This document shows, one piece after another, positions 1-64,000 of a stretch of 64,000 nt of DNA. Position numbers and translations under genes: made by a program. Location of the stretch: positions 325,638 through 389,637 of the forward strand of contig OZ220710.1 of the NCBI GenBank assembly GCA_965116635.1. Reading direction: 5' to 3'. This DNA is from Thermodesulfobacteriota bacterium (GTDB lineage Bacteria; Desulfobacterota; Binatia; UBA9968; JAJDTQ01). Position 1 is the stretch's first letter. Every line of letters begins with the position of its first letter. Under the pieces are notes generated by a model, which was given only the letters and a program-made list of their open reading frames with translations, was not told the origin of the DNA and made no database searches.

Positions 1-459
1 CGCGGCCAGCAGCGCCTGCCGCATGCCGAGCTGGATGGTCTTGATCTCCCTCTCGCACTCGTGCCGCACGTCCGCGGCCTGGAGGGGCAGCTCCCGGAAG
101 TAGTCTTCCCCGAACACGCGGATGTGGTGCTGGGCGATTTCCAGGAACTCGAGCGGGAAGGTATCCAGGGACGCTTCGATGTACTCGGGTGTCATGATGA
201 GCGGCGCGGCGATGCGCGCTTTCCCCAGCCGTGGACCCTGCCGCGCCAACCGGTGCAGCATATCCAGGTCCACGTCGCCCACCACGAAGACGCTCCGGGC
301 CGTGTGGGACCGGGGATTGAAGGTGCCGGCGGCGACGGCGCCGAACAGCGTCAGCGACCGGGCGCTGTCCCCGGCCAGCTCCTTCAAGGTCTCGGCGTAG
401 CGCCGGAGCGGCGCGCGCATGGATTCCGCTGCGCCTTCCAGGTTGTATTCTTCCGGCAT
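1..459 (-). CDS. hypothetical protein, N-terminal part only (gene runs off the window start); possibly nucleotidyltransferase-fold
   Basis: Reverse-strand frame from ATG at comp(457..459) reads MPEEYNLEGAAESMRAPLRRYAETLKELAGDSARSLTLFGAVAAGTF... with no stop before position 1. Composition is coding-like. Absent from the ORF track because it is open-ended. Confidence 0.5.
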   Translation of the reverse strand, partial: MPEEYNLEGAAESMRAPLRRYAETLKELAGDSARSLTLFGAVAAGTFNPRSHTARSVFVVGDVDLDMLHRLARQGPRLGKARIAAPLIMTPEYIEASLDTFPLEFLEIAQHHIRVFGEDYFRELPLQAADVRHECEREIKTIQLGMRQALLAA

Positions 460-542
460 GTCTTCTCGCCTCCGTTGACCGAATTGCGTGTCGCTTCACT
501 TTACCGGTAAACCGCCGGTTCCGACAGCCGGGCCGGCGTCGG

Positions 543-2334
543 TTGAATACGCGGCGCCCGATGGGATATCCTGGACGACGGTCAGGAGGGTTGAGATTGA
601 CAACCACCGGCATCCGCTACCAACCCGACGAAACGCCCCCGCTGGCCGCCTCCCTGGGCCTCGGCCTGCAACTCGCGGTGCTGAGCGCCACCGTCACCAT
701 CCTGATCCCCACGGTGGTCATGCGTGCCGCCGGCGCTTCGGAAGCCTACCTGTCATGGGCCGTTTTCGCGGCCACCGTCATCTGCGGGGCGGCCACGGTC
801 CTGCAAACGGTCCGGCTCGGCCGCATCGGCATGGGCCAGGCGCTCATGATGGGCAGTTCCGGAGCCTTCATCGCGGTCTGCATCACCGCGGTGGCCGAAG
901 GCGGTCCGGGGCTGCTCGCGACTCTGGTGCTGGCGGCCGCGCTCTTCCAGCTCGTGCTGTCCGCGCGGCTTTCGCTCTTCCGGCGCATTCTGACGCCCAC
1001 GGTCTCGGGGACGGTGATCATGCTGATCCCGGTGGCGGTGATGCCGTACATCTTCGGCATGCTTGGGGATGTGCCGGACGGAAGCCCGGCGGCCGCCGCT
1101 CCCCTGAGCGCCCTTGTCACGGTGCTGGTGATCGGCGGCCTGGCGCTGAAGGCGACCGGAGCGTTGCGGCTGTGGGCGTCGGTCCTCGGCGTCTTGGCCG
1201 GTGCCGTGGTGGCGGCGCCTTTCGGCATCTATGACCTGGGGCCGGTGGCGGCGGCGTCGTGGATCGGGTTGCCCGCGGGCCGGTGGCCGGGCTTGGCCCT
1301 GGACTTCGGTCCGGCGTTCTGGGCGCTTCTTCCCGGGTTCCTGCTGGTGGCCCTGATCGGCTCCATCCGGACCATCAGCAGCTCCATGGCCGCCCAGCGC
1401 ACGTCGTGGCGCCGGCCCCGGGCGGTGGATTTCAGGGCGGTGCAGGGCGCCGCGGCCGTGGACGGGCTCGGCAACCTGATCTCCGGTCTCGCCGGGACGG
1501 TGCCCAACACGGCCTACACCACCGCCGTATCGGTGGCCGAGCTCACCGGCGTCGCCGCCCGTGGCCTCGGGGTGGCCGCCGGGGCGATCCTCATGGCTCT
1601 GGCCTTCCTGCCGAAGGCTCTCGCCCTGGTGGTGGCGATACCGGCTCCGGTGATCGCGGCCTACATGACCGTTATCGTGGCGATGCTCTTCGTCATCGGA
1701 ATGAAGATGGTGTTCCAGGACGGGATCGACTACCGCAAGGGCCTGGTGGTGGGCGTCGCCTTCTGGATCGGGGTCGGTTTCCAGAACGGCGCGGTATTCC
1801 CGGAGTACGTCGCCGACTTCGCCGGCGGTCTGCTCCGGAACGGGATGACTGCGGGCGGTCTCACGGCCATTCTCCTGACCGCGTTCCTGGAGTTGGGCGA
1901 GCCCCGCCGGAGCCGGTTCGAGGGCGAACTCGGGGTTGCGGTGCTACCCGGGATCAACAATTTTTTTGAAGATTTCACGTTCAGAAATGGTTGGGGTAAG
2001 ACAATGGCGGACCGGCTCACCGCCGCCGCCGAGGAGGCGTTGTTGACACTCATGCGGCAGGGTGAGCTCGGCGGCGAGGACCGCGAGCGGCGACTGGGGC
2101 TCACGGCGTACAGAAAGGGCCGTGGGGCGGTCCTCGAGTTCGTGATGGCGCCTGGAGGGGAAAATCTTCAGGACAGGATGATGCTGCTCGCCGAGGACGC
2201 GAGCGACGGGCCCGACGAGTCGGAAATGTCGCTTCGGCTGTTAAAGCACGTCGCGGCATGGGTGCGGCATCAGCAGTATCATGACACGGATATCCTGACC
2301 GTGCGGGTGGAAGCCCGCCAGTTGGAGAACGAGA

Positions 2335-2351
<17 letters not shown>
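543..2351 (+). CDS. nucleobase:cation symporter-2 (xanthine/uracil permease) family transporter with a soluble C-terminal extension of about 150 aa
   Basis: 602-aa ORF with many hydrophobic segments and NCS2-like stretches (GSSGAFIAV, NTAYTTAVSVAELTGVA). The hydrophilic tail starts near FEDFTFRNGWGKT. The true start may be ATG 561. The 3' end overlaps the PKS start by 17 nt. Confidence 0.75.
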
Positions 2352-12609
<10,258 letters not shown>

Positions 12610-12748
12610 CGCGAGGGTCTACCCGTTTGAAATACTCTTGCCATACCCTGTATGTTGCCGTGGAAAGTATTCTCTTTGGAGGAGCACATGTTCCCAAACC
12701 TGGGCCTGTGTAGTGCACACAGGTCGCTTGCTTAAGGAGGAAATACGT

Positions 12749-12973
12749 ATGGCTTCAAGTGAAGATCGTGTCAAGCAAATGTTCGAGGAAAACCTGGGCC
12801 GGCCGGCGAGTCCTGACGTCAGCGCGGCGGATTCTGGCGTGTCATCCCTGGATGCGGTCGCGTTCATCAAGGCGGTCGGCGAGGCGTTCAACGTTTCGAT
12901 CCCCCCCGAAGACGCGGCGAAGTTCGCTACTTTGCGTGATCTGATCAATTACGTGGATTCTCACGCTGGGTAA
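12749..12973 (+). CDS. discrete acyl carrier protein (74 aa)
   Basis: AAGGAGG RBS 7-8 nt upstream of the ATG. Small acidic protein with an ACP-like GVSSLDAVAFIKAV helix-II motif (Ser in the DSL position). Immediately follows a PKS module that lacks its own ACP. Confidence 0.8.
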   Translation: MASSEDRVKQMFEENLGRPASPDVSAADSGVSSLDAVAFIKAVGEAFNVSIPPEDAAKFATLRDLINYVDSHAG

Positions 12974-12989
12974 GGCCTTCCGAGAGGCC

Positions 12990-13886
12990 GTGTGGGAGGT
13001 ACCCGAGCCGCTTTCCACCCGTGACGTCCGCGTGGACGATGACACGGTCATCGTCCTGCGGCGTCACGGCAATCCGGCGGGCCCGCGACTGGTCCTGAGC
13101 CACGGCAACGGGGTCGCCATCGACCTCTACTACCCTTTCTGGTCGCTGCTGGCCGATGACTTCGACCTGGTCGTCTATGACCTCCGGAACCACGGCTGGA
13201 ATGCTGTCGGCAAGTCGCAGAGTCACAACGTTGCGAGATTCGTCAGTGACCACGACCGGATTCTCCGGGCCATCGACCACCACTACGGAAACAAGCCCAA
13301 GATCGGGGTCTTCCATTCCGTCGCCGCCTTGGCCACGCTCTTGTCGGCCAACCTGGGCAGCGAGTTCGCGGCTCGCGTTCTGTTCGATCCGCCCGTGTGC
13401 AAGCGCGGGCTGAACTACGAGGAATTCGATGCCGCCGCCGACCGCGTGGCGGGCATGACCCGCCACCGCACACCCCGGTTTGAGAGCGAGCAACAGTTTG
13501 CCGAGATCCTGCCCTATCTGCCGGTATATCAACGGGCCGTTCCCGGCGTGTTCGATCTCGTCGCGCGGACGACCCTCCGCGAGTCCGCCGACGGGAACGG
13601 CTACGAGCTCCGGTGTCCGCGTGACTACGAAGCGCAGATCATCCAATACGCCGCGCCGTTTGCGATGATGGTGGAACTCGACAAGGTCCGTTGTCCGACC
13701 AAGGTCATCGGCGCGGATCCCACTCTGCCGTTTTCCTACCTGCCGACGCTGGACCTGAGTCATATCCTGACCGTGGACTACGATTTCGTGCCCGAAACGA
13801 CGCATTTTCTGCAGCTCGAAGAACCGGAGAGTTGCGTCGAGATCATGCGTGACTTCCTGGACCGGCATGGCCTCTTGAGTTCCTGA
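12990..13886 (+). CDS. alpha/beta-fold hydrolase (candidate thioesterase / chain-release enzyme)
   Basis: 298 aa with GTG start. HGNG oxyanion-hole motif (LVLSHGNGV), nucleophile elbow GVFHSVAA, C-terminal [12 protein letters not shown] (catalytic His region). Confidence 0.8.
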
Positions 13887-13908
13887 CGATTGGCCTGCAT
13901 ATTTCACG

Positions 13909-14507
<599 letters not shown>

Positions 14508-14511
<4 letters not shown>

Positions 14512-15617
14512 CCGAACCGCGCGGGCGAGAAGTTCGGGTCCGCGCCGGCTCCGAAGAGGAGCCGGGCGGCCAGGGAGCCTACGGCGGCGCTGGTGGTGAC
14601 GCCGTGGCCGCCGAGCCCGGCGACCCAGAAGAACCCCTCGATGCCGGGGTCCCAGCCGATGACGAACCGGTTGTCGTCGGTGAAGGTGCGAAGCCCGGCC
14701 CAGTAGCGCCCGATGGGAACGTCGGGGAAGTCGGGGTAGGCCGCCGCCAGCCGCTCGGCCAGAAGCTCCAGCGCTTCGGCCCGCGTCGGCGGGTCGCAGG
14801 GCGGCATGTCGTCCTCGTCGCACGGGCACAGCATCAGCCCGCCGGAGCTCGGCTGGAAGTAGACCTCGTCGGAGACGTTGAGGACGAAGGGCCAGTCGGG
14901 CTTGACCCAGTCCAGGGGCGGGGTCACGAACAGGTGCCGGCGGCGTGGATGAAAGGCGATGGGCGCGGCTCCGGCCATGGCGCCCACCGGCCCGGCCCAG
15001 GGTCCGGCGGCGTTGACGACCACGTCGGCCTCGAAGAAGCCCTGGCTCGTGGCGATGCCCTGGACACGCCCGTTGCGTACCCGCACTTCCTCCACCGCCG
15101 CGCCGTAACGAATGGTCGTGCCGCCGCTCTGGGCCATCTTGAGATAGCCCGCCAGGAGCGCGTTGATGTCGATGACGCCGTCTGACGCGCACCATACGGC
15201 ACCGTCGAGGACGGCGCCCTCGATGAGCGGCATGGCCGCCAGGGTCTTTTCCGGCGACCAGCACTCCACCTCGAGGCCCCGCCGGCGGGCCAACTCCGCG
15301 TCTGTTTGCAGGGCGTCCCACTGGTCGCCGCGTCCCAGTATCATGCAGCCGATGGCGTCGTAGGAGACCGGTATCGGCCACCCGGGCGGCGGGTTGCGGA
15401 TGAACTCGGCTGATTGCGCGGCCAGATCCGCCACCGAGGGCTCGGCCAGGACCTGCCGTATGAACCCGGCGTTCCGGCCCGAGGAATGGAACCCGGCCAC
15501 CGCCTCCTGCTCCACGATGACGATTTGGCGGGCGCCCTGGAGGGCCAGATGACAGGCGGTGGCGGCGCCGGCGAACCCGGCGCCGATGATGACGTATCGC
15601 GCCTCCTCGGGTCCCAT
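14508..15617 (-). CDS. FAD-dependent oxidoreductase (DAO family, sarcosine/glycine-oxidase-like)
   Basis: Start taken at [21 protein letters not shown] (GxGxxG dinucleotide fold); 369 aa. Its stop shares the palindrome CTAG with the convergent clpP stop. Confidence 0.85.
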
Positions 15618-15619
15618 GG

Positions 15620-16654
15620 TCACTTTCCGGGCGCCAGCAGCACCTCGCGGATCCGTTTGACTGCCTCGTGGATATCCGAGTCCGAGATCTGGAGGTGGGT
15701 GACCGCCCGGATCCAGCCGCTGCCCACGTGGTTCATGAGCACGCCCTTGGACCGCAGCCGCTCGATCACTTCCTGTCCGTCGGCCACGCGCCAATAGACC
15801 ATGTTGGTGGGCGGGTCGGGAAGGTCGACCTCAAGCGGCCGGCCGGCCTGGACGAATTCCTCCAGGCCCTGGGCCAGCGCCACGGCGCGCCGGTGGTCCT
15901 CCCGCAGGCGCCCGCGATGTTGCCGCACGCCATGGAGGGCCGCGGCCGCCAGAAAACCTGCCTGGCGCATGCCGCCGCCCAGCCGTTTGCGGATCTTTCG
16001 CGCCCGCGCAACGTTCTCGCGGCTGCCGGCCAGGGCGGAGCCCACCGGCGCCCCCAGCCCCTTGGAGAAACAGACGGCGACCGTGTCGAAGCCCGCGGCG
16101 AGTTCCCGTTCGGAGTCGCCGGTGGCGGCGGCGGCATTCCACAGCCTGGCGCCGTCGCAGTGGGTCCTGAGCCCCAGGTCCTGCGCGGTGGCGACGATCC
16201 GTTCCGTCTCCTGGCGCGCCAGGGCGCGGCCGCGTCCGCGGTTGTGGGTGTTCTCCACCAGGATGAGGGTGGACGGCGATTCGTGCAGGCCGTCGCCCCG
16301 AAACCTGCCCCGGATGGCTTCATCGGACAACTTCGCACTGAACGGAATGAGGTCGAACTGCACCCCCGACAGCGCCGCCCCGGCGCCGGCTTCGTAGGCG
16401 AAGGTGTGGGAGCCCTCCTCGCACAGCACCGAGTCGCCGGGTTTGGTATGGAGCCGGATGGCGATCTGGTTCGCCATGGAGCCGGACGGGGTGAACAGCG
16501 CGGCCTCCTTGCCCAGGAGTCCCGCCACCTCTTCCTCCAGCCGGTTGATGCTGGGATCCTCGCCGTAGACGTCATCGCCCACTTCGGCCGCCGTCATCGC
16601 CCGGAGCATTTCCTGCGTCGGGGTCGTCACGGTGTCGGAACGTAGATCGATCAT
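15620..16654 (-). CDS. ltaE: low-specificity L-threonine aldolase (PLP-dependent)
   Basis: [13 protein letters not shown]..., [25 protein letters not shown] (PLP lysine); 344 aa. Confidence 0.88.
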
Positions 16655-16665
16655 GTTGGTTGTTT

Positions 16666-17745
16666 CTACGGGTTGGGCGGCAGCTTGAAGCCGCGCACCA
16701 CCTGTCCCGACCCTCCGACGGCGGGAAGCTCCTCCCCGTCCAGCGTGAGGCGCACCCCGCCGGCGTTGCCGAAGGTGATGACGAAACCGGATTGCGCGGA
16801 CAGTGTCCGGCTTGTGCCGGCGGCCAGGAGCATGTCCTGTGGGCGTGCGTCGTCGACCCAGACCCGCAGCCAGGCCTCTGCGTCGGCGGTGATGGTCAGG
16901 CTGTGTTTCGCCGGAGTACCGGCAACGGCGGTTTCCGGCGGGGCCGTTGCGGCGGCCACCGCGGCGGTTCCAGACGGATTCGCTCCGTCGGCTTCATCCC
17001 CGCCGCGGGTGGCAGTCCCCGTGACGGGTTCCTCGGTCGGTGACGCGGGGGTCTCCTGGGCGGTTGGCGCCGCGGTTGATCCGTCCGCCGTCTCCGTGGC
17101 GGGAACCCGGGGTGATTCTTCCACGGTCGTCACGGGTGCGGGTGCCGCCTCGGGCCGCGGGGCGGGCGGGATGGCCACCAGCCTCGGTTTCGAGGGATCC
17201 GTTTCGTTGGCTTCGGGTTGCAGGACGGAGTTCCCCCCTTCGTCCGCCCTTGGCGCCGCCGCGGGAATCGGCGATGGTTCTGGTGCAGGTGATTCCGACG
17301 GCGTCGAGGGAGGAGTGGACTTCACGACGACTCGCGTTAGCGGTGCACCGACGATGCCGACGAGAGCGGGGTCATAGACATAGACGCCGCCCGCCATCAG
17401 CAGCAGAACGGCCAGCGTGGCCACGGCGATGGATTTCCAGGAGCGGCGCTTGGGGACGGGGACAATGTTCTGGGGCTCCGGTCGCCGGTTCTCGCGAACG
17501 AACTGGGCCGCCAGCGTTTCTTCCTCGACCTCCAGGAAGGCCGCGTAGCTGCGGAGAAAGTGCACCATGTAGAGACGGTCCGAAACCAGGCGGTCGTCTC
17601 CCCCTCCCTCCAGGATCTCGAGGTAGTAGGCGGGAATGCGCGTCGCTTCCTCCACCTGCCGCAGGGTGAGCCCCTTTTGCTGCCGCGCTTCTCGAATATA
17701 GTCGGCGGTCCCGCCCACCGATCTTGGAGTAACCTCATCCTGCAT
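16666..17745 (-). CDS. RodZ-like protein (N-terminal HTH, one TM segment, Pro/Ala/Thr-rich linker, C-terminal DUF4115-like domain)
   Basis: N-terminus [32 protein letters not shown] segment [20 protein letters not shown]-terminus [17 protein letters not shown]...[18 protein letters not shown]. Confidence 0.7.
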
Positions 17746-17811
17746 CCTGCAGCCCCATGCGTCTCAAGCGACCTTCCTTCCAAGGATATAACGGATTCCG
17801 GGTACGGATCG

Positions 17812-18798
17812 CTAGTTTACGTTATCGAATACGGGCCCGTCGGGATAGAAGGCGACGAAGCGGTCGTTGAGGATCGGATTGTACAGGAGTTGCCGCAGCT
17901 TCCGCCCCTGGAGGGGACCCTCCACGGCTTCCCCGCGCAGCCACGACCACAGGCTTCCCGTCTCCTTGTCGCGCAACAGCACGTTGCCTTGCGCATCCTT
18001 CCGGTCCGATTGCGCGAACGTCAGCACGCGGTCGTCGAGCTCCCGGCGCCAGGCCGTCGCCGTGGTATCGCCGGGCGAGTAGTACACCACGACCTTCGCC
18101 CCGTTGAACTCGTCGTTCACAACGTTCTGTCGCTCGAGCACGTTGTAGGGATAGAGCTTGCCCTTGAGTTTGACCACCACGGCGAGCCCAAGGATGTCAC
18201 TCTGGAAGGGGCCGACGTAGGTCCCCATGAACCCGCCGCGCCGGTACCCCGGCAGCACCTGGGTAAAGGGATAGTTCTTCTTCCAGTTGGCCCAGCTCGT
18301 GACCGTGGACGGCATGAACTCCAGCCGCTTCCCCTTGAGCGGCCCGTGCGCCGCCTCCCCGGTTACGTGGACCCAAAGCGATTCCGTCTGCCGGTCGTAC
18401 ATGATGAACGATTGCTCGTAGAGAATACCCGCGTGCCCGAAGCTCAGGATCTGGTCGTCGAGTTTGCGTCTATACACGATAGACGTCTGGCACAGCGGTC
18501 ACCAGGAGACGGCGATGGGCACCCCTCCGATGGTGTCGTTGCCGAGCTCGTGGACCCCCATGATGGTAATGGGGTAGGCCTTGGCCTCGCCGTTGTGGGC
18601 CACGCCGATGATCACGTCCCGGTCGAAGATGACGTCCTGCTTCTCCGCCTCCGCGGCGCTCAGCATCTTGGGGTCGTCGAAGACCGGGAACGCGTCCCGC
18701 GGCACCGCCTGGAAGCCGAGCGGCTGAGCCGCGGCGGTAGCCGCCAGCGCTGTGAGCAACGCGGCCGTCATCCACGCCGTCGCTGATTTTCGGAGCAT
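17812..18798 (-). CDS. DUF3179-family protein, candidate selenoprotein (in-frame TGA at 18499-18501 read as Sec)
   Basis: Track ORFs 18499..18798 and 17812..18477 are in the same frame, separated only by one TGA. Joined, they read ...GGVPIAVSW-TGA-PLCQTSIVYRRKLDDQILSFGHAGILYEQSFIMYDRQTESLW..., matching the DUF3179 core (AVTYCPLCGSGIVF...LLYxSNLLMYDRETESLW). The TGA sits exactly on the first Cys of CPLC. An N-terminal signal peptide is present. Confidence 0.75.
18467..18485 (-). promoter_or_regulatory. SECIS-like hairpin downstream of the DUF3179 in-frame UGA
   Basis: mRNA reads UGA-N13-CGUCUAU-CGUGU-AUAGACG: a perfect 7-bp stem with a 5-nt G/U-containing loop starting about 21 nt after the UGA. 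Confidence 0.5.
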
Positions 18799-18845
18799 GT
18801 TTTCACCTCGTTTCCTTTGCGTCGTTTTCCGGCCACGGCCAATGG

Positions 18846-18883
18846 TTCTGTATCTATTATGAACTTCTGTATCTATTATGAAC
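18846..18883. repeat. perfect tandem duplication of an AT-rich 19-mer (TTCTGTATCTATTATGAAC x2)
   Basis: Exact 2 x 19 bp in the intergenic region 48-85 nt upstream of the DUF3179 start codon (minus strand). AT-rich in a GC-rich context. Confidence 0.9.
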
Positions 18884-18909
18884 CATCACCACGTCAGGGG
18901 CCAGCAGGT

Positions 18910-19641
18910 TTACTTCCGGTGGAATCCGAGGACCTCTCCGGTGATGTAGTCGCTGTCGCTGGACGCGAAGAAGACGAACGCGGGGGCCACGGTCTCGGCA
19001 GGAGCCGGGTTGGGCCGGACGTCGGGAATCCCCTCGATCCCGCGGAACTCGGCGATGGCGTCGGTCATGCGCGTGTCGGCTATCGGCGAGATGCAGTTGA
19101 CCTGGATGTTGTGGGGCTTCATTTCGTTGGCGACGTTGAAGGTCAGGGTTATAATGCCGCCCTTGGCGGCGGCGTAGTCGGACACGCCGTTGGACGGCCG
19201 CAGCGCCGCCGGGCCGGTGAGGTTGATGATCTTGCCCGAACGTTGCCGCTTCATGACGGGCAGCACGGCCTGCATGCCGTTGAAGGTGCCCTTGAGGTGG
19301 ACCCTCATGGTCTCGTCCCATTGCTCTTCGGTGATGTCCTCGAACCGCTTGAGGGTGAGGACGCCGGCGTTGTTGACGAGTATGTCGATGCGGCCCCAGC
19401 GTTCCTCCACCTCCCGCACCAGCGTGTCTACTTCCGTCCGCCGGCCGACGTCCACCAGCCGCGCGATGCTTTCGGCGCCCAGGGCCGAGAGCTCGTCCTG
19501 GACCGAGTCGAGGGCGGCCTGGTCCCGCACCCCGGCGACGGCCAGGATGGCGCCCTCCCGGGCGAAGGCCAGCGCCACCGCCCGGCCGATGCCGCGACTG
19601 GCGCCGGTGATGATGGCCACCCTTCCTTCAAGCCTGCCCAT
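18910..19641 (-). CDS. SDR-family oxidoreductase (3-oxoacyl-ACP-reductase-like)
   Basis: VAIITGASRGIGRAVA (TGxxxGxG), NNAG, SDYAAAKGG (YxxxK). Start taken at MGRLEG. Confidence 0.9.
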   Translation of the reverse strand: MGRLEGRVAIITGASRGIGRAVALAFAREGAILAVAGVRDQAALDSVQDELSALGAESIARLVDVGRRTEVDTLVREVEERWGRIDILVNNAGVLTLKRFEDITEEQWDETMRVHLKGTFNGMQAVLPVMKRQRSGKIINLTGPAALRPSNGVSDYAAAKGGIITLTFNVANEMKPHNIQVNCISPIADTRMTDAIAEFRGIEGIPDVRPNPAPAETVAPAFVFFASSDSDYITGEVLGFHRK

Positions 19642-21007
19642 GCGTGTGCCCACCTCTTGCCGCCAGTTCGTTCACCGTCTGCGCCAGTCTTTGGCACAGC
19701 TCCGGCAGGTCGGCGCTCTCGACGCTGCAGAAAGCGATCCGTAGCCCGTTCATGTTGTCGCCGTCGAACGGCACGGTGCCGATGCCGTGCTCGTCGAGGA
19801 GGTGGTTGGCGACGTCCGTCGCCCGGAGCCTCGACTCGGGCCGCAGGGTGATGAAGCAGAAGAAGCCGCCCTGAAACGGTTCGACGGTAACGAGATCCGT
19901 ATCCATCCTGCCGAGCTCGTCCTTCAGGGTCCGGTACCGCTGCTTCAGGAGTTCGAAAGTCCGGTGCCGTTCCACCACCAGCCGCTCCATCTGCTCCATG
20001 GCCTTGGTGGCCACCGATTGGGCCACCGTCGAGTTGTTGGAGAACAGGCCGCGGTTGACTCCGGCGAACTTGTTGTCGATCTCCGAGGCCAGGGTCCCGG
20101 CGTCGTCGCCGGACCGCCACTCGTCGGGACAGGCCAGCGTGATGGTGCCGGCCCGGGCGCCGTACCAGAGGAGCTCCTTGGTCACGCCGTCCAGTTTCAC
20201 CGGCAGAAGGTTCGGCCTTGGCCGGCACAGGTAGAACAGCGACGACTGCATGGCGTCGGGGTCGTAGACGTAGCTCTCGTAGGCATCGTCGAACAGCAGC
20301 ACCAGCCGCTTCGGAGTGTCCTCCGCGAGTCGATCCAGCGACTCCGCCAGCCGCCGGCCGGCCGCCGCGGACGGACAGAACCCGGTGGGGTTGTTGGGGA
20401 AGTTGAGCAGCACCACGGCGGTGTCCTGTTCGAGCCACACCCGTCGGATGGCCGAGACGATCCCGGCCACGTTGAGGTCGCCGCCGTCGAACAGCGGGAA
20501 GTCGGCGAGGCGAATGCCCAGGTTCTTTCCCAGCACGTGGTCGTAGTTCTCCCAGCGCCGGTCGGCCGTGATGATGGCGCGGCCCGGGTCCACGAACATC
20601 CGCGCGGCGATGCTGATGGCGGCGGTGATGCCCGGGGTGAGGATCGGCGGATGCAGCTGCCGTTCGAGCCGTCCGGATTCGTCGCCCGCCCGCGCCAGGA
20701 TCCACTTCCTCCAGGCCGAGCGGAAGGCGGGTGTGCCCGTCTCCGGCGTGTACGGAAAGATATCCTCGGTATCAAGCCCGTTGAAGAAGGAATGGATCAG
20801 CGGCGCGCAAAGCGTGATCTCGCGCTCGCCACCGTCGGGGTACACCGCGCTTTCCGGTCCCCGGGCCGAGCCGATGGTGGCGTTGATGCGAGCCTTGGCC
20901 TTGGCCTTGCGGGTCCAGTAAAGGATCCCCTGAGGGTTGTGGATCGTTTTCCCGTAGTCGGAGAAAAACGCCATGGCTCCGGTGCGGGTCAGTGCGGGAA
21001 AGTCCAT
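19628..21007 (-). CDS. PLP-dependent aminotransferase, class I/II fold
   Basis: LLNFPNNPTG, LLFDDAYESY, KLDGVTKELLWYGARAG (candidate PLP-Lys). Start at MDFPAL (alternative 20974). Overlaps the SDR start by 14 nt. Confidence 0.8.
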   Translation of the reverse strand: MDFPALTRTGAMAFFSDYGKTIHNPQGILYWTRKAKAKARINATIGSARGPESAVYPDGGEREITLCAPLIHSFFNGLDTEDIFPYTPETGTPAFRSAWRKWILARAGDESGRLERQLHPPILTPGITAAISIAARMFVDPGRAIITADRRWENYDHVLGKNLGIRLADFPLFDGGDLNVAGIVSAIRRVWLEQDTAVVLLNFPNNPTGFCPSAAAGRRLAESLDRLAEDTPKRLVLLFDDAYESYVYDPDAMQSSLFYLCRPRPNLLPVKLDGVTKELLWYGARAGTITLACPDEWRSGDDAGTLASEIDNKFAGVNRGLFSNNSTVAQSVATKAMEQMERLVVERHRTFELLKQRYRTLKDELGRMDTDLVTVEPFQGGFFCFITLRPESRLRATDVANHLLDEHGIGTVPFDGDNMNGLRIAFCSVESADLPELCQRLAQTVNELAARGGHTHGQA

Positions 21008-21420
21008 TGGCTGCCTCGGCTCCAGTCTGTTATCGGTGGCTCTTTTCGGGCGGGTTTGAAACTGATGATTCGCCCAGGAACAATCAACACATGGTCGCCA
21101 CGGTGCCTGCGGGTGGCTTGGTGGCGATTCAAGTGTACCCATACGACCAAACCCGCATGGTCCGGCACCTGTGCCGCCGAATTGGATACAATATAGCACA
21201 TGCGGCAGGCACCGGTCATGTCTGTCCCGGATCCGTCCAACACGCGTGTGGTGCGTCAGAATGTTTGGAGTCGGAAAAGAAAGCGGGATGATGCGGGATT
21301 TGGCGGGTTGAAACGGGATACGCGTTTATTATCACGCACTTAACCGCCGGGCGGGGCGGTGACCAGGGTTATTGGCCGACTCCCCAGAACGACATACTGT
21401 TGGAGTCAAAAAGGGCTTCT

Positions 21421-21444
21421 GATTCCCCATGCGATTCCCCATGC
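21421..21444. repeat. tandem 12-mer GATTCCCCATGC x2
   Basis: Exact direct repeat, immediately 5' of the two DnaA-box-like 9-mers. Confidence 0.85.
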
Positions 21445-21452
21445 CCGAAAAG

Positions 21453-21486
21453 TTATCCACAGCTTCGCGAGACAAAGTTATCCACA
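21453..21486 (+). promoter_or_regulatory. two exact DnaA-box consensus 9-mers (TTATCCACA) in direct orientation, 25 bp apart
   Basis: AAGTTATCCACA at 21450-21461 and 21475-21486, in the non-coding gap between the aminotransferase and the tail module. Confidence 0.35.
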
Positions 21487-21504
21487 GGTAAAAAGTACGG
21501 TCCG

Positions 21505-21750
21505 TCAGCCGCCTCGGCCTGGTCGTTTAGCGGTTCCAGCGATCACGCGCCAGCCGAGATAGGTGACGACCTTCCGCAGCTTTAGCTCTCTCAGCTCGGG
21601 GAACTCCAACCAGAACCGCCGGACAAGCGACCGCCTGGCGCGGGCGTTGTAGGCCTCGTATTCATCAGCCAGCACCGCAATAACCGTTGCGATCTCCCGG
21701 ACCGATACCGGCGCCAGGTCGCTAACGAGCTGCTGGGCGCTCTCGACCAA
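21505..21750 (-). CDS. hypothetical small protein (81 aa, TTG start)
   Basis: The only plausible ORF in the gap. No recognisable motif, and the start codon is weak. Confidence 0.3.
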   Translation of the reverse strand: MVESAQQLVSDLAPVSVREIATVIAVLADEYEAYNARARRSLVRRFWLEFPELRELKLRKVVTYLGWRVIAGTAKRPGRGG

Positions 21751-21856
21751 AGCTCCCGTTGACGGGAGTTCAGGCGCTCCGGATTGCCATCACGGCCGAG
21801 GTGCAGGACCCGGCCGGCGCGTGGCCGCCGATCACGATCGACGGGGAGGTGCCGGC

Positions 21857-22249
21857 ATGACCTTCAAGCTGGTGCTTCCCGAGACGATCGATGTGACGGC
21901 CGACGTGCATCCGCCCGATGGGAGCGGGGCCGAGGCGGGCCAGATCAAGCTCAAGCTGCGCTATCTCTCCCTCCCGGAGCGCCGCGAGCTCATCGCGGAG
22001 CTCCAGTCGTCCACCGACGAAAAGACGACAGACGCCGGGTTGGCGGCGCGGCTGGTGGTGGGGTGGGATGGCCTCCAAGACGAGGACGGCGAGCCTATCC
22101 CCTGGGGCGCATCGTCGCTCGCGTCGGCCATGGAGATCCCGTACTTCCACGACGCCGTCCGGAACGCGATCGCCGAGCATCTATACGGGGCACGGGCAAA
22201 AAACTTCTTCGCGCCGGACGGGAATGGGCCGCCGGCGCTTCCGGAATAG
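21857..22249 (+). CDS. phage tail assembly chaperone (lambda gpG-like)
   Basis: GGGGAGG RBS then ATG 21857; 130 aa, acidic. Lies directly upstream of the tape-measure gene and carries a slippery site near its 3' end. Confidence 0.65.
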   Translation: MTFKLVLPETIDVTADVHPPDGSGAEAGQIKLKLRYLSLPERRELIAELQSSTDEKTTDAGLAARLVVGWDGLQDEDGEPIPWGASSLASAMEIPYFHDAVRNAIAEHLYGARAKNFFAPDGNGPPALPE

Positions 22250-22479
22250 AGCTGTGGGAAGACGAACGCGACGTCGTCGCCGCGTGGGCGTGCCTGAGCC
22301 GCTGCTGGCGCCTCAATGGTCCCGCCATGGGGCCGGCGGTCCCGGAGATAGACTGGGCTCAGGCGCGGGCACTGCTGGATCTGGCGGGGATGCTGCCGCT
22401 CGACAGCGAGACGTTCATGGGAGTGCTGTGGATGGAAGAGGGGGCGACGGAGGTTTTCCGCCAGGCTACGTCCCACTGA
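21857..22479 (+). CDS. tail assembly chaperone G-T fusion via programmed -1 frameshift (21857..22204 joined to 22204..22479)
   Basis: The -1 frame is open from the slip site to 22479 and reads ...KKLLRAGREWAAGASGIELWEDERDVVAAWACLSRCW...EGATEVFRQATSH. Confidence 0.55.
22198..22238 (+). promoter_or_regulatory. -1 ribosomal frameshift signal: A_AAA_AAC heptamer, 6-nt spacer, GC-rich hairpin
   Basis: In the zero frame GCA AAA AAC gives an X_XXY_YYZ site at 22198-22204. Spacer TTCTTC follows. Stem GCGCCGG (22211-22217) pairs with CCGGCGC (22232-22238). Confidence 0.6.
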
Positions 22480-22531
22480 CTATGCACGAAGTTGGCGGGC
22501 GGTCCAATCGGCGGGATGCCCGTCGCGGCGG

Positions 22532-22750
22532 CTAGAACGGTTCGTCGCGCTCGGTGGGAGCCTTTCGCATCGCGTACGAGGCGAGCGCGAAGTATAGCAT
22601 GGCCGGCACCGTGAAAATGATTACCAGCAACAACCCGGCGCCGTTCGATGTGGTGATCGTGACCACCATCGCCAGCGCGGCCCCGCCAGCGAATACAAGA
22701 CCTGCCAGGATGCAGGCCCAGCCCGACACGATGCGCAGACAATCAAGCAT
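22532..22750 (-). CDS. small hydrophobic protein (72 aa, about 2 TM), opposite orientation inside the tail module
   Basis: MLDCLRIVSGWACILAGLVFAGGAALAMVVTITTSNGAGLLLVIIFTVPAMLYFALASYAM... Fills the gap between the chaperone and the tape measure. Confidence 0.4.
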   Translation of the reverse strand: MLDCLRIVSGWACILAGLVFAGGAALAMVVTITTSNGAGLLLVIIFTVPAMLYFALASYAMRKAPTERDEPF

Positions 22751-22785
22751 GCCGGAAAGTCTATTCGCTCTTCCGGGGGCGGTCA

Positions 22786-25034
22786 ATGGGTGAGCTGCTA
22801 CTCCGCGCCCGGTTGCTTCTTACCGGCGCCGGCCAGTTCGTGCGCGGCATGGGGCCGGTTATCGCGCGGATCGGCGCGCTCGTCGTTGCGGTGCGCGGGC
22901 TGCAGGCCGCCGGCCGCACCGTCGTACGGGTGTTCCGCGGCGTCATCGAAGCCACCACGCGCCAGGAGGCGGCCGAATCCCAGATCGCGGCGCGGATCCG
23001 CTCCACCGGCAACGCGGCGGGCTACGGCGCCGATGAACTGCGGCGCATGGCCAGCGCCCTCCAGGATGTGACCACATACGGAGACGAGGCCACCCTGGAG
23101 ATGCAGGCGCTCCTGCTCTCCTTCACCAATATCAGGGGTGACAATTTCCGGGACGCGACCGAGGGCGTGCTCGATCTGGCCACCGGCATCGGCACGGATC
23201 TCCCCTCAGCGGCGATCCAGCTCGGCAAGGCGTTGAACGACCCTGCGCGCGGCCTGGACGCGCTCAGCCGGTCCGGCACCACATTTACCAAATCCCAGCG
23301 CGAGACGATCAAGCAGATGGCCGAAGGCGGCCGTGTCGCCGAAGCCCAGCGTCTGATCCTGCGCGAGCTCGCCCTGCAGTACGGCGGATCGGCGCGCGCG
23401 GCGCGGGACACGTTCGGCGGTGCTCTCACGGCGCTCAGGAACGCCGCCGGAGATCTCCTGGAGGGCCGCGGCGGGCTCAACGAGGCGAAGGACGGCATTG
23501 AATCGCTTACCCGGGTGCTGTCGTCGCCCGAGGTGCGGGACGGTGCGCAGGCCCTGGTCGGGGTGATGACCGAACTGGTTGGCCTGGCCGCCAAGCTGGC
23601 CGCCGTCGGCGTGCCGCCCGTGCTGGCCGCCATCCGAAGTTTCGGCGTCGGCGACGCGGCGGCGAGAGAGCGGCGACGTCGCCAGACAAACGATCTCGGG
23701 GTGCGATACGAGCGTCTGCTGCAAGAGCGCGAGGCATCGGCGAGCCGGACTCGCGGGTCCGTGGCCTGGAGGGCCGGCCGCGGGAGGCCCGGCGGGTCGA
23801 AGGCCTCGTGCGGGATCTCCTGGAAGGTCCGCTCGGCCAGAATACGCGCGTGGCGGCGGAACGGGAGCTCGACCTCACGCTCACGCGGATCCGAACCGTC
23901 GGCGGCCAACTCGAAGACGCACGCCGCGAAGCGGCCGCGCGCCAGGGTCCGGAGATCGCGCGCATAGACCGCGAGTTGGCCCAGATCGAGCAACAGATTT
24001 TCGACATCACCGCGGTGGACGCCGACAAGATCGAACCGTCGCGCGCAGCCAAACCCACGGCCACCGAGCCCACGCCCGGGCCGACGCCTACGCCCAGGCC
24101 GACGCCCGCCGCCGATCGCGCCGTCCGCGCCGCGCTGGAAACCGCCGAGCGCTACAACGAAGCGATCCGGGACATCGCCGCCGGGGAGGCTGCGCTGCTG
24201 CCGGCGCTGGAGCGGAATCTGCGGGCCATCGATGACAATTTGGCGCGCCGCCTGGCGCTTTCGGAGGGGTCGGAGGAGCTTCAGCAGCGGGCGATCGAGC
24301 TGTGGGAGGAGGAGACCGAGGCCGCGATCGCCGCGGCGGCGGCGGTCGAAAGCCTGGGCGACGCTTCGGAGGATGCCGGCGCCCGCACCCTGGCAAGCTG
24401 GGATCAGGCATCCGCGGGGCTGCGGTCGGTCCAGGAGGTCGCCGAGGAGACGATTTCCGGCATGGACCGAGCGCTGACGGATTTCGTGTTCGGCGGCAAG
24501 ACGAGCTTCAGCGACCTGATCAATCACATGATCCGCGAGTTCGCGCGGCTGCTGGTGTTTCAGCCCGCGCTCGACAGCCTCGCGGGCTTCATCGGCGGTC
24601 TTTTTGGCGGCGGCGGCCGCGGGTTCCGCGGCCCCGGAGGCCTTCTGCCGACGGGGCCGAGTGGGTATCCGTCGCTCCATGGGGGCGGTATCGCCGGTCA
24701 GCTCGGCGGCGTCCGTCGCCGCGTGGCGCCGGAGATCTTCGCCGCGGCGCCGCGCCTTCACGGCGGCGGCATCGCCGGCGACGAAGTGCCCACCCTGCTC
24801 CGCAAGGGCGAGGGTGTTTTCACTCCGGAGCAGATGCAGGCGCTCGGAGGCATGGCGGCGCCGAGGATCGAGATCCGGTTCGAGAACCGCGGCACGCCGC
24901 AGCGGGAGGTGTCGCGCGACGTGCCGTTGGACGGCCGCGGGATCGTGATCGGCCTTTTGGTGGACGATCTGGAGCGTCGAGGTCCGGTTTCGCGCGGGCT
25001 CGAGTCGCGCTACGGCCTGCGGCCTCGGGCGTGA
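22786..25034 (+). pseudogene. phage tail tape measure protein, interrupted by a frameshift near 23730-23745
   Basis: The N-terminal part (frame of 22786) has a TMP core-like region (DEATLEMQALLLSFTNI, LPSAAIQLGKALNDPARGLDALSRSGTTF), then degenerates into Arg-rich nonsense. The coherent sequence continues in the frame of 23808 (EPDSRVRGLEGR...FSDLINHMIREFARLLVFQ...HGGGIAG). Confidence 0.75.
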
Positions 25035-25038
25035 TGAG

Positions 25039-25371
25039 ATGGATTGGCCGTCCTACGCACTCATTGTCGCAGGCGCCGGCGCCGAGCGCGGCGCACGGTC
25101 GGTCGAGCGCCCGCAATTCGACGACGGTATGGTGGCACAACGCCGGCGTTGGACGCGGGCGCTCAAGCGCATCGAGGTCCGGTTCATCCTTGTCGATGCC
25201 GACAAGTCTCGGTTCGAGGAATGGGCGGCGAGCTCGCACGCCTGGTTTGACTGGCGAGACGAGACTCGGGCGCGGGTGCTGGGGGGCCAGGGAGGCATAG
25301 AATACAGAGAGCGGGCGGTTGCCGGCGTCCTCACGTGGGACGGGCGGTGCGAGCTCGAAGTGATCGCGTAA
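25039..25371 (+). CDS. minor tail protein, lambda gpM-like (110 aa)
   Basis: Size and position (first gene after the TMP). Pattern F-DG..Q.R.W....I.V.F......F..W.....FDW resembles the gpM family. Confidence 0.5.
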   Translation: MDWPSYALIVAGAGAERGARSVERPQFDDGMVAQRRRWTRALKRIEVRFILVDADKSRFEEWAASSHAWFDWRDETRARVLGGQGGIEYRERAVAGVLTWDGRCELEVIA

Positions 25372-25396
25372 AAACAACCGACGAAAGGGGTGAAAA

Positions 25397-25756
25397 ATGG
25401 CTTTTACTGACCTCGGAAAACAGGTGGTGATGGAAGAAGGACTCGACGGGGCGAGCCGGTATATCTCGCTTCACCTGGCCGACGGCACGGAGCTCGCCGG
25501 GCACGGCTACAGCCGCGCCGAAATCACGCCGGCGCAGATGGCTGTCTCGGGAACTGGCGTGTTGACCGGACCGATCAACCACCCCATCTACACAGCGACC
25601 GACGGCGACGCACAACAAGCGATGAAGGTAGGCCTGTACCGGACCCAGGCCTCAATCCGTAGAATCTCAGATGGCTACTCAAGTCATCACTCTCCTCGAC
25701 GCCTGGCGGATAGGAGACTCGTGGGACGTTCCAGAGGGCTCCCGGCCCGAGATTGA
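25397..25756 (+). CDS. hypothetical phage protein (3' end uncertain)
   Basis: The N-terminal 85 aa look coding (MAFTDLGKQVVMEEGLDGASRYISLHLADGTEL...). The last 30 aa are Arg/Ser-rich and overlap the next gene by 86 nt. Confidence 0.4.
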   Translation: MAFTDLGKQVVMEEGLDGASRYISLHLADGTELAGHGYSRAEITPAQMAVSGTGVLTGPINHPIYTATDGDAQQAMKVGLYRTQASIRRISDGYSSHHSPRRLADRRLVGRSRGLPARD

Positions 25757-26741
25757 CGACGCCCTCGTGGTCGAAGACGACACCTGCTTACGGCTCTTCA
25801 CGATTTGGGAAAATAGGTTCCAGGTCAATTTGGACCCACAGAACGCTACCGCGGTCAACCGCGACTTCACCGCTCGAATGGAGTCTCAAGGGCGGATTGA
25901 TTTGATCAGGGGAGACGTGCGGGCCTCGGTATATTTGGGGAATCATCGCGACGACCGCGAGCCCTACGTATTCACAGACGTAGTCTTCTCCCCGGAAGTG
26001 GTGGCCCACTTCCAGGGAGAGGGAGCACCAATAACACTGACATTCTCGGACGACCCATCGGCCGTCCTCGACGCCGGTCTGGCCGGGTCCATCGCCGGTA
26101 CCGCCGATCTTCTCAATCCTCTGGACGCCTCGGCCACCCTCGACGCCGGTCTGGCCGGGTCCATCGCCGGTACCGCCGACCTCCTCAGTCCACTGGACGC
26201 CTCCGCGACCCTGAGCGCCGGTTTGGCCGGTTCCATAGCCGGCGCCGCCACTCTCGGGGCGGCGATCGCACCGCCGGCTCCGCCCCCCACCGAATCGGGC
26301 TACGAGATCCACCGCCGCGCGTCCGCGCCGCGCGATGTGCTGCTTACGGCCATTGAACTGAACCATCCGCTTCTGCCCACCCCCGCGCGCGCGATACGCG
26401 ACACCGCGTCGCACACCATCGAGGGAAACGAGTACGCTCCGGTGTATTTCGAGGTGAAATGGGCCGACCAGGTCGAAGGCGAGAGTCCGCGTGTGGAGGT
26501 GGTGGTGGACAACGTGGGCGAAGCGCTCACTCAATGGGTCGATATCTCACGCGGCGGCCGCGGTGCGACCATGCGGCTCATGCACGTGCTTAACGACGTG
26601 GTGCAGTGGGATCAGACGGTCGACGTGATCCGCGCGCGGACCGCGGACGTGGTGCGCATCGAGCTGGGATGGGACATCCTGTTGGACGGCCCGGCGGTGA
26701 CCTGGCGTTACGACATGGACACGGCGCCGGGACTGTTCTGA
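25671..26741 (+). CDS. minor tail protein with C-terminal DUF1833/gpL-like domain and internal 24-aa tandem repeats
   Basis: The C-terminal ~170 aa (LLTAIELNHPLL...YAPVYFEVKWADQVEGESPRVEVVVDNVGEAL...TWRYDMDTAPGLF) fit the DUF1833 pattern. Lies between the gpM-like and NlpC/P60 genes. Confidence 0.6.
   Translation: MATQVITLLDAWRIGDSWDVPEGSRPEIDDALVVEDDTCLRLFTIWENRFQVNLDPQNATAVNRDFTARMESQGRIDLIRGDVRASVYLGNHRDDREPYVFTDVVFSPEVVAHFQGEGAPITLTFSDDPSAVLDAGLAGSIAGTADLLNPLDASATLDAGLAGSIAGTADLLSPLDASATLSAGLAGSIAGAATLGAAIAPPAPPPTESGYEIHRRASAPRDVLLTAIELNHPLLPTPARAIRDTASHTIEGNEYAPVYFEVKWADQVEGESPRVEVVVDNVGEALTQWVDISRGGRGATMRLMHVLNDVVQWDQTVDVIRARTADVVRIELGWDILLDGPAVTWRYDMDTAPGLF
26067..26246 (+). repeat. 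in-frame 72-bp tandem repeat, about 2.5 copies (LDAGLAGSIAGTADLL[N/S]PLDASAT)
   Basis: Units at 26067-26138 and 26139-26210 are near-identical. A partial third unit starts at 26211. Confidence 0.9.
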
Positions 26742-26748
26742 CAATGAT

Positions 26749-27126
26749 GTGGGCCGAGAAATAGTGCTGGACGCGTCGGCATCCTGGACCGACTGCGGCG
26801 CCTTCGTTGCGGAGGTCCTCCGCAGGGAGTTCGGTCTGCGAGTCGACCTCCCGCCGGCCGCCGAGTCGCCCAGCTCCCGCGACCGGCAGATAGGCGCCCT
26901 GGTGCGCGAGTTGGCGAGGCCGACCGCGACGCCGACGGACGGCGACGGCGTATTGATGCGGCTTGTCGGACGGCGCGGAACGGTGGGCCACCACATCGGC
27001 CTGTGGGCGTCGCCAGGCTACGTGCTGCACTATTTGCCGCGCGGTCCGGGCGGCGTGCGGCTGCAGGATCTCGCCGGAATGCGGCCTGTCTACCAGGTCG
27101 AGGGGTTCTACCAGTGGCTCGCGTGA
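26749..27126 (+). CDS. NlpC/P60-family peptidase, lambda gpK-like tail protein
   Basis: 125 aa with GTG start. WTDCGAFV (catalytic Cys context) and GHHIGLW (His). Conserved position before the host-specificity gene. Confidence 0.7.
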   Translation: MGREIVLDASASWTDCGAFVAEVLRREFGLRVDLPPAAESPSSRDRQIGALVRELARPTATPTDGDGVLMRLVGRRGTVGHHIGLWASPGYVLHYLPRGPGGVRLQDLAGMRPVYQVEGFYQWLA

Positions 27127-30084
27127 CGCTGGACCACTGGCCGCACCCGCTCACCGCGGACGGCCGCGAGATCCGCGAAGTCGACGTGTCTGAGGCTCTG
27201 GCCCTGATTGGACGGCGCGCCGATGTGCACGTAATCGTCGACGGCCACATGGCGCCCGGATCAGATGTGGCTCTCCGGGGGGGCGAAATTGTCACGGTCC
27301 GCCCCAGGCTCGCGGGCGATGACAGCAACCCTATCGCCACGATTCTCCAAATCGGCCTGGTGATCGCCGGCGCCTACATCGGCGGCCTGGGCGGCTTTGG
27401 GGCGCAGTTGCTGGCGGCGGCCGTCGTCATCGTCGGCGGTCTGGTCATAAATGCGCTTTTTCCGCCGCGGGAACCCGAACTGCCGGGCGACCAGGAGCGG
27501 CGCGAGGTCTACTCGCTGCGCGGCGGCTCCAACGCGGCCCGGCACTACGATCCTCTCCGGCTCGTGATGGGCACCCATCGCATCTTTCCGGACCTGGGCG
27601 CGGAGCCGTACACCGAATATGAGGAAGATGACGAAGGCGTTGTACAGCAATACCTGTATCAAATCCTGCACTGCGGCGTCGGCGATCTGGATTTGGAAGA
27701 GGCCAGCTATGCCGGCACGCCGCTTTCGAGTTACGACGAGGTTGTCCTGGTCAGTTCCGACGCAGACGGCCGGATTGCTCTGCAGGGCCTGTTCAGCGAC
27801 GTATCCACGGCCGACGGCGCGGACCTTGCCGATGCCGAGTGGGTTGAACGCACTACCGAGGACGGCACCGACCGGATCGCGATCGATCTTATCGGGCACC
27901 TTTACCGCGTGACTAATCGAGGCGGCGTCGTCCAGAACACCGTCGACATCGAGGCCGGGTACCGACTGGCGGACGGCTCGCTCGGGGAACATTTCACGCC
28001 GCTGGCAGTCCCGCAGTTCGCTCACGGCAGCTCCGAGATCTATCGCCGCACCTTTCGCTACACCCTGCCCGCGGCCGGCCGCTACGTGGTCCGCGTGCGT
28101 CGGACCACGGTGCCGTCCGAAAATCAGCGGGTGCGCGACAATATCTCTTGGACGGCCCTCCGGTCCTACCGGCCGGACAGTACGGACTACAGCGGACAGA
28201 CGCGCCTTGGGCTGCGCGTGCGCGCCAGCGGCCAGGTCCGCGGCGCCATGGACAAGATCGCGCTGGTGGCGCACCAGCGCATCCCGGTATGGGACGGTGC
28301 TGCATGGACACCGGGCCGCAGCTCGAACCCGGCCTGGTTAGCCCGCTGGTTTGCGTTGGGCCTCTACCACGATGGCCGCCTGGTGGCCGGGATGGGTTTG
28401 CCGGCGGAACGCATCGATGAGGACGTGCTCGTTGCCTGGGGAGCGTGGTGCGACCTGAACCGCCTGCAGTGCAACTTCGACCTCCACGGCCCCGCCACTC
28501 GCCGCGAAGTCATGGAGATCATCTGCAAGGCCGGCCGCGCGACGATTTCGTGGCACACCGGCAAGTTCGGCGTCATCTGGGACGCCCCGCGGCCGGTGAG
28601 CGGGCTTATCACACCGGGCAACGTATTGGCGGGTTCGATGCGAGTCGACTGGGCTGCCGGCCCGCGTGCCGAGGAGGTCGTCTGCCGCTACATCGATCCC
28701 GACAGGGACTGGCAGTGGACGCCGGTTCGTCGCACCATGCCCGGCGTCGCCAGCACCCCGGTCCGAAGCGTGACGCAGACGCTGCGCGGCGTGACGTCCC
28801 GGCGGCAGGCCATTGAGGAGTGCGCCCTCCAGGCTGCCCGCCAGGCGTATTTCGACCGAGAGATCTCCTGGCGGATGAGCCTCGAGGGTTTCGCTCTGAC
28901 GCGGGGGTCCGTGCTCGGCGTGGCCCACAGCTTGGTGGGCGGCGGGACGGCCGGACGGGGTGTGACGGTGGCGGGCGCGTCCGCCGAGATTAGGTGGCGC
29001 GGCCCGGGCGACGCGCCGCGGATGACGGGCGGCGACTGGCTCGAAATAAGGTATCCTGACGGCTCATTCGTGGCGCGTCGACTGGCGCTGGCCAACACGG
29101 CGGACGGTGTGATCACGGTCACCGTGGCGGACCCCTGGCCGGAGATGGATGGCGAGCCCATCGACGCGCTGTGGCGGCACTACGCGGCCAACGGCGCTCC
29201 GGTAAACGTCCGCATTGCTGCGATTCGGCCGGTCTCGGAGTCAGAGGTCGAGGTCGCGGCCATTGACGACGTTCCGGAATATTACGCAGCGGCCAGCGCG
29301 GCCGAAGACCAGCCCTTGCCCGACATTCGGTCCGTAGATTCACGTATTCCCCGAGTCGTTCGCGGGATCGTGTCTGAACGCCGCATCGCCGCGGGCGACG
29401 TCCAGGTAGTCGAGCTCGAGCTGTTGCTGGTGGTCGCAGGCGACTGGCGCGGCGGTGTCGTGCGCGCGGCCGTGGGGGACGGCGCGCCGGCGGTGGTGGC
29501 GGTGCTGGTCGACGGCGACACCGCTGCGCACTGGATCGGCCCTCAGTCCGGCCGGATCACCATCACGGTGGTGCCGGGTACCGCTGCGGCGCCGGCGGGC
29601 CCCGTGTGGACTATAGAATACACCATCGGGGGGCTGCTGTTGCCACCGCCACCGCCTACCGACCTGGCCGTCGTCGCCCTGGGGCTCAACCGCGGCTATT
29701 CCTGGGTTCCGCCGGACGTGCAGGACCTGCTCGGCGTGTTGATCCGGTACGCCACCGCCGAGGGTAGAGCTTCGCGCCGGCGCGGATGCGGCGACGAGTG
29801 TGCTTGTAGGCAGCGTGCTGACGGTTTTCACCGCGACATCGGCCGGCACGGACGATGCGGTTGTCACAGTGGCGCCGGCGACCCCGGCCGGGATCTCGCG
29901 GAGGACGCTTAGCGTCGCCCAGACGCCGCTCGGCGTTCAGCGGCGGCTATATATCTACATGACTGTCGATTTCGGTGTTCCTGTCTGGAAGGCCCATATT
30001 CCGGCGGCGGGGAACCAGGACATATCGGAAGAGATGCGGGTGACGGCGCGCCTGCGCGTCGAAGAAGCGGAGCCCTTCGCATGA
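27123..30084 (+). pseudogene. gpI-like / host-specificity protein J-like fusion, with a frameshift near 29757-29790
   Basis: GTG 27123 overlaps the gpK-like stop (GTGA). The N-terminus resembles lambda gpI (ubiquitin-like segment, then the hydrophobic IATILQIGLVIAGAYIGGLGGFGAQLLAAAVVIVGG). It is followed by a long J-like body. After IRYATAEG the frame becomes Arg/Cys/Gly nonsense, while the +1 frame stays coding to 30084 (VELRAGADAATSVLVGSVLTVFTATSAG...). Confidence 0.7.
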
Positions 30085-30581
30085 GTATAGCAGTGGCGCT
30101 CAGCGGCGGTTTGGATTCGACAGCTTTGCTTTACCGGGAAGCTGTAACGACAGATACGGAGCTGGTCGCGATCCACATCACGCGTAAGGTCGAAGATCCT
30201 TTTCGTGCCCACGCGGCGGCGGCGTGGATCAATAGACATATCCGGTCGATCACGCTTGTGGAGGAGCCCGGGAAAGAGTCCGAGGGTGGGTCGCCTCGCA
30301 CGGTGTACGCCGCCCTGGCTCGCGCAGTAGCTTCCAGGGGGGCAATTACCCGCCTTCTGCATGGCAGGTCCGCCTGGAACGTGGGCACCGGCCGTGGCCT
30401 CCTCGAAGGCACGGTTTCTCTGCGCGATTTCTACGCGCAGCACACCGGCGTCCCCATGGAATACCCCTATTTTGAGCCCGTCCCTCGGGGTCGTTTCGAG
30501 ATTGAGGCGACGCTGCCCGCGGCCCTCCACGCGCTTGTGGCGCGGTGCGGCCGACATTCTGACGCGCTACAACGCGCTTAA
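30081..30581 (+). CDS. short PP-loop (SGGxDS) ATP-pyrophosphatase-like protein, QueC/ExsB-like N-terminus
   Basis: MSIAVALSGGLDSTALLY... Only 166 aa, with no C-terminal Cys cluster. Its ATG overlaps the preceding stop (ATGA). Confidence 0.45.
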   Translation: MSIAVALSGGLDSTALLYREAVTTDTELVAIHITRKVEDPFRAHAAAAWINRHIRSITLVEEPGKESEGGSPRTVYAALARAVASRGAITRLLHGRSAWNVGTGRGLLEGTVSLRDFYAQHTGVPMEYPYFEPVPRGRFEIEATLPAALHALVARCGRHSDALQRA

Positions 30582-30675
30582 CCCTCGATCGCGGGCGGCT
30601 GTAGCGGGCAACCGAGGTGGTCCTGGTCTACAGGACAGGAAGGCGGCAGAGATCAGGTGTATTCGGTATGGTGGA

Positions 30676-32961
30676 TCATGGTTTGTCGCGGTCAAGGGCC
30701 ATCACAAGGGGTGGAAGAAGCAGGAAATCCGCCAAGAAGGCCAGAACGATCGTCATGGATATCAGCACCCCCATGGACCAACTGCTCTCGAAGCCCGACA
30801 GCGTGAACACCAGGAACCCCAACGACAAGACCGCGGTGGTCGTCGCCAACGCTTGACCGACCGTGCGGAAGACCGCTCGGATCGCCTCCCGGACGGAGAC
30901 TCCCTCCCGGCGCAGTTTCAGGTAGTGGGTGAGGAAATGGATCGTGTCGTCAACGATGATCCCGAAGGCGATCGCCGTCACCACCGAAGCCGCCAAGCCG
31001 ACGTTGCCGATCAGGTGACCCCACAAACCGAAGCTCATCGCGGGGGGGATGAAGTTCGGTACGAGAGCGATCAGACCGATCCGGATGCTCTTGAAGACCC
31101 AGATCAGGATGAACGATATGATCGCCATCGCGGTGAGCGTGCCCCACAGCATGCTGTGGATGTTCCTTTGGGAGAGGTGCGCGAAGACGATGCTGAGGCC
31201 GGTTGCGTCGGTGGCGAGTCCCGGAGCGTTGTCCGCGAGCCAGGCCCTGGCGCGTGCGTTCAACCCGCGTTGCTCCCGGGACGATGAGTCGCGCAGCACC
31301 ACGGTCATGCGCGTAGCCGTCTTCGCCACGTCGATGCGGTCGTTCAGGTCGCCGCCGAAGGGGAGCGAGAGCTCGTAGAGCAACAAATACTGGGCTGCAA
31401 GCTTCGGATCGTCAGGCAGCCGATGGAATGACGGGGCATCGCCGTGCATGTTCCTGTTCAACCGTTTCATGATGTCCGTGAATGCCTGAACGTGCATCAC
31501 TTCCGGCTGGCTCCGGAACCATTCCGCAAAGGAATCTACCTTTCGCAGATACTCCGGATCGGTGATTCCGCCCTCGCGTCCCGCCTTGAGCGAGTATTCC
31601 AACCGGTCCAGGCCCGTCAGGTTCTCGATGACGAAGTCCGTGTCGCGGCGAAACTCGTAGCGATCATCGAAATACCGCGTCCAGTTGTCGCCCAGCTCAT
31701 TCCGGGGAATGCCGAGAACGAGAATCACGGTCGCCAGGGAGACAAACCAGAGCAGGAATCGGCGGCGCGCCACAACGAACACGCCGAAGCGGTCGAAAAG
31801 GGAGACTCGCCCGGAATGGACCCGGGAGGCACGCAACGGAAGGATGGAGAGCAGAGCCGGGAGCAGGGTCACGGAGAAAAGGAAAGTGCAGAACGCGCCG
31901 AATGCCACCATATTGCCCAGAACGTGGAACGACGGCGACTCCGCAAAGTTCAGGCTGAGGAAGCCGATGGACGTGGTGAACATGGTGAGAAACACGGGAT
32001 AGACGTTGCCGGCAAGGGACTTCGCGATGGCGTCGTTTCTTGCCAGACCCTCGGTCATGCCCGACAGGGTGGTCGTGACGATGTGGATCGAGTAGGCGAC
32101 GGCGAACGTCATCACGATAATTGGCATGCTGCCGCTGACGGGCGTGAGCACCGTGCCCACCCAGCCGGCGAAGCCCGCCGTCGAGGCCAGGACGAACGCG
32201 AGCAGGACTGCGATTGCGCACGTGCCCAGGAGCGAACGGAGAAGAAGGGCGGTGGCCGCGAGAATCACCAGGAACACCACGGGTATCAACGTCTCGACAT
32301 CGTCCTGCGTAGCCTGGGCAAAGGCGCGGTTCATCACAACGTTGCCCGTCAGGAAATAGGCAATATCCGGGTGCCGTGCCCGGGCCTCGTCGAGTATTGT
32401 GTTGAGGGAATCGGTGATCTCGACCCACGCCACCTCCGGATTCTCCGGCAGGACGAAACTGATCGCCACGCCGCCTACGCGGGCGTCATGAGACACCAGG
32501 CGGCCGGACAGTTCGACCTCGTTCAGCGCGGTTCGCCTGACTCGCTCCAAGTCCGCATCGTTCAGCGACCTCGCGTCTTCGACCAGAGGCTCGACGATCA
32601 GGTCGTCGCCCTCCGCCCGGCTGTGGGAATAGTTGGTCAGGGAGTCCACCCGGTTCGAACGGGGCACGCGCCACGCGGCTTCAGTCAATTCCTCGATGGC
32701 GCCCAAGGCCTCCCGGGTGAAGACCCCGCCGCTACGGGGCGCAACGGCAACCAGCGCCGCGTTGGATGCGGCGTAGGTATTCTCCAGGGCGTCGAATGCA
32801 AGGAGGTGGGGATCGTCGGGACTGAACAGCGTGCGATAGTCGCTGGTGACCACGAGAAAGCGCGCACCCGATGCCATGGCCAGCATGGCCAGCGACGCGA
32901 GGAAGATGACCCACCACCGATGCCGCAGGATGGCTGCGTTATAGCGTTCCAGATTCAACAA
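30676..32961 (-). CDS. MMPL/RND-superfamily transporter (HpnN-like lipid exporter type), 761 aa
   Basis: Two blocks of about 6 TM segments alternating with two large soluble loops. N-terminus RHRWWVIFLASLAMLAMASG..SDYRTLFSPDDP. C-terminal block GIIVDDTIHFLTHY. Confidence 0.85.
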   Translation of the reverse strand: MLNLERYNAAILRHRWWVIFLASLAMLAMASGARFLVVTSDYRTLFSPDDPHLLAFDALENTYAASNAALVAVAPRSGGVFTREALGAIEELTEAAWRVPRSNRVDSLTNYSHSRAEGDDLIVEPLVEDARSLNDADLERVRRTALNEVELSGRLVSHDARVGGVAISFVLPENPEVAWVEITDSLNTILDEARARHPDIAYFLTGNVVMNRAFAQATQDDVETLIPVVFLVILAATALLLRSLLGTCAIAVLLAFVLASTAGFAGWVGTVLTPVSGSMPIIVMTFAVAYSIHIVTTTLSGMTEGLARNDAIAKSLAGNVYPVFLTMFTTSIGFLSLNFAESPSFHVLGNMVAFGAFCTFLFSVTLLPALLSILPLRASRVHSGRVSLFDRFGVFVVARRRFLLWFVSLATVILVLGIPRNELGDNWTRYFDDRYEFRRDTDFVIENLTGLDRLEYSLKAGREGGITDPEYLRKVDSFAEWFRSQPEVMHVQAFTDIMKRLNRNMHGDAPSFHRLPDDPKLAAQYLLLYELSLPFGGDLNDRIDVAKTATRMTVVLRDSSSREQRGLNARARAWLADNAPGLATDATGLSIVFAHLSQRNIHSMLWGTLTAMAIISFILIWVFKSIRIGLIALVPNFIPPAMSFGLWGHLIGNVGLAASVVTAIAFGIIVDDTIHFLTHYLKLRREGVSVREAIRAVFRTVGQALATTTAVLSLGFLVFTLSGFESSWSMGVLISMTIVLAFLADFLLLPPLVMALDRDKP

Positions 32962-33206
32962 GACGGATTCCCTGGCAGGAACGTCCAGTTCGAGGCCTTC
33001 ACAGGGCCGCCGCCTCGATGTGGATCACTTCCGGGTACGGGCGGTTTGCACGACAGGCTTGCCGGCGGTGGACTACCATGGAGAGGACTGCGACGCACGG
33101 ACGTGATCGGGCATATTATAGGAGATTCCTCCTTTGTCGTACTGGGCGGACTCGAAGATCTGACCAAACGCCTCCTGCCTCATGATTTGGCGCCCCTTGA
33201 CGAGCC

Positions 33207-34259
33207 TTATGAGTCGGTTGCGCAGCCGGTAGTAAAGCAGCACAAGGTCCTGCTTCTGAGGGTTTTGGGATAGTTGTACTGGTCCGCCAGTTCGTTGCCG
33301 ATGAGGGCTCGCGAAAGGCGATAGGCATACATCTGCAAGCTTCTTATCTCGGCTTCTTCGGTCAAACCCGCCATCGCGGGAATCGCCTTGAATACCGCGT
33401 TGGCAACACCAATGGCGTCGTCGTCCGGCGGTGGTTCACACATGTGGCCGATCTCGTAGGTTTTCCTCGCCTGAGCTTCATTGGTGAAGAGAATGGCTTC
33501 AGGTACCCCCAGAAGATAGCCGGCATAGCGCCAGATCCTGACAATGCTGTCCTTTTGTTCCTGGCTGACGGTCGCGCCCATGGCGATGGCGTGCTCGAAC
33601 TGGCGTATGGAAAACGTGTACAACGCGATCCCGCCCAGGTGCGCCATGCTCAGAGGCATCCCCCAGGCGTCGACATCCCAGAGGCCGGAATCCGCCAACA
33701 GCTTCCGTACCCGGGCATGAATGAAGCGAATGCGCGTGGACACTTTCCATCCGGCGCCGTCCCGTTTCAAACCGCCGGGGAAATAGACCTCGACCATATG
33801 GCGGTTGTTTTGCCGGAGCCGCCTTTCGGCTCCCGGCCCCAGCCCGGTCACCCGGCCGGTGATCGAGAAAGACTTGCTCACCAGCGTCGAAAAGCCCTCC
33901 ACCGCGCTCCCCACCGCGTAGGCGATCAGCATGTCGCTCATGTTCGCATAGAACGCGCGCATGCCTGGTTTGAATGACTCGAAATCGACCCAGGGTGGCA
34001 CCGTGGAGTCTGCCTTGTCGAAGAAATCCCGGAGCACCCTCGGCGCGGTCCGCAGAACGTCCGGCTCCTGCTCGATGCCGGCCTTGACGAACCGGTGCAA
34101 ATCCTCGGGAGGCAGTCCGTGCATCTCCTGCATGACGGGATCCAGTTCGGCATCGCCAAGGACGGTGTGTCGAATGTAGTTGACCGCCGTCTCCTCGTCG
34201 TGGAGACGCGCCCTGGCAAAGCCTTCGGTGTATGCTGACGGGCAGTCCGGCATGGTCAC
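33207..34259 (-). CDS. MpaB-family oxygenase (DUF2236)
   Basis: 350 aa with RIRFIHARVRKLL and surrounding pattern typical of DUF2236/MpaB. Motif-level call only. Confidence 0.6.
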   Translation of the reverse strand: MTMPDCPSAYTEGFARARLHDEETAVNYIRHTVLGDAELDPVMQEMHGLPPEDLHRFVKAGIEQEPDVLRTAPRVLRDFFDKADSTVPPWVDFESFKPGMRAFYANMSDMLIAYAVGSAVEGFSTLVSKSFSITGRVTGLGPGAERRLRQNNRHMVEVYFPGGLKRDGAGWKVSTRIRFIHARVRKLLADSGLWDVDAWGMPLSMAHLGGIALYTFSIRQFEHAIAMGATVSQEQKDSIVRIWRYAGYLLGVPEAILFTNEAQARKTYEIGHMCEPPPDDDAIGVANAVFKAIPAMAGLTEEAEIRSLQMYAYRLSRALIGNELADQYNYPKTLRSRTLCCFTTGCATDS

Positions 34260-34743
34260 CTCCCAGGATTCATCGAAAACCGGTCGTGATTACATCAGCA
34301 GCCGTCGCCATGATTGCTGGCAATAGGCCTACAAGCGGTTTGGAACTCCATGGGTTTGCGCGCCCCGGACGGGGGCACTCGGAGGTACATCCGGATGCGA
34401 TGCGAGGGACCGGCCGCGATGCGGCCGAGGATGGAACTCTTGACAAGGATCAGCGCCATCGGCCCACTCCTTCGTTGCACCGCACAGGCCGGTGCCGGCC
34501 GGTGCCTCGGTCAGTTTCCGAATATCAGTGGTGGCACTATAGGTGCTCTGTGTCAAGAGTAATAGAAAATATGTCTATGGCAAATCCTTACGTGATTCGA
34601 ATTTTTCTCGCTTTTGAGGAGGGCGTGGATGCGGCCCCAACGTTCGCCGGTTGGTTCCAGTCGGGCATGAGGGGTTCGACGCAGGGAGCGGGCCGCGGCC
34701 ACGACTTCGTCGCCGAGCACGCTGCTCGGGTCGTCTCAACCGG

Positions 34744-35544
34744 CTATGCGAAAGCCTGGTCCAGGCGGGCCATGTCTTCAGCGGACAGACGCCAGTCCGA
34801 CGCGCCGCAGTTCTCGGCGGTCCGGGAGACGCTGTCGGATTTGGGAATGGCGATGACGTTGTCGTGGGAGACGCACCAGTTCAGCGCCACCTGGGCGGGC
34901 GTCTTCTCGTGCCGTTGGGCGATCTCCCGGAGCACTTTCGTGCCGCGCGACGAAAACAGGCCGCCGCCCGCCAGTTTGCCGCTGTCCAGCGGCGTGTAGG
35001 CGATGATGGTGACGCCGTGGCTCTGGCAATAGGGCATCAGCGTCCGCTCGATCTCGCGCCGCCGGAGGTTGTACAGCACCTGATTCGATACGATGGGGTG
35101 GTGGCTCAGGGCGGCCTGGGCTTCGGCCAGCTCCGTCGTCGAGAAATTGCTGACGCCGATGTACCGTATCCGCCCGCTGTCCACCAGGGCAGCCATGGCC
35201 CGCATGGTTTCCTCGATGGGAGTGCTGCGGCTCGGCCAGTGAACCTGGTAGAGGTCGATGGTGTCGATATCCAGCCGGCGAAGGCTGGCGTCCGCGGCCT
35301 GCAGCACCTGGTCGTATCCCAGATGATCGCCGGATACCTTGCTGGCGATGAACACCCGTTCGCGCATGCCCTGGACGGCTTCGCCCACCACGTCCTCGGT
35401 CCGATACATCTCGGCCGTGTCGATCAGGTTCGCGCCCAGCTCGATGCCGTGTTGGAGCGGGGCCACGCCGCCCCGGTATTGCCAGACGCCCAGGCCGATC
35501 TCGGGCACCTGTGTCCGGGTGCCGCCGAGTGTTTTCGTCTTCAT
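34744..35544 (-). CDS. aldo/keto reductase
   Basis: IGLGVWQ, IDTAEMY, DLYQVHWP, IRYIGVSNF, VIAIPKS; 266 aa. Confidence 0.9.
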   Translation of the reverse strand: MKTKTLGGTRTQVPEIGLGVWQYRGGVAPLQHGIELGANLIDTAEMYRTEDVVGEAVQGMRERVFIASKVSGDHLGYDQVLQAADASLRRLDIDTIDLYQVHWPSRSTPIEETMRAMAALVDSGRIRYIGVSNFSTTELAEAQAALSHHPIVSNQVLYNLRRREIERTLMPYCQSHGVTIIAYTPLDSGKLAGGGLFSSRGTKVLREIAQRHEKTPAQVALNWCVSHDNVIAIPKSDSVSRTAENCGASDWRLSAEDMARLDQAFA

Positions 35545-35672
35545 CGGGTACCTGTCATGGAATCCCGGGGCTTCGGTATGTCGGACTGAAAGCGGCGCCT
35601 CGAAGTGCCCCGCGCCCCGAAGTGCAGGGAGTGTGCGGACATGTCGGAGTCAGGCGCGTGTGCTGCGGGCCG

Positions 35673-35990
35673 TTATGCGGTGCTGGCGGCGGTGGCGCCG
35701 GACGACGACTTTTCGGACGTCTTGCTCTCCGTGGACTTGCTTTCGGTGGACTTGGCGGAATCGGAGGAATCCTTGCCGCCGTCGTTCTCCTGCTTGTCTC
35801 CGTTGGCGCCCTTTCCACGTCCGTAGTCGGTGATGTACCAACCGGTGCCCTTGAGCTGAAATGACGTGTTCGAGATGAGCTTCCGGACCTCACCCTGACA
35901 GGTCGGACACCCATCGAGCGGATCCTCCGTTATCCTCTGTGTCACCTCGAACACTCCGCATTCCGAACACTTGTATTCGTAAATAGGCAT
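35673..35990 (-). CDS. FmdB-family zinc-ribbon protein with Ser/Lys/Glu-rich low-complexity tail
   Basis: [35 protein letters not shown] (CxxC...CxxC). Start at the internal ATG 35990. Confidence 0.8.
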
Positions 35991-36110
35991 AAGTTGGCCT
36001 CGCGCGGGTAGGTTATCGGAAACATAGTCACTGCCCATGCGGTTGTCAAACACGCCCAAGCGGGCTACGGTCGGTGTCTGGCCTTCGAATACGCACAAGG
36101 AGGATAGTCA

Positions 36111-37280
36111 ATGGATTTCGAGCTTCCCGAAGAGATACAAATCATCAAGAAAACCATGCGCGATTTCGTGGACCGGGAGCTGATCCCGCTGGAGCGGGAG
36201 TTCGTGCCCGAGGGCGAGGAGATGCCCGAGGAGCTCTACAAGCCGCTTCAGGAAAAGGCCCGGGCCCTGGGGTTCTGGATGCTGGACGTGCCCGAGGAGT
36301 ACGGCGGCGCCGGGCTCGACCTGCTCACGCGCTGCGTGATCCAGGAAGAAGTCTCCCGCACCAATTGCATCCCCTTCCGCAACAACCCGATCTTCGGCCC
36401 GGAGGCCCGCGGCATCCTTTTCGAGCTCAATGACGAGCAGAAGGAACGCTATCTCTACCCCGTGCTCCGGGGCGAGAAGACCGCCTGCTTCGCCCAGACC
36501 GAGCCCGACGCCGGCGGCGATCCCGCGGGCATGAAGACCCGGGCGGTGCTGGACGGCGACCACTGGGTGTTGAACGGCACCAAGCGGTTCATCAGCAACG
36601 CGGGCTTCTCCGACTTCGCCCAGGTCATGGCGGTCACCGACCCCGAGAAACGCGCCCGGGGCGGCATCACCACCTTCCTGGTGGACATGGACACCCCCGG
36701 CGTGACCATCGAGCGCCGCTGGCCTACCATGATGGGCGACGCGCCGTTCCAGATCCTCTTCGAGAACGCCCGGGTGCCGGCGGGCAACGTCGCGGGCGAG
36801 GTGGGGCAGGGCTTCAGGCTGGCCCAGGGTTGGCTCCAGGAGGGTCGCGTCAAGGGCCACGGCGCCCGCTGCATCGGCATCGCCGAGCGCGCCCTGGACA
36901 TGATGATGGACTACTCGCAGATCCGCACCACCTTCGGCCAGCCCCTGTCTGAACGGCAGGCCGTGCAGTTCATGGTTGCCGACTCGGTCATGGAGCTGCA
37001 CATGGCGCGTAACCTGGTCTACGAATGCGCCTGGCGCCATGACCGCGGCGAGGACGTGCGCAACCTGGCGTACATGGTCAAGTGTGTATGCACGGAGATG
37101 GCCAGCCGGGTGGTGGACCGCTCCATCCAGGTCCACGGCGGCATCGGACTGACCAAGGAGCTGCCGCTGGAGTGGTGGTACCGCCAGTTGCGCAGCATCC
37201 GCATCACCGAGGGCGCCACCGAGGTGTTGCGCTGGCGCATGGCCCAGAACTTGCTGCGCGCCCGCGCCAAGAACAGGTAA
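36111..37280 (+). CDS. acyl-CoA dehydrogenase
   Basis: AGGAGG RBS; 389 aa. FAQTEPDAGGDPAGM, WVLNGTKRFISNAG, C-terminal IRITEGATEV (catalytic Glu region). Confidence 0.93.
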   Translation: MDFELPEEIQIIKKTMRDFVDRELIPLEREFVPEGEEMPEELYKPLQEKARALGFWMLDVPEEYGGAGLDLLTRCVIQEEVSRTNCIPFRNNPIFGPEARGILFELNDEQKERYLYPVLRGEKTACFAQTEPDAGGDPAGMKTRAVLDGDHWVLNGTKRFISNAGFSDFAQVMAVTDPEKRARGGITTFLVDMDTPGVTIERRWPTMMGDAPFQILFENARVPAGNVAGEVGQGFRLAQGWLQEGRVKGHGARCIGIAERALDMMMDYSQIRTTFGQPLSERQAVQFMVADSVMELHMARNLVYECAWRHDRGEDVRNLAYMVKCVCTEMASRVVDRSIQVHGGIGLTKELPLEWWYRQLRSIRITEGATEVLRWRMAQNLLRARAKNR

Positions 37281-38476
37281 TGAGCGGAGAGTCGCTGCTT
37301 TCCGGCTTCAGGGTGCTGGACCTCAGCACCTCCATGGGCGCCTTTTGCGGCAAGGTGCTGGCGGACCTCGGCATGGACGTGATCAAGGTCGAGCCGCCGT
37401 CGGGCGACGACCTCAGGACCGAGCCGCCGTTCGCCAAGGGCCAGGCCAACCGCGAGGGCAGCCTCCGGTTCGCCTACTTCAACTCCGGCAAGCGCGGCAT
37501 CACCCTGGACCTTGCGCGCGAGACCGGCCGAAACCTCCTGCTGGACCTGGTGGAGAAGGCGGACGTCGTCATCGACAGCCACGAGCCCGGCTACCTGGAG
37601 GACCTGGGAATCGGCTACGGCGAGATGGTGGCGCGCCGCCCCCGGCTCGTGCTGGTGTCCATCTCCGGTTTCGGACAGGACGGCCCCTACCGGGACTACT
37701 TGGCGCCGGACCTGGTGGCCAACGGCATGGGCGGGCTGCTCTTCATCAGCGGCGACCCCACTATGACGCCGTGCGTCCCGCCCGGCGGCCAGACCTACGT
37801 CTACACCAGTCTCTACTCTGCTTTCGGCACGCTGCTGGCGCTGTGGCAGCGCGAAGACAAGGGCCTGGGAGCCCACATCGACGCCTCGGTACAGGCCAGC
37901 ATGGCGCTTCACGAGCACGTGGCCTTCACCTGGTCGTCCGAGAACCGGCTCATGAAGCGAGCCGGCAGCCAGCACCAGCACGTGGCCCCCGCCAACCTGT
38001 TCCCGTGCAAGGACGGCTGGATTTCGTTCTTTGCCACCCAGCGGCACTGGCCCATCTTCCTCGACATGTGGGAAGGGCATCCGACGGAGCTGGACGCCCC
38101 GGAACTCCTGGTCAACCTGAACCGGCGCGCGGCCGCGGACTGGCTGAACCCCATGGTGGCGTCGTACACCTCCCAGTACGGCAAGGAGGAGCTGTCCGTG
38201 CTGCTGCAGAAGCACGGCCTGCCGGCGTTGCCGGTGAACTCGCCACGGGACTTCATGGAAGACCCGCACATCGTGGAGCGGGGTTTCTTCGGCACGGTGT
38301 CGCACCCGGTGCTGGGCTCGTTCTCTCAGCCGGGGGTGCCGTTTCTGCTGGACGGGGAACGCCGTGGTCCACGGCCCGCGCCCATGCTGGGCCAGCACAA
38401 CGCGGAGGTCCTTGGCGGGGAGCTCGGGTTGAGCGAGGACGATATGGGGGTGTTGGCCGCGGAGGGAGTCATCTGA
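37280..38476 (+). CDS. family III (CaiB/BaiF) CoA-transferase, subunit A-like
   Basis: The ATG overlaps the ACAD stop (TAATG). FRVLDLSTSMGAFCGKVLADLGMDVIKVEPP...LGQHNAEVL. Confidence 0.9.
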   Translation: MSGESLLSGFRVLDLSTSMGAFCGKVLADLGMDVIKVEPPSGDDLRTEPPFAKGQANREGSLRFAYFNSGKRGITLDLARETGRNLLLDLVEKADVVIDSHEPGYLEDLGIGYGEMVARRPRLVLVSISGFGQDGPYRDYLAPDLVANGMGGLLFISGDPTMTPCVPPGGQTYVYTSLYSAFGTLLALWQREDKGLGAHIDASVQASMALHEHVAFTWSSENRLMKRAGSQHQHVAPANLFPCKDGWISFFATQRHWPIFLDMWEGHPTELDAPELLVNLNRRAAADWLNPMVASYTSQYGKEELSVLLQKHGLPALPVNSPRDFMEDPHIVERGFFGTVSHPVLGSFSQPGVPFLLDGERRGPRPAPMLGQHNAEVLGGELGLSEDDMGVLAAEGVI

Positions 38477-39690
38477 TGCCCAGTCCCAACCGGATTCTCG
38501 AAGGCGTCCGAATTATCGCTTTCACCACCGGTTACGCCGGCCCCTATGCCGGCCGGCTGCTGGCGCAGTACGGCGCCGAGGTCATCAAGGTGGAGTCCTC
38601 CCCCGGCGGGCTCGACACCTTCCGGCACTACGGCGAGGCCGGCGACGTCAATGCCGCGCCGCGCTTCATCGAGTGCAACCTGGCCATCCGCTCCATGACG
38701 GTCAACGTCAAGCACGACGACGGCAAGCGGATCATCAAGGAGCTGGCGGCCAAGTCCAACGCGGTGCTGGTGAACTTCAGGCCCCAGGTGCTGGGCCGGC
38801 TCGGGCTCGGCGACGACGAGCTCCGGAAGGTGAACCCCTCCATCATCATCCTCAAGCTGCCGGGGCTGGGCGAGACCGGGCCCAAGAACTGGTACGGCAC
38901 CTGGGGGTTCAACCTGAACGCCTTCAGCGGCATGACCTATCTGTGGAACCATCCCGGACAGGACCGCCCCATCGGCAGCCAGGGCGTGTATCCCGATCAC
39001 CTGGGCTTCATCTCCGGCCCTACCATCATGATGGCCGCGCTCCTGCGCCAGCGCCTCACCGGCAAGGGCTCCATCATCGACGTTTCCCAGGGAGAAGTAA
39101 CCGCCTATACCCTCGGGCCCAGCTACCTGGAGTCCAGCATCAACGGCGTCGACCCCGAGCCCCGGGGGAACCGGAGCCTGACCGCGGCTCCCCACGGCTG
39201 TTATCGCTGTCAGGGAGACGAGCGCTGGTGCGTCGTGTCGGTCAACAGCGACGACGAGTGGCGTCGCCTGTGCGGCGTCATGGGCAACGAGGCGCTGGCG
39301 GACGACAACCGTTTCCGGACCGGTGTCGAGAGGCGCCGGCATTCCGACGAGTTGGACGCCATCATGTCGGAATGGCTCGCGACCCAAACCGTCGAGGACG
39401 TCGCCCACCGCCTGCAGGCCGCCAGGGTCCCCGCCGGCGTGGTGCAGAACGGCACCGACCTCTGCAAGGACCCCCAACTCCGCCACCGGGACTATTTCCA
39501 GAACTACGACGAATCTCCCATCGGCCCCTTCGAGGTCCCCCGCGGCGGCCTCATCTTCAAGGATATGCCCGAGGAGGAGATCCCGCTCACGCCAAACCTG
39601 GGCGAACACACCGAGCAGATCATGCGCGACGTGCTCGGCTACGACGAGGCCGCCATCGCCAAGTGGAAAGAGGAAGGGGTGCTGGAGTAG
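38476..39690 (+). CDS. family III (CaiB/BaiF) CoA-transferase, subunit B-like
   Basis: The ATG overlaps the preceding TGA (TGATG). VRIIAFTTGYAGPYAGRLLAQYGAEVIKVES...LGEHTEQIM. Confidence 0.9.
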   Translation: MPSPNRILEGVRIIAFTTGYAGPYAGRLLAQYGAEVIKVESSPGGLDTFRHYGEAGDVNAAPRFIECNLAIRSMTVNVKHDDGKRIIKELAAKSNAVLVNFRPQVLGRLGLGDDELRKVNPSIIILKLPGLGETGPKNWYGTWGFNLNAFSGMTYLWNHPGQDRPIGSQGVYPDHLGFISGPTIMMAALLRQRLTGKGSIIDVSQGEVTAYTLGPSYLESSINGVDPEPRGNRSLTAAPHGCYRCQGDERWCVVSVNSDDEWRRLCGVMGNEALADDNRFRTGVERRRHSDELDAIMSEWLATQTVEDVAHRLQAARVPAGVVQNGTDLCKDPQLRHRDYFQNYDESPIGPFEVPRGGLIFKDMPEEEIPLTPNLGEHTEQIMRDVLGYDEAAIAKWKEEGVLE

Positions 39691-39786
39691 GGACCTCGTC
39701 GTGGACGGGACTCACCGTCCCGGGAAGTGGCTGCGGCAACACCAACGACGCTACCGGCCTCTCCGGGGCTTGAGAGGGAACACGGA

Positions 39787-40191
39787 GTGGCGTCGCGGTA
39801 TATCGGGAGAAAGGATTGGGCGAGTATCGTGTTTTGGCGTCGCAAGAATAAGAAGTTGGACGAGCAAGTTGTGCTCTACCCGTGGGTGGCGTGGTCTGAA
39901 CAAGACACGGAGAAGGCGAAGGAGACCATCAGGGACGTATTCGACAAGGAGCCGCCGGAGCTTGACAGCGGCGAGGCCAGCACGGTGTTGGTCATGATCC
40001 AGTCGAACCGTGAGGAGGGCATGGCCGGAGAACTCGTGGATGGGGCGATGGCCGAAACGCTCATGAAGGAGAAGGGCATCTCCATGGACGCGGATGAGGA
40101 GGACCCGTCGGGCCGGCTGCGCTATCCGGAGATCGTGCGGAAAATCGGCTTCTCCCAGGAAGTCATGGATGAGTTGAAGATAGGTTTTTGA
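39787..40191 (+). CDS. hypothetical protein (lower-GC orphan)
   Basis: GTG start after GAGAGGGA. Lys/Glu-rich and coding-like, with no recognisable motif. Its 3' end overlaps the convergent methyltransferase by 29 nt. Confidence 0.35.
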   Translation: MASRYIGRKDWASIVFWRRKNKKLDEQVVLYPWVAWSEQDTEKAKETIRDVFDKEPPELDSGEASTVLVMIQSNREEGMAGELVDGAMAETLMKEKGISMDADEEDPSGRLRYPEIVRKIGFSQEVMDELKIGF

Positions 40192-40942
40192 TCGCACGGG
40201 CCACGAAGAACGCGTAGCCGTAGCAGTCCGAGTACGCCTTCCAGATATCGATCTCGCGCTGGCACTGATCGGCCAGCTCCAGCGCCTCGGCGCGATCGCA
40301 ATGCCGCGTTCGAAACGCCGTCACGTTCCGTTGAAGCGGACGGTAATAGTCATCCCACCATGCCGACCGGGGCAGCATGAAGTGCTCCACCGTCTCGTAC
40401 CCGCAAGCGTCGATGGCCGTCAGGAGGGCCGCTGTGTCCCGGATCGCGGGGTATTCCTGTTCCCAGAACGACACGCATTCCGCCGGCGGATCAAGACTCG
40501 TCCAGCAGACCTCGGTGAAGGCCACATGTCCGCTGCCCACAAGCAGGCGGCGCCAGTCACACAAGGAGGCCTCGACACCCGTGATGTAGATGGCGCCTTC
40601 GCACCAGATCAGGTCGAAAGAGGCGTCTGCGAAGTCGAGGCTTTGCATGTCGGCGATACGCGCCTCCACGCGCTCGGCGAGGCCGAGGCGGCGGGTTTCA
40701 CGGTTCAGTTCGTCGACGAACGGCGGATGGTTGTCAATGGCGACGATGCGGGCAGGGGAGTTCCGCGCCAGGACCCGCGTCTGCCGGCCGGTCCCGCAGC
40801 CGACGTCGAGAATGCGGGTTTCGGGTCCGATGCCGGGAACGAGGGAGAGGGCCCGGAGCGTGCTGGCGGCATCGCCGGGTCCCTGTTGCGGCAGACCGCT
40901 GAACAACTCGAAGAACAGCGCCGTCGTCGTGTCTTCCGCCAT
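40163..40942 (-). CDS. class I SAM-dependent methyltransferase
   Basis: Start at MAEDTT. RILDVGCGTGRQT (motif I), IVAIDN, FDLIWCEGAIY. Confidence 0.85.
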   Translation of the reverse strand: MAEDTTTALFFELFSGLPQQGPGDAASTLRALSLVPGIGPETRILDVGCGTGRQTRVLARNSPARIVAIDNHPPFVDELNRETRRLGLAERVEARIADMQSLDFADASFDLIWCEGAIYITGVEASLCDWRRLLVGSGHVAFTEVCWTSLDPPAECVSFWEQEYPAIRDTAALLTAIDACGYETVEHFMLPRSAWWDDYYRPLQRNVTAFRTRHCDRAEALELADQCQREIDIWKAYSDCYGYAFFVARAIKNLSSTHP

Positions 40943-41018
40943 GGTGTTAACCCCTGATGGCCAAGGTCGCTTCGATGCGCCTTGTCTTTGCCGGAATGGT
41001 TGGATAGGCAGGGAGATC

Positions 41019-42089
41019 ATGGCGCTGTTTCTGACCAACGAGGAAGTAGAGAAGCTGGTCACCGTCGAGGATGCCATCGAGGTGCTGGAGCCCACCTTCG
41101 CCGACCTCGGCGCGGGCCGGCTGTCGAGCCGTCCGCGTACGCTCAACTACACGGGTCTTGGTGACGGCGAGTTCTATCTCTACTCCTGCATGGATGCCTC
41201 GGTGCCGCGCTACGGCGTGCACCTGATACGGATGACATCGGAACATCTGTCGCGCAAGGTGGTGAAGGGTTTTCCCCGGCGTTACCAGATTCCCAATCGC
41301 GCCGGCAAGTTCTCGGGCCTGATCATCATGTTCAGCATCGAGGACCACGCACCGCTGGCGCTGTTCCAGGACGCCGTGCTGAACCGCACCATGATCGGCG
41401 CCACCAGCGGCATCGCCGCCAAGTATCTCAGCCGGGCCGACAGCGAGGTGATGGCGCTGCTGGGCGCCGGATGGCTGGCGCCGACCCAGGTGATCGGCCA
41501 CTGCGCGGTCCGGCCGATCCGGGAGATCCGTGTTTACTGCCCCACGGAGGAGCACAAGCTCGGACTGTGCGAGGCCATGCAGGGGCGGGTATCCGCCAAG
41601 CTGATCCCGGTGACCAGCACGGAGGAGGCGGTGGAGGGCGCCGACATCATCGCCTGCGCCACCAACTCCTATGAGCCGGTTTTCGACGGCGCCATGCTCA
41701 AGCCCGGCCACTACGTCGGCTCGCTTCAGGTGGGAGAACTCGACGACCTCACCCACGAGACCGCCGACACCATCACCGCGCGAGCCCGCGAACCCGCCAC
41801 CATCTGGCACATGAAGACCGGCGACGCACCGCCCGACCAGTTATGGCTGGAGCGCTGGAAGCCCCACTGGAACGACAAGCTCAAGTTCCTGGGCGAGATC
41901 GTCGAAGGACTCGACCATGGGCGCACCAGCGACGACGACATCACGCTGTTCGGCGGCGTCGGCACCGGCCCCTCCAGCGGGCTCGGCCTGCAGTACATAC
42001 CGGCCTGGGTAGCCTACAACCGAGCTCGCGAACAGGGCATCGGTTTCGAGATTCCGGACGAGTTGTTCCTGCAGGACGTGCATCCGTAG
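41019..42089 (+). CDS. ornithine cyclodeaminase / mu-crystallin family protein
   Basis: Start at MALFLTNEEV. ALLGAGWLAPTQV Rossmann motif; 356 aa. The upstream part of the track ORF is antisense to the methyltransferase. Confidence 0.8.
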   Translation: MALFLTNEEVEKLVTVEDAIEVLEPTFADLGAGRLSSRPRTLNYTGLGDGEFYLYSCMDASVPRYGVHLIRMTSEHLSRKVVKGFPRRYQIPNRAGKFSGLIIMFSIEDHAPLALFQDAVLNRTMIGATSGIAAKYLSRADSEVMALLGAGWLAPTQVIGHCAVRPIREIRVYCPTEEHKLGLCEAMQGRVSAKLIPVTSTEEAVEGADIIACATNSYEPVFDGAMLKPGHYVGSLQVGELDDLTHETADTITARAREPATIWHMKTGDAPPDQLWLERWKPHWNDKLKFLGEIVEGLDHGRTSDDDITLFGGVGTGPSSGLGLQYIPAWVAYNRAREQGIGFEIPDELFLQDVHP

Positions 42090-42188
42090 AAACCGGAACG
42101 ACGTCACCGCTTTCAAAAGTGACCCCAGCAGGTCCAAGAGGCAGGCATCTGTTGCCATTGTCGGGCTGCGTCGCCATCGAGAGGTGGA

Positions 42189-42866
42189 ATGAGGAGGCGT
42201 TGCTGGAGTAGAATTGAACATGAGAGGATGATCTGGGAGGACGAGCGTATGACCCGGATGACCGGACCCGAAATTACCTCACAGGAAGCGCTGAATACCC
42301 TGCTGCGCGATACCTTGCCGCGTCAGGGTGCCTGGAATGACGAGGGCTACTTGTGGCTCACGGACTACAGCCGCCGGTTGATCGAGTTCACCGACGGTTA
42401 CATCGAGGAACTGCCCATGCCCACGTCCACGCACCAAGCCATCCTCTTGTTTCTCTATGAACTGTTCCGCGACTACTTGAGACCTCTCGGCGGCGTCGCG
42501 ATGGTCTCGGCGCTGCGTATGCGCATCCGCGAAGGCAAGTTCCGCGAACCGGACGTCCTGCTCCTGCGCCATCGTTCGGACCCGCGCTACCAGGACCGCT
42601 ACTGGCTGGGCGCGGACTTGGTGGCCGAGGTCGTGAGCCCCGACGATCCGGAACGGGACCTGGTGGAGAAGCGCGCCGACTACGCCGAGGGCGGCATCCC
42701 CGAGTACTGGATCGTGGACCCCCGGGACAACACCATCACGGTGCTCACCCTCAAAGGCGACGCATACGTCGAGCACGGCGTGTTCCGCCGCGGCGACGAC
42801 GCCAGCTCACTGCTGCTCGAAGGCTTCACCGCCGATGTGGCAGCGGTGTTCGATGCCCCGGAGTAA
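42189..42866 (+). CDS. Uma2-family (DUF820) endonuclease
   Basis: PDVLLL, ADLVAEVVSPDD, YAEGGIPEYWIVDP. The true start is probably an internal ATG (42228, 42249 or 42258). Confidence 0.75.
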   Translation: MRRRCWSRIEHERMIWEDERMTRMTGPEITSQEALNTLLRDTLPRQGAWNDEGYLWLTDYSRRLIEFTDGYIEELPMPTSTHQAILLFLYELFRDYLRPLGGVAMVSALRMRIREGKFREPDVLLLRHRSDPRYQDRYWLGADLVAEVVSPDDPERDLVEKRADYAEGGIPEYWIVDPRDNTITVLTLKGDAYVEHGVFRRGDDASSLLLEGFTADVAAVFDAPE

Positions 42867-43052
42867 GCAAACGGGCAAACTGGCGCCGTTCGACAGCGGC
42901 ACTCCGCTCAGGACGAACGCTTCATGCTAACCGGTCGTCGGAACTCTTCCATGCGCTCGTAGACGACCAGTCCGAGACGGTCCTGTCGCCGCAGATTTCG
43001 ACAGGCGGCGGATGTCGCCGACATCTCCGGTCGTGACGGAGGTTGAGGCAGG

Positions 43053-43379
43053 TCAACGCCCTGTGGGTGAATCGTGGTCGTGGAGGCCCAGTCCCAGAAC
43101 GAAACGGTCGCCGCAGGCTTCCGACAGGCGGCGAAGGCCCGCGAAGTCTCGAGAAATCACTGTGGCGGAGGCCTTGACCTCGATTCCGACCACTCGCCCG
43201 CGCCGGTCCTCAATGACGATATCGACCTCTTTCCGCTCCTTGTCACGGAAATGCGAGAACTCGTAGCGCTCTTGGGACCAACTGGCCAGTTTCAGGAGTT
43301 CGCCGAGAACGAAAGTCTCCAGGACAGGTCCGAACAGCGCCTTGTCTTCCCTGACGCGTTCGGGGGTGCATCCGACCAA
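43053..43379 (-). pseudogene. C-terminal remnant of a DUF4143-containing AAA+ ATPase
   Basis: Only about 108 aa (GPVLETFVLGELLK...KEVDIVIEDRRGRVVGIEVKASATV), corresponding to the C-terminal DUF4143 part. No AAA domain lies upstream. Confidence 0.55.
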
Positions 43380-43463
43380 ATGAAAGTCAAGGAGCGACCA
43401 ATTGAAAGTGAAGCACCGGCCGATTGAAAGCCTGTGCAGGGGGGCAGGCTTGGGATGCCGCCT

Positions 43464-44867
43464 CTACTCGCTGGTCACGCAGGCCTTCAGCCCCTCCCGC
43501 GAGCCCCGGTCCCATTCCTCTTCGTAGTTGGGCCAGTCGTTCAGGAAGAGCATGTCGTCGTAGGTGGCGTGGCCGGAGCCCCAGCGGCGTTCGGGGTGCA
43601 CGGAGTCGTGGTGGGGGAAGGGGAGGCGGTATTTCTTCCAGCTCTCGTAGTAGCGGCGCATGATCTGGATGTAGAACTCGAGCGGGATGGCGGGCTGCTC
43701 GTGCTGCGAGACGAGGTCGGAGCCGGGCTCCCGGCGCCACTGGTTGAAGCGCGGGAACACGCCGTGGCGCATCATGAAGTCGACGCCGTCGCCGGTGGAC
43801 TTGACCGCGTCCGGGATGTTGTCGAAGCCGTAAGGCCGGGCCAGCTCCACGCCGCAGACGAAGTTGGGCCGGGCGTTGCCCTCGCCCAGGACTTCCACCG
43901 ACTCGATCATCCACTTGACCCAGTTGTCCCAGCCGATGCGGCGGTTCTTGCCCGGGTTGATCCACTCGAACAGCCGCTTGTCCCAGACCTCCATGTTGGC
44001 GTGGTGGCAGTCCACGCCCTCGGCGCGGTAGCGCTTCATGGTCTCCTTGTCCTTGGCGTTGGTCTGGATGTTGATGTAGCGGCGGTGGCCGCCCCACTTG
44101 AGGGCCGAGGCGTATTCCAGGTAGAAGTCGTCCTCCGACTTGCGATGGAGGGTCTTCAGGATGGTGCCGCCGGAGATCAGGAAGTCGATGGGCGGAGCGT
44201 AGCCCACCTCGTCGATGGCGTCCTGCTCGATGGAGCGGGCCACCTCGGCGACGTAGGACACGGGTTTCACCGGGGTGTTGAAGGTGAAGTCCCGGGACTC
44301 CTTCATCTGCCGCACGTTGACGTTGATGTCGCAGAAGCGGCACTCCTCGTCCGGCCCCCAGTACTGGCAGTTGCGGAACACCGTGGCGAAATAGCCGAAG
44401 GCGATGATCTCGTGGTACTTGGTGCCGTCCTCGAAGGACCGCGTGTAGTATTTCAGCGGCTTGGGGAAGCTCACGTCACAGATCTCGCGGCCGTCCAGCA
44501 ACAGCCGCACCTCCCCGTCGATCACGTCGATGACATAAGGCGAATCGGGGTTCAGGGTGGTCTGTACGATGACGGGACGGAGGCCCAGGTGGCCGCCGCG
44601 GATGGCGAACCACTCGGGTGTCCTGCGGTGCTCCTTGCGCTTCATGTCCTTCATGGACATGAGATCGTAGGAGAACAGCCGGTAGGACTTGACCAGGGCG
44701 TCGGAGGCCAGCTCCAGGGCGGCGTCGGTGAACCAGTGGCCGACCCGCAGAAGGTCCATCTTGAGGATCACCTCCCGGGGCATGTCCTCGTAGTTGCGCA
44801 GGTGCCACTCGAGGTATTCCGTCTCGCTGGACGACGTGACGCTGTCAAGTTCGATCGTGGTGGTCAT
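43464..44867 (-). CDS. uncharacterised radical-SAM-like protein with a non-canonical CX8CX2C cluster motif
   Basis: 467 aa. FRNCQYWGPDEECRFCD (Cys167/176/179, nt 44331-44369), followed by FLISGG. Last gene of the Bug-thiolase-DUF35-amidohydrolase string. Confidence 0.45.
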   Translation of the reverse strand: MTTTIELDSVTSSSETEYLEWHLRNYEDMPREVILKMDLLRVGHWFTDAALELASDALVKSYRLFSYDLMSMKDMKRKEHRRTPEWFAIRGGHLGLRPVIVQTTLNPDSPYVIDVIDGEVRLLLDGREICDVSFPKPLKYYTRSFEDGTKYHEIIAFGYFATVFRNCQYWGPDEECRFCDINVNVRQMKESRDFTFNTPVKPVSYVAEVARSIEQDAIDEVGYAPPIDFLISGGTILKTLHRKSEDDFYLEYASALKWGGHRRYINIQTNAKDKETMKRYRAEGVDCHHANMEVWDKRLFEWINPGKNRRIGWDNWVKWMIESVEVLGEGNARPNFVCGVELARPYGFDNIPDAVKSTGDGVDFMMRHGVFPRFNQWRREPGSDLVSQHEQPAIPLEFYIQIMRRYYESWKKYRLPFPHHDSVHPERRWGSGHATYDDMLFLNDWPNYEEEWDRGSREGLKACVTSE

Positions 44868-44924
44868 GGTCGCGGTCTCCCCGGCCGATGCGGAACCAGT
44901 GTCCTTTCCGGCCTGGCGGACATC

Positions 44925-44947
44925 AGGGGCGACCGCCGGTCGCCCCT
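44925..44947. repeat. small GC-rich palindrome AGGGGCGACC-GCC-GGTCGCCCCT
   Basis: 10-bp perfect stem in the intergenic gap. A related copy (GGGCGACC-TGC-GGTCGCCC) lies at 58965-58983 inside MITE copy B. Confidence 0.8.
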
Positions 44948-44994
44948 ACAGTGTGGGGCACGTTCCCTCCGGGACATTTCCGCGGCGCAGTTTC

Positions 44995-46359
44995 CTACCC
45001 CGCGTAGCGCGGCACGATGTTGGTCGGCGTGTACTCGGCCGGCGCCTCGGTGACGAACAGTTCCGGCTCGATGCCGTAGAGGCGCCGGGCGTTGCCGCCC
45101 AGCATCTTTTCCTGCACCTCCCGGGGCACGCCGTGCTTGTCCATGTTGTCCACGGCTTCCCAGGTGTCCGAGGCGTCGTGGTGCGGCATGTCCGACGACC
45201 ACAGGGCGATGTTCTCGAAGATGTCCCAGAGCCGGAGGGTGATGTCCTCGTCGCTCTCGAAGGCGATGAAGCACTGCCGCTCGAAGGTCTCCCTCGGGTC
45301 GGCGACCTTCTGCGGCGGCACGGCCTGTTCACGCACGAAGCGGTAGAGGTCGAGGTAGGTTTCGGCCTTTTCCAGGATCAACGGCAGCCAGCTCGAGTTG
45401 GATTCCAGGATGGCGACCCTGAGCTTGGGGAACTTCTCCAGCCAGCCGGTGAGCATCACCACCATGGTCCAGGTCTGGGCCTCGCTGATGAAGCTCAGGG
45501 ACTCGGAGCCGGGCTGCACCGAGCCCATGCTGCGCATGATGTTCTCCACGAACTGCCCGGGCGAGTACACATGGACTTCGTGGGCGGTGAACGGGGAGCG
45601 TTTGGCGCTGCTCTTGCCCTGGATGCCGGTCGACATCCTCTCGGCCATGGCCGCGGTCACGGCTTCTCCACCCGAGGGAAACGTATGCATTCCCAGGGCC
45701 AGCCCCAGCTCCTCGAACTCCTTCCACAAGGGATCGAACTCGGGAAAGGTGGGGTAGCGGTCGTTCACCAGCACCGGCCGCACCACCGCGGACTTGAAGC
45801 CCAGCCTGGCCACGCGGCGGAGCTCTTGGATCGCATAGTCCACATCCTGCACTGGCAGCACGGCGCAGGGAAAGAGCCGCTTCCGGTCGGCGGCGCAGTA
45901 GTCGTTGACCCAGTCGTTGTAGGCGGCGGCGCAGATCCGGGCGGCGTCCGGGTTCTTCACCAGCGGCATGCGCACGAAGGTGGACGGGAACACCATCACC
46001 TGGTCGATGCCCGACGCGTCCATGTCCTTGAGGCGGACGTGGGGGTCCCGCTGGCTGGCGTTGCGGCCGATCTCCTGGTCCCATCGGGGGTCGTCGGGCG
46101 CGATGGAGCCCAGGATCTTCTTGTTCATGCCCGGGTGCCAGCCCTGTCCCGGATAGGCGTAGGTGTTGGGGTTGCCGTAGCTCACCTGGCCGTTCACGAC
46201 CATCACGAGCCGGTCCATGTCCCGGTAGAAATGCTGCTTGGCGAACGCCCGCTGCTTCTCCGGTATGTACTCGTCCCAGACCTCCCGGGGTTCGTGGATG
46301 TGACTGTCGCAGTCGAAGACGGGAAAATCCTTGGTACGCCCTTGTGCCGTGTAAGCCAT
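44995..46359 (-). CDS. amidohydrolase-2 family metal-dependent hydrolase/decarboxylase (ACMSD-like)
   Basis: FDCDSHIHEP (HxH), ...WSSDMPHHD...; 454 aa. Confidence 0.85.
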   Translation of the reverse strand: MAYTAQGRTKDFPVFDCDSHIHEPREVWDEYIPEKQRAFAKQHFYRDMDRLVMVVNGQVSYGNPNTYAYPGQGWHPGMNKKILGSIAPDDPRWDQEIGRNASQRDPHVRLKDMDASGIDQVMVFPSTFVRMPLVKNPDAARICAAAYNDWVNDYCAADRKRLFPCAVLPVQDVDYAIQELRRVARLGFKSAVVRPVLVNDRYPTFPEFDPLWKEFEELGLALGMHTFPSGGEAVTAAMAERMSTGIQGKSSAKRSPFTAHEVHVYSPGQFVENIMRSMGSVQPGSESLSFISEAQTWTMVVMLTGWLEKFPKLRVAILESNSSWLPLILEKAETYLDLYRFVREQAVPPQKVADPRETFERQCFIAFESDEDITLRLWDIFENIALWSSDMPHHDASDTWEAVDNMDKHGVPREVQEKMLGGNARRLYGIEPELFVTEAPAEYTPTNIVPRYAG

Positions 46360-46436
46360 CCGTCACTCCTGGCGGGGTGCCCCGCCCGGCGCGCGCGGGG
46401 CGGCCGGACGGGCGGACCCAAGGTTATGGCCGAGCT

Positions 46437-46880
46437 TTATGCGCTCGGCTTGAACTTCGGCAGCGTGTACTCGTCGTGGTCTTCGAACACCACCTCCACC
46501 GCCATCCCCACCTTCACCTCGTCCGGCGGGATGTCGACGACGTTGCTCACCAGCCGCGGCCCCTCGTCGAGGTCGATGAGCGAGACGTTGTAGGGGATCT
46601 GGTCCTGGTACGCCGGATGCCACGCACGGTGGTAGGTGACGAAGGAGTAGATGGTGCCCTTGCCGCTCACCGAAACCCATTCGTTGTCCGGCGAGAGGCA
46701 CTTGGCGCAGAGCGCCTGGGGCGGGAAGCTGAAGTACGCCTGGCACGCGTTGCAGCGCTGTACCGTGAGCTTGTGCTCCTTCAGGTTGTCCCAGAAGGGC
46801 TTGGCCTCCATCTCCGCGAGAAAAGGTTCGTTGCGTGGCGCGGCGCGCCCGCGCTTGTCGTGGGCCTCGGTCTTGCTCAT
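46437..46880 (-). CDS. DUF35 Zn-ribbon / OB-fold protein
   Basis: Start at MSKTEAH, overlapping the thiolase stop (ATGA). CNACQAYFSFPPQALCAKC zinc ribbon, then an OB-fold (GTIYSFV...VSLIDLDEG). Confidence 0.85.
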   Translation of the reverse strand: MSKTEAHDKRGRAAPRNEPFLAEMEAKPFWDNLKEHKLTVQRCNACQAYFSFPPQALCAKCLSPDNEWVSVSGKGTIYSFVTYHRAWHPAYQDQIPYNVSLIDLDEGPRLVSNVVDIPPDEVKVGMAVEVVFEDHDEYTLPKFKPSA

Positions 46881-48031
46881 TGTACCCCCAATACGAGTGA
46901 TGCGTGCATGCACAGGCTGCCGCCGTGGCCGCTGATGATGCCCGCCCGGGCACCCTGCACCTGCCGCTCCGGCTCCACCTCGTTGCCGCGCAACTGTTTG
47001 ACGCCCTCGGTGACGTGCATGATCCCCTCGAGATGGGCCTGGGAGAGCAGCCCGCCGTGGGTGTTCACGGGAATCTCGCCGCCCACCTCGATGCGGCCGT
47101 CCTTGACGAAGTCCTTGCCCTCGCCCTTGCCGCAGAAACCGTAGTCCTCGATGGTGATCAGTGTGGTGATGGTGAAACAGTCATAGATCTGGGCGAAGGC
47201 CATATCCTTGGGTCCGAGCCCGGCCATCCTGTACGCCGCTTCGGAAGACTTCCGGCTCCCCAGTGTGGTCAGCGTGGGCGCGTCCATGACGCTGGAGTGC
47301 GGATGGTGCTGCCCCATGCCGAGCACCTGCACCGGCTTCTTGGGCAGGTCCCTGGCCCGTTCCATGCTGGTCACCAGCAGGGCCGCGCCCCCGTCCGACT
47401 CCAGCGAACAGTCGAACAGGTGCAGCGGCTCCACGATCAGACGCGAGGCCTGGTGGTCTTCGATGGTCATGGGCTTCTGCATAGTGGCGTTCTTGTTCAT
47501 GCAGGCGTGTTTCCGCGTCGACACCGCCACCTGGCCCAGGTCCTCGCTGGTGGTGCCGAACTCGTGCATGTGGCGCGTGGCCGCGAACGCGTGGTTGGCC
47601 ACCGCGGAGAAATGGCCCCAGGGCTGCTCCCAGTGCTCGTCGCCGCTACGGATGGGATAGCCCGGGGTGGGGTCCGGCGTCGCCCGCTTGCGCGCGTGCA
47701 CGCACACCACGTAGTTGGCCATGCCGGCCTCGATGGCCATCACCGCATTCTGGATCATGGCGATGGGGGTGGCGCCCCCAAGGGCCAGGTCGGTGGCGTA
47801 GCTGGGATCGATGCCCGCCATGTGCGCCAGCCGCACCGCGTAGCTCCGGTGGGCGTCCGTCAGCGGCTGGTTGGTCAGGAGGCCGTCCACCTGGGAGGCG
47901 CTGATTCCCGCGTCTTCCAGGCACAGGCGGATGGCTTCCACGTGCAGCGAGTTGGTGGTGGCTTCGGGCCGCTTGCCCACCTGGGTCTCGCCGACGCCGA
48001 CGACGGCGTACTTGCCCGATAGGTTTGACAT
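46877..48031 (-). CDS. thiolase-like protein, SCP-x / nonspecific lipid-transfer type
   Basis: YAVVGVGETQVGK, ...LFDCSLESDGGAALLV..., NTHGGLLS. Paired with DUF35, as is typical. Confidence 0.88.
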   Translation of the reverse strand: MSNLSGKYAVVGVGETQVGKRPEATTNSLHVEAIRLCLEDAGISASQVDGLLTNQPLTDAHRSYAVRLAHMAGIDPSYATDLALGGATPIAMIQNAVMAIEAGMANYVVCVHARKRATPDPTPGYPIRSGDEHWEQPWGHFSAVANHAFAATRHMHEFGTTSEDLGQVAVSTRKHACMNKNATMQKPMTIEDHQASRLIVEPLHLFDCSLESDGGAALLVTSMERARDLPKKPVQVLGMGQHHPHSSVMDAPTLTTLGSRKSSEAAYRMAGLGPKDMAFAQIYDCFTITTLITIEDYGFCGKGEGKDFVKDGRIEVGGEIPVNTHGGLLSQAHLEGIMHVTEGVKQLRGNEVEPERQVQGARAGIISGHGGSLCMHASLVLGVQ

Positions 48032-48113
48032 GACTGTGCTCCTTGTTCCCAACGGGTGCCGGCCATATGCCGGAACCCGCCGGGATCGGTCATAAGCTCT
48101 TGATCGAACGGTC

Positions 48114-49157
48114 CTACTTGTCCAGGCCGACGATCCTGCGCGCGCGGCTCACCACCTCCGGCGTCATCTGCTTCTTCATGTCGGCGATGAGGCCCGTAAG
48201 GTACTCACCGCTCCTGGGGTTGATGTCGAGCCGCGCCCGCTTGGCGTCCGCCAGAAATGCGGGGTCCTTCAGGATGGCGTCGAAGGCTTTGCGCAGCACG
48301 GCCACCCTGTCCTTGGGCGTCCCCGGGGGCAGCGCCCAGGGCCGTACCATGGCGGCCGGAAGGAGCAGGACCTTCATGAAGGCCACGTCCGCGGGCTTGG
48401 TGATCTTGTCGTTCAGACCCGGCACGTTTCGCGCCTCAAGCTCGGGGTGACGTTCCTCGCTGATGTAGGTGATGAGCTTGATGGAGCCCTCTTCGAGCAT
48501 GGACATGCCGGTGGACTTCACCGAGTCCCAGGTCCATCCGGTAAGGGCGTCCACCTCTTTCTGCAGCAGCCCCGCGCGCACCGGCGCCGTCCCCTTGTAA
48601 CCGGGGACGATCTTGGAGGTCTTGCCGAAGATGTCGTTCATGGCCAGGGGAATGCTGCAGGTCAGGCTGTTGCGCGCGGTGCAGCCGAAGATCAACGGCT
48701 CGGTCTTGGTGTCGAGCCACTGGTCCATGCTCTGGATGGGCGAGCCCTTGCGCACCGCCACGGTGATGGGGCTGGTATTGGCCAGCCCCAGCCAGATGAA
48801 CTTGTTGACGTCGTACCGGATCCCCGGAAAGTTCAGGAACTGCGCCTGCGCCACGGTCCAGGTGGGGTGCACGAGGGCGAGGCCGTCCCGCTTGGTGATG
48901 TTGTACACGTAGTTGGTGCCGATGAGTCCGCTGCCGCCGGGTATGTTGATGACGATGACGTTGGGCTTGCCCGGGATATGCTTCCCCAAGTGTCTCGCGA
49001 ACAGCCGCGAGTAGGTATCGTAACCGCCCCCCGGGGAGCTTACCGAAACGATCTTGACCGTCTTGTTCTCGTAAAACGACGCTGCTCCGGCAATGCTGCC
49101 GCCGGCGGTTGCCATCGCCGCCATGATGAAACCGATGAGTGCTACTCGCAGAAACAT
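48114..49157 (-). CDS. Bug/TctC-family periplasmic substrate-binding protein
   Basis: Signal peptide, then SPGGGYDTYSRLFARHL, NIPGGSGLIG, GYKGTAPV. Confidence 0.88.
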   Translation of the reverse strand: MFLRVALIGFIMAAMATAGGSIAGAASFYENKTVKIVSVSSPGGGYDTYSRLFARHLGKHIPGKPNVIVINIPGGSGLIGTNYVYNITKRDGLALVHPTWTVAQAQFLNFPGIRYDVNKFIWLGLANTSPITVAVRKGSPIQSMDQWLDTKTEPLIFGCTARNSLTCSIPLAMNDIFGKTSKIVPGYKGTAPVRAGLLQKEVDALTGWTWDSVKSTGMSMLEEGSIKLITYISEERHPELEARNVPGLNDKITKPADVAFMKVLLLPAAMVRPWALPPGTPKDRVAVLRKAFDAILKDPAFLADAKRARLDINPRSGEYLTGLIADMKKQMTPEVVSRARRIVGLDK

Positions 49158-49203
49158 GTTGGGTCTCCCTCCTGTTGCTCCAATCCGATTTCCATGAGAC
49201 CGA

Positions 49204-50244
49204 TCACTTCTCCAGGCCGATGATCTTCCGGGCGCGGCTCAGCACCTCCGGGGTCATCTGCGTCTTCATGTTGGCGATGAGGTCGGTCAGCCACTTGCCG
49301 CTCTTGGGGTTGATGTCCAGGCGGGTGCGCTTGGCGTCCTTCAGGAACCCGGGGTCCTTCAGCGTGGCCAGGAATGCCGTCTTCAGCATCCCCACGCGGT
49401 CGGCCGGCGTCCCCGGGGGCACGGCCCACGGCCGCAGCATGGCCGCCGGCAGGAGCAGCACCTTCATGAACGCCACGTCCGCGGGCTTGGTGATCCTTTC
49501 GTTCAGGAACGGCACCTTGCGCTCGTCCAGCTCCCCATGACGGTCGAAACCGATATAGGCGATGATCTTGGCGTCACCGTCGTCGAGCATCGACATGCCG
49601 GTGGATTTCACCGAGTCCCAACTCCACCCGGTCAGGCCGTCCACCTCGTTTTGCAGCAGCGCGGCGCGAATGCGCGCCGTCCCGACGTAGCCGGTTACGA
49701 CCTCGGAGGTCTTGCCGAAGATGCCGTTCAGGGCCAGGGGGATGCTGCAGGTCAGGCTGTTGAGCGACGTGCAGCCGAAGATCAGCGGCTTGGTCTTGGG
49801 ATCGAGCCACTGGTCCATCGTCTGGATCGGCGAGCCCTTGCGCACCACCGCGGTGATGGGGCCGCTGTTGGCCAGCCCCAGCCAGATCATCTTGGTGACG
49901 TCGTACTTGATGCCGGGGAAGTTCAGGTACTGCGCCTGGGCCACGCCCCAGCTCGGCTGGATCAGCGTGAGACCGTCCGGCTTGGTCACGTTGTAGACGT
50001 AGTTGGTGCCGATAAGGCCGCTGGCGCCGGGAATGTTGACGACGATGACCTTGGGCTTGCCCGGGATATGCTTGCCGAGATGGCGCGCGAAAAGCCGGGA
50101 GTAGGTGTCGTAGCCGCCGCCCGGCGCATGCACCGATACGATCTTGACGGTCTTCTTTTCATAGAAAGACGCCGCGCCGGCCACGCTTCCGCATACCAGC
50201 AGCGCCGCCATGATGAGTCCGATCCATGCGATTCGTCGAAACAT
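49204..50244 (-). CDS. Bug/TctC-family periplasmic substrate-binding protein (tandem paralogue)
   Basis: AAGGAG RBS, then ATG 50244. Highly similar to the 48114-49157 product throughout. Confidence 0.88.
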   Translation of the reverse strand: MFRRIAWIGLIMAALLVCGSVAGAASFYEKKTVKIVSVHAPGGGYDTYSRLFARHLGKHIPGKPKVIVVNIPGASGLIGTNYVYNVTKPDGLTLIQPSWGVAQAQYLNFPGIKYDVTKMIWLGLANSGPITAVVRKGSPIQTMDQWLDPKTKPLIFGCTSLNSLTCSIPLALNGIFGKTSEVVTGYVGTARIRAALLQNEVDGLTGWSWDSVKSTGMSMLDDGDAKIIAYIGFDRHGELDERKVPFLNERITKPADVAFMKVLLLPAAMLRPWAVPPGTPADRVGMLKTAFLATLKDPGFLKDAKRTRLDINPKSGKWLTDLIANMKTQMTPEVLSRARKIIGLEK

Positions 50245-50444
50245 GATGGTTCTCCTTTTTGGGGTAAAGAGCCCTCTCGTGATTCGCACCGGGGTACGAT
50301 AGACCAGTCAGCAGGCCTTTTCAACAACGGGATCGGGGGGAGAATCCGCACCGCGGGACGGACGGATCCGGGTATTGCCGTCTGCTTGTCCAACGTTCCC
50401 GCCCGTGATTCTATCAAGCTGTACTACGATTCTCGGGAGGCGCA

Positions 50445-51584
50445 ATGTCGAAACCGATCCTGCACGGCGTCAAGGTCCTGGACCTGAGCCACATGTACCC
50501 GGGCACTTTGTGCACCTGGCTGCTGGCGGCCCTTGGGGCGGAGATCCTCAAGGTGGAGGAGCCCGGGGCGGTGCGTTCGGGGGCGCCGTTTCTCAATCAG
50601 GGCAAGAAGAGCATCACGCTGAACCTCAAGACCGGCGCGGGACTCAAGGTCCTGCATGTCTTGGCGGAGGGGTCGGACATCGTGCTGGAAGGGTTCCGTC
50701 CCGGGGTGGCGCGCCGGCTCCGGGTGGACTATGAAACGCTCCGGCAACTGAATCCCAGGCTGGTCTACTGCTCCATATCGAGCTTCGGGCAGGCCGGACC
50801 GTCGGTGCCGTACTCGGCCCACGACATCAATTTCCTCGCGTTGAGCGGCATGCTCGGCATCGGCCGGGAGGCCGGCCGGAGGCCGTTGCCGCCGGCGGCC
50901 CAGGTTGCCGACGTGGCCGGGGGCGGGTATCCGGCGCTGAGCGCGATCCTTGCCGCCTACATCGGCGTGTTGCGGGAAGGAGAGGGCCGCTACGTCGATA
51001 TCTCCATGTTCGACTGGACCCTGCTCATGGTGGCGCGTTACCTGATGCTGGAGCCGCCGCCGCGGCGGTCCCGCCCGGTGGTGAAGCGCGAGCACGCGAC
51101 CCTGGCCGGCGCCGCCGCATGTTACGACACCTACCAGGCGTCGGACGGCGGGTTCGTGTCCGTGGCCGCCCTGGGGCCGAAGCCGTGGGGCCTGTTGTGC
51201 AAGGCCCTGGGCCTGGAGCGTTACGCCGACTCGGCCTTCGACCCGGACAAGACGCCCCGGATCAAGGCGGCGATGCGGCGCATTTTCAGGACCCGGCCCA
51301 GAGACCACTGGGTGCAGCTTCTCCGCGACGAAACCGGCCTCTCGGTGGCGCCGGTGTACGAGCCCGAGGAGGTGCTGGAGGATCCTCACGTGCGTTTCCG
51401 CAAGACGCTGGCCCGGCGCAAGGACACCGGCGCCGTCGAGTTCACCCCGCCGTTCTGGTTCGCCGGCGCCCGGAAGCCCGGCGGGCGGATCTGCCGGGTG
51501 GGGCAGCACACCGCCGCCGTGCTCAAGGGCCTCGGCTACACCGCCGCGGAGATCCGCGAGCTGCGCAAGGCCCAGGCCATCTGA
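50445..51584 (+). CDS. family III (CaiB/BaiF) CoA-transferase / racemase-like
   Basis: VKVLDLSHMYPGTLCTWLLAALGAEILKVEEP ... GQHTAAVL; 379 aa. Confidence 0.88.
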   Translation: MSKPILHGVKVLDLSHMYPGTLCTWLLAALGAEILKVEEPGAVRSGAPFLNQGKKSITLNLKTGAGLKVLHVLAEGSDIVLEGFRPGVARRLRVDYETLRQLNPRLVYCSISSFGQAGPSVPYSAHDINFLALSGMLGIGREAGRRPLPPAAQVADVAGGGYPALSAILAAYIGVLREGEGRYVDISMFDWTLLMVARYLMLEPPPRRSRPVVKREHATLAGAAACYDTYQASDGGFVSVAALGPKPWGLLCKALGLERYADSAFDPDKTPRIKAAMRRIFRTRPRDHWVQLLRDETGLSVAPVYEPEEVLEDPHVRFRKTLARRKDTGAVEFTPPFWFAGARKPGGRICRVGQHTAAVLKGLGYTAAEIRELRKAQAI

Positions 51585-51711
51585 GCGAGAGCGTCCCGGA
51601 GCGGCAGTCCGGGAGGCTCGGTTGAACACGGTTCCTGATTGGAGTAATTTCCGGTAGCCTCTCCTGGAGGGGAAACCGGGTGTTGTGCGGTGCTGCTAGA
51701 GGAGGCATTCG

Positions 51712-52833
51712 ATGTCAGACGTAAAGCCGGGGCTGGAAGGGGTGGTGGCTGGTGAGACGGCCATTTGTTCGGTGCGACCGGAAGGCGAGCTGATCTACCG
51801 TGGCTACGACGTACACGATCTGGCCGAGCAGGCAAGCTTCGAAGAAGTGGCTTACCTGGTGCTCTTCGGCAGGCTTCCCTCGGGTGCCGAGCTGAAGGCG
51901 TTCGACGCGGAGTTGCGCTCCGGCCGGGCGCTTCCGCCGGGGGTGATCGAGAGCCTCGAGCTGCTTCCCTCGGATGCGGTGCCGATGGACGCTCTGCGTA
52001 CCGCGGTGTCGTCGCTGGCGCTCTACGATCCCGATGCCGGAGACGACTCCCGCGACGCCAACCTGCGCAAGGCGACCCGCCTGCTGGCGCGCATGGCTAC
52101 GGTGGTTGCCGCGCTGCACCGCCTCTCCCAGGGTCTGGAGGTGGTGGCGCCGGACCCGGAGCTAAACCACGCCGCCAACTTTCTCCACATGCTGCGGGGC
52201 GAGCGGCCGGACGAGTTCGAGGCGAGGGTGCTGGAGGTGACGCTGATCCTCTACATGGAGCACGAGTTCAATGCCTCCACCTTCACAGCCCGGGTCATCG
52301 CCTCCACGCTGTCGGACCTGTACGGCGCGGTGGTGGGCGCCATCGCGGCCCTCAAGGGCCCGCTCCACGGCGGCGCCAACGAGAAGGCCATGGACGTGAT
52401 CCTGGAGATCGGCGAGCCGGCCCGGGCCGAGGCCTGGGTGGAGGAGAGCCTGCGGCAGAAGAAGCGCGTGATGGGATTCGGCCATCGCATCTACAAGACC
52501 GCGGACTCGCGGGTAGAGGTGGCCAAGAAGTGGGGCGGCCTGCTCGGCAAGCAGCTCGACGACACCCGGTTGAGCGATATCTGCATCACCGTGGAGGAGG
52601 TGATGCGCCGGGAGAAGAACCTCTGCCCCAACGTGGACTTCTACGCCGCGCCCATCTACCACATGATGAAGATTCCCATCAGCCTCAACACTCCCATCTT
52701 CGCCATGAGCCGGGTGGTAGGCTGGTCGGCGCACATCATCGAGCAGATCGACAACAACCGGCTGTTCCGGCCCAACTCAAAGTACGTGGGGGCCACGGGC
52801 CTCGAGTTCCAGCCGCTGGACCGGCGCGGCTGA
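51712..52833 (+). CDS. citrate synthase / 2-methylcitrate synthase (short type)
   Basis: GLEGVVAGETAI, LYMEHEFNAST, GPLHGGANE, GFGHRIYK, PNVDFY; 373 aa. Confidence 0.93.
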   Translation: MSDVKPGLEGVVAGETAICSVRPEGELIYRGYDVHDLAEQASFEEVAYLVLFGRLPSGAELKAFDAELRSGRALPPGVIESLELLPSDAVPMDALRTAVSSLALYDPDAGDDSRDANLRKATRLLARMATVVAALHRLSQGLEVVAPDPELNHAANFLHMLRGERPDEFEARVLEVTLILYMEHEFNASTFTARVIASTLSDLYGAVVGAIAALKGPLHGGANEKAMDVILEIGEPARAEAWVEESLRQKKRVMGFGHRIYKTADSRVEVAKKWGGLLGKQLDDTRLSDICITVEEVMRREKNLCPNVDFYAAPIYHMMKIPISLNTPIFAMSRVVGWSAHIIEQIDNNRLFRPNSKYVGATGLEFQPLDRRG

Positions 52834-52877
52834 GGGGCTGAACCGGCCGCGGAATGAATAGCTGTGGAACCATTCCC

Positions 52878-52924
52878 CGTTCGTCCTGAGCGTAGCGAGG
52901 TCCGCCGAGCGAAGTCGAAGGACG
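52878..52924. repeat. solitary arm of the REP-like element (CGTTCGTCCTGAGCGTAGCG...GAGCGAAGTCGAAGGACG)
   Basis: Matches the right arm of the 59973-60061 palindrome, with a short internal insertion. Confidence 0.75.
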
Positions 52925-52949
52925 CGGTCACCCTGGACATGTCGAACCC

Positions 52950-55403
52950 ATGGCGGAGCCACAAACCGCACCACAAGCGCTTGATGGCGTGAGGGTCCTG
53001 GAGCTGGCGGGTCCCGAGGGCGAGTACTGCGGCAAGCTCTTGGCCGACTTCGGCGCCGAGGTGATCAAGGTCGAGCCGCCCGGGGGCAGCCCTTCCCGCG
53101 GCGAGCCTCCGTTCAAGGACGACCGGCCGGGGTCCGAAAACAGCCTTTCCTTCCTCTACTTCAACGCCAACAAGAAGAGCATCATCGCGGACCTCGATAC
53201 CGATGCCGGCCGGGAGCGCGTCCGGGGCCTGGCCCGGACCGTGGACGTGGTGCTGGAGAGTTCCGCGCCCGGGTCCCTCGCGGACATGGGGCTGGGGCAC
53301 GGGGATTTGCTCGCCGCCAACCCGCGCCTGGTCTACGCGTCCGTTACGGCGTTCGGCCAGACCGGGCCCTACAGCCAATACCGCTGGTCCGGGCTGGTGG
53401 CCTTCGCCATGGGCGGGCTCATGTATGTCAGCGGCAAGCCGTCGTTGCCGCCGGTGAACGCGCCCGGCGCGCAGGCGTTCCTGGTGGGCTCGGCCCACGC
53501 CGCCCTGGCCATATTGATGGCGTTGTGGCACGTGCGGCAGGGCGGCGCGGGACAGCACGTCGACGTGTCGATGATGGACTGCCTGGCGGCCATGGAGAAC
53601 ATGGTCTCGCGTTCCGCTTCCACGGGGGTCCACCCGCGGCGGGACGGCACCCAGCACCGCTTCGCCACCCCCGGCACCATCTACCGCTGCCGCGACGGCT
53701 TCGTGCACATCTTCGTGACCAACTCCCAGCCCGGGGCGTGGGAGCGGTTCGTGGACTGGCTGGGGCGGCCGGCGGCGCTGACGGGCGACGAGTTCGCGGA
53801 CCCGGTCTATCGCCGTGCCCACGTGGCGGAGGTGGACCGGGTCGTGTCCGGGGTCCTGGCGGAGTTGCCCAAGGAAAAGGTTTACGAGGAGTTGCAGGAC
53901 TGCCACATTCCCTGCGCCCCGGTGAACACGCCGCTCGAGTTCGTGCGCGACCGCCACATCGAGTCCCGGGGTCTGGTCGTGGATACTGTCCACCCGCGAC
54001 TCGGTCCCATGGAATTTCCGGCCCGGCCCTACAAGACCGATAGCTGTAGGTTCCGGCACCACGCTCCCTCTCTGGGGGAGCACGACCGGGAACTGCTCGA
54101 TGGCGGGGATCCGCCGCCGGTTCATTCGCGTCGCGCCCATCGGCGGCCGGCGCGGGACGACCACGCGGACCGGGCGTCAGCCCCCGGGGTTTCCGTGGGA
54201 AACGGCGCGCTGCCCCTGGAAGGTATCCGCGTGGCCGACTTCACCCACATGGTCGCCGGCCCCTACGGAACCATGCAGCTCGCGTACTTTGGCGCCGAGG
54301 TGATCAAGATCGAGTCCCGGGCAAGGCCCGACACCTGGCGCATCCGCGAGGGCAACAAGGACGTGGAAGCGTCGCTGCCGTTTGCCGACCACAACCGGAA
54401 CAAGCTTTCGATCACCGCCAATCTCAAGTCCGAAGAGGGCAGGGAGGTGGCGCGGCGCATCATCGCCGAGAGCGACGTGGTGGTGGAAAACTTCAGCGTC
54501 GGAGTCATGGATCGTCTTGGCCTGGGCTACGAGGAGCTCAAGGCGCTGAAGCCCGACATCATCATGATCCGGCTTCAGGGGCTCGGCACCACCGGCCCCC
54601 GGAAGAACTACGTGACCTGGGGCCCCAGCCTGATGCCGTTTTCCGGCATGACCTGGCTCTGGAACCACCCGGACGGCGGCGCGCCCGTGGGGTCGCAGAC
54701 CTCTTATCCCGACTACATCGTTTCCATTCACATGGCCTTCGTGCTGATGGCGGCGCTGCATCACAAGGCCAACACGGGCGAGGGGCAGTTCATCGACATC
54801 GCCCAGGGCGAAGTCACGGCATCGCTCATCGGGCCGGCGCTGCTGGACGGCCTGGTCAACGGACGCGCGGCGAAGCCCGTGGGGAACCGCGGCCACGCCG
54901 GCGCTCCCCACGGCTGTTACCCTTGCCGGGGCGACGACGCGTGGTGTGCCGTCTCGGTGGGGGATGACGAGGAATGGCGCCGTTTTTGCGCCGCCACCGG
55001 CCATCGGGCGGCGTTCGGGGACGAGCGGTTCGCCAGCGCCGACCGGAGGCTGGCCAACGCCGCCGCCCTGGATGAACTGGTATCGGAGTGGACCCGGGAG
55101 CGGAGTCCGCGCGAGGTCATGGAGGCGCTCCAGGCGAGTGGCGTGACCGCGGGGATGGTGTCCGACGGCACCACCCTCGTCACCGACCCGCACTTGCGGA
55201 GCCGCCGCTCCGTGGTCGAGCACGGGCACCCGCGCCAGGGCCGGCTCACGCTGCCCGGCATCGTGACGAAGCTGTCCGGGACACCGGGAGAGATCCGCCG
55301 CCACGCCCCGTTGCTGGGGCAGGATACCCACGCGGTTCTCAGCGGATTGCTCGGGCTGACCGAAGACGAGATTCGCGGCCTGGAGGCCGCCGGGGCGTTT
55401 TGA
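52950..55403 (+). CDS. tandem fusion of two family III CoA-transferase units (A-like plus B-like), 817 aa
   Basis: The N-terminal half parallels the 37280 product (VRVLELAGPEGEYCGKLLADFGAEVIKVEPP). The C-terminal half parallels the 38476 product (PFSGMTWLWNHPDGGAPVGSQTSYPDY; APHGCYPCRGDDAWCAVSVGDDEEWRRF). An Arg/Pro/His-rich linker of about 45 aa lies around nt 54100-54230. Confidence 0.88.
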   Translation: MAEPQTAPQALDGVRVLELAGPEGEYCGKLLADFGAEVIKVEPPGGSPSRGEPPFKDDRPGSENSLSFLYFNANKKSIIADLDTDAGRERVRGLARTVDVVLESSAPGSLADMGLGHGDLLAANPRLVYASVTAFGQTGPYSQYRWSGLVAFAMGGLMYVSGKPSLPPVNAPGAQAFLVGSAHAALAILMALWHVRQGGAGQHVDVSMMDCLAAMENMVSRSASTGVHPRRDGTQHRFATPGTIYRCRDGFVHIFVTNSQPGAWERFVDWLGRPAALTGDEFADPVYRRAHVAEVDRVVSGVLAELPKEKVYEELQDCHIPCAPVNTPLEFVRDRHIESRGLVVDTVHPRLGPMEFPARPYKTDSCRFRHHAPSLGEHDRELLDGGDPPPVHSRRAHRRPARDDHADRASAPGVSVGNGALPLEGIRVADFTHMVAGPYGTMQLAYFGAEVIKIESRARPDTWRIREGNKDVEASLPFADHNRNKLSITANLKSEEGREVARRIIAESDVVVENFSVGVMDRLGLGYEELKALKPDIIMIRLQGLGTTGPRKNYVTWGPSLMPFSGMTWLWNHPDGGAPVGSQTSYPDYIVSIHMAFVLMAALHHKANTGEGQFIDIAQGEVTASLIGPALLDGLVNGRAAKPVGNRGHAGAPHGCYPCRGDDAWCAVSVGDDEEWRRFCAATGHRAAFGDERFASADRRLANAAALDELVSEWTRERSPREVMEALQASGVTAGMVSDGTTLVTDPHLRSRRSVVEHGHPRQGRLTLPGIVTKLSGTPGEIRRHAPLLGQDTHAVLSGLLGLTEDEIRGLEAAGAF

Positions 55404-55474
55404 GCACGGTCAGCAGGGAATGACCCAGGCGCCCGGGAATGACTGATTCAACGCGGAGAGGAGCAAGCAACGAC

Positions 55475-56260
55475 ATGGACTATCAAGCCATCCTGTTCGA
55501 GAAAAAGAACGGCATCGCCTACGTGACCCTGAACCGTCCGGAAGTGCTGAACGCGCGCAACCGGCGCATGCGCGAGGAACTCATCGAAGCAGTCACGGTC
55601 ATCCGGGCGGACCCGGAGGTGCGCGTGGTGATCATCACGGGCGCGGGGGAGCGGTCGTTCTCGGCCGGCCGTGACCTCAAGGAAGCGGCCCAGGAAAAGG
55701 TCGGCGTGGTGGCGGCCCGGCAGGCGAAGATGGAAATCAGCGACACCGAGATGATCGCCCGGCTCAACAAGCCGGTGATCGCGGCCATCAACGGGTTCGC
55801 CCTGGGCGGCGGCTGCGAGCTGGCGCTGGCCTGCGACATCCGGGTGGCGGTGGAAGGGGCCAAGGTGGGACTCCCGGAAGTCTCCCGCGGCATGATCCCC
55901 GGCAGCGGCGGCACCCAGCGCCTGTCGCGGGTGGTGGGGCTCGGCAAGGCGCTGGAGCTGATCCTCACGGGCAGCGTGATCGACGCGGAGGAAGCCTGCC
56001 GCATCGGTCTGGTGAACAAGGTTGTTCCCCGCGATGGGCTCATGGCCGCGGCCGAGGAGTACGCCACGGCCATTGCCACCAAGGCGCCGGTGGCCGTCGT
56101 CTTCGCCAAGGAGGCGGTGCGCGAGGGCTACGAGATGTCGCTGGACGACGGCTTGCGCCTGGAGACCGACCTCTCGGCGCTCCTGAGGACCACCTCGGAC
56201 GTCAAGGAAGGTGCGCGGGCCTTCGTGGAGAAACGTGCACCCCAGTGGCGCGGAGAGTGA
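55475..56260 (+). CDS. enoyl-CoA hydratase/isomerase (crotonase family)
   Basis: Start at MDYQAILFEKKNGIAYVTLNRPEVLNA. ITGAGERSFSAGRDL, INGFALGGGCELALACD. Confidence 0.9.
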   Translation: MDYQAILFEKKNGIAYVTLNRPEVLNARNRRMREELIEAVTVIRADPEVRVVIITGAGERSFSAGRDLKEAAQEKVGVVAARQAKMEISDTEMIARLNKPVIAAINGFALGGGCELALACDIRVAVEGAKVGLPEVSRGMIPGSGGTQRLSRVVGLGKALELILTGSVIDAEEACRIGLVNKVVPRDGLMAAAEEYATAIATKAPVAVVFAKEAVREGYEMSLDDGLRLETDLSALLRTTSDVKEGARAFVEKRAPQWRGE

Positions 56261-56402
56261 CCCCGGCTTCGGCTGGTCGTCCTCGGTGTCGCATGGGTTG
56301 TACGGCCGAGACGAGACTCAGCCGACGTTTGTGATTCGATAGTCGGGCGCCTTGTTGGCCGTGCGTCCCCACTACTCACTTCGAGCACTTACCCCGTTGC
56401 AT

Positions 56403-56565
56403 TAGTGTGGTGTCTGGTTAATTCGCGTCATAATCTGCGGGTCTTTTTCGCCGTCGGCTGCGTTGCTCTTCCTCGCGTGGTGCCCGCCACTGCTCGTCAT
56501 CGCGCCTTGCCGACGACAAAAAATCCTCCGCATATTATGACGCGAATTAACCAGACACCACACTA
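56403..56565 (+). mobile_element. MITE-like element, copy A (163 bp, 38-bp terminal inverted repeats)
   Basis: TAGTGTGGTGTCTGGTTAATTCGCGTCATAATCTGCGG at 56403-56440, with its reverse complement at 56528-56565 (one mismatch). No coding capacity. Confidence 0.7.
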
Positions 56566-56652
56566 GCTGGTGCTTTGGCCTTTCTGGCTTCGGCAGTTTG
56601 CCGGTGTCTTGAGTTCTGTACCTGGTTATCACGGCGCGCAGGAGGATGTCCT

Positions 56653-58872
56653 TTGGGTCCGGCTTCGGAGAATACCATAGAGCGGCGTTTGGCTGACCAC
56701 ATCGTGCGGCACAGATGCTTGTGGTTCATGGCGGTAGTAGTGACGGTGGGGTTGTTGGGTGTTGGGGTGTCAATGTTGAACGTCAAATCCGATTACAGGG
56801 ACTTCGTGGACCCGAAAGACCCGTACCGGCAGGCGCTGGAGATGATGGCCGAGAGGTATTCCGAGGTGGGTGATGTGGCGGTCGTCCTGCTCCGGCCGCG
56901 GAGTGAGGACATATTTCAACCAAGGGTTCTTGCCGCCACCGGTTGGGTGACTGAGGAAATCGCCAAGCTGGCATACGTCACACGGGTCCAGTCAGTAACA
57001 CAATTACTCAGGAGTCGACGTGCCGAGGACACGGCAAGCGTGGTTTCCACTTCGAGCGCGGCGGCAAGCCTACGAGCCGGTGACTTGAGTGGTTTCCTGG
57101 TTTCGCGCACTGGCGACGCGCTGGCCGTAGTGGCGTACGTGGATCTTGCCGCTTCCAGCGATCGGACGGCGGCGGCGAGGACAGTGGCGAGGGACTTGCG
57201 CAAGTTAAGACGGCTGGCGGAAGACCGGTACGACATGTCTGTCTATCTGCTCGGTTCGGTGATGTTCGATCAAGCGATGGTGGACGCCGTTGCTCTGGAC
57301 TCCAAGTGGCTGGTGCCGGGGATTTTCGCACTATTCTTCGTACTTGTAGGAATGGCGTTCCGTTCCGCGGGAGTGCCGGCGGCCGTAACAGCATGTCTGG
57401 TGTTGACCGTCGTTGGAGCCTTTGGGAGTGCAGGGTGGTTGGGGGTGGATATCAATGTCTTCTCGTTTTCGGCGATTTTCGTGATGGTGACCATAGCCAT
57501 CGCCGACAGCGTCCACTTGGTGGCTAACTACGTAATCACGTTACGGGACCGTGAGCCTGCGGATGCAATGCGATGTAGTTTGGAACTGAATCTGCGCCCG
57601 ATCTTCCTTACGTCCATTACCACGGTGGCGGGCCTTCTTGGCCTCTGTTTTAGTCCTTCGCCGCCAGTGCGGGCGCTAGGAGCGGTGACGGCACTCGGTG
57701 TTCTGGTGGCGATGATCGTCACGGTGGGGTTGGTGCCGATGCTTGTGATGGCGGCGCGGCCGAGGGCCATGTTGTCCATCACGTGGTTGAACGCTGCGTT
57801 CAGTCAACTGGCTGCGGTGGTGGTACGGCGTCGCGTGTTTTTCGGCAGTGTGACAGTGGGCCTCTGCGTGGTTGCCACGGTGCCCATTTACCGAAACGTT
57901 CTTGATGACAATTCCCTGGAGTGGTTTTCGGACAGGTTGGAGTTCGGTCGGGCTATTGAGTTTGCAGACGGCCGCATCGCGGGCCTGCGGTCGGTGACCT
58001 ACTCGGTGGATTGCGGGGAAGCGAATGGCGTGTTCACCAGGGGATGTGGAGACGAGACGAATCGCTTCGCAGAGTGGTTGCTTGCACAGCCGGAGACGAT
58101 TCACGTCCGCTCCTTTCGGAACTGTCCTGGTCTGACGTATGGTGCAATGAAGTCAGGCGAGGGTACGAGCGCGAGCGCAGGAGGGGCACTCCGGAGGACT
58201 GGTAGAGCCTGCGACCTCATCGACCCGATGGCTCGCCATTCGAAAGTTGTGGTCGAACTTGGAAAGGTGAGTAACGAAGAACTGCTATCTTTCGAAGAGA
58301 AGACCAGAGGCTGGTTGGGCCGGAACTCCTTCGCTTACGACGTTCAGTCGGCCAGTGTCCCGCTCATGTTCGCTCGACTTAGTCAGGAGAACCTCCGGGG
58401 AATGGTATACGGCGGCATTCTTGCCGTATTTCTGATCACGGTTGTAGTGGGTGTGGGCCTATGGTCGTGGAGGTATGCGTTGGTGAGCCTGGTGCCGAAC
58501 ATACTTCCGATGTTGGCCGTCTACGGTTGCTGGGGCTTCCTCGTTGCGGAAGTGAACATCGGAGTCGCTGCGATGTTTAGTACCGCGTTGGGTGTAGTCG
58601 TGGACGACACGATCCACATAATGACGAAATTTCGTGCAGCATTGCGGAGTGGATGCGACACGGAACAGGGCATACAATATGCCCTGAAGACGGCCGGACC
58701 GGCCGTCTTTTTTACCACGTTGTGCCTTTGTGTAGGGTTTTTCATCCTTGGTCTATCGGCGTTTCAGTTGTCCGCGGTTCTGGGCGTGTTGGTAGGGTCC
58801 ACACTCCTCGCGGCCTTGGGGCTGGATATATTTGTGCTTCTGCCGTTACTAACGTGGCGACGTTTGCGGTAG
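56653..58872 (+). CDS. MMPL/RND-superfamily transporter, second copy (739 aa from TTG 56653)
   Basis: AGGAGGA RBS 6-7 nt before the in-frame TTG. Same two-block architecture as the 30676-32961 product (SDYRDFVDPKDP; GVVVDDTIHIMTKF). Visibly lower GC than its neighbours. Confidence 0.85.
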   Translation: MGPASENTIERRLADHIVRHRCLWFMAVVVTVGLLGVGVSMLNVKSDYRDFVDPKDPYRQALEMMAERYSEVGDVAVVLLRPRSEDIFQPRVLAATGWVTEEIAKLAYVTRVQSVTQLLRSRRAEDTASVVSTSSAAASLRAGDLSGFLVSRTGDALAVVAYVDLAASSDRTAAARTVARDLRKLRRLAEDRYDMSVYLLGSVMFDQAMVDAVALDSKWLVPGIFALFFVLVGMAFRSAGVPAAVTACLVLTVVGAFGSAGWLGVDINVFSFSAIFVMVTIAIADSVHLVANYVITLRDREPADAMRCSLELNLRPIFLTSITTVAGLLGLCFSPSPPVRALGAVTALGVLVAMIVTVGLVPMLVMAARPRAMLSITWLNAAFSQLAAVVVRRRVFFGSVTVGLCVVATVPIYRNVLDDNSLEWFSDRLEFGRAIEFADGRIAGLRSVTYSVDCGEANGVFTRGCGDETNRFAEWLLAQPETIHVRSFRNCPGLTYGAMKSGEGTSASAGGALRRTGRACDLIDPMARHSKVVVELGKVSNEELLSFEEKTRGWLGRNSFAYDVQSASVPLMFARLSQENLRGMVYGGILAVFLITVVVGVGLWSWRYALVSLVPNILPMLAVYGCWGFLVAEVNIGVAAMFSTALGVVVDDTIHIMTKFRAALRSGCDTEQGIQYALKTAGPAVFFTTLCLCVGFFILGLSAFQLSAVLGVLVGSTLLAALGLDIFVLLPLLTWRRLR

Positions 58873-58889
58873 GAAACTCTGATGCCGCC

Positions 58890-59113
58890 AGTGTGGTGTC
58901 TGGTTAATTCGCATCATAATCTGCGGAGGATTTTTTGTCGTCGGCAAGGCGCGATGACTTGTAGGGGCGACCTGCGGTCGCCCTTCAGTGGCGGGCACCA
59001 CGCGAGGAAGAGCAACGCAGCCGCCCTTCGACTTCGCTTCGCAGCTACGCTCAGGATGCGCGTAGCGAAAAAGACCCGCAGATTATGACGCGAATTAACC
59101 AGACACCACCCTA
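58890..59113 (-). mobile_element. MITE-like element, copy B (inverted relative to A, with two nested insertions)
   Basis: Same TIRs (58890-58926 and 59077-59113) and the same core in reverse complement. Also carries a GC palindrome (58965-58983) and a REP-like arm (about 59023-59064). Confidence 0.7.
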
Positions 59114-59125
59114 GGGAGGCAAGTC

Positions 59126-59632
59126 ATGAATCAAACCGTTGGTGAGAAGTTTCCGGATCTGGCGCTCAAGGACCAGACCGGCCAGGAGGCGGCATTGTCG
59201 GGGATCACCGAGGGCAAGTTCCCCCTCATCGTGGTGTTCTATCGCGGCTACTGGTGAGGGAAGTGCGTGGTGCAGTTGCGCCACCTGGTCACCCTGCAGG
59301 AGGAGCTTCCCTCGGCCTATTGCCGTGTCGCGGTCGTCAGCGTCGACCCGCCGCAAGTCAACGGGGCGCTTAGAAACGGCCTCGGGGCGACGTTCCCGTT
59401 CCTGAGCGACCATGAGCACAAGGCCATCGAGGCCCTGGACCTGGTCGACACCTCTGACAAAAAGCACGGGACCATCGCGATTCCATACGCCTTCTCGCTG
59501 CTGCCCGATCTCACGGTCCACCGCATCTACAACGGCTGGTACTACGTGGGCCGGCCCACCAACGAAGAGTTGCGGGCCGATATGCGGGCGATGATCCAGC
59601 AGTGCCGGGGAGACTACGATACGCAGGCGTGA
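59126..59632 (+). CDS. peroxiredoxin/redoxin-like (AhpC/TSA fold) protein, candidate selenoprotein (in-frame TGA at 59255-59257 read as Sec)
   Basis: GGGAGG RBS, then ATG 59126. Reads MNQTVGEKFPDLALKDQTGQEAALSGITEGKFPLIVVFYRGYW-TGA-GKCVVQLRHLVTLQEEL..., in frame with track ORF 59267..59632. The FYRGxWCxxCxxQL motif of this family places the TGA on the first Cys of CxxC. Confidence 0.7.
59267..59284 (+). promoter_or_regulatory. SECIS-like hairpin downstream of the peroxiredoxin-like in-frame UGA
   Basis: UGA-N9-GUGGUGC-AGUU-GCGCCAC: a 7-bp stem (one G-U pair) with a 4-nt loop containing GU, starting about 17 nt after the UGA. Confidence 0.5.
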
Positions 59633-59704
59633 GCACCGGGTGATGCCGGGTCGTTGCCCCTCATCCGGTGGTCCGCCTCCGGGTTTTGTGCTAGTTCCAG
59701 CCGT

Positions 59705-59962
59705 ATGATTCAGCCACAAGAAATTGAGGATACGCTGGGGCGGGTGTTCCCGGGTTGTCTGGTGCCGATGATCAAGGACCTGACCGGCGGAGGCGACCAC
59801 TACCAGGTGGTCATTGTGCATGATTCCTTCGCCGGCAAGGGTCTCATCGACCAGCACAAGATGGTCTACGACGCGCTCAAGGACGAGCTCGGGGACGAAC
59901 GGATCCATGCGCTCTCGTTGAAGACCTTCTCGCCCGAGCAATGGGAGAAATACGGCGCGTAG
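59705..59962 (+). CDS. BolA-family protein
   Basis: Start at MIQPQEIEDTL; HYQVVIVHDSFAGKGLIDQHKMVYDAL...IHALSLKTFSPEQW. Confidence 0.85.
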   Translation: MIQPQEIEDTLGRVFPGCLVPMIKDLTGGGDHYQVVIVHDSFAGKGLIDQHKMVYDALKDELGDERIHALSLKTFSPEQWEKYGA

Positions 59963-59972
59963 GCTTCCTGCG

Positions 59973-60061
59973 GTCCTTCGACTTCGCTCCGCTACGCTCA
60001 GGACGAACGCGGTGAAAGCGTTTCCGTTCGTCCTGAGCGTAGCGGAGCGAAGTCGAAGGAC
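59973..60061. repeat. REP-like palindromic element: perfect 37-bp inverted arms, 15-nt spacer
   Basis: GTCCTTCGACTTCGCTCCGCTACGCTCAGGACGAACG (59973-60009) with its exact reverse complement at 60025-60061. Intergenic, after bolA. Confidence 0.85.
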
Positions 60062-60129
60062 GCCATGCAATAGATCAAGTCTTCCAACGTCTCACGTCGC
60101 CAGACCCACACATGTCCGCGGGAGGTACC

Positions 60130-61284
60130 ATGCCGACCATCGACTCCGACGGCCATCTGCACGAGCCCTTCGACCTCTTCGACCGCTACATCGAAAAGGA
60201 GTTCCACCCGCTCCGGCCGCGGGTTATCGACATGCCGGGTGAACCCCGGGACCAGGGCCGTTGGGTCGCCGAGGGACGCGTGGTGCCGCGGATTCCCTTC
60301 TCCAGGGGCGTGGGCGGCGGCGGATTCAACTATCCCACGCCGCGGCACAAGCAGATGAAGGCCCGCGACAATTCCCTGGACGACATTCCCGGCCGTCTCG
60401 ACGACCTCGACCTGATGGGGGTGGACTACCAGGTGGTTTTCCCGACGGCGCTGGTGTGGGTGTTCGACCTCGAGAACGCGGAACTGGCGGGCGCGGTATG
60501 CCGCGCCTACAACAACTACGTGGCCGAGCAGTGCTCCCAGGCCAGCAAGCGGCTCAACGCCATCGCCATGGTGCCGATCCAGGACCCCGCGGGGGCGGCG
60601 GAGGAGGCGAGGAGGGCAGTGGGGGAACTCGGTCTGGCCGGCGTGCTGCTGCCCGGAATGGTCGGCAACCGGCCGTTGCACGCTCCCGAATACGAGCCGT
60701 TCTTCGCCGTGGTGAACGAACTCGACACCCCCATCGGCTTCCACGCGGTCACCGGCATGCACGACACGCCGTGGGCCGACTGCTTCACCGATTTCTTCTC
60801 CACCCACGTCACCGCCATGCCGTTCTCCATGATGGTGGGCATGATGTCGGTGGCGCGCATGGGCATCCTGGCCCGTTACCCCAACCTCCGTTGCGCCTTC
60901 CTGGAAATCGGCGCCACCTGGTTCCCCTACTGGGCCTGGTGGGTGGGCAAGCACATCGAGCACGTCCGGGGACCCCGGGGCGACGGACGCCACGAGGGCA
61001 ACTGGGGCCGGGACCCCTACACCCTGCCGGAAACCATCCGGGAGCCCATGGAAGATATCCTCGCCGGACGCATCCTCTCGGGCTTCGAGGACGACGAGAA
61101 CCTGAGGGCCGTCATCGACCAGGTCGGCGCCGGCTCGCTCATGTACGCCAGCGACTACCCCCACAGCGACATGGACTGGGGCCGGGTGGACGCCATCAAG
61201 AACAACGATTCGATCACGCGGGAAGAGCGGGCGGCGCTGTTGGGCGGGAACGCGCAACGGTTCTACAAGCTGGATTCCCCATGA
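60130..61284 (+). CDS. amidohydrolase-2 family metal-dependent hydrolase
   Basis: Start at MPTIDSDGHLHEP (HxH); ...MYASDYPHSD...GGNAQRFY. Confidence 0.85.
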   Translation: MPTIDSDGHLHEPFDLFDRYIEKEFHPLRPRVIDMPGEPRDQGRWVAEGRVVPRIPFSRGVGGGGFNYPTPRHKQMKARDNSLDDIPGRLDDLDLMGVDYQVVFPTALVWVFDLENAELAGAVCRAYNNYVAEQCSQASKRLNAIAMVPIQDPAGAAEEARRAVGELGLAGVLLPGMVGNRPLHAPEYEPFFAVVNELDTPIGFHAVTGMHDTPWADCFTDFFSTHVTAMPFSMMVGMMSVARMGILARYPNLRCAFLEIGATWFPYWAWWVGKHIEHVRGPRGDGRHEGNWGRDPYTLPETIREPMEDILAGRILSGFEDDENLRAVIDQVGAGSLMYASDYPHSDMDWGRVDAIKNNDSITREERAALLGGNAQRFYKLDSP

Positions 61285-61395
61285 TGCCGATCAAGAGCGA
61301 ATATCCTCAGTCGAAGCTGGCAGGCACCGTCACTGCCGTCGGCGAGATCGTGGCGCCGGTGCTGCCGGAAGAGGGCTGGGAGAGTCTGGCTCCCG

Positions 61396-62355
61396 TCACG
61401 TCGTCGCCACCGCCCGAAACACCCGCATAAAGTTCCCACCCAGGATCCCCGCGGCTTCGGTTTTCGAGAACCCCGCCGCCAGCAGCGCGGCCGCGAAGCT
61501 CGGCAACGCACCGTAGTCGTCGAAGACCGTGTTGCGCAGGCCGTCCATGTCGGTGCCCATGGCGAGGTGCTCGGGGCCGACCAGGTCGGCGAGCTTCCTG
61601 AAGCGTCGGGTCCACCGTTCCAGGCCGCCGCGGCCGGCGGGCCAGACGCCGATGACGCCGTTGGTGGCGGCTATGAGCCTCGCGTGATCGGCGTAGATGT
61701 AACGCGTGTACTTGCGTGGTGTCCGGCGCAGCGCGGTGTGGCTGAGGATGATCGGCTTCGTGGTGATGTCGACGACGTCGCGGGTTACCTGCTCGGTGGC
61801 GTGGGCCAGGTCCACGATCATGCCCAGGCGGTTCATCTCCCGGATGACCTGGGCGCCGAAGGGGGTGAGGCCGTGGTGCCGCGGCTCCTCGGTCTGGATG
61901 TCGGCGACGGCGTTGATGTTGTAGTGGACGAGCTGGATCGAACGGATGCCCCGTTCGTGGGCCTCCTGGACGCGGTCGATGCGTTCCTCCACGAAGTCGG
62001 CGCCTTCGGCGGCGAGGATGGCGCCGGGGCGTTTCATTCGTTTGGCGCGCAGGATGTCCGCGGGACCGAGCACCCGCAGGAGATGCCCCTCGGCGAACCA
62101 CGGCTCCAGTACCGCAAAGCGGGCGTAGCTGTCCCGGTACGATTCCCCGGGCTCGAAGGCGCGCCGGGCCCGGATCCTGCCGGCTTCCCGGTCCCGCCGG
62201 ATGATCGCCCGGTCCGTGCTGACGCAGAAAAAGCCGGCGCTGAGACCGCCCCGGTTCATTTCCAGAACACGCTCGTCCAGACTTGTCCCGTCCCGGTGGA
62301 AACGGCCCGGGTGCGCGTGGATGTCCACGGAGGGGTGACGGTCGAGGAGTTCCAT
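61396..62355 (-). CDS. membrane dipeptidase (peptidase M19 family)
   Basis: MELLDRHPSVDIHAHP..., IRSIQLVHYNINAV, GMIVDLAHA, PIILSHT, GTDMDG; 319 aa from ATG 62355. Confidence 0.85.
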   Translation of the reverse strand: MELLDRHPSVDIHAHPGRFHRDGTSLDERVLEMNRGGLSAGFFCVSTDRAIIRRDREAGRIRARRAFEPGESYRDSYARFAVLEPWFAEGHLLRVLGPADILRAKRMKRPGAILAAEGADFVEERIDRVQEAHERGIRSIQLVHYNINAVADIQTEEPRHHGLTPFGAQVIREMNRLGMIVDLAHATEQVTRDVVDITTKPIILSHTALRRTPRKYTRYIYADHARLIAATNGVIGVWPAGRGGLERWTRRFRKLADLVGPEHLAMGTDMDGLRNTVFDDYGALPSFAAALLAAGFSKTEAAGILGGNFMRVFRAVATT

Positions 62356-62379
62356 GGCCTTGTCGCGGACGGTGGCGGC

Positions 62380-62505
62380 TCAAGGGGCGGCAGGCTCCAG
62401 CGTACCGGCCAAACCTGACGCCGCGAGGCCCAGGAGAAAGCCGCGCCGGGAGAGGGCCGGCCCGCTGCGGATCCTGGTTCTGCCATGCCCCAAGCGGGCG
62501 GACAT
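62380..62505 (-). other. in-frame Tat-type signal peptide coding segment, separated from the dipeptidase by one TGA
   Basis: MSARLGHGRTRIRSGPALSRRGFLLGLAASGLAGTLEPAAP-TGA-AATVRDKA-MELLDRHP. Same frame as the dipeptidase. ATG 62505 lies 5 nt after the upstream gene's stop. Confidence 0.6.
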
Positions 62506-62510
62506 GGCGA

Positions 62511-63236
62511 TCAGGCGGCCAGGCTCCCCATCAGGCGGCCGTAGCCGCTGACCGTCTCCTTGATGCGGATCAGGTGCAGCGCATACCAGATGTAGGCTTG
62601 GCAACTGGTCACCACGGGCTTGCCGATCTCGTGCTCCAGAAGCTCCACGTCCTCGATGGTGGGCCAGCGGGGGCAGGGGATGAAGATTCCGTCCGCTTCG
62701 GGGGCCTTTTCGTAGAGGCGCTTGGCGATCTTGTAGGAGGCGTGCACCGGCAGGTCGGAGATGGCCGAGTTCTTGCGCACGCCATACCCCTCGATCTGCA
62801 GCACTTCGAAGCCGGAAGCCTCGAGAAAAGCCTTCATGCGGGCGTTCAGGTCGTCCTCGTGGGGAGTGGCCACCACCAGGCGGTGCAGCCCCATGGCCTT
62901 GAGGGCCTCGACCTCGCCGGTGATCCCGGCGGTGATGGGGACGCCGGTCTTTTCGGTGAGCCGCCGGCCCATCTCGATGTCGCTGCCGTGGCCCAGCTTG
63001 GTGAAGAGCGGGGAGCCGCCGAGGATGATGACGTCGCAGCCGTTGTCCGCCAGGTCCAGCGCGGCTTCCTCGATGCGCTCAAGCTGCCGCTCGAAGTCGG
63101 CGTCCACCAGTTGCCGGATGGTGCCGGTGCTGTTGAGCAACTGGAAACCTTCGGGAAGCATGCGATAGAATTCGTAAACGAGAGTGTCTCCGCGGGACGG
63201 AGCCACATGGCCCACACGTGCTCGCCAACCGTACAT
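62511..63236 (-). CDS. Asp/Glu/hydantoin-racemase superfamily protein (maleate isomerase / arylmalonate decarboxylase-like)
   Basis: Start at MYGWRARVGHVAP. Only the second catalytic-Cys context (VVTSCQAY) is present. The first site reads ILGGSPLF (no Cys), as in AMDase-type members. Confidence 0.7.
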   Translation of the reverse strand: MYGWRARVGHVAPSRGDTLVYEFYRMLPEGFQLLNSTGTIRQLVDADFERQLERIEEAALDLADNGCDVIILGGSPLFTKLGHGSDIEMGRRLTEKTGVPITAGITGEVEALKAMGLHRLVVATPHEDDLNARMKAFLEASGFEVLQIEGYGVRKNSAISDLPVHASYKIAKRLYEKAPEADGIFIPCPRWPTIEDVELLEHEIGKPVVTSCQAYIWYALHLIRIKETVSGYGRLMGSLAA

Positions 63237-63246
63237 GATGGTCTCC

Positions 63247-63849
63247 TCAAACCGAGGTCGGTGCGCGAAGATCCAGGCAGTGCTCGATCTCCGTGAACAC
63301 CTCGTTGAAATGCATGACCCGGGTGACGCCGGGATGCGCAAAGTCGCGGTTGTAAGGGTGGTGCGGCATCAACACCCGGGCGTTGGTATGCTCGGCCACG
63401 TCCTGGCAGTTCTCGTAGTTGTCATCGACGAACAGCACCACTCCGAGCTTCTCCACCACCACCGACTTCTCCTTCTCCACCAAGTGGACGTCGGGGTTGG
63501 TGATGCCGTGCCGCCGGAACCACTCCGACGTGACCCCGTGAATGTCCCAGCTTTCGTGGCCGGTCCGGTGCGTGATGAACGACAGTTGCCCGCCTTGGCT
63601 GAAGTGTTCCAGCCGCCGCCACTGCTCGGGGCTGAGGAGCGAATCCAACCCGTCCCAGAAATCCGGGTCCCGCCGCACGGCGTCCGCGCAGTCTCGCACC
63701 GCTTCCTCGGTCAGCACGGGATGCGCCGAGAGGCGTACGCTCCGGAGCGACTCCGCCGGGATCGGTCCCTTGCCGATGCGCTTTTCCAGACGGAGAAGGA
63801 AGGGAGAAAGAAAATCCGCCAACACGCCGTCGATGTCCAGCCCCACCAT
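63247..63849 (-). CDS. HAD-superfamily 5'(3')-deoxyribonucleotidase-like hydrolase
   Basis: MVGLDIDGVLADF (DxDxV motif), FVDDN near the C-terminus; 200 aa. Confidence 0.7.
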   Translation of the reverse strand: MVGLDIDGVLADFLSPFLLRLEKRIGKGPIPAESLRSVRLSAHPVLTEEAVRDCADAVRRDPDFWDGLDSLLSPEQWRRLEHFSQGGQLSFITHRTGHESWDIHGVTSEWFRRHGITNPDVHLVEKEKSVVVEKLGVVLFVDDNYENCQDVAEHTNARVLMPHHPYNRDFAHPGVTRVMHFNEVFTEIEHCLDLRAPTSV

Positions 63850-64000
63850 CGTGGGCTAAAGTTTACGTAATCGAGGCGTGCGCTGCAACGCGCCAGTGCG
63901 TCAGGGTGCAGACAAGAATTGTAAGCTGGTGGTTTGCCTGGTGCCGATGATCAAAGAGTTTCACGGCAGACCGGTGACATAGGGCATGCTTTCGGCGTGT

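Follow-up and report, generated by a model that had tools for sequence, protein, structure and literature searches.

DUF3179 (PF11376) proteins with a UxxC/T motif already stand in the tables of prokaryotic selenoprotein families given by two reviews (PMC9312934, 2022; PMC13188914, 2026), with MBW1804167.1 and MDJ0986319.1 as example accessions. Both reviews cite Zhang and Gladyshev 2007 (PMC1976440) for this selenoprotein family; in the accessible part of that paper the new families appear under provisional names, and their equivalence to DUF3179 is taken here from the tables of the reviews. The gene described in this study lies in a stretch of 64,000 nucleotides (GCA_965116635.1, OZ220710.1:325638-389637; hereafter the window, 64 kb) labelled as a Thermodesulfobacteriota bacterium. 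It resembles the catalogued family in its Pfam domain, in its single selenocysteine (Sec), in the placement of Sec as the first residue of UxxC and in the presence of Cys homologues at that column. Nothing essential differs, and the present copy comes from Candidatus Binatia. An earlier note on this DNA had put it forward as a candidate new selenoprotein, but the novelty falls away, as the family had been listed in 2022 and again in 2026; judged by its sequence, the locus is a correct rediscovery of a genuine Sec-encoding gene from a known family. Our preferred reading, to which we assign a probability of about 0.88, is that one minus-strand gene (18798-17812) encodes a 328-residue exported DUF3179 protein, that its codon 100, a UGA, is decoded as Sec by means of a SECIS hairpin, and that a redox pair is the first choice for its role.

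The gene is continuous across the in-frame UGA. It is complete, occupies positions 17812-18798 on the minus strand, and consists of 328 codons including the one Sec-UGA, followed by a TAG stop (17812-17814). Translation would begin at an ATG (18798-18796, minus strand) that has an SD-like GAGGTG 5 nt upstream (18804-18809). From this ATG, 99 codons run to the TGA at 18499-18501 (minus strand; residue 100), and beyond it the same frame holds 228 more codons before the TAG. The pair of same-frame ORFs parted by a single TGA, from which the earlier note had started, was thus confirmed on the minus strand to the base, and all the other sequence items described there also match the sequence. Read through, the protein contains ...GGVPIAVSW-U-PLCQTSIVYRRKL... 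(also written ...IAVSW-U-PLCQTSIVY...), where U100-P-L-C103 (18490-18501, minus strand) is the Sec form of the family's W-C-P-L-C motif. A Pfam search with the read-through product found DUF3179 with E = 1.1e-70 (238.8 bits; gathering cut-off 27), and the match extends over the domain in two stretches, across the TGA. On its own, the N-terminal part covers profile positions 1-64, while the C-terminal part begins at 66; therefore, the TGA falls on column 65 of an uninterrupted PF11376 domain, and the two halves do belong to a single DUF3179 domain, as had been claimed. NCBIfam has no model for this protein. The first 24 residues, MLRKSATAWMTAALLTALAATAAA|QP (18727-18798, minus strand; the bar marks the probable cleavage site), were read from the translation as a predicted signal peptide of the Sec export type, and in an AlphaFold model this end of the protein is helical over residues 6-21, with a linker of lower confidence after it.

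TGA is an ordinary stop codon elsewhere in the window. The enoyl-CoA hydratase gene at 55439-56260 ends in TGA after its profile has been matched end to end (positions 1-250 of 251; residues 21-272 of 273), and TGA terminates about half of the high-GC3 ORFs in the window. A changed genetic code was therefore rejected in favor of local recoding, which is also what the earlier note had proposed.

The TGA is conserved far beyond the window. At the W-stop-PLC column, a TGA was present in 52/52 homologous loci examined, with protein identities of 38-93%. These 52 distinct loci were obtained from two scans of one-genome-per-species contigs, one of which used a pattern from a nine-sequence alignment, and they originate from at least six lineages (Binatia, Thermodesulfobacteriota-labelled MAGs, SAR324, Entotheonella, Rokuibacteriota, Planctomycetota, and Pseudomonadota). 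The closest relatives of the gene, with 83-93% protein identity, belong to complete chromosomes that carry the label Candidatus Binatia, and the N-terminal ORF also occurs on a circular contig of 5,335,205 bp (ctg17348_29x_c; ENA ERZ25069711) that shares 98-99% identity with the window (98% across the aligned stretch). The best 120 matches in a large protein database are all C-terminal pieces of ~220 aa, i.e., the last two thirds of the query, and a query centered on the TGA also returns N-terminal pieces of ~100 aa and no full-length protein. This pattern of pieces indicates that gene callers split the gene at the TGA in every assembly. Indeed, every public assembly examined divides it into 99-aa and 221-aa "DUF3179" ORFs. 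As a consequence of the split annotation, selenoproteins are undercounted in gene catalogues for Binatia, SAR324, Entotheonella, Planctomycetota, and Rokuibacteriota.

The recoded codon occupies the Cys column of the DUF3179 family. An exhaustive search with HMMER across 1.84 billion representatives gave 8,910 family members at E ≤ 0.001, and 132 of the best 150 of these cover the TGA column in their best-scoring stretch. The residue at the column is Cys in 120 of these 132 full-length representatives (91%) and Ser in nine, and a CxxC motif, most commonly CPLC, is found in 111 of them. In the nearest full-length Cys-form relatives, at 42-43% identity, the motif reads WCPLCQT or WCALCQT. Thus, the search for Sec- and Cys-containing homologues that the earlier note had suggested yielded both forms, and the Cys that it had expected at the UGA column is there. 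The remaining 18 of the best 150 representatives are fragments that start shortly past the column and, by their extent, are consistent with further Sec forms.

The hairpin downstream of the UGA is conserved and covaries among the relatives. It consists of a 7-bp stem (CGUCUAU/AUAGACG) with the loop CGUGU at 18467-18485 (minus strand), begins 13 nt past the UGA, and has a UGA-to-loop distance of 20 nt; the perfect 7-bp hairpin with a G/U loop reported in the earlier note is present at exactly this place. According to the bSECIS model, the loop has 3-9 nt and the stem 4-16 bp, a G stands within the first two loop positions, the UGA-to-loop distance is 16-37 nt, and the MFE is ≤ -7.5 kcal/mol (PMC13188914, Fig. 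2 legend). The geometry agrees with this model (5-nt loop, 7-bp stem, G at loop position 2, and 20 nt spacing), and, like the consensus of the E. coli fdhF type, the element is an in-CDS hairpin just past the UGA with GU in the loop. In contrast, its stability is at the edge of the threshold, being -5.8 kcal/mol for the hairpin alone, -6.9 kcal/mol with flanks, and -7.6 kcal/mol for the UGA plus 45 nt including weak lower pairs. It further departs from the consensus in that no pair can form between the outermost loop bases (C and U/C), in contrast to the common N1/N2 pattern, and in that a C-A mismatch occupies stem pair 4 in 12/42 sequences of the relatives. A search against Rfam gave no match. 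The local fold of the single sequence is no better than that of shuffled sequences (z = -0.22), and the single sequence alone is therefore unconvincing; the support for the hairpin is comparative and does not come from the fold of one sequence.

The comparative signal appears in both synonymous constraint and base pairing. Among 22 species-level Binatia genomes, the seven hairpin codons (ACG TCT ATC GTG TAT AGA CGC) show zero synonymous change, and the region is the lowest 8-codon window of synonymous variation in a gene that averages 0.61 bits of entropy per codon. Of the seven, three (TCT, TAT, and AGA) end in A or T and are rare in the gene, which has a GC3 of 0.86. Covariation was assessed on 42 distinct segments comprising the UGA and 60 nt, with 500 shuffles as control. 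The fraction of hairpin cells that pair was 94.6% (82.3% in shuffles), the number of cells changed on both sides was 36 (10.4 in shuffles), and the covariation score was 0.362 (0.133 in shuffles); on each of these measures, 0/500 shuffles came up to the value observed. When the partner strand was slid by one to three columns, pairing fell to 17-49%. Four of the seven stem pairs are changed on both sides in some sequence, and three stem pairs occur in more than one Watson-Crick form (UA/GC/CG, UA/CG/GC, and AU/GC). RNAalifold also arrives at this helix, and the loop bases G-U-G are invariant in 42/42 sequences. The earlier proposal that the UGA replaces the first Cys of the CPLC motif and would be read as Sec is hence supported by the Cys column, the cross-phylum TGA, the selection on both sides of it (see below), and the covarying hairpin.

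A second gene of the same kind is present in the window. Screening for same-frame, high-GC3 ORF pairs joined by a TGA revealed an AhpC/TSA-like gene at 59127-59632 (plus strand) with an in-frame TGA at 59255-59257, whose read-through product matches AhpC-TSA at 4e-17 and contains ...VVFYRGYW-U-GKCVVQL... (W-U-G-K-C). Its SECIS-like hairpin, GUGGUGC-AGUU-GCGCCAC (59267-59284, plus strand; -10.8 kcal/mol), starts 9 nt past the UGA, with 16 nt to the loop, and its sequence is unchanged in 23/24 relatives. The TGA of this gene is kept in 24/24 Binatia genomes, in many of them on the chromosome that also carries the DUF3179 gene, and a distant homologue has Cys at the TGA position. Two independent, conserved genes with UGA at a Cys position, both with a 7-bp hairpin whose loop begins xGU, are the picture expected of an organism that decodes Sec. 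Their occurrence within one 64-kb window suggests, at the level of sequence, that Binatia use selenocysteine. No tRNA, and so no tRNA-Sec, was detected in the window by ARAGORN, and selA, selB, and selD were not found there by Pfam searches of ~40 ORFs, a motif scan, or Rfam. Likewise, a scan of the Binatia loci for SelA, SelB, and SelD motifs found none, and no Binatia record was among the at least 120 matches listed when the SelA motif GDKLLGGPQ, in high-GC back-translation, was compared with the genome collection. The literature searched contains no mention of selenoproteins in Binatia; if the preferred reading is true, Candidatus Binatia would be a Sec-using lineage absent from that literature.

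The TGA could be explained without any Sec decoding, and the evidence on its two sides bears directly on these explanations. A single in-frame stop within a conserved domain resembles a fresh pseudogene, in which the TGA would be a recent nonsense mutation, or else a sequencing or assembly error, in which it would be a miscalled TGC or TGT. However, the same TGA recurs in 52/52 independent assemblies across phyla, in addition to the two contigs that are 98-99% identical, and in 22 species-level Binatia sequences dN/dS is 0.12 upstream of the TGA (70 codons) and 0.14 downstream of it (225 codons). The codons right after the stop are conserved as protein as well: the segment P-L-C-Q-T-S-I, which separates the TGA from the earliest codon where translation could restart (GTG 18477), is invariant in amino acid sequence, and within PLCQ the codons for P, L, and Q vary synonymously (3/4 codons) among the 22 genomes. 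Since P, L, and C never change in the protein despite synonymous variation at P and L, the stretch just past the UGA is translated. The conservation of the TGA, the two-sided selection, and the invariant protein after the TGA together rule out a pseudogene, and we leave practically no probability to decay or error. The same segment also bears on an arrangement of two cistrons, in which a secreted N-terminal piece of 99 aa and a C-terminal piece of 221 aa starting at GTG 18477 would assemble as a split DUF3179 protein. Public gene calls give exactly these two ORFs, but the second Cys of the CxxC motif falls between the TGA and GTG 18477, in the segment that is conserved with synonymous changes, which is a strong argument against a split gene. 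In addition, GTG 18477 falls within the loop of the hairpin and is not preceded by an SD-like sequence, the C-terminal piece would lack a signal peptide whereas the N-terminal piece has one, and the Cys-form relatives are single polypeptides. We consider two cistrons very improbable.

A continuous product could also arise by read-through of the UGA with another amino acid, through a near-cognate Trp or Cys tRNA or a local suppressor, in which case the hairpin would act only as a stimulator of pausing or read-through. The 64-kb window, in which no Sec machinery was found, and the thermodynamic weakness of the hairpin would both fit this explanation. Nonetheless, the recoded column is the Cys column, as is typical for Sec, and the hairpin, which covaries, resembles bacterial SECIS elements in its position, its size, and its G-U loop. 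The AhpC/TSA-like gene in the same genome, where UGA takes the place of the Cys in a thioredoxin-fold motif and a similar hairpin is present, points the same way, as do the listing of DUF3179 as a selenoprotein family (PMC9312934, PMC13188914) and the many genes of the window that simply terminate at TGA. Read-through without Sec thus retains a small probability, and decoding of the UGA as Sec is preferred. By analogy with the established bacterial mechanism, the 7-bp hairpin 13 nt downstream of the UGA, with its loop C-G-U-G-U/C, would serve as a bacterial SECIS and would recruit SelB-GTP-Sec-tRNA(Sec) to the ribosome once the UGA is in the A site. The selenium-containing product would bear U-P-L-C where most family members bear C-P-L-C, and export through the Sec pathway with cleavage of the signal peptide would probably give a mature protein of two lobes, almost entirely of beta structure.

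The predicted structure of DUF3179 sets it apart from the well-known UxxC selenoproteins. AlphaFold was run on 84 family members with the Sec position entered as X, and it returned a two-lobed, almost all-beta model with a pLDDT of 93 and a pTM of 0.88. In this model, UxxC is placed in a beta-hairpin loop between strands 93-98 and 107-110. The thioredoxin-fold selenoproteins with UxxC for CxxC (DsbA-like, Prx-like, and AhpC/TSA-like, the last represented by the second gene of the window) share with the DUF3179 protein the UxxC/CxxC exchange, an exported or redox setting, and homologues that form a Sec/Cys pair. They differ in fold, as the DUF3179 model is nearly all-beta and its motif is in an inter-strand loop rather than at a helix N-terminus. 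No thioredoxin-type Pfam match was found on the read-through product, which gave DUF3179 only; with this result and the nearly all-beta model, we do not place the protein among the thioredoxin-fold thiol-disulfide oxidoreductases. Sequence matches to any PDB chain were absent in both single-sequence and profile searches, and Hedgehog/Hint matches in the PDB at E ~0.1 were dismissed as noise. A fold search of the PDB gave local matches only, over ~100 residues, to Rieske/NirD domains (probability up to 0.99, E of 0.07-0.4, and target TM-score of 0.45-0.62). One lobe of the model, of ~100 residues, would therefore be locally similar to these beta domains, and the Cys-Pro-x-Cys loop may lie near the position of the Rieske ligand loop, judging by the order of motifs. 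In contrast to Rieske proteins, DUF3179 is missing the CxH...CxxH ligand set and has no sequence match to solved structures, and the E-values of the fold matches are weak. Since the family has two conserved Cys only and no His ligand pattern, it was not assigned to the Rieske [2Fe-2S] proteins, and the modeled similarity to Rieske/NirD is taken as a lead only. A fold library of viral proteins gave one match, to an uncharacterised giant-virus protein.

An extracytoplasmic, redox-active selenenylsulfide or selenol-thiol pair, engaged in thiol-disulfide or chalcogen chemistry, is our first choice for the role of the U-P-L-C motif. A fusion in the DUF3179 family, in which an AhpC/TSA thioredoxin-like domain stands ahead of two DUF3179 domains, speaks for thiol redox chemistry. 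Other fusions in the family join DUF3179 to an ArsP-type permease and to the extracellular modules fn3 and VWA. Ranking behind the redox role as a close second, the U-P-L-C loop may instead be a knuckle that binds a metal or metalloid, carried by a degenerate Rieske-like beta domain; Sec would then be a ligand and would not belong to a redox-cycling selenenylsulfide. The motif's place in a beta-hairpin loop instead of at a helix N-terminus would suit such a knuckle, as would the Rieske/NirD domains being the only structural matches of high probability and the one family member fused to an ArsP-type permease. Moreover, the source that lists DUF3179 also names the metal-related selenoproteins MerT-like, CPx-ATPase, and YHS (PMC9312934, PMC13188914). 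Yet those fold matches cover only ~100 residues at their marginal E-values, the CxH...CxxH pattern is missing from a family with two conserved Cys and no more, the His of FGH is not conserved in the family consensus, and the AhpC/TSA fusion occurs in another family member. We regard the knuckle as a serious alternative that is nevertheless the less probable of the two roles. A bolder proposal is that DUF3179 represents a functionally new class of exported selenoprotein, with the U/C-P-L-C loop on a duplicated, degenerate Rieske-like beta domain, serving metal(loid) binding or chalcogen transfer and not redox chemistry of the thioredoxin type, and with Binatia as a Sec-using lineage; in this full form we think it unlikely.

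The conserved Sec/Cys position marks the likely active site of a large family (8,910 representatives) and offers a target for mutagenesis and structural work. The understanding of Sec decoding itself is unchanged by this gene, and the selenoprotein status of its family had already been published; its remaining value is in the two-ORF mis-annotation, in Binatia as apparent Sec users, and in the marking of a probable active site. Gene neighborhoods showed no operon logic when Binatia, SAR324, and the 8-Mb contig L218 were compared, the neighbors not being conserved between lineages. The DUF3179 gene is accompanied by short-chain dehydrogenase and RodZ-like genes in Binatia, by flagellar and sigma-factor genes in SAR324, and by rhodanese and luciferase-like genes on L218. 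In one relative, a rhodanese gene is located immediately downstream of the DUF3179 gene.

Sec appears to be older than the duplications behind the Sec-containing DUF3179 paralogues. Several MAGs encode two or three Sec-containing DUF3179 paralogues per genome (loci L006/L010, L055/L058, L063/L065, L052/L060/L061, and L024-L026), and a divergent second Sec clade, with 43-44% identity, occurs in Binatia and Thermodesulfobacteriota MAGs; the paralogues and this clade together suggest that Sec predates the duplications. The second clade carries its own hairpin, with the stem CGGCUGU/ACAGCCG and the loop CGUGC or GGUGC. Stem pair 4 of the DUF3179 hairpin (columns 20/32 in the alignment of UGA+60 segments, window 18482/18470) is a C-A mismatch in 12 of the 42 relatives, mainly SAR324, Entotheonella, and one Planctomycetota lineage, and the mismatch goes together with a GAC or GAG codon where the others have AGA or GGA.

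In public gene calls (loci L001-L072 and L219-L222), the Sec forms are always split into ORFs of ~100 and ~220 aa, both annotated as 'DUF3179', and no full-length Sec form was found among the matches listed from two protein searches, which matched 535 and 456 proteins. Clues to the function of DUF3179 come from its context. Family members P0203 and P0252 represent two fusions, one joining an AhpC/TSA-thioredoxin domain to two DUF3179 domains and the other involving an ArsP_1 permease. On the 8-Mb contig L218, the Sec-form DUF3179 gene is followed immediately downstream by a rhodanese gene (L218 6749-7084).

A candidate second selenoprotein in the window is encoded by an AhpC/TSA-like gene (59127-59632, + strand) with an in-frame TGA at 59255-59257 in the motif FYRGYW-U-GKC. 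A hairpin (59267-59284, + strand; -10.8 kcal/mol) starts 9 nt after the UGA. The TGA is retained in 24/24 Binatia genomes. At the UGA column, Cys is present in a homologue from Saccharimonadales. The top NCBIfam match of the protein, a weak one, is 'SelL-related redox protein'.

A phage-tail-type segment of ~9.3 kb (21247-30571), with tape measure, DUF1833, and GpJ-like tip attachment genes, lies 2.4 kb from the DUF3179 gene. The segment is missing from two contigs with 98-99% identity (L221 and L222), where the MMPL gene (30676-32961) directly adjoins the aminotransferase gene (19628-21199) with a junction overlap of 5 nt; by this sequence comparison, it is an insertion/deletion polymorphism.

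Elsewhere in the window, 2335-12609 (+ strand) encodes a type I polyketide synthase of 3,424 aa, in which Pfam identifies two KS and two AT stretches, DH, methyltransferase, ER, KR, and ACP domains. Lipid and acyl-CoA metabolism genes are dense in 36111-39690 and 46437-55403, including an acyl-CoA dehydrogenase, three family III CoA-transferases, a thiolase-like and ChsH2-type OB-fold pair, two TctC-type receptors, and a citrate synthase, with an enoyl-CoA hydratase (55439-56260) just downstream of the latter interval. This gene set is ordinary for Binatia-like genomes.

Follow-up and report, generated by a model that had tools for sequence, protein, structure and literature searches.

The two inverted MITE copies (A and B) that bracket an MMPL transporter gene in the 64-kb stretch of DNA analysed here (i.e. 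the window) are most probably separate insertions on either side of a gene that was already present, a reading to which we assign a probability of about 0.85. This reading is preferred because the MMPL gene and its neighbouring enoyl-CoA hydratase gene occur together in relatives with an empty A site, some of which also lack B.

Structure of the repeats

The features of the region are as follows, in window coordinates.

56403-56565, plus strand: MITE copy A, 163-bp canonical form with 38-nt arms that are 97% complementary
56653-58872, plus strand: RND-superfamily (MMPL/HAE3-like) transporter gene, intact, 739 aa
58889-59113, minus strand (inverted as compared to A): MITE copy B, 225 bp; arms of 37 nt, 95% complementary
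56404-56440 (plus), 56528-56564 (minus), 58890-58926 (plus) and 59076-59112 (minus): repeat ends in the window
about 58959-58985, no strand given: B-specific insertion 1, holding the GC-rich palindrome/hairpin GGGGCGACCTGCGGTCGCCC (58964-58983)
59024-59064, no strand given: B-specific insertion 2, 41 nt in place of 3 nt
59115-59640, plus strand: start of a block collinear with L118, L121 and L122, holding a peroxiredoxin-like gene

A repeat search and an alignment confirmed the original prediction that A and B are inverted MITE copies with shared 38-bp terminal inverted repeats, the 38 bp of copy A being counted with the flanking TA. The 37-nt repeat end was found at four sites in the 64-kb window with 0-1 mismatch each, as compared to a chance expectation of 0. 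The outer repeats of the pair (i.e. 56403-56440 and 59076-59113) were intact, with 0 and 1 mismatch, respectively. Both copies are short, non-coding, multi-copy elements, and the ORFs overlapping them in a mechanical ORF list were only 50-84-aa stretches running through the repeats. An Rfam search of 56000-59700 produced no match at E <= 1. Folding of copy A as RNA gave a single long hairpin (-92.4 kcal/mol, z = -12.9).

The two copies had been predicted to contain the same core. This was correct in that B is the reverse complement of A; B is, however, a longer subtype with two insertions of its own and not a plain copy. Alignment of the copies placed A and B in different MITE subtypes. The palindrome GGGGCGACCTGCGGTCGCCC is the defining mark of the 184-210-bp subfamilies, and the interior of B is of this hairpin-bearing type, whilst the 41-nt insertion was absent from 54/54 other aligned copies. 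The left repeat of B is a rare variant, ATGATGCG, common only to the B copy of L103, and the right repeat is canonical. Elsewhere in the window, at 44926-44946, the GGGGCGACCTGCGGTCGCCC palindrome also occurs on its own.

A flanking TA was anticipated at the element ends and was present at both ends of A and at the outer end of B, whereas the left edge of B abuts CA (i.e. gccgc-CA-GTGTGG). An outward promoter facing the MMPL gene had also been proposed for A and was not supported: the motif concerned (i.e. TTGCCG-N18-CATATT) matches 8/12 consensus positions, which is at chance level, and was not called by a promoter scan. One promoter-like site was detected in the whole region (minus strand, inside B) versus 0.9 expected. 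Terminator-like matches within the repeats consisted of one weak motif, four times over.

A MITE family with an IS630-family relative

The repeat search suggested with the original prediction yielded both a copy number and a full-length IS. An invariant 20-mer of the repeat was present in at least 100 blocks of 8 kb. At least 11 genomes are represented, most of them labelled Candidatus Binatia, and one 3.97-Mb chromosome supplied at least 23 of the repeat-bearing blocks. Complete copies numbered 53, with lengths of 163, 184, about 209 and 225 bp; many truncated copies were also present, the elements being often partly deleted. Nested GC hairpins appear to have created the length subtypes. The family also appears to be associated with truncations, an integrase island and a synteny break. 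No tRNA attachment site was found near this island, in L102, nor anywhere in the window. Short-read contigs of relatives frequently terminate at MITE copies. In the literature library that was searched, Binatia and MITEs did not occur together in any paper, and this IS630-derived family of Candidatus Binatia is apparently undescribed.

Target preference was examined for the bases beside 165 element ends, with C at -3 in 156/165, T at -2 in 150/165 and A at -1 in 159/165. Filled sites (i.e. C-TA-[MITE]-TA-G) could be set against empty sites (i.e. CTAG) for A and for the B copy of L103. The element would insert at the TA of 5'-CTAG-3' with duplication of the TA, a 2-bp TA duplication being not strictly separable from a 4-bp CTAG duplication. 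Presence or absence of copies varied among strains that are 94-98% identical (i.e. copy A, and an extra copy in L118 at window position ~63241-63246), which shows recent mobility, by whatever enzyme.

An autonomous element was found by pairing short, loosely matched ends lying 0.4-6 kb apart.

L046 3578-4735 and L071 2610-3767: IS630-family element, 1158 bp, 360-aa product

The 360-aa product scored 260 bits on NF033545 (IS630-family transposase, cutoff 100) and matched DDE_3. At its right end, the element has the same sequence as the MITE repeat over the first 23 nt (23/23), and the left end matches at 18/23 with differences at five positions. This element resides in a different Binatia genome from that of the window, and no IS630-family transposase was found within the 64-kb window. 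It is likely to be the autonomous partner of the MITE family. The C/TA/G ends and the 23 matching nucleotides agree with the predicted IS630/Tc1-mariner type, to which A and B are assigned from these comparisons. We infer that the element is a high-copy, non-autonomous MITE that relies for its movement on an IS630-family transposase acting in trans.

A full-length IS was also considered beside 'solo' repeats in L005, L020, L048 and L090, but the adjoining ORFs contained nothing transposase-like; these repeats are truncated MITEs or copies cut by the edges of the 8-kb blocks. A Tn3-derived or IS5-type origin, suggested by the repeat length of 38 bp and by the possibility that four bases, CTAG, are duplicated, was rejected because the matching autonomous element belongs to the IS630 family and because the G...C beside the TA is constant where the outer flank deviates from C...G.

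The MMPL locus in related genomes

Between A and B there is one credible gene, in agreement with the prediction of a sole intact MMPL gene with its own RBS. It has a TTG start codon with AGGAGG 7 nt upstream, and the start codon lies 88 bp from copy A, which is upstream at a CTAG site. The product matched Pfam MMPL (PF03176) with 5.3e-14 and 52.4 bits (gathering cutoff 20.5), in two stretches that fit the two-fold repeat of RND proteins. NCBIfam subfamily cutoffs were not reached for the HAE3, HpnN and MMPL models (scores/cutoffs: TIGR00921, 85/352; TIGR03480, 78/752; TIGR00833, 53/875). The lower GC content noted beforehand was upheld by a composition check, with a GC of 0.58 and GC3 of 0.67 as compared to a window mean GC of 0.664 and a GC3 of about 0.76-0.92 for neighbouring clearly real genes.

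The MMPL protein had one close cluster, at 99% identity, and the next homologue was 31% identical. Exact-sequence look-ups for the window's MMPL product and its amidohydrolase returned no record. The low GC and the lack of close homologues suggest that the gene is an older horizontal acquisition. Because dN/dS among four strains was 0.12-0.31, with dS up to 0.058, the gene is read as resident and functional, under purifying selection.

The same MMPL gene was present directly downstream of the same enoyl-CoA hydratase gene in six related contigs, all of them without A. This adjacency was kept in 7/7 contexts, and no genomic context other than the hydratase-adjacent locus was found for the MMPL gene. 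In L101, L102, L103, L104 and L106, the A site is a clean, empty CTAG (i.e. ttgcaCTAGc...) with no footprint, as compared to ...ttgcaT-TA-[A]-TA-Gctggtg in the window; L114 lacks A according to blastn coordinates. From these sites, A reads as a recent insertion at CTAG.

B was present and A absent in both L102 and L103, the B of L103 being a canonical 163-bp copy and the other being truncated. The original prediction that the MITE pair captured the MMPL gene is contradicted by L101, L104, L106 and L114, in which the gene occupies this locus and neither flank has a MITE; this is the finding that had been named beforehand as refuting capture. In L101 the gene is full-length, 98.6% identical and of the same composition, whilst L104, L106 and L114 have an internal deletion in the gene. 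Three JGI contigs are without the stretch 57121-57748 (window coordinates) of the MMPL gene.

The empty B site is gccgcCAGgtgcggg in L101 and gctggCGGgtgcggg in L104 and L114, and the filled site of L103 is gccgc-TA-[163-bp MITE]-TA-Ggtgccgg. On the left of the B site, L101 and the window both have CA in place of TA. This shared CA would also fit an excision of B in L101 or an exchange of alleles, and the order of events at B is less settled. Among more distant relatives, a search with the hydratase gene gave one informative short contig (i.e. L105, 81% amino acid identity) that has neither the MMPL nor the TPP enzyme gene downstream of the hydratase gene, too little to date the arrival of the MMPL gene.

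Synteny at copy B

Collinearity with L101-L104 extends up to the left of B, and from 59113/59115 rightwards the window is collinear with L118, L121 and L122. In these three contigs, the peroxiredoxin-like gene is immediately preceded by PEP mutase-MR_MLE. The DNA to the right of B has no homology to that downstream of MMPL in L101, L103, L104 and L106, where a TPP enzyme gene is located. B was expected to end at the RBS of a selenoprotein-candidate gene, and its last position, 59113, does lie directly before the GGGAGG-N6-ATG of the peroxiredoxin-like gene. The latter, a probable selenoprotein gene, has its ATG at 59126 and an in-frame TGA at 59255-59257.

The left end of B coincides in position with that of the canonical B in L103 and of the B in L102. 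The location of B at a synteny break and its chimeric look suggest a MITE-mediated rearrangement. Neither the partner MITE nor the reciprocal junction of the proposed recombination was found.

Origin of the bracketed gene

The MMPL gene would have been located beside the enoyl-CoA hydratase gene before either insertion. B would have inserted first, in an ancestor common to L102 and L103, and A later, solely in the lineage of the window. The pair did not bring the MMPL gene, and its likeness to a composite transposon would be accidental, as the element is common and intergenic CTAG sites are its preferred targets; bracketing of a gene by chance is to be expected as the element is abundant and its target short and common. 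The duplications at A and B are uninformative on two single insertions versus one composite insertion because TA is palindromic and invariant in the MITE family. It is somewhat favoured that B, once in an MMPL-B-TPP enzyme order, recombined with a hairpin-bearing MITE just upstream of the peroxiredoxin-like gene. The product would be the chimeric 225-bp B, and the two blocks joined by it are neighbours in none of the relatives seen.

The architecture of the region (i.e. inverted copies, intact outer repeats and one compositionally odd gene between them) is what would be seen if the low-GC MMPL gene had been moved into the locus within a composite transposon ending in A and B, with the transposase acting in trans. 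Tn3-type MITE-bounded composites do mobilise genes (PMC13367494), and IS630-associated composite transposons are known, with the TA of CTAG as target, according to Tenzen and Ohtsubo 1991 as cited in PMC2170065. Such an origin is nevertheless extremely improbable, as the MMPL gene is in place without A in six relatives, four of which are also without B, and as A and B belong to different MITE subtypes; moreover, no second context was found for the gene, and the one protein cluster close to its product belongs to this locus. The empty sites could themselves be secondary if both MITEs were ancestral and had been precisely excised in the relatives. The CCAG at the B site of L101 equals a window-like C-CA-[B]-TA-G from which the element and one TA have been removed, and truncated copies indicate that MITEs are often partly deleted. 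The five printed A sites, however, are clean CTAG sequences with no footprint, and L114 is without A by blastn coordinates; the flanks are 2-6% diverged. A single gain is a far more parsimonious history than exact loss several times over. Excision is thus regarded as distinctly unlikely and, even if it were true for B, the pair would still not have carried the MMPL gene in.

An assembly misjoin at the repeat could produce the MMPL-B-peroxiredoxin junction: B is located exactly at the synteny break, the MITE occurs in many copies per genome and the short-read contigs of relatives often end at MITEs. Against this, the unique 41-nt insertion and the subtype-specific interior are joined seamlessly to both flanks of B. 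A 739-aa member of the MMPL cluster, taken as the window's own product, is on a 5.1-Mb contig, which suggests long reads that would easily span 225 bp, and a misjoin is considered very improbable. A further, unlikely reading is that the insertion of A has just created, in the strain of the window alone, a transposition-competent IS630-type composite (i.e. A-MMPL-B) with intact outer ends, unmoved so far, and that MITEs are actively reshuffling Binatia gene neighbourhoods. If true, a composite transposon would have been caught at birth in an uncultured lineage, and a rearrangement at B would have placed a MITE end directly beside the RBS of the probable selenoprotein gene. Under the preferred reading of two separate insertions, the region would be ordinary transposon litter and not a gene-carrying transposon, and provides a worked example of why comparative data are needed before a gene between two MITEs is called cargo. 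The description of the MITE family is useful for annotation and assembly of Binatia genomes and leaves the view of such elements unchanged.

Comparison with known systems

Correia elements of Neisseria, RUP of Streptococcus pneumoniae and Nezha of cyanobacteria are non-coding, 100-250 bp long, bounded by terminal inverted repeats and associated with a TA duplication. Intergenic copies number from tens to hundreds and lie near gene starts; the elements occur as length subtypes and form long hairpins when transcribed. The Binatia MITE shares these features of size, terminal repeats, TA, copy number, hairpin and subtypes, but is not known to be related to them in sequence and has Candidatus Binatia as its host lineage. 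Rearrangement by homologous recombination between IS or MITE repeats is resembled by B in its position at a breakpoint and in having a left end of one subtype with an interior and right end of another; it differs in that the event at B is reconstructed, the partner copy and reciprocal product not having been found.

The likeness to the IS630 family lies in a DDE_3/IS630 transposase gene within an element of roughly 1.16 kb, one end of which matches the MITE repeat. In contrast, the 87-nt MITE core is unrelated to the interior of this IS, and the exact match is of 23 nt at one IS end. Insertion at the TA of 5'-CTAG-3' with TA duplication is as described for IS630 of Shigella sonnei and ISY100 of Synechocystis (Tenzen et al. 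1990, 1991, as cited in PMC2170065). ISY100 requires only its terminal repeats in cis (PMC2170065), so that short non-coding derivatives would be mobilisable; its repeats are of 24 bp as compared to 38 bp in the MITE described here.

TIME-COMPs, integron mobilization units and IS630-associated composites are alike in having two inverted copies with intact outer ends and a cargo gene between them (PMC13367494). Composites of these kinds occur at several locations, with direct repeats flanking the entire unit, whereas the 'cargo' of A-MMPL-B occurs at the same locus without MITEs, and for this reason the A-MMPL-B architecture is proposed to have arisen in place.

Two inverted MITE copies flank a single MMPL gene

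The 37-nt repeat end was found at four positions in the window and at no others, each with 0–1 mismatch, and zero chance matches were obtained in 100 shuffles. Together with comparison of the two copies that these ends delimit (i.e. A and B), this bore out the predicted inverted MITE pair with shared ends. The sole credible gene between the copies was, as also predicted, an MMPL transporter ORF preceded by a ribosome-binding site.

Features of the locus (window coordinates)
56403–56565: MITE copy A, 163 bp
56653–58872: MMPL gene, start TTG, AGGAGG 7 nt upstream
58889–59113: MITE copy B, 225 bp, A in reverse-complement form with two insertions added
~58959–58985 and 59024–59064: insertions specific to B as compared to A

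The left end of B adjoins CA, not TA. The outward promoter proposed for A (TTGCCG-N18-CATATT) matched 8/12 consensus positions and was not called by a promoter scan, which returned one promoter-like site for the region versus 0.9 expected. As RNA, both copies were predicted to form one long hairpin (-92 kcal/mol, z = -12.9 for A; -124 kcal/mol, z = -10.0 for B), and no Rfam family matched either copy.

The copies belong to an IS630-type family of Binatia

A 20-mer invariant in all four repeat ends was searched against 8-kb blocks of a species-representative genome collection. The repeat proved multi-copy, with matches in at least 100 blocks representing at least 11 genomes; nearly all carry the label Candidatus Binatia or earlier designations of this kind of MAG, and one 3.97-Mb chromosome supplied at least 23 of the blocks. 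The matched blocks listed, plus the window, contained 53 complete copies, and 'solo' repeat ends were truncated copies or copies cut at block edges. No paper linking Binatia with MITEs was found in the literature searched.

Size classes of complete MITE copies
163 bp: 32 copies, canonical form
164 bp: 4 copies, near-canonical
184 bp: 8 copies, canonical plus a 21-nt GC-rich palindrome
208–210 bp: 4 copies, canonical plus two palindromes
225 bp: 1 copy, only B of the window
166, 183, 185 and 187 bp: remaining 4 copies

The GC-rich palindrome (GGGGCGACC-N3-GGTCGCCCC), which looks like a REP-like element family, is free-standing at window 44926–44946 and recurs at 58964–58983, occupying a fixed nested position within the 184–225-bp subtypes. 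Palindrome-bearing copies were present in L001, L009, L016, L023, L027, L029, L049, L091 and L098 (L-numbers denote contigs or 8-kb blocks of related, mostly Binatia, genomes).

The bases outside GTGTGG... at 165 element ends were C (156/165), T (150/165) and A (159/165), indicating that each element sits as C-TA-[GTGTGG...CCACAC]-TA-G. This site matches the known IS630 target, a TA inside 5'-CTAG-3' that insertion duplicates (Tenzen et al. 1990; Tenzen and Ohtsubo 1991; as cited in PMC2170065). A search for a partner IS, in which loosely matched ends were paired at 0.4–6 kb spacing, returned a full-length IS630-family element of 1158 bp on a Binatia chromosome (L046 3578–4735) and a second copy of it (L071 2610–3767). 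At its right end, this element carries the first 23 nt of the MITE repeat without a mismatch; at its left end, 18 of those 23 positions agree. Against the NCBIfam IS630-family transposase model (cutoff 100), the 360-aa product reached 260 bits, and it also matches Pfam DDE_3 and helix-turn-helix domains. Another IS630-family element, in L074, is 48% identical and likewise begins TA-GTGT. The MITE core is unrelated to the interior of the 1158-bp element, and no IS630-family transposase is encoded within the window. The CTAG target and an IS630-family element with a matching end support well the original guess of an IS630/Tc1-mariner-type MITE. Judged by matching IS end, TA/CTAG target, small non-coding size and high copy number, A and B are members of an IS630-derived MITE family, putatively mobilised in trans. 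In L071 2610–3929, the full-length element adjoins a 164-bp MITE (3766–3929) with the flanking TA common to both; the insertions are nested or in tandem, the later element having entered the TA that the earlier one generated.

MMPL is a resident gene

The window was compared with the six other genomic contexts recovered for MMPL.

MMPL locus in seven contexts (A site; MMPL; B site; downstream)
Window: MITE A, 163 bp; intact; MITE B, 225 bp; peroxiredoxin-like gene
L101: empty (ttgcaCTAGctggtg); intact; empty (gccgcCAGgtgcggg); TPP-dependent enzyme gene
L104: empty; lacks 57121–57748; empty (gctggCGGgtgcggg); TPP-enzyme block
L106: empty; lacks 57121–57748, plus a second gap; empty; TPP-enzyme block
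L114: empty (blastn coordinates); lacks 57121–57748; empty (gctggCGGgtgcggg); TPP-enzyme block
L103: empty (CTAG); intact; canonical 163-bp MITE (gccgc-TA-[MITE]-TA-Ggtgccgg); same TPP enzyme gene
L102: empty (CTAG); intact; canonical-type MITE without right repeat; island

In all seven contexts MMPL immediately follows the same enoyl-CoA hydratase gene, indicating that MMPL is resident at this locus. Copy A was found in the window only (1/7), indicating a recent single insertion, and the presence of B without A in L102 and L103 points to B as an older, independent insertion. The original prediction had the MITE pair capturing MMPL, and would have been undone by relatives carrying the gene at this locus without MITEs; such relatives exist and, with B present without A in two contexts, this composite-capture model was rejected. 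A more distant hydratase context (L105) lies on a contig too short to date the arrival of MMPL.

The product exceeds the Pfam MMPL gathering score and reaches the cutoff of none of the named NCBIfam RND subfamilies. The low GC originally noted was confirmed (0.58 versus a window mean of 0.664; GC3 0.67 versus ~0.76–0.92 in clearly real neighbours). A search of 5.8 billion sequences found one close cluster of 20 members at 99% identity, the next homologue being just 31% identical. That MMPL is low in GC and has no other close homologues suggests that it may have been acquired horizontally at an older date. Four full-length alleles (dS 0.02–0.06, dN/dS 0.12–0.31) fit a functional gene that would already have occupied this locus before the strains diverged.

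The 628-bp deletion (window 57121–57748) was observed in three JGI metagenome contigs, with junctions at L104 2281–2290, L106 2572–2581 and L114 893–902 (i.e. window 57120–57749), where two blastn pieces overlap by ~10 bp; the gene is thus being lost in part of the population. The island of L102 (12366–21811) replaces the right repeat of MITE B and begins with two tyrosine integrase genes (Arm-DNA-bind_3 plus Phage_integrase domains), after which come DUF4365/TPR and HTH/Peptidase_M78 genes. A tRNA gene was not found near the island.

Copy B lies at a synteny breakpoint

Left of B, the window runs collinear with L101–L104. To the right this collinearity is lost, the TPP-enzyme block being absent, and from 59113/59115, 1–2 bases from the end of B, collinearity is with L118, L121 and L122. 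In these three, PEP-mutase and MR_MLE genes precede the same peroxiredoxin-like, BolA and amidohydrolase genes, with no MITE. The left repeat of B carries a variant (ATGATGCG) common only to B of L103 among 55 copies aligned, the interior is of the palindrome-bearing subtype with a unique 41-nt insertion, and the right repeat is without this variant, which L103 B carries at both ends. Window B and L103 B are thus not one and the same.

The simplest reading, with a probability of about 0.55, is that MITE–MITE recombination produced this junction: B would have inserted into the MMPL–TPP arrangement, another MITE, belonging to the other subtype, would have inserted just 5' of the peroxiredoxin gene, and the two would then have recombined to leave a chimeric B. 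Neither the partner copy nor the reciprocal junction was found. An assembly misjoin joining MMPL, B and the peroxiredoxin gene is very unlikely, the unique interior of B speaking against it. L101 and the window share CA instead of TA left of the B site, possibly because B was excised in L101 or alleles were exchanged. When window 53733–58895 was compared with L101, L103 and L104, identity between L101 and the window jumped from 94.3% upstream to 98.6% in MMPL, and that between L104 and L101 changed from 100% upstream to 95.8% downstream; these abrupt changes make strain-level recombination evident and indicate frequent homologous exchange.

In L118, a MITE-like insertion (16825–17018) occupies a site empty in the window (~63241–63246), extra genes (NYN, PhdYeFM/PIN toxin-antitoxin; 10361–12595 and 13531–14970) separate blocks adjacent in the window, and the MR_MLE–peroxiredoxin spacer, as in L122, is filled with similar small palindromes. 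The AhpC/TSA-like peroxiredoxin gene (window 59126–59632) contains an in-frame TGA at 59255–59257 (YRGYW-TGA-GKC). Its orthologues (L118 8203–8709, L121 2748–3254, L122 3966–4472; ~92% identity) were split by gene callers into 43-aa and 121-aa products in all three relatives, so the TGA is conserved, fitting a putative selenocysteine rather than a fresh nonsense mutation. An Rfam scan of 56000–59700 gave no SECIS match at E <= 1. An ORF/GC survey also registered a single 3425-aa ORF at window 2335–12609 (+), GC 0.73.

Comparison with known systems

The observation and the element family of the original prediction (i.e. an IS630-type MITE) stand, and its capture history and promoter do not. It is quite unlikely that a composite able to move has just arisen through insertion of A, with MITEs actively rearranging gene neighbourhoods in this lineage. 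In size, target and capacity to form hairpins, the Binatia MITE is similar to Correia, RUP and Nezha elements. In architecture, A–MMPL–B is the same as TIME-COMPs, an example of composites bounded by MITEs (PMC13367494), and as the IS630 composite transposons that Tenzen and Ohtsubo investigated; on the test that defines a composite, A–MMPL–B did not behave as a unit moving as a whole.

Follow-up and report, generated by a model that had tools for sequence, protein, structure and literature searches.

The segment 59126–59632 of the analyzed DNA very probably encodes a single 168-residue AhpC/TSA (BCP-like) protein of the thioredoxin fold in which UGA codon 44 is decoded as selenocysteine (Sec). 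The DNA, referred to here as the window, is a 64,000-nt stretch of contig OZ220710.1 (GCA_965116635.1, positions 325,638–389,637, forward strand). On sequence evidence this redoxin gene is considered, with high confidence, to be a selenoprotein gene. A redoxin-fold selenoprotein whose UxxC motif begins with Sec had been proposed in the original prediction, and the proposal is now backed by a conserved UGA, Sec/Cys homolog pairs, a downstream hairpin and a PF00578 match. The features of the locus are listed in Table 1.

Table 1. Features of the redoxin locus, in window coordinates
Feature	Position	Strand	Description	Basis
Shine-Dalgarno sequence	59115..59119	+	GGAGG, 6 nt 5′ of the ATG	Read directly
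Sec-redoxin CDS	59126..59632	+	168 residues (167 sense codons and Sec44); start codon ATG 59126–59128, terminal stop TGA 59630–59632	PF00578 match, orthologs, dN/dS
UGA codon 44	59255..59257	+	W-U-G-K-C, position 1; presumed Sec codon	
Cys47 codon	59264..59266	+	TGC; presumed resolving Cys of UxxC	Alignment to BCP and AhpE (peroxidatic Cys)
SECIS-like hairpin	59267..59284	+	7-bp stem GUGGUGC/GCGCCAC, 4-nt loop AGUU	Folding
BolA/IbaG-like gene	59705..59962	+	85 aa, 72 nt 3′ of the redoxin gene	Pfam BolA, E = 7e-18

As shown in Table 1, the good ribosome-binding site and ATG start that had been predicted are both present. A purine-rich Shine-Dalgarno sequence, a short spacer and an ATG were found in 24/24 genomic orthologs (mostly GGAGG, with GGAGA or TGAGG in three). 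The reading frame (...LIVVFYRGYW-TGA-GKCVVQLRHL...) continues beyond the internal TGA, as had been claimed, for 124 sense codons before the terminal TGA is reached. Alignment to the AhpC/TSA family had been suggested as a check. Residues 5–128 matched PF00578 (AhpC/TSA) at 62.7 bits (cutoff 26, E = 4e-17), and since this alignment crosses the UGA, the first 43 codons are the N-terminus of the redoxin.

The comparison set of 105 sequences, spanning 58–99% protein identity, contained the window, 24 full-length orthologous loci from distinct species-level genomes, most of them Candidatus Binatia, and 80 metagenomic relatives, each on its own contig. Codon 44 was TGA in all 105, and at least 43 open codons lay 5′ of it in every one. 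The residues R40, G41, K46 and C47 beside the UGA were invariant, and their codons varied synonymously only (for K46, AAG in 66 and AAA in 39 sequences; for C47, TGC in 97 and TGT in 8). dN/dS was 0.18 before the UGA and 0.12 after it, values that indicate purifying selection on either flank. The terminal stop of the redoxin gene interchanges across the orthologs (TGA in 18, TAA in 4 and TAG in 2), whereas the internal TGA is constant, with not one case of TAA or TAG at codon 44.

A protein search found 630 database proteins, of which the 120 best matches were listed and inspected, and a metagenome scan yielded at least 553 confirmed stretches. Cys occupied the UGA-aligned position in all 20 of the more distant, full-length homologs among the 120 matches listed, and also in L025; the Sec/Cys homolog pairs that had been named as a further check thus exist. 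The other 100 of these 120 matches, the Sec-type entries, were without exception calls of ~120 aa starting after the TGA, truncated so that the active site is missing. In a neighbor-joining tree, 101 Sec-type proteins formed one clade, beside the Cys-type proteins. One element of the original prediction had to be given up: redoxins had been said to carry FYRGxWCPxCxxQL, whereas the Cys-type relatives read F-[YSF]-R-G-x-x-C-P-[KR]-[DE]. They have a single Cys, the second being absent, and all Cys-type homologs have Asp or Glu at position 47.

The predicted hairpin (7 bp, AGUU loop), starting 9 nt past the UGA, was found at the expected place, with its loop beginning 16 nt past the UGA. The published bSECIS model has an apical loop of 3–9 nt on a stem of 4–16 bp, a G among the first two loop nucleotides that is usually followed by G or U, a distance of 16–37 nt from the UGA to this loop, and an energy of −7.5 kcal/mol or lower (PMC13188914). 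The window hairpin lies within this model on all four counts (loop and stem size, loop G, spacing and energy), in support of the earlier claim that a SECIS hairpin follows the UGA. The G is at loop position 2 and is followed by U; the hairpin folds at −11.9 kcal/mol, whereas its synonymous recodings average −5.5 (p = 0.01). Hairpins with loops of 4–7 nt and stems of 5–8 bp were present in 105/105 sequences, the loop in each case beginning AG(U/G) and lying 16 nt from the UGA, which is the lower limit of the published range. On isolated-stem energy, 52 of the 105 were within the energy limit. The 5-bp stems of the more distant clades gave −6.4 to −7.1 kcal/mol in isolation, just short of −7.5, and −8.0 to −8.9 kcal/mol when folded as a 30-nt region. 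All 76 distinct sequences were more stable than the mean of their own synonymous recodings (median z = −1.9).

At each of codons 47–52 one codon only was used across 25 orthologs, and synonymous entropy over the hairpin was 0.20 versus a gene mean of 0.64. This nucleotide conservation is partly protein-driven, because the AGUU loop derives from conserved Gln-Leu codons (CAG-UUG). The stems differ by clade at the same site (GAGGUGC/GCGCCUC, CAGGCGC/GCGCCUG and GGGUGCC/GGCACCU). The five inner pairs hold in 29/29 distinct sequences, with hardly any variation. At the two outer pairs, some clades have compensatory changes and others have lost the pairing. Covariation in these 29 distinct sequences was weak, the observed score being matched by 45 of 500 shuffles. 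A comparable hairpin was absent from three of four Cys-type genes; a similar one, of 5 bp, is present in the Cys-type gene L106. A scan of the whole window at the Rfam gathering threshold gave zero matches. A lower stem (GGGAAG, 59258–63, with CUUCCC), taken from the minimum-free-energy fold of the whole region, was rejected: the change of the K46 codon from AAG to AAA and changes in the Gly45 codon are uncompensated.

The window contains a second UGA gene, DUF3179, with its UGA at 18499–18501 on the minus strand and the same pattern of truncated calls. It had been put forward as the other W-U-x-x-C case of the window and proved to be real, its TGA being conserved in other genomes: the TGA and an identical downstream hairpin were found on two Binatia chromosomes that also carry the redoxin gene, and in a SAR324 MAG. 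DUF3179 is a listed selenoprotein family (PMC13188914). No selA, selB or selD was detected by Pfam among the ~40 ORFs of the window or in the fetched loci, and ARAGORN found no tRNA-Sec in the window or the 24 orthologous loci. The genomes that carry the redoxin presumably encode the Sec machinery elsewhere, for which the DUF3179 gene on at least two redoxin-carrying chromosomes is indirect support.

Other accounts of the UGA were weighed against Sec decoding. Were the TGA a nonsense mutation or an assembly or sequencing error, the gene would be a pseudogene, or its true codon TGC or TGT. Gene callers do read this TGA as a stop, and the 100 truncated Sec-type entries among the 120 listed are in keeping with this; but the 105 assemblies that share the TGA are independent and come from different projects and species, which rules out mutation or sequencing error as its source and bears out the earlier opinion that a chance nonsense mutation was unlikely. 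Purifying selection on both sides of the UGA, and a codon 44 that is never TAA or TAG while the terminal stop interchanges, speak against it too, and we give it practically no chance. That the locus makes two products, a 43-residue N-terminal peptide that stops at the UGA and, by re-initiation at GTG 59267, a protein of 121 residues, is extremely improbable. A possible ribosome-binding site, GAGGG (59256–59260), does lie 7 nt upstream of this GTG, and such starts are picked by automated callers, but neither GAGG nor GTG is conserved in other clades (e.g. TGACCGAAGTGCGCGTGC). Codons 45–47, between the UGA and the GTG, evolve as translated sequence, with K46 and C47 invariant and their codons changing synonymously, and the C-terminal fragment would be left without the first β-strands and the entire active site.

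Very unlikely as well is a UGA that is read through without Sec, for example by a near-cognate Trp or Cys tRNA with stimulation by the hairpin, or that is reassigned in the lineage. Hairpins are in general capable of promoting read-through, and the ORFs of the window and of the fetched loci include no Sec machinery genes, as this account would have it. UGA is not reassigned, because it is the commonest true stop in the window, ending 20 of the 37 Pfam-supported genes. Three points stand against read-through by another amino acid. The homologs have their redox-active Cys at this position, as is characteristic of Sec/Cys exchange; the 16-nt spacing is fixed and the loop carries G-U, as in SECIS elements of the SelB type; and in the same genomes these features recur in a gene of DUF3179, a listed selenoprotein family. 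Sec decoding of codon 44 is therefore the reading adopted below.

In structure-anchored alignments (AhpE, A. pernix BCP and BcpB), U44 aligned with the Thr/Ser of peroxiredoxins (Prx) and C47 with the peroxidatic Cys, the redoxin motif R40-x-x-x-U44-x-x-C47 standing against PxxxT/SxxC. The position of the Prx catalytic Arg is occupied by a family-invariant Pro120 (alignments to 2cx3 and 5epf). Three of the four Prx tetrad residues are replaced, Pro by Arg40, Thr by Sec44 and Arg by Pro120. With Sec in place of the Prx Thr, and lacking the catalytic Pro and Arg, the redoxin does not qualify by its sequence as a canonical peroxiredoxin. It had been labeled “peroxiredoxin/redoxin-like”; the redoxin fold is upheld by PF00578, and “peroxiredoxin” is not, given the replaced Pro, Thr and Arg. 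An AlphaFold model of the Cys-type homolog P0101 (pLDDT 83, pTM 0.82) was used as a stand-in for the window protein. In this model the Cys immediately precedes helix 46–64, and the nearest structures were those of BCP/PrxQ (TM 0.83–0.88), with ResA close behind.

By domain and motif, the redoxin fits the known selenoprotein class of “Prx-like, thioredoxin-like UxxC” proteins, in agreement with the earlier statement that UxxC Prx-like proteins are a recurrent class of selenoproteins. To our knowledge the class, known for twenty years, has never been characterized biochemically. It has been described as “Prx-like protein” or “Prx-like thiol:disulfide oxidoreductase”, with PF00578 and UxxC (Kryukov & Gladyshev 2004, cited in PMC13188914), and as “Prx-like 1” in the GOS survey (PMC2398784), and is defined by a thioredoxin-like UxxC in place of the Prx TxxC/TxxU (PMC1088965). 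The redoxin shares with it the AhpC/TSA domain, UxxC at the site of the Prx TxxC, Cys homologs and a SECIS after the UGA; the reference proteins of the class include G. sulfurreducens WP_010940744.1. Its subfamily differs in having its own signature, F-Y-R-G-Y-W-U-x-K-C, a conserved BolA or EgtD neighbor and single-Cys relatives (C-P-K/R-D/E), and in its occurrence in Candidatus Binatia.

PrxU of Eubacterium acidaminophilum (PxxxTxxU) is, like the redoxin, a selenoprotein of the same superfamily fold with a SECIS in the coding region; in PrxU, however, Sec replaces the peroxidatic Cys (TxxU), whereas in the redoxin it stands three residues before that position, in place of the Thr, and the protein lacks the Prx Pro and Arg. 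The best matches were BCP/PrxQ and AhpE (PDB 3hjp, 5epf, 2cx3 and 1xxu; TM 0.77–0.88; profile E = 1e-15 to 2cx3), whose tetrad Pro/Thr/Cys/Arg stands against Arg40/Sec44/Cys47/Pro120 of the redoxin. ResA/TlpA proteins (W-C-x-x-C) resemble the redoxin in their thioredoxin-type W-C/U-x-x-C at a helix N-terminus (profile E ~1e-7; structural TM 0.79–0.87 normalized to the target and 0.67–0.70 normalized to the query, the P0101 model). They are membrane-anchored and extracytoplasmic, whereas the redoxin starts with the fold itself (residue 5 corresponds to Pfam position 1), too near the N-terminus for a signal peptide to fit. The nearest curated NCBIfam models were the SelL-related redox protein (NF040769, SelL_rel_redox; score 32.3, cutoff 120) and the TUGYCR thioredoxin-fold (seleno)protein (NF053656, redoxin_TUGYCR; 16.5, cutoff 100). 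Both describe selenoprotein-related thioredoxin-fold families, and the redoxin is a member of neither. It scored below the cutoff in every curated NCBIfam model scored, including BCP (27.4, cutoff 140), TlpA (19.3, cutoff 230) and ResA (18.9, cutoff 170); the subfamily thus lies outside the curated NCBIfam models.

It is possible, though on balance unlikely, that Sec is inserted and the protein works mainly as a peroxidase instead of as a general thiol:disulfide oxidoreductase, with Sec44 reducing hydroperoxides in the manner of GPx or Sec-Prx and Cys47 resolving the selenenic acid. Sec is an excellent peroxide-reducing nucleophile, and the closest structures and sequence relatives are peroxiredoxins, namely BCP/PrxQ and AhpE. 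But the tetrad is reduced to one of its four residues, the Cys-type relatives have no Cys at the peroxidatic position, the CxxC oxidoreductases of the ResA type match nearly as well, and in the literature UxxC proteins of this kind are classed as thioredoxin-like. The redoxin would accordingly be better described as a selenol/thiol oxidoreductase than as a classical peroxiredoxin.

Such an oxidoreductase would be located in the cytoplasm. The hairpin at 59267–59284 would act in the mRNA as a bacterial SECIS element, and its AGUU loop, 16 nt past the UGA, would recruit SelB with Sec-tRNA(Sec) to the paused ribosome, so that the UGA would be read through instead of ending translation. This SelB-dependent insertion of Sec is suggested by the anatomy of the gene. 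In the probable catalytic cycle, Sec44, at the N-terminus of the first helix in W-U-G-K-C, would be the attacking nucleophile, and its oxidized substrate could be a peroxide, a disulfide or a sulfenate. Resolution by Cys47 would then yield a selenenylsulfide, and a cellular thiol system would re-reduce this bond.

A BolA gene was found 3′ of the Sec-redoxin gene in 24/24 orthologous loci and, among metagenome loci, on the near-identical contig L026 plus 40 of the 79 others. The BolA-linked loci comprised nearly all of those in the U-[GA]-K-C clades and 4/7 of the U-P-K-C-Q loci; linkage was found in 0/33 loci of the P-K-C-[A/G/E/S] classes. No terminator-like site was found between the redoxin and BolA genes, and the two are probably co-transcribed. 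In a sister clade, the U-P-K-C-x-C gene lies between genes for the EgtD histidine methyltransferase and an uncharacterized PRTase-like protein. The ECH, CoA-transferase and MMPL genes of the window had no counterpart upstream of the redoxin gene in the 24 orthologous loci, and the upstream context therefore gives no functional information.

By analogy with the pairing of BolA and glutaredoxins, the conserved BolA neighbor suggests that both proteins act together. As in monothiol glutaredoxin-BolA pairs, a small thioredoxin-fold redox protein is genetically coupled here to a BolA/IbaG-type protein (ending ...RIHALSLKTFSPEQW); the neighbor of BolA is an AhpC/TSA fold with UxxC and not a CGFS glutaredoxin. 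A more speculative and rather improbable idea is that Sec-redoxin and BolA form a dedicated module, in which the UxxC protein takes the place of the monothiol glutaredoxin in a selenium-dependent redox/Fe-S switch, and that the sister clade connects this selenoprotein family with ergothioneine/selenoneine-type chemistry. The conserved neighbors, BolA in one clade and EgtD in its sister clade, provide testable functional leads for the Prx-like selenoproteins.

A literature search for Sec use in Candidatus Binatia/Binatota found no report, and the redoxin and DUF3179 genes are evidence that Candidatus Binatia uses selenocysteine. The redoxin subfamily is abundant, and with a corrected annotation many genomes from soil and sediment would regain a redox enzyme.

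The gene studied (59126..59632, + strand) encodes a 168-residue redoxin, designated Sec-redoxin. The start, reading frame, in-frame TGA, downstream ORF and hairpin given in the original prediction were all present in the sequence (see the table). The internal TGA (U44) is preceded by 43 sense codons ending in ...LIVVFYRGYW and followed by 124 (GKCVVQLRHL...) up to the terminal stop. Pfam PF00578 (AhpC/TSA) aligned with residues 5-128 (profile positions 1-118, E = 4e-17) across the UGA. Therefore the upstream 43 codons encode the first, N-terminal strands of the fold and are homologous to a redoxin N-terminus, as the original prediction requires.

Features of the Sec-redoxin locus and of the rest of the window
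Feature	Position	Strand	Basis or remark
Shine-Dalgarno GGAGG	59115-59119	+	read from sequence
Start ATG of Sec-redoxin	59126	+	read from sequence
Internal TGA (U44)	59255-59257	+	translation
Hairpin GUGGUGC-AGUU-GCGCCAC	59267-59284	+	folding; begins 9 nt past UGA
Terminal TGA of Sec-redoxin	59630-59632	+	translation
BolA/IbaG-like gene	59705-59962	+	Pfam E = 7e-18; 72 nt after Sec-redoxin
MITE/REP-like element, two copies	56409-56559, 58890-59112		terminal inverted repeats ~37 nt (AGTGTGGTGTCTGGTTAATTCGC...)
DUF3179 gene, second selenoprotein candidate	17812-18798, UGA 18499-18501	-	PF11376 E = 1e-70 across UGA
Aminotransferase and aldo/keto-reductase genes	19628-21199 and 34744-35544		~13.5 kb apart
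Intervening island	~21200-34740		phage-tail-like genes, MMPL gene, MpaB-like oxygenase
Phage-tail-like genes (tape measure, DUF1833, GpJ-like)	23808-29912		within island
Second MMPL gene	30676-32961		within island
ORF, 3424 residues	2335-12609	+	syntenic gene in Binatia chromosome L110 with polyketide-synthase domains

A protein search with Sec-redoxin yielded 630 relatives. Among the best 120, the nearest 100 were ~120-aa gene calls covering the post-UGA part only, and 20 were full-length, ~50% identical and with Cys at the aligned position (C-P-K/R-D/E). DNA was compared for 24 orthologues, each from a different species-level genome, mainly Candidatus Binatia (a few bear older Deltaproteobacteria or Syntrophobacterales labels), and for 80 metagenome relatives, comprising a near-identical contig (L026, 99%) and 79 sequences at 58-67% identity. 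With the window included, TGA was found at the homologous codon in 105/105 sequences, while the sole distant genomic match (L025, Saccharimonadales, 43% identity) had TGT (Cys). The anticipated Sec/Cys homologue pairs were thus found, L025 and the 20 full-length relatives standing against the 105 TGA sequences.

Codons adjoining the UGA varied synonymously only among the 105 sequences (R40 and G41, four codons each; K46, AAG 66 and AAA 39; C47, TGC 97 and TGT 8), and dN/dS was 0.18 over codons 1-43 and 0.12 over codons 45-160. The ATG start and a purine-rich Shine-Dalgarno sequence were kept in all 24 genomic orthologues, whose terminal stop varied (TGA 18, TAA 4, TAG 2) with the internal TGA constant. 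The invariant TGA and the coding constraint on both flanks therefore excluded a sequencing error or a pseudogene. Reassignment of UGA was excluded since it is the commonest genuine stop in the window (20/37 genes), and a two-ORF arrangement since PF00578 spans the UGA and the adjacent codons evolve as translated ones. Sequence comparison indicated translation on either side of the UGA.

In the bacterial SECIS model (PMC13188914), a stem of 4-16 bp carries an apical loop of 3-9 nt that has a G in one of its first two positions, usually followed by G or U; the loop lies 16-37 nt from the UGA, and the folding energy is at most -7.5 kcal/mol. The hairpin in the window, predicted as a SECIS element, agreed on 4/4 points (loop AGUU, 7 bp, 16 nt, -11.9 kcal/mol). 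A spacing of exactly 16 nt and a loop starting AG(U/G) were seen in 105/105 sequences; 52 of them agreed with the model throughout, and the other 53 had perfect 5-bp stems of -6.4 to -7.1 kcal/mol in isolation and -8.0 to -8.9 over a 30-nt region. Among 25 close orthologues, codons 47-52 (C-V-V-Q-L-R) were each represented by one codon, and synonymous entropy over codons 45-53 was 0.20 versus a gene mean of 0.64 (5th lowest of 151 codon windows). All 76 distinct sequences were more stable than the mean of their same-peptide synonymous recodings (median z = -1.9; in the window z = -2.9, p = 0.01). Different clades formed the hairpin at this site with differing stems (GAGGUGC/GCGCCUC, CAGGCGC/GCGCCUG), one of them with a shifted stem (GGGUGCC/GGCACCU) and a 6-nt loop.

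Covariation was weak, the observed score for 29 distinct sequences being reached by 45/500 shuffles. The five inner pairs were kept in 29/29 and scarcely varied; at the two outer pairs, both bases had changed in compensation in some sequences (GC/CG in 3, AU/UA in 6), and in many others they were unpaired. As conserved Gln-Leu codons also give rise to the loop, the hairpin is assigned as a SECIS element from its shape, position, stability and suppressed synonymous change, and not from covariation. A comparable hairpin was absent from 3/4 Cys-type genes folded. In the fourth (L106, Acidobacteria MAG) the homologous position forms a 5-bp hairpin (z = -1.6) whose loop is likewise AGUU. This could be a fossil SECIS, left when Sec was converted to Cys, or could simply follow from the conserved Gln-Leu codons. 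Upstream of this gene are two divergently oriented thioredoxin genes.

No curated NCBIfam model reached its cutoff with Sec-redoxin; the top one was SelL-related redox protein (32 vs 120 bits), and the BCP, TlpA, ResA and 'TUGYCR (seleno)protein' models scored below it. PDB sequence and profile searches matched AhpE, BcpB, ResA and A. pernix BCP, the last at E = 1e-15 when the family profile was the query. The Cys-type homologue P0101 was modelled with AlphaFold (pLDDT 83, pTM 0.82); in the model the active Cys directly precedes the long first helix, and the best superposition was with BCP/PrxQ structures (TM 0.83-0.88), then ResA. Mutually consistent residue-level alignments placed U44 at the Thr/Ser of the PxxxT/SxxC motif and C47 at the peroxidatic Cys. 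Canonical peroxiredoxins have this motif and a catalytic Arg, whereas Sec-redoxin has Arg40 in place of the Pro and a family-invariant Pro120 in place of the Arg. With the Pro, Thr/Ser and Arg replaced, Sec-redoxin is therefore not a canonical peroxiredoxin; of the "peroxiredoxin/redoxin-like" label in the original prediction, the redoxin fold was retained. Sec-redoxin matches the Prx-like selenoprotein class of the literature, with which it shares PF00578 and the UxxC motif. This class is among high-confidence predictions as "Prx-like thiol:disulfide oxidoreductase" (PF00578, UxxC; PMC13188914) and appears in the GOS survey (PMC2398784) as "Prx-like 1". In a neighbor-joining tree, 101 Sec-type sequences formed one clade beside paraphyletic Cys-type sequences, and the presumed resolving Cys47 was confined to the Sec clade. 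Many Cys-type homologues (~275 aa; P0080, P0087, P0095, P0098-P0100 and others) carry a C-terminal cold-shock domain (PF00313) fused to the redoxin, an unusual architecture occurring in Binatia-labelled MAGs among others.

No selA, selB, selD or tRNA-Sec gene was found in the window or the fetched loci. The second W-U-x-x-C case of the window (motif VSW-U-PLC) is a DUF3179 protein that looks secreted; DUF3179 is among the selenoprotein families listed in PMC13188914. In this gene a 7-bp hairpin with a loop of CGUGU lies 20 nt past the UGA. Its 120 best database matches were all ~221-aa calls starting past the UGA. This case was also upheld: in two redoxin-carrying Binatia chromosomes and a SAR324 MAG, a TGA splits the gene and the hairpin sequence downstream of it is identical. 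That the same genomes carry two redox genes, each with a conserved UGA and a SECIS-like hairpin, is strong, though indirect, evidence for Sec decoding in the lineage.

No terminator-like site was found between Sec-redoxin and the BolA gene. BolA linkage was seen in 24/24 orthologous loci and L026, and in most loci of the U-[GA]-K-C clades (GKCQ 30/32, GKCE 3/3, AKCQ 3/3). It was found in 0/33 loci of the sister group, which comprises the P-K-C-[A/G/E/S] motif classes and is mostly U-P-K-C-x-C (including metagenome contigs L035, L053, L056, L069, L072 and L094). In this group an EgtD-type histidine methyltransferase gene (PF10017, E = 1.5e-99) lay directly upstream in 26 loci, and in 21 an uncharacterised PRTase-like gene (270 aa, VVDDTVFSG motif, no Pfam match) overlapped the redoxin stop codon. 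This neighbourhood points to a possible tie between the family and ergothioneine or selenoneine chemistry. Upstream of Sec-redoxin, synteny with the 24 orthologous loci broke exactly at the MITE/REP-like element, two copies of which flank an MMPL gene (56575-58872). The second copy stops 2 nt ahead of the ribosome-binding site, and L026 has the right arm of the element at the same place.

Elsewhere in the window, the separated aminotransferase and aldo/keto-reductase genes are direct neighbours on the Binatia chromosomes L110 and L111; the intervening island of the window resembles a prophage remnant or tailocin-type island that was inserted. The L110 gene syntenic with the 3424-residue ORF has ketoacyl-synt, Acyl_transf_1, PS-DH, methyltransferase and other domains.

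SelB with Sec-tRNA(Sec) would bind the hairpin when the ribosome arrives at the UGA, and Sec44 would be inserted. At the helix N-terminus, Sec44 would act as nucleophile on a physiological oxidant (disulfide, sulfenate or peroxide), Cys47 would resolve the oxidised selenium to a selenenylsulfide, and a thiol system would re-reduce it.

UGA conservation, Sec/Cys pairs, the SECIS hairpin and PF00578 together supported the proposed redoxin-fold selenoprotein with Sec first in UxxC, and 59126-59632 is very probably a genuine selenoprotein gene belonging to the Prx-like UxxC class already known. The gene is a sign that Candidatus Binatia uses Sec, of which no report was found in the literature searched. 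The subfamily is systematically truncated in public gene calls (100 Sec-type among the best 120 of 630 relatives) and is without any curated NCBIfam model; its conserved BolA or EgtD partners are functional leads.
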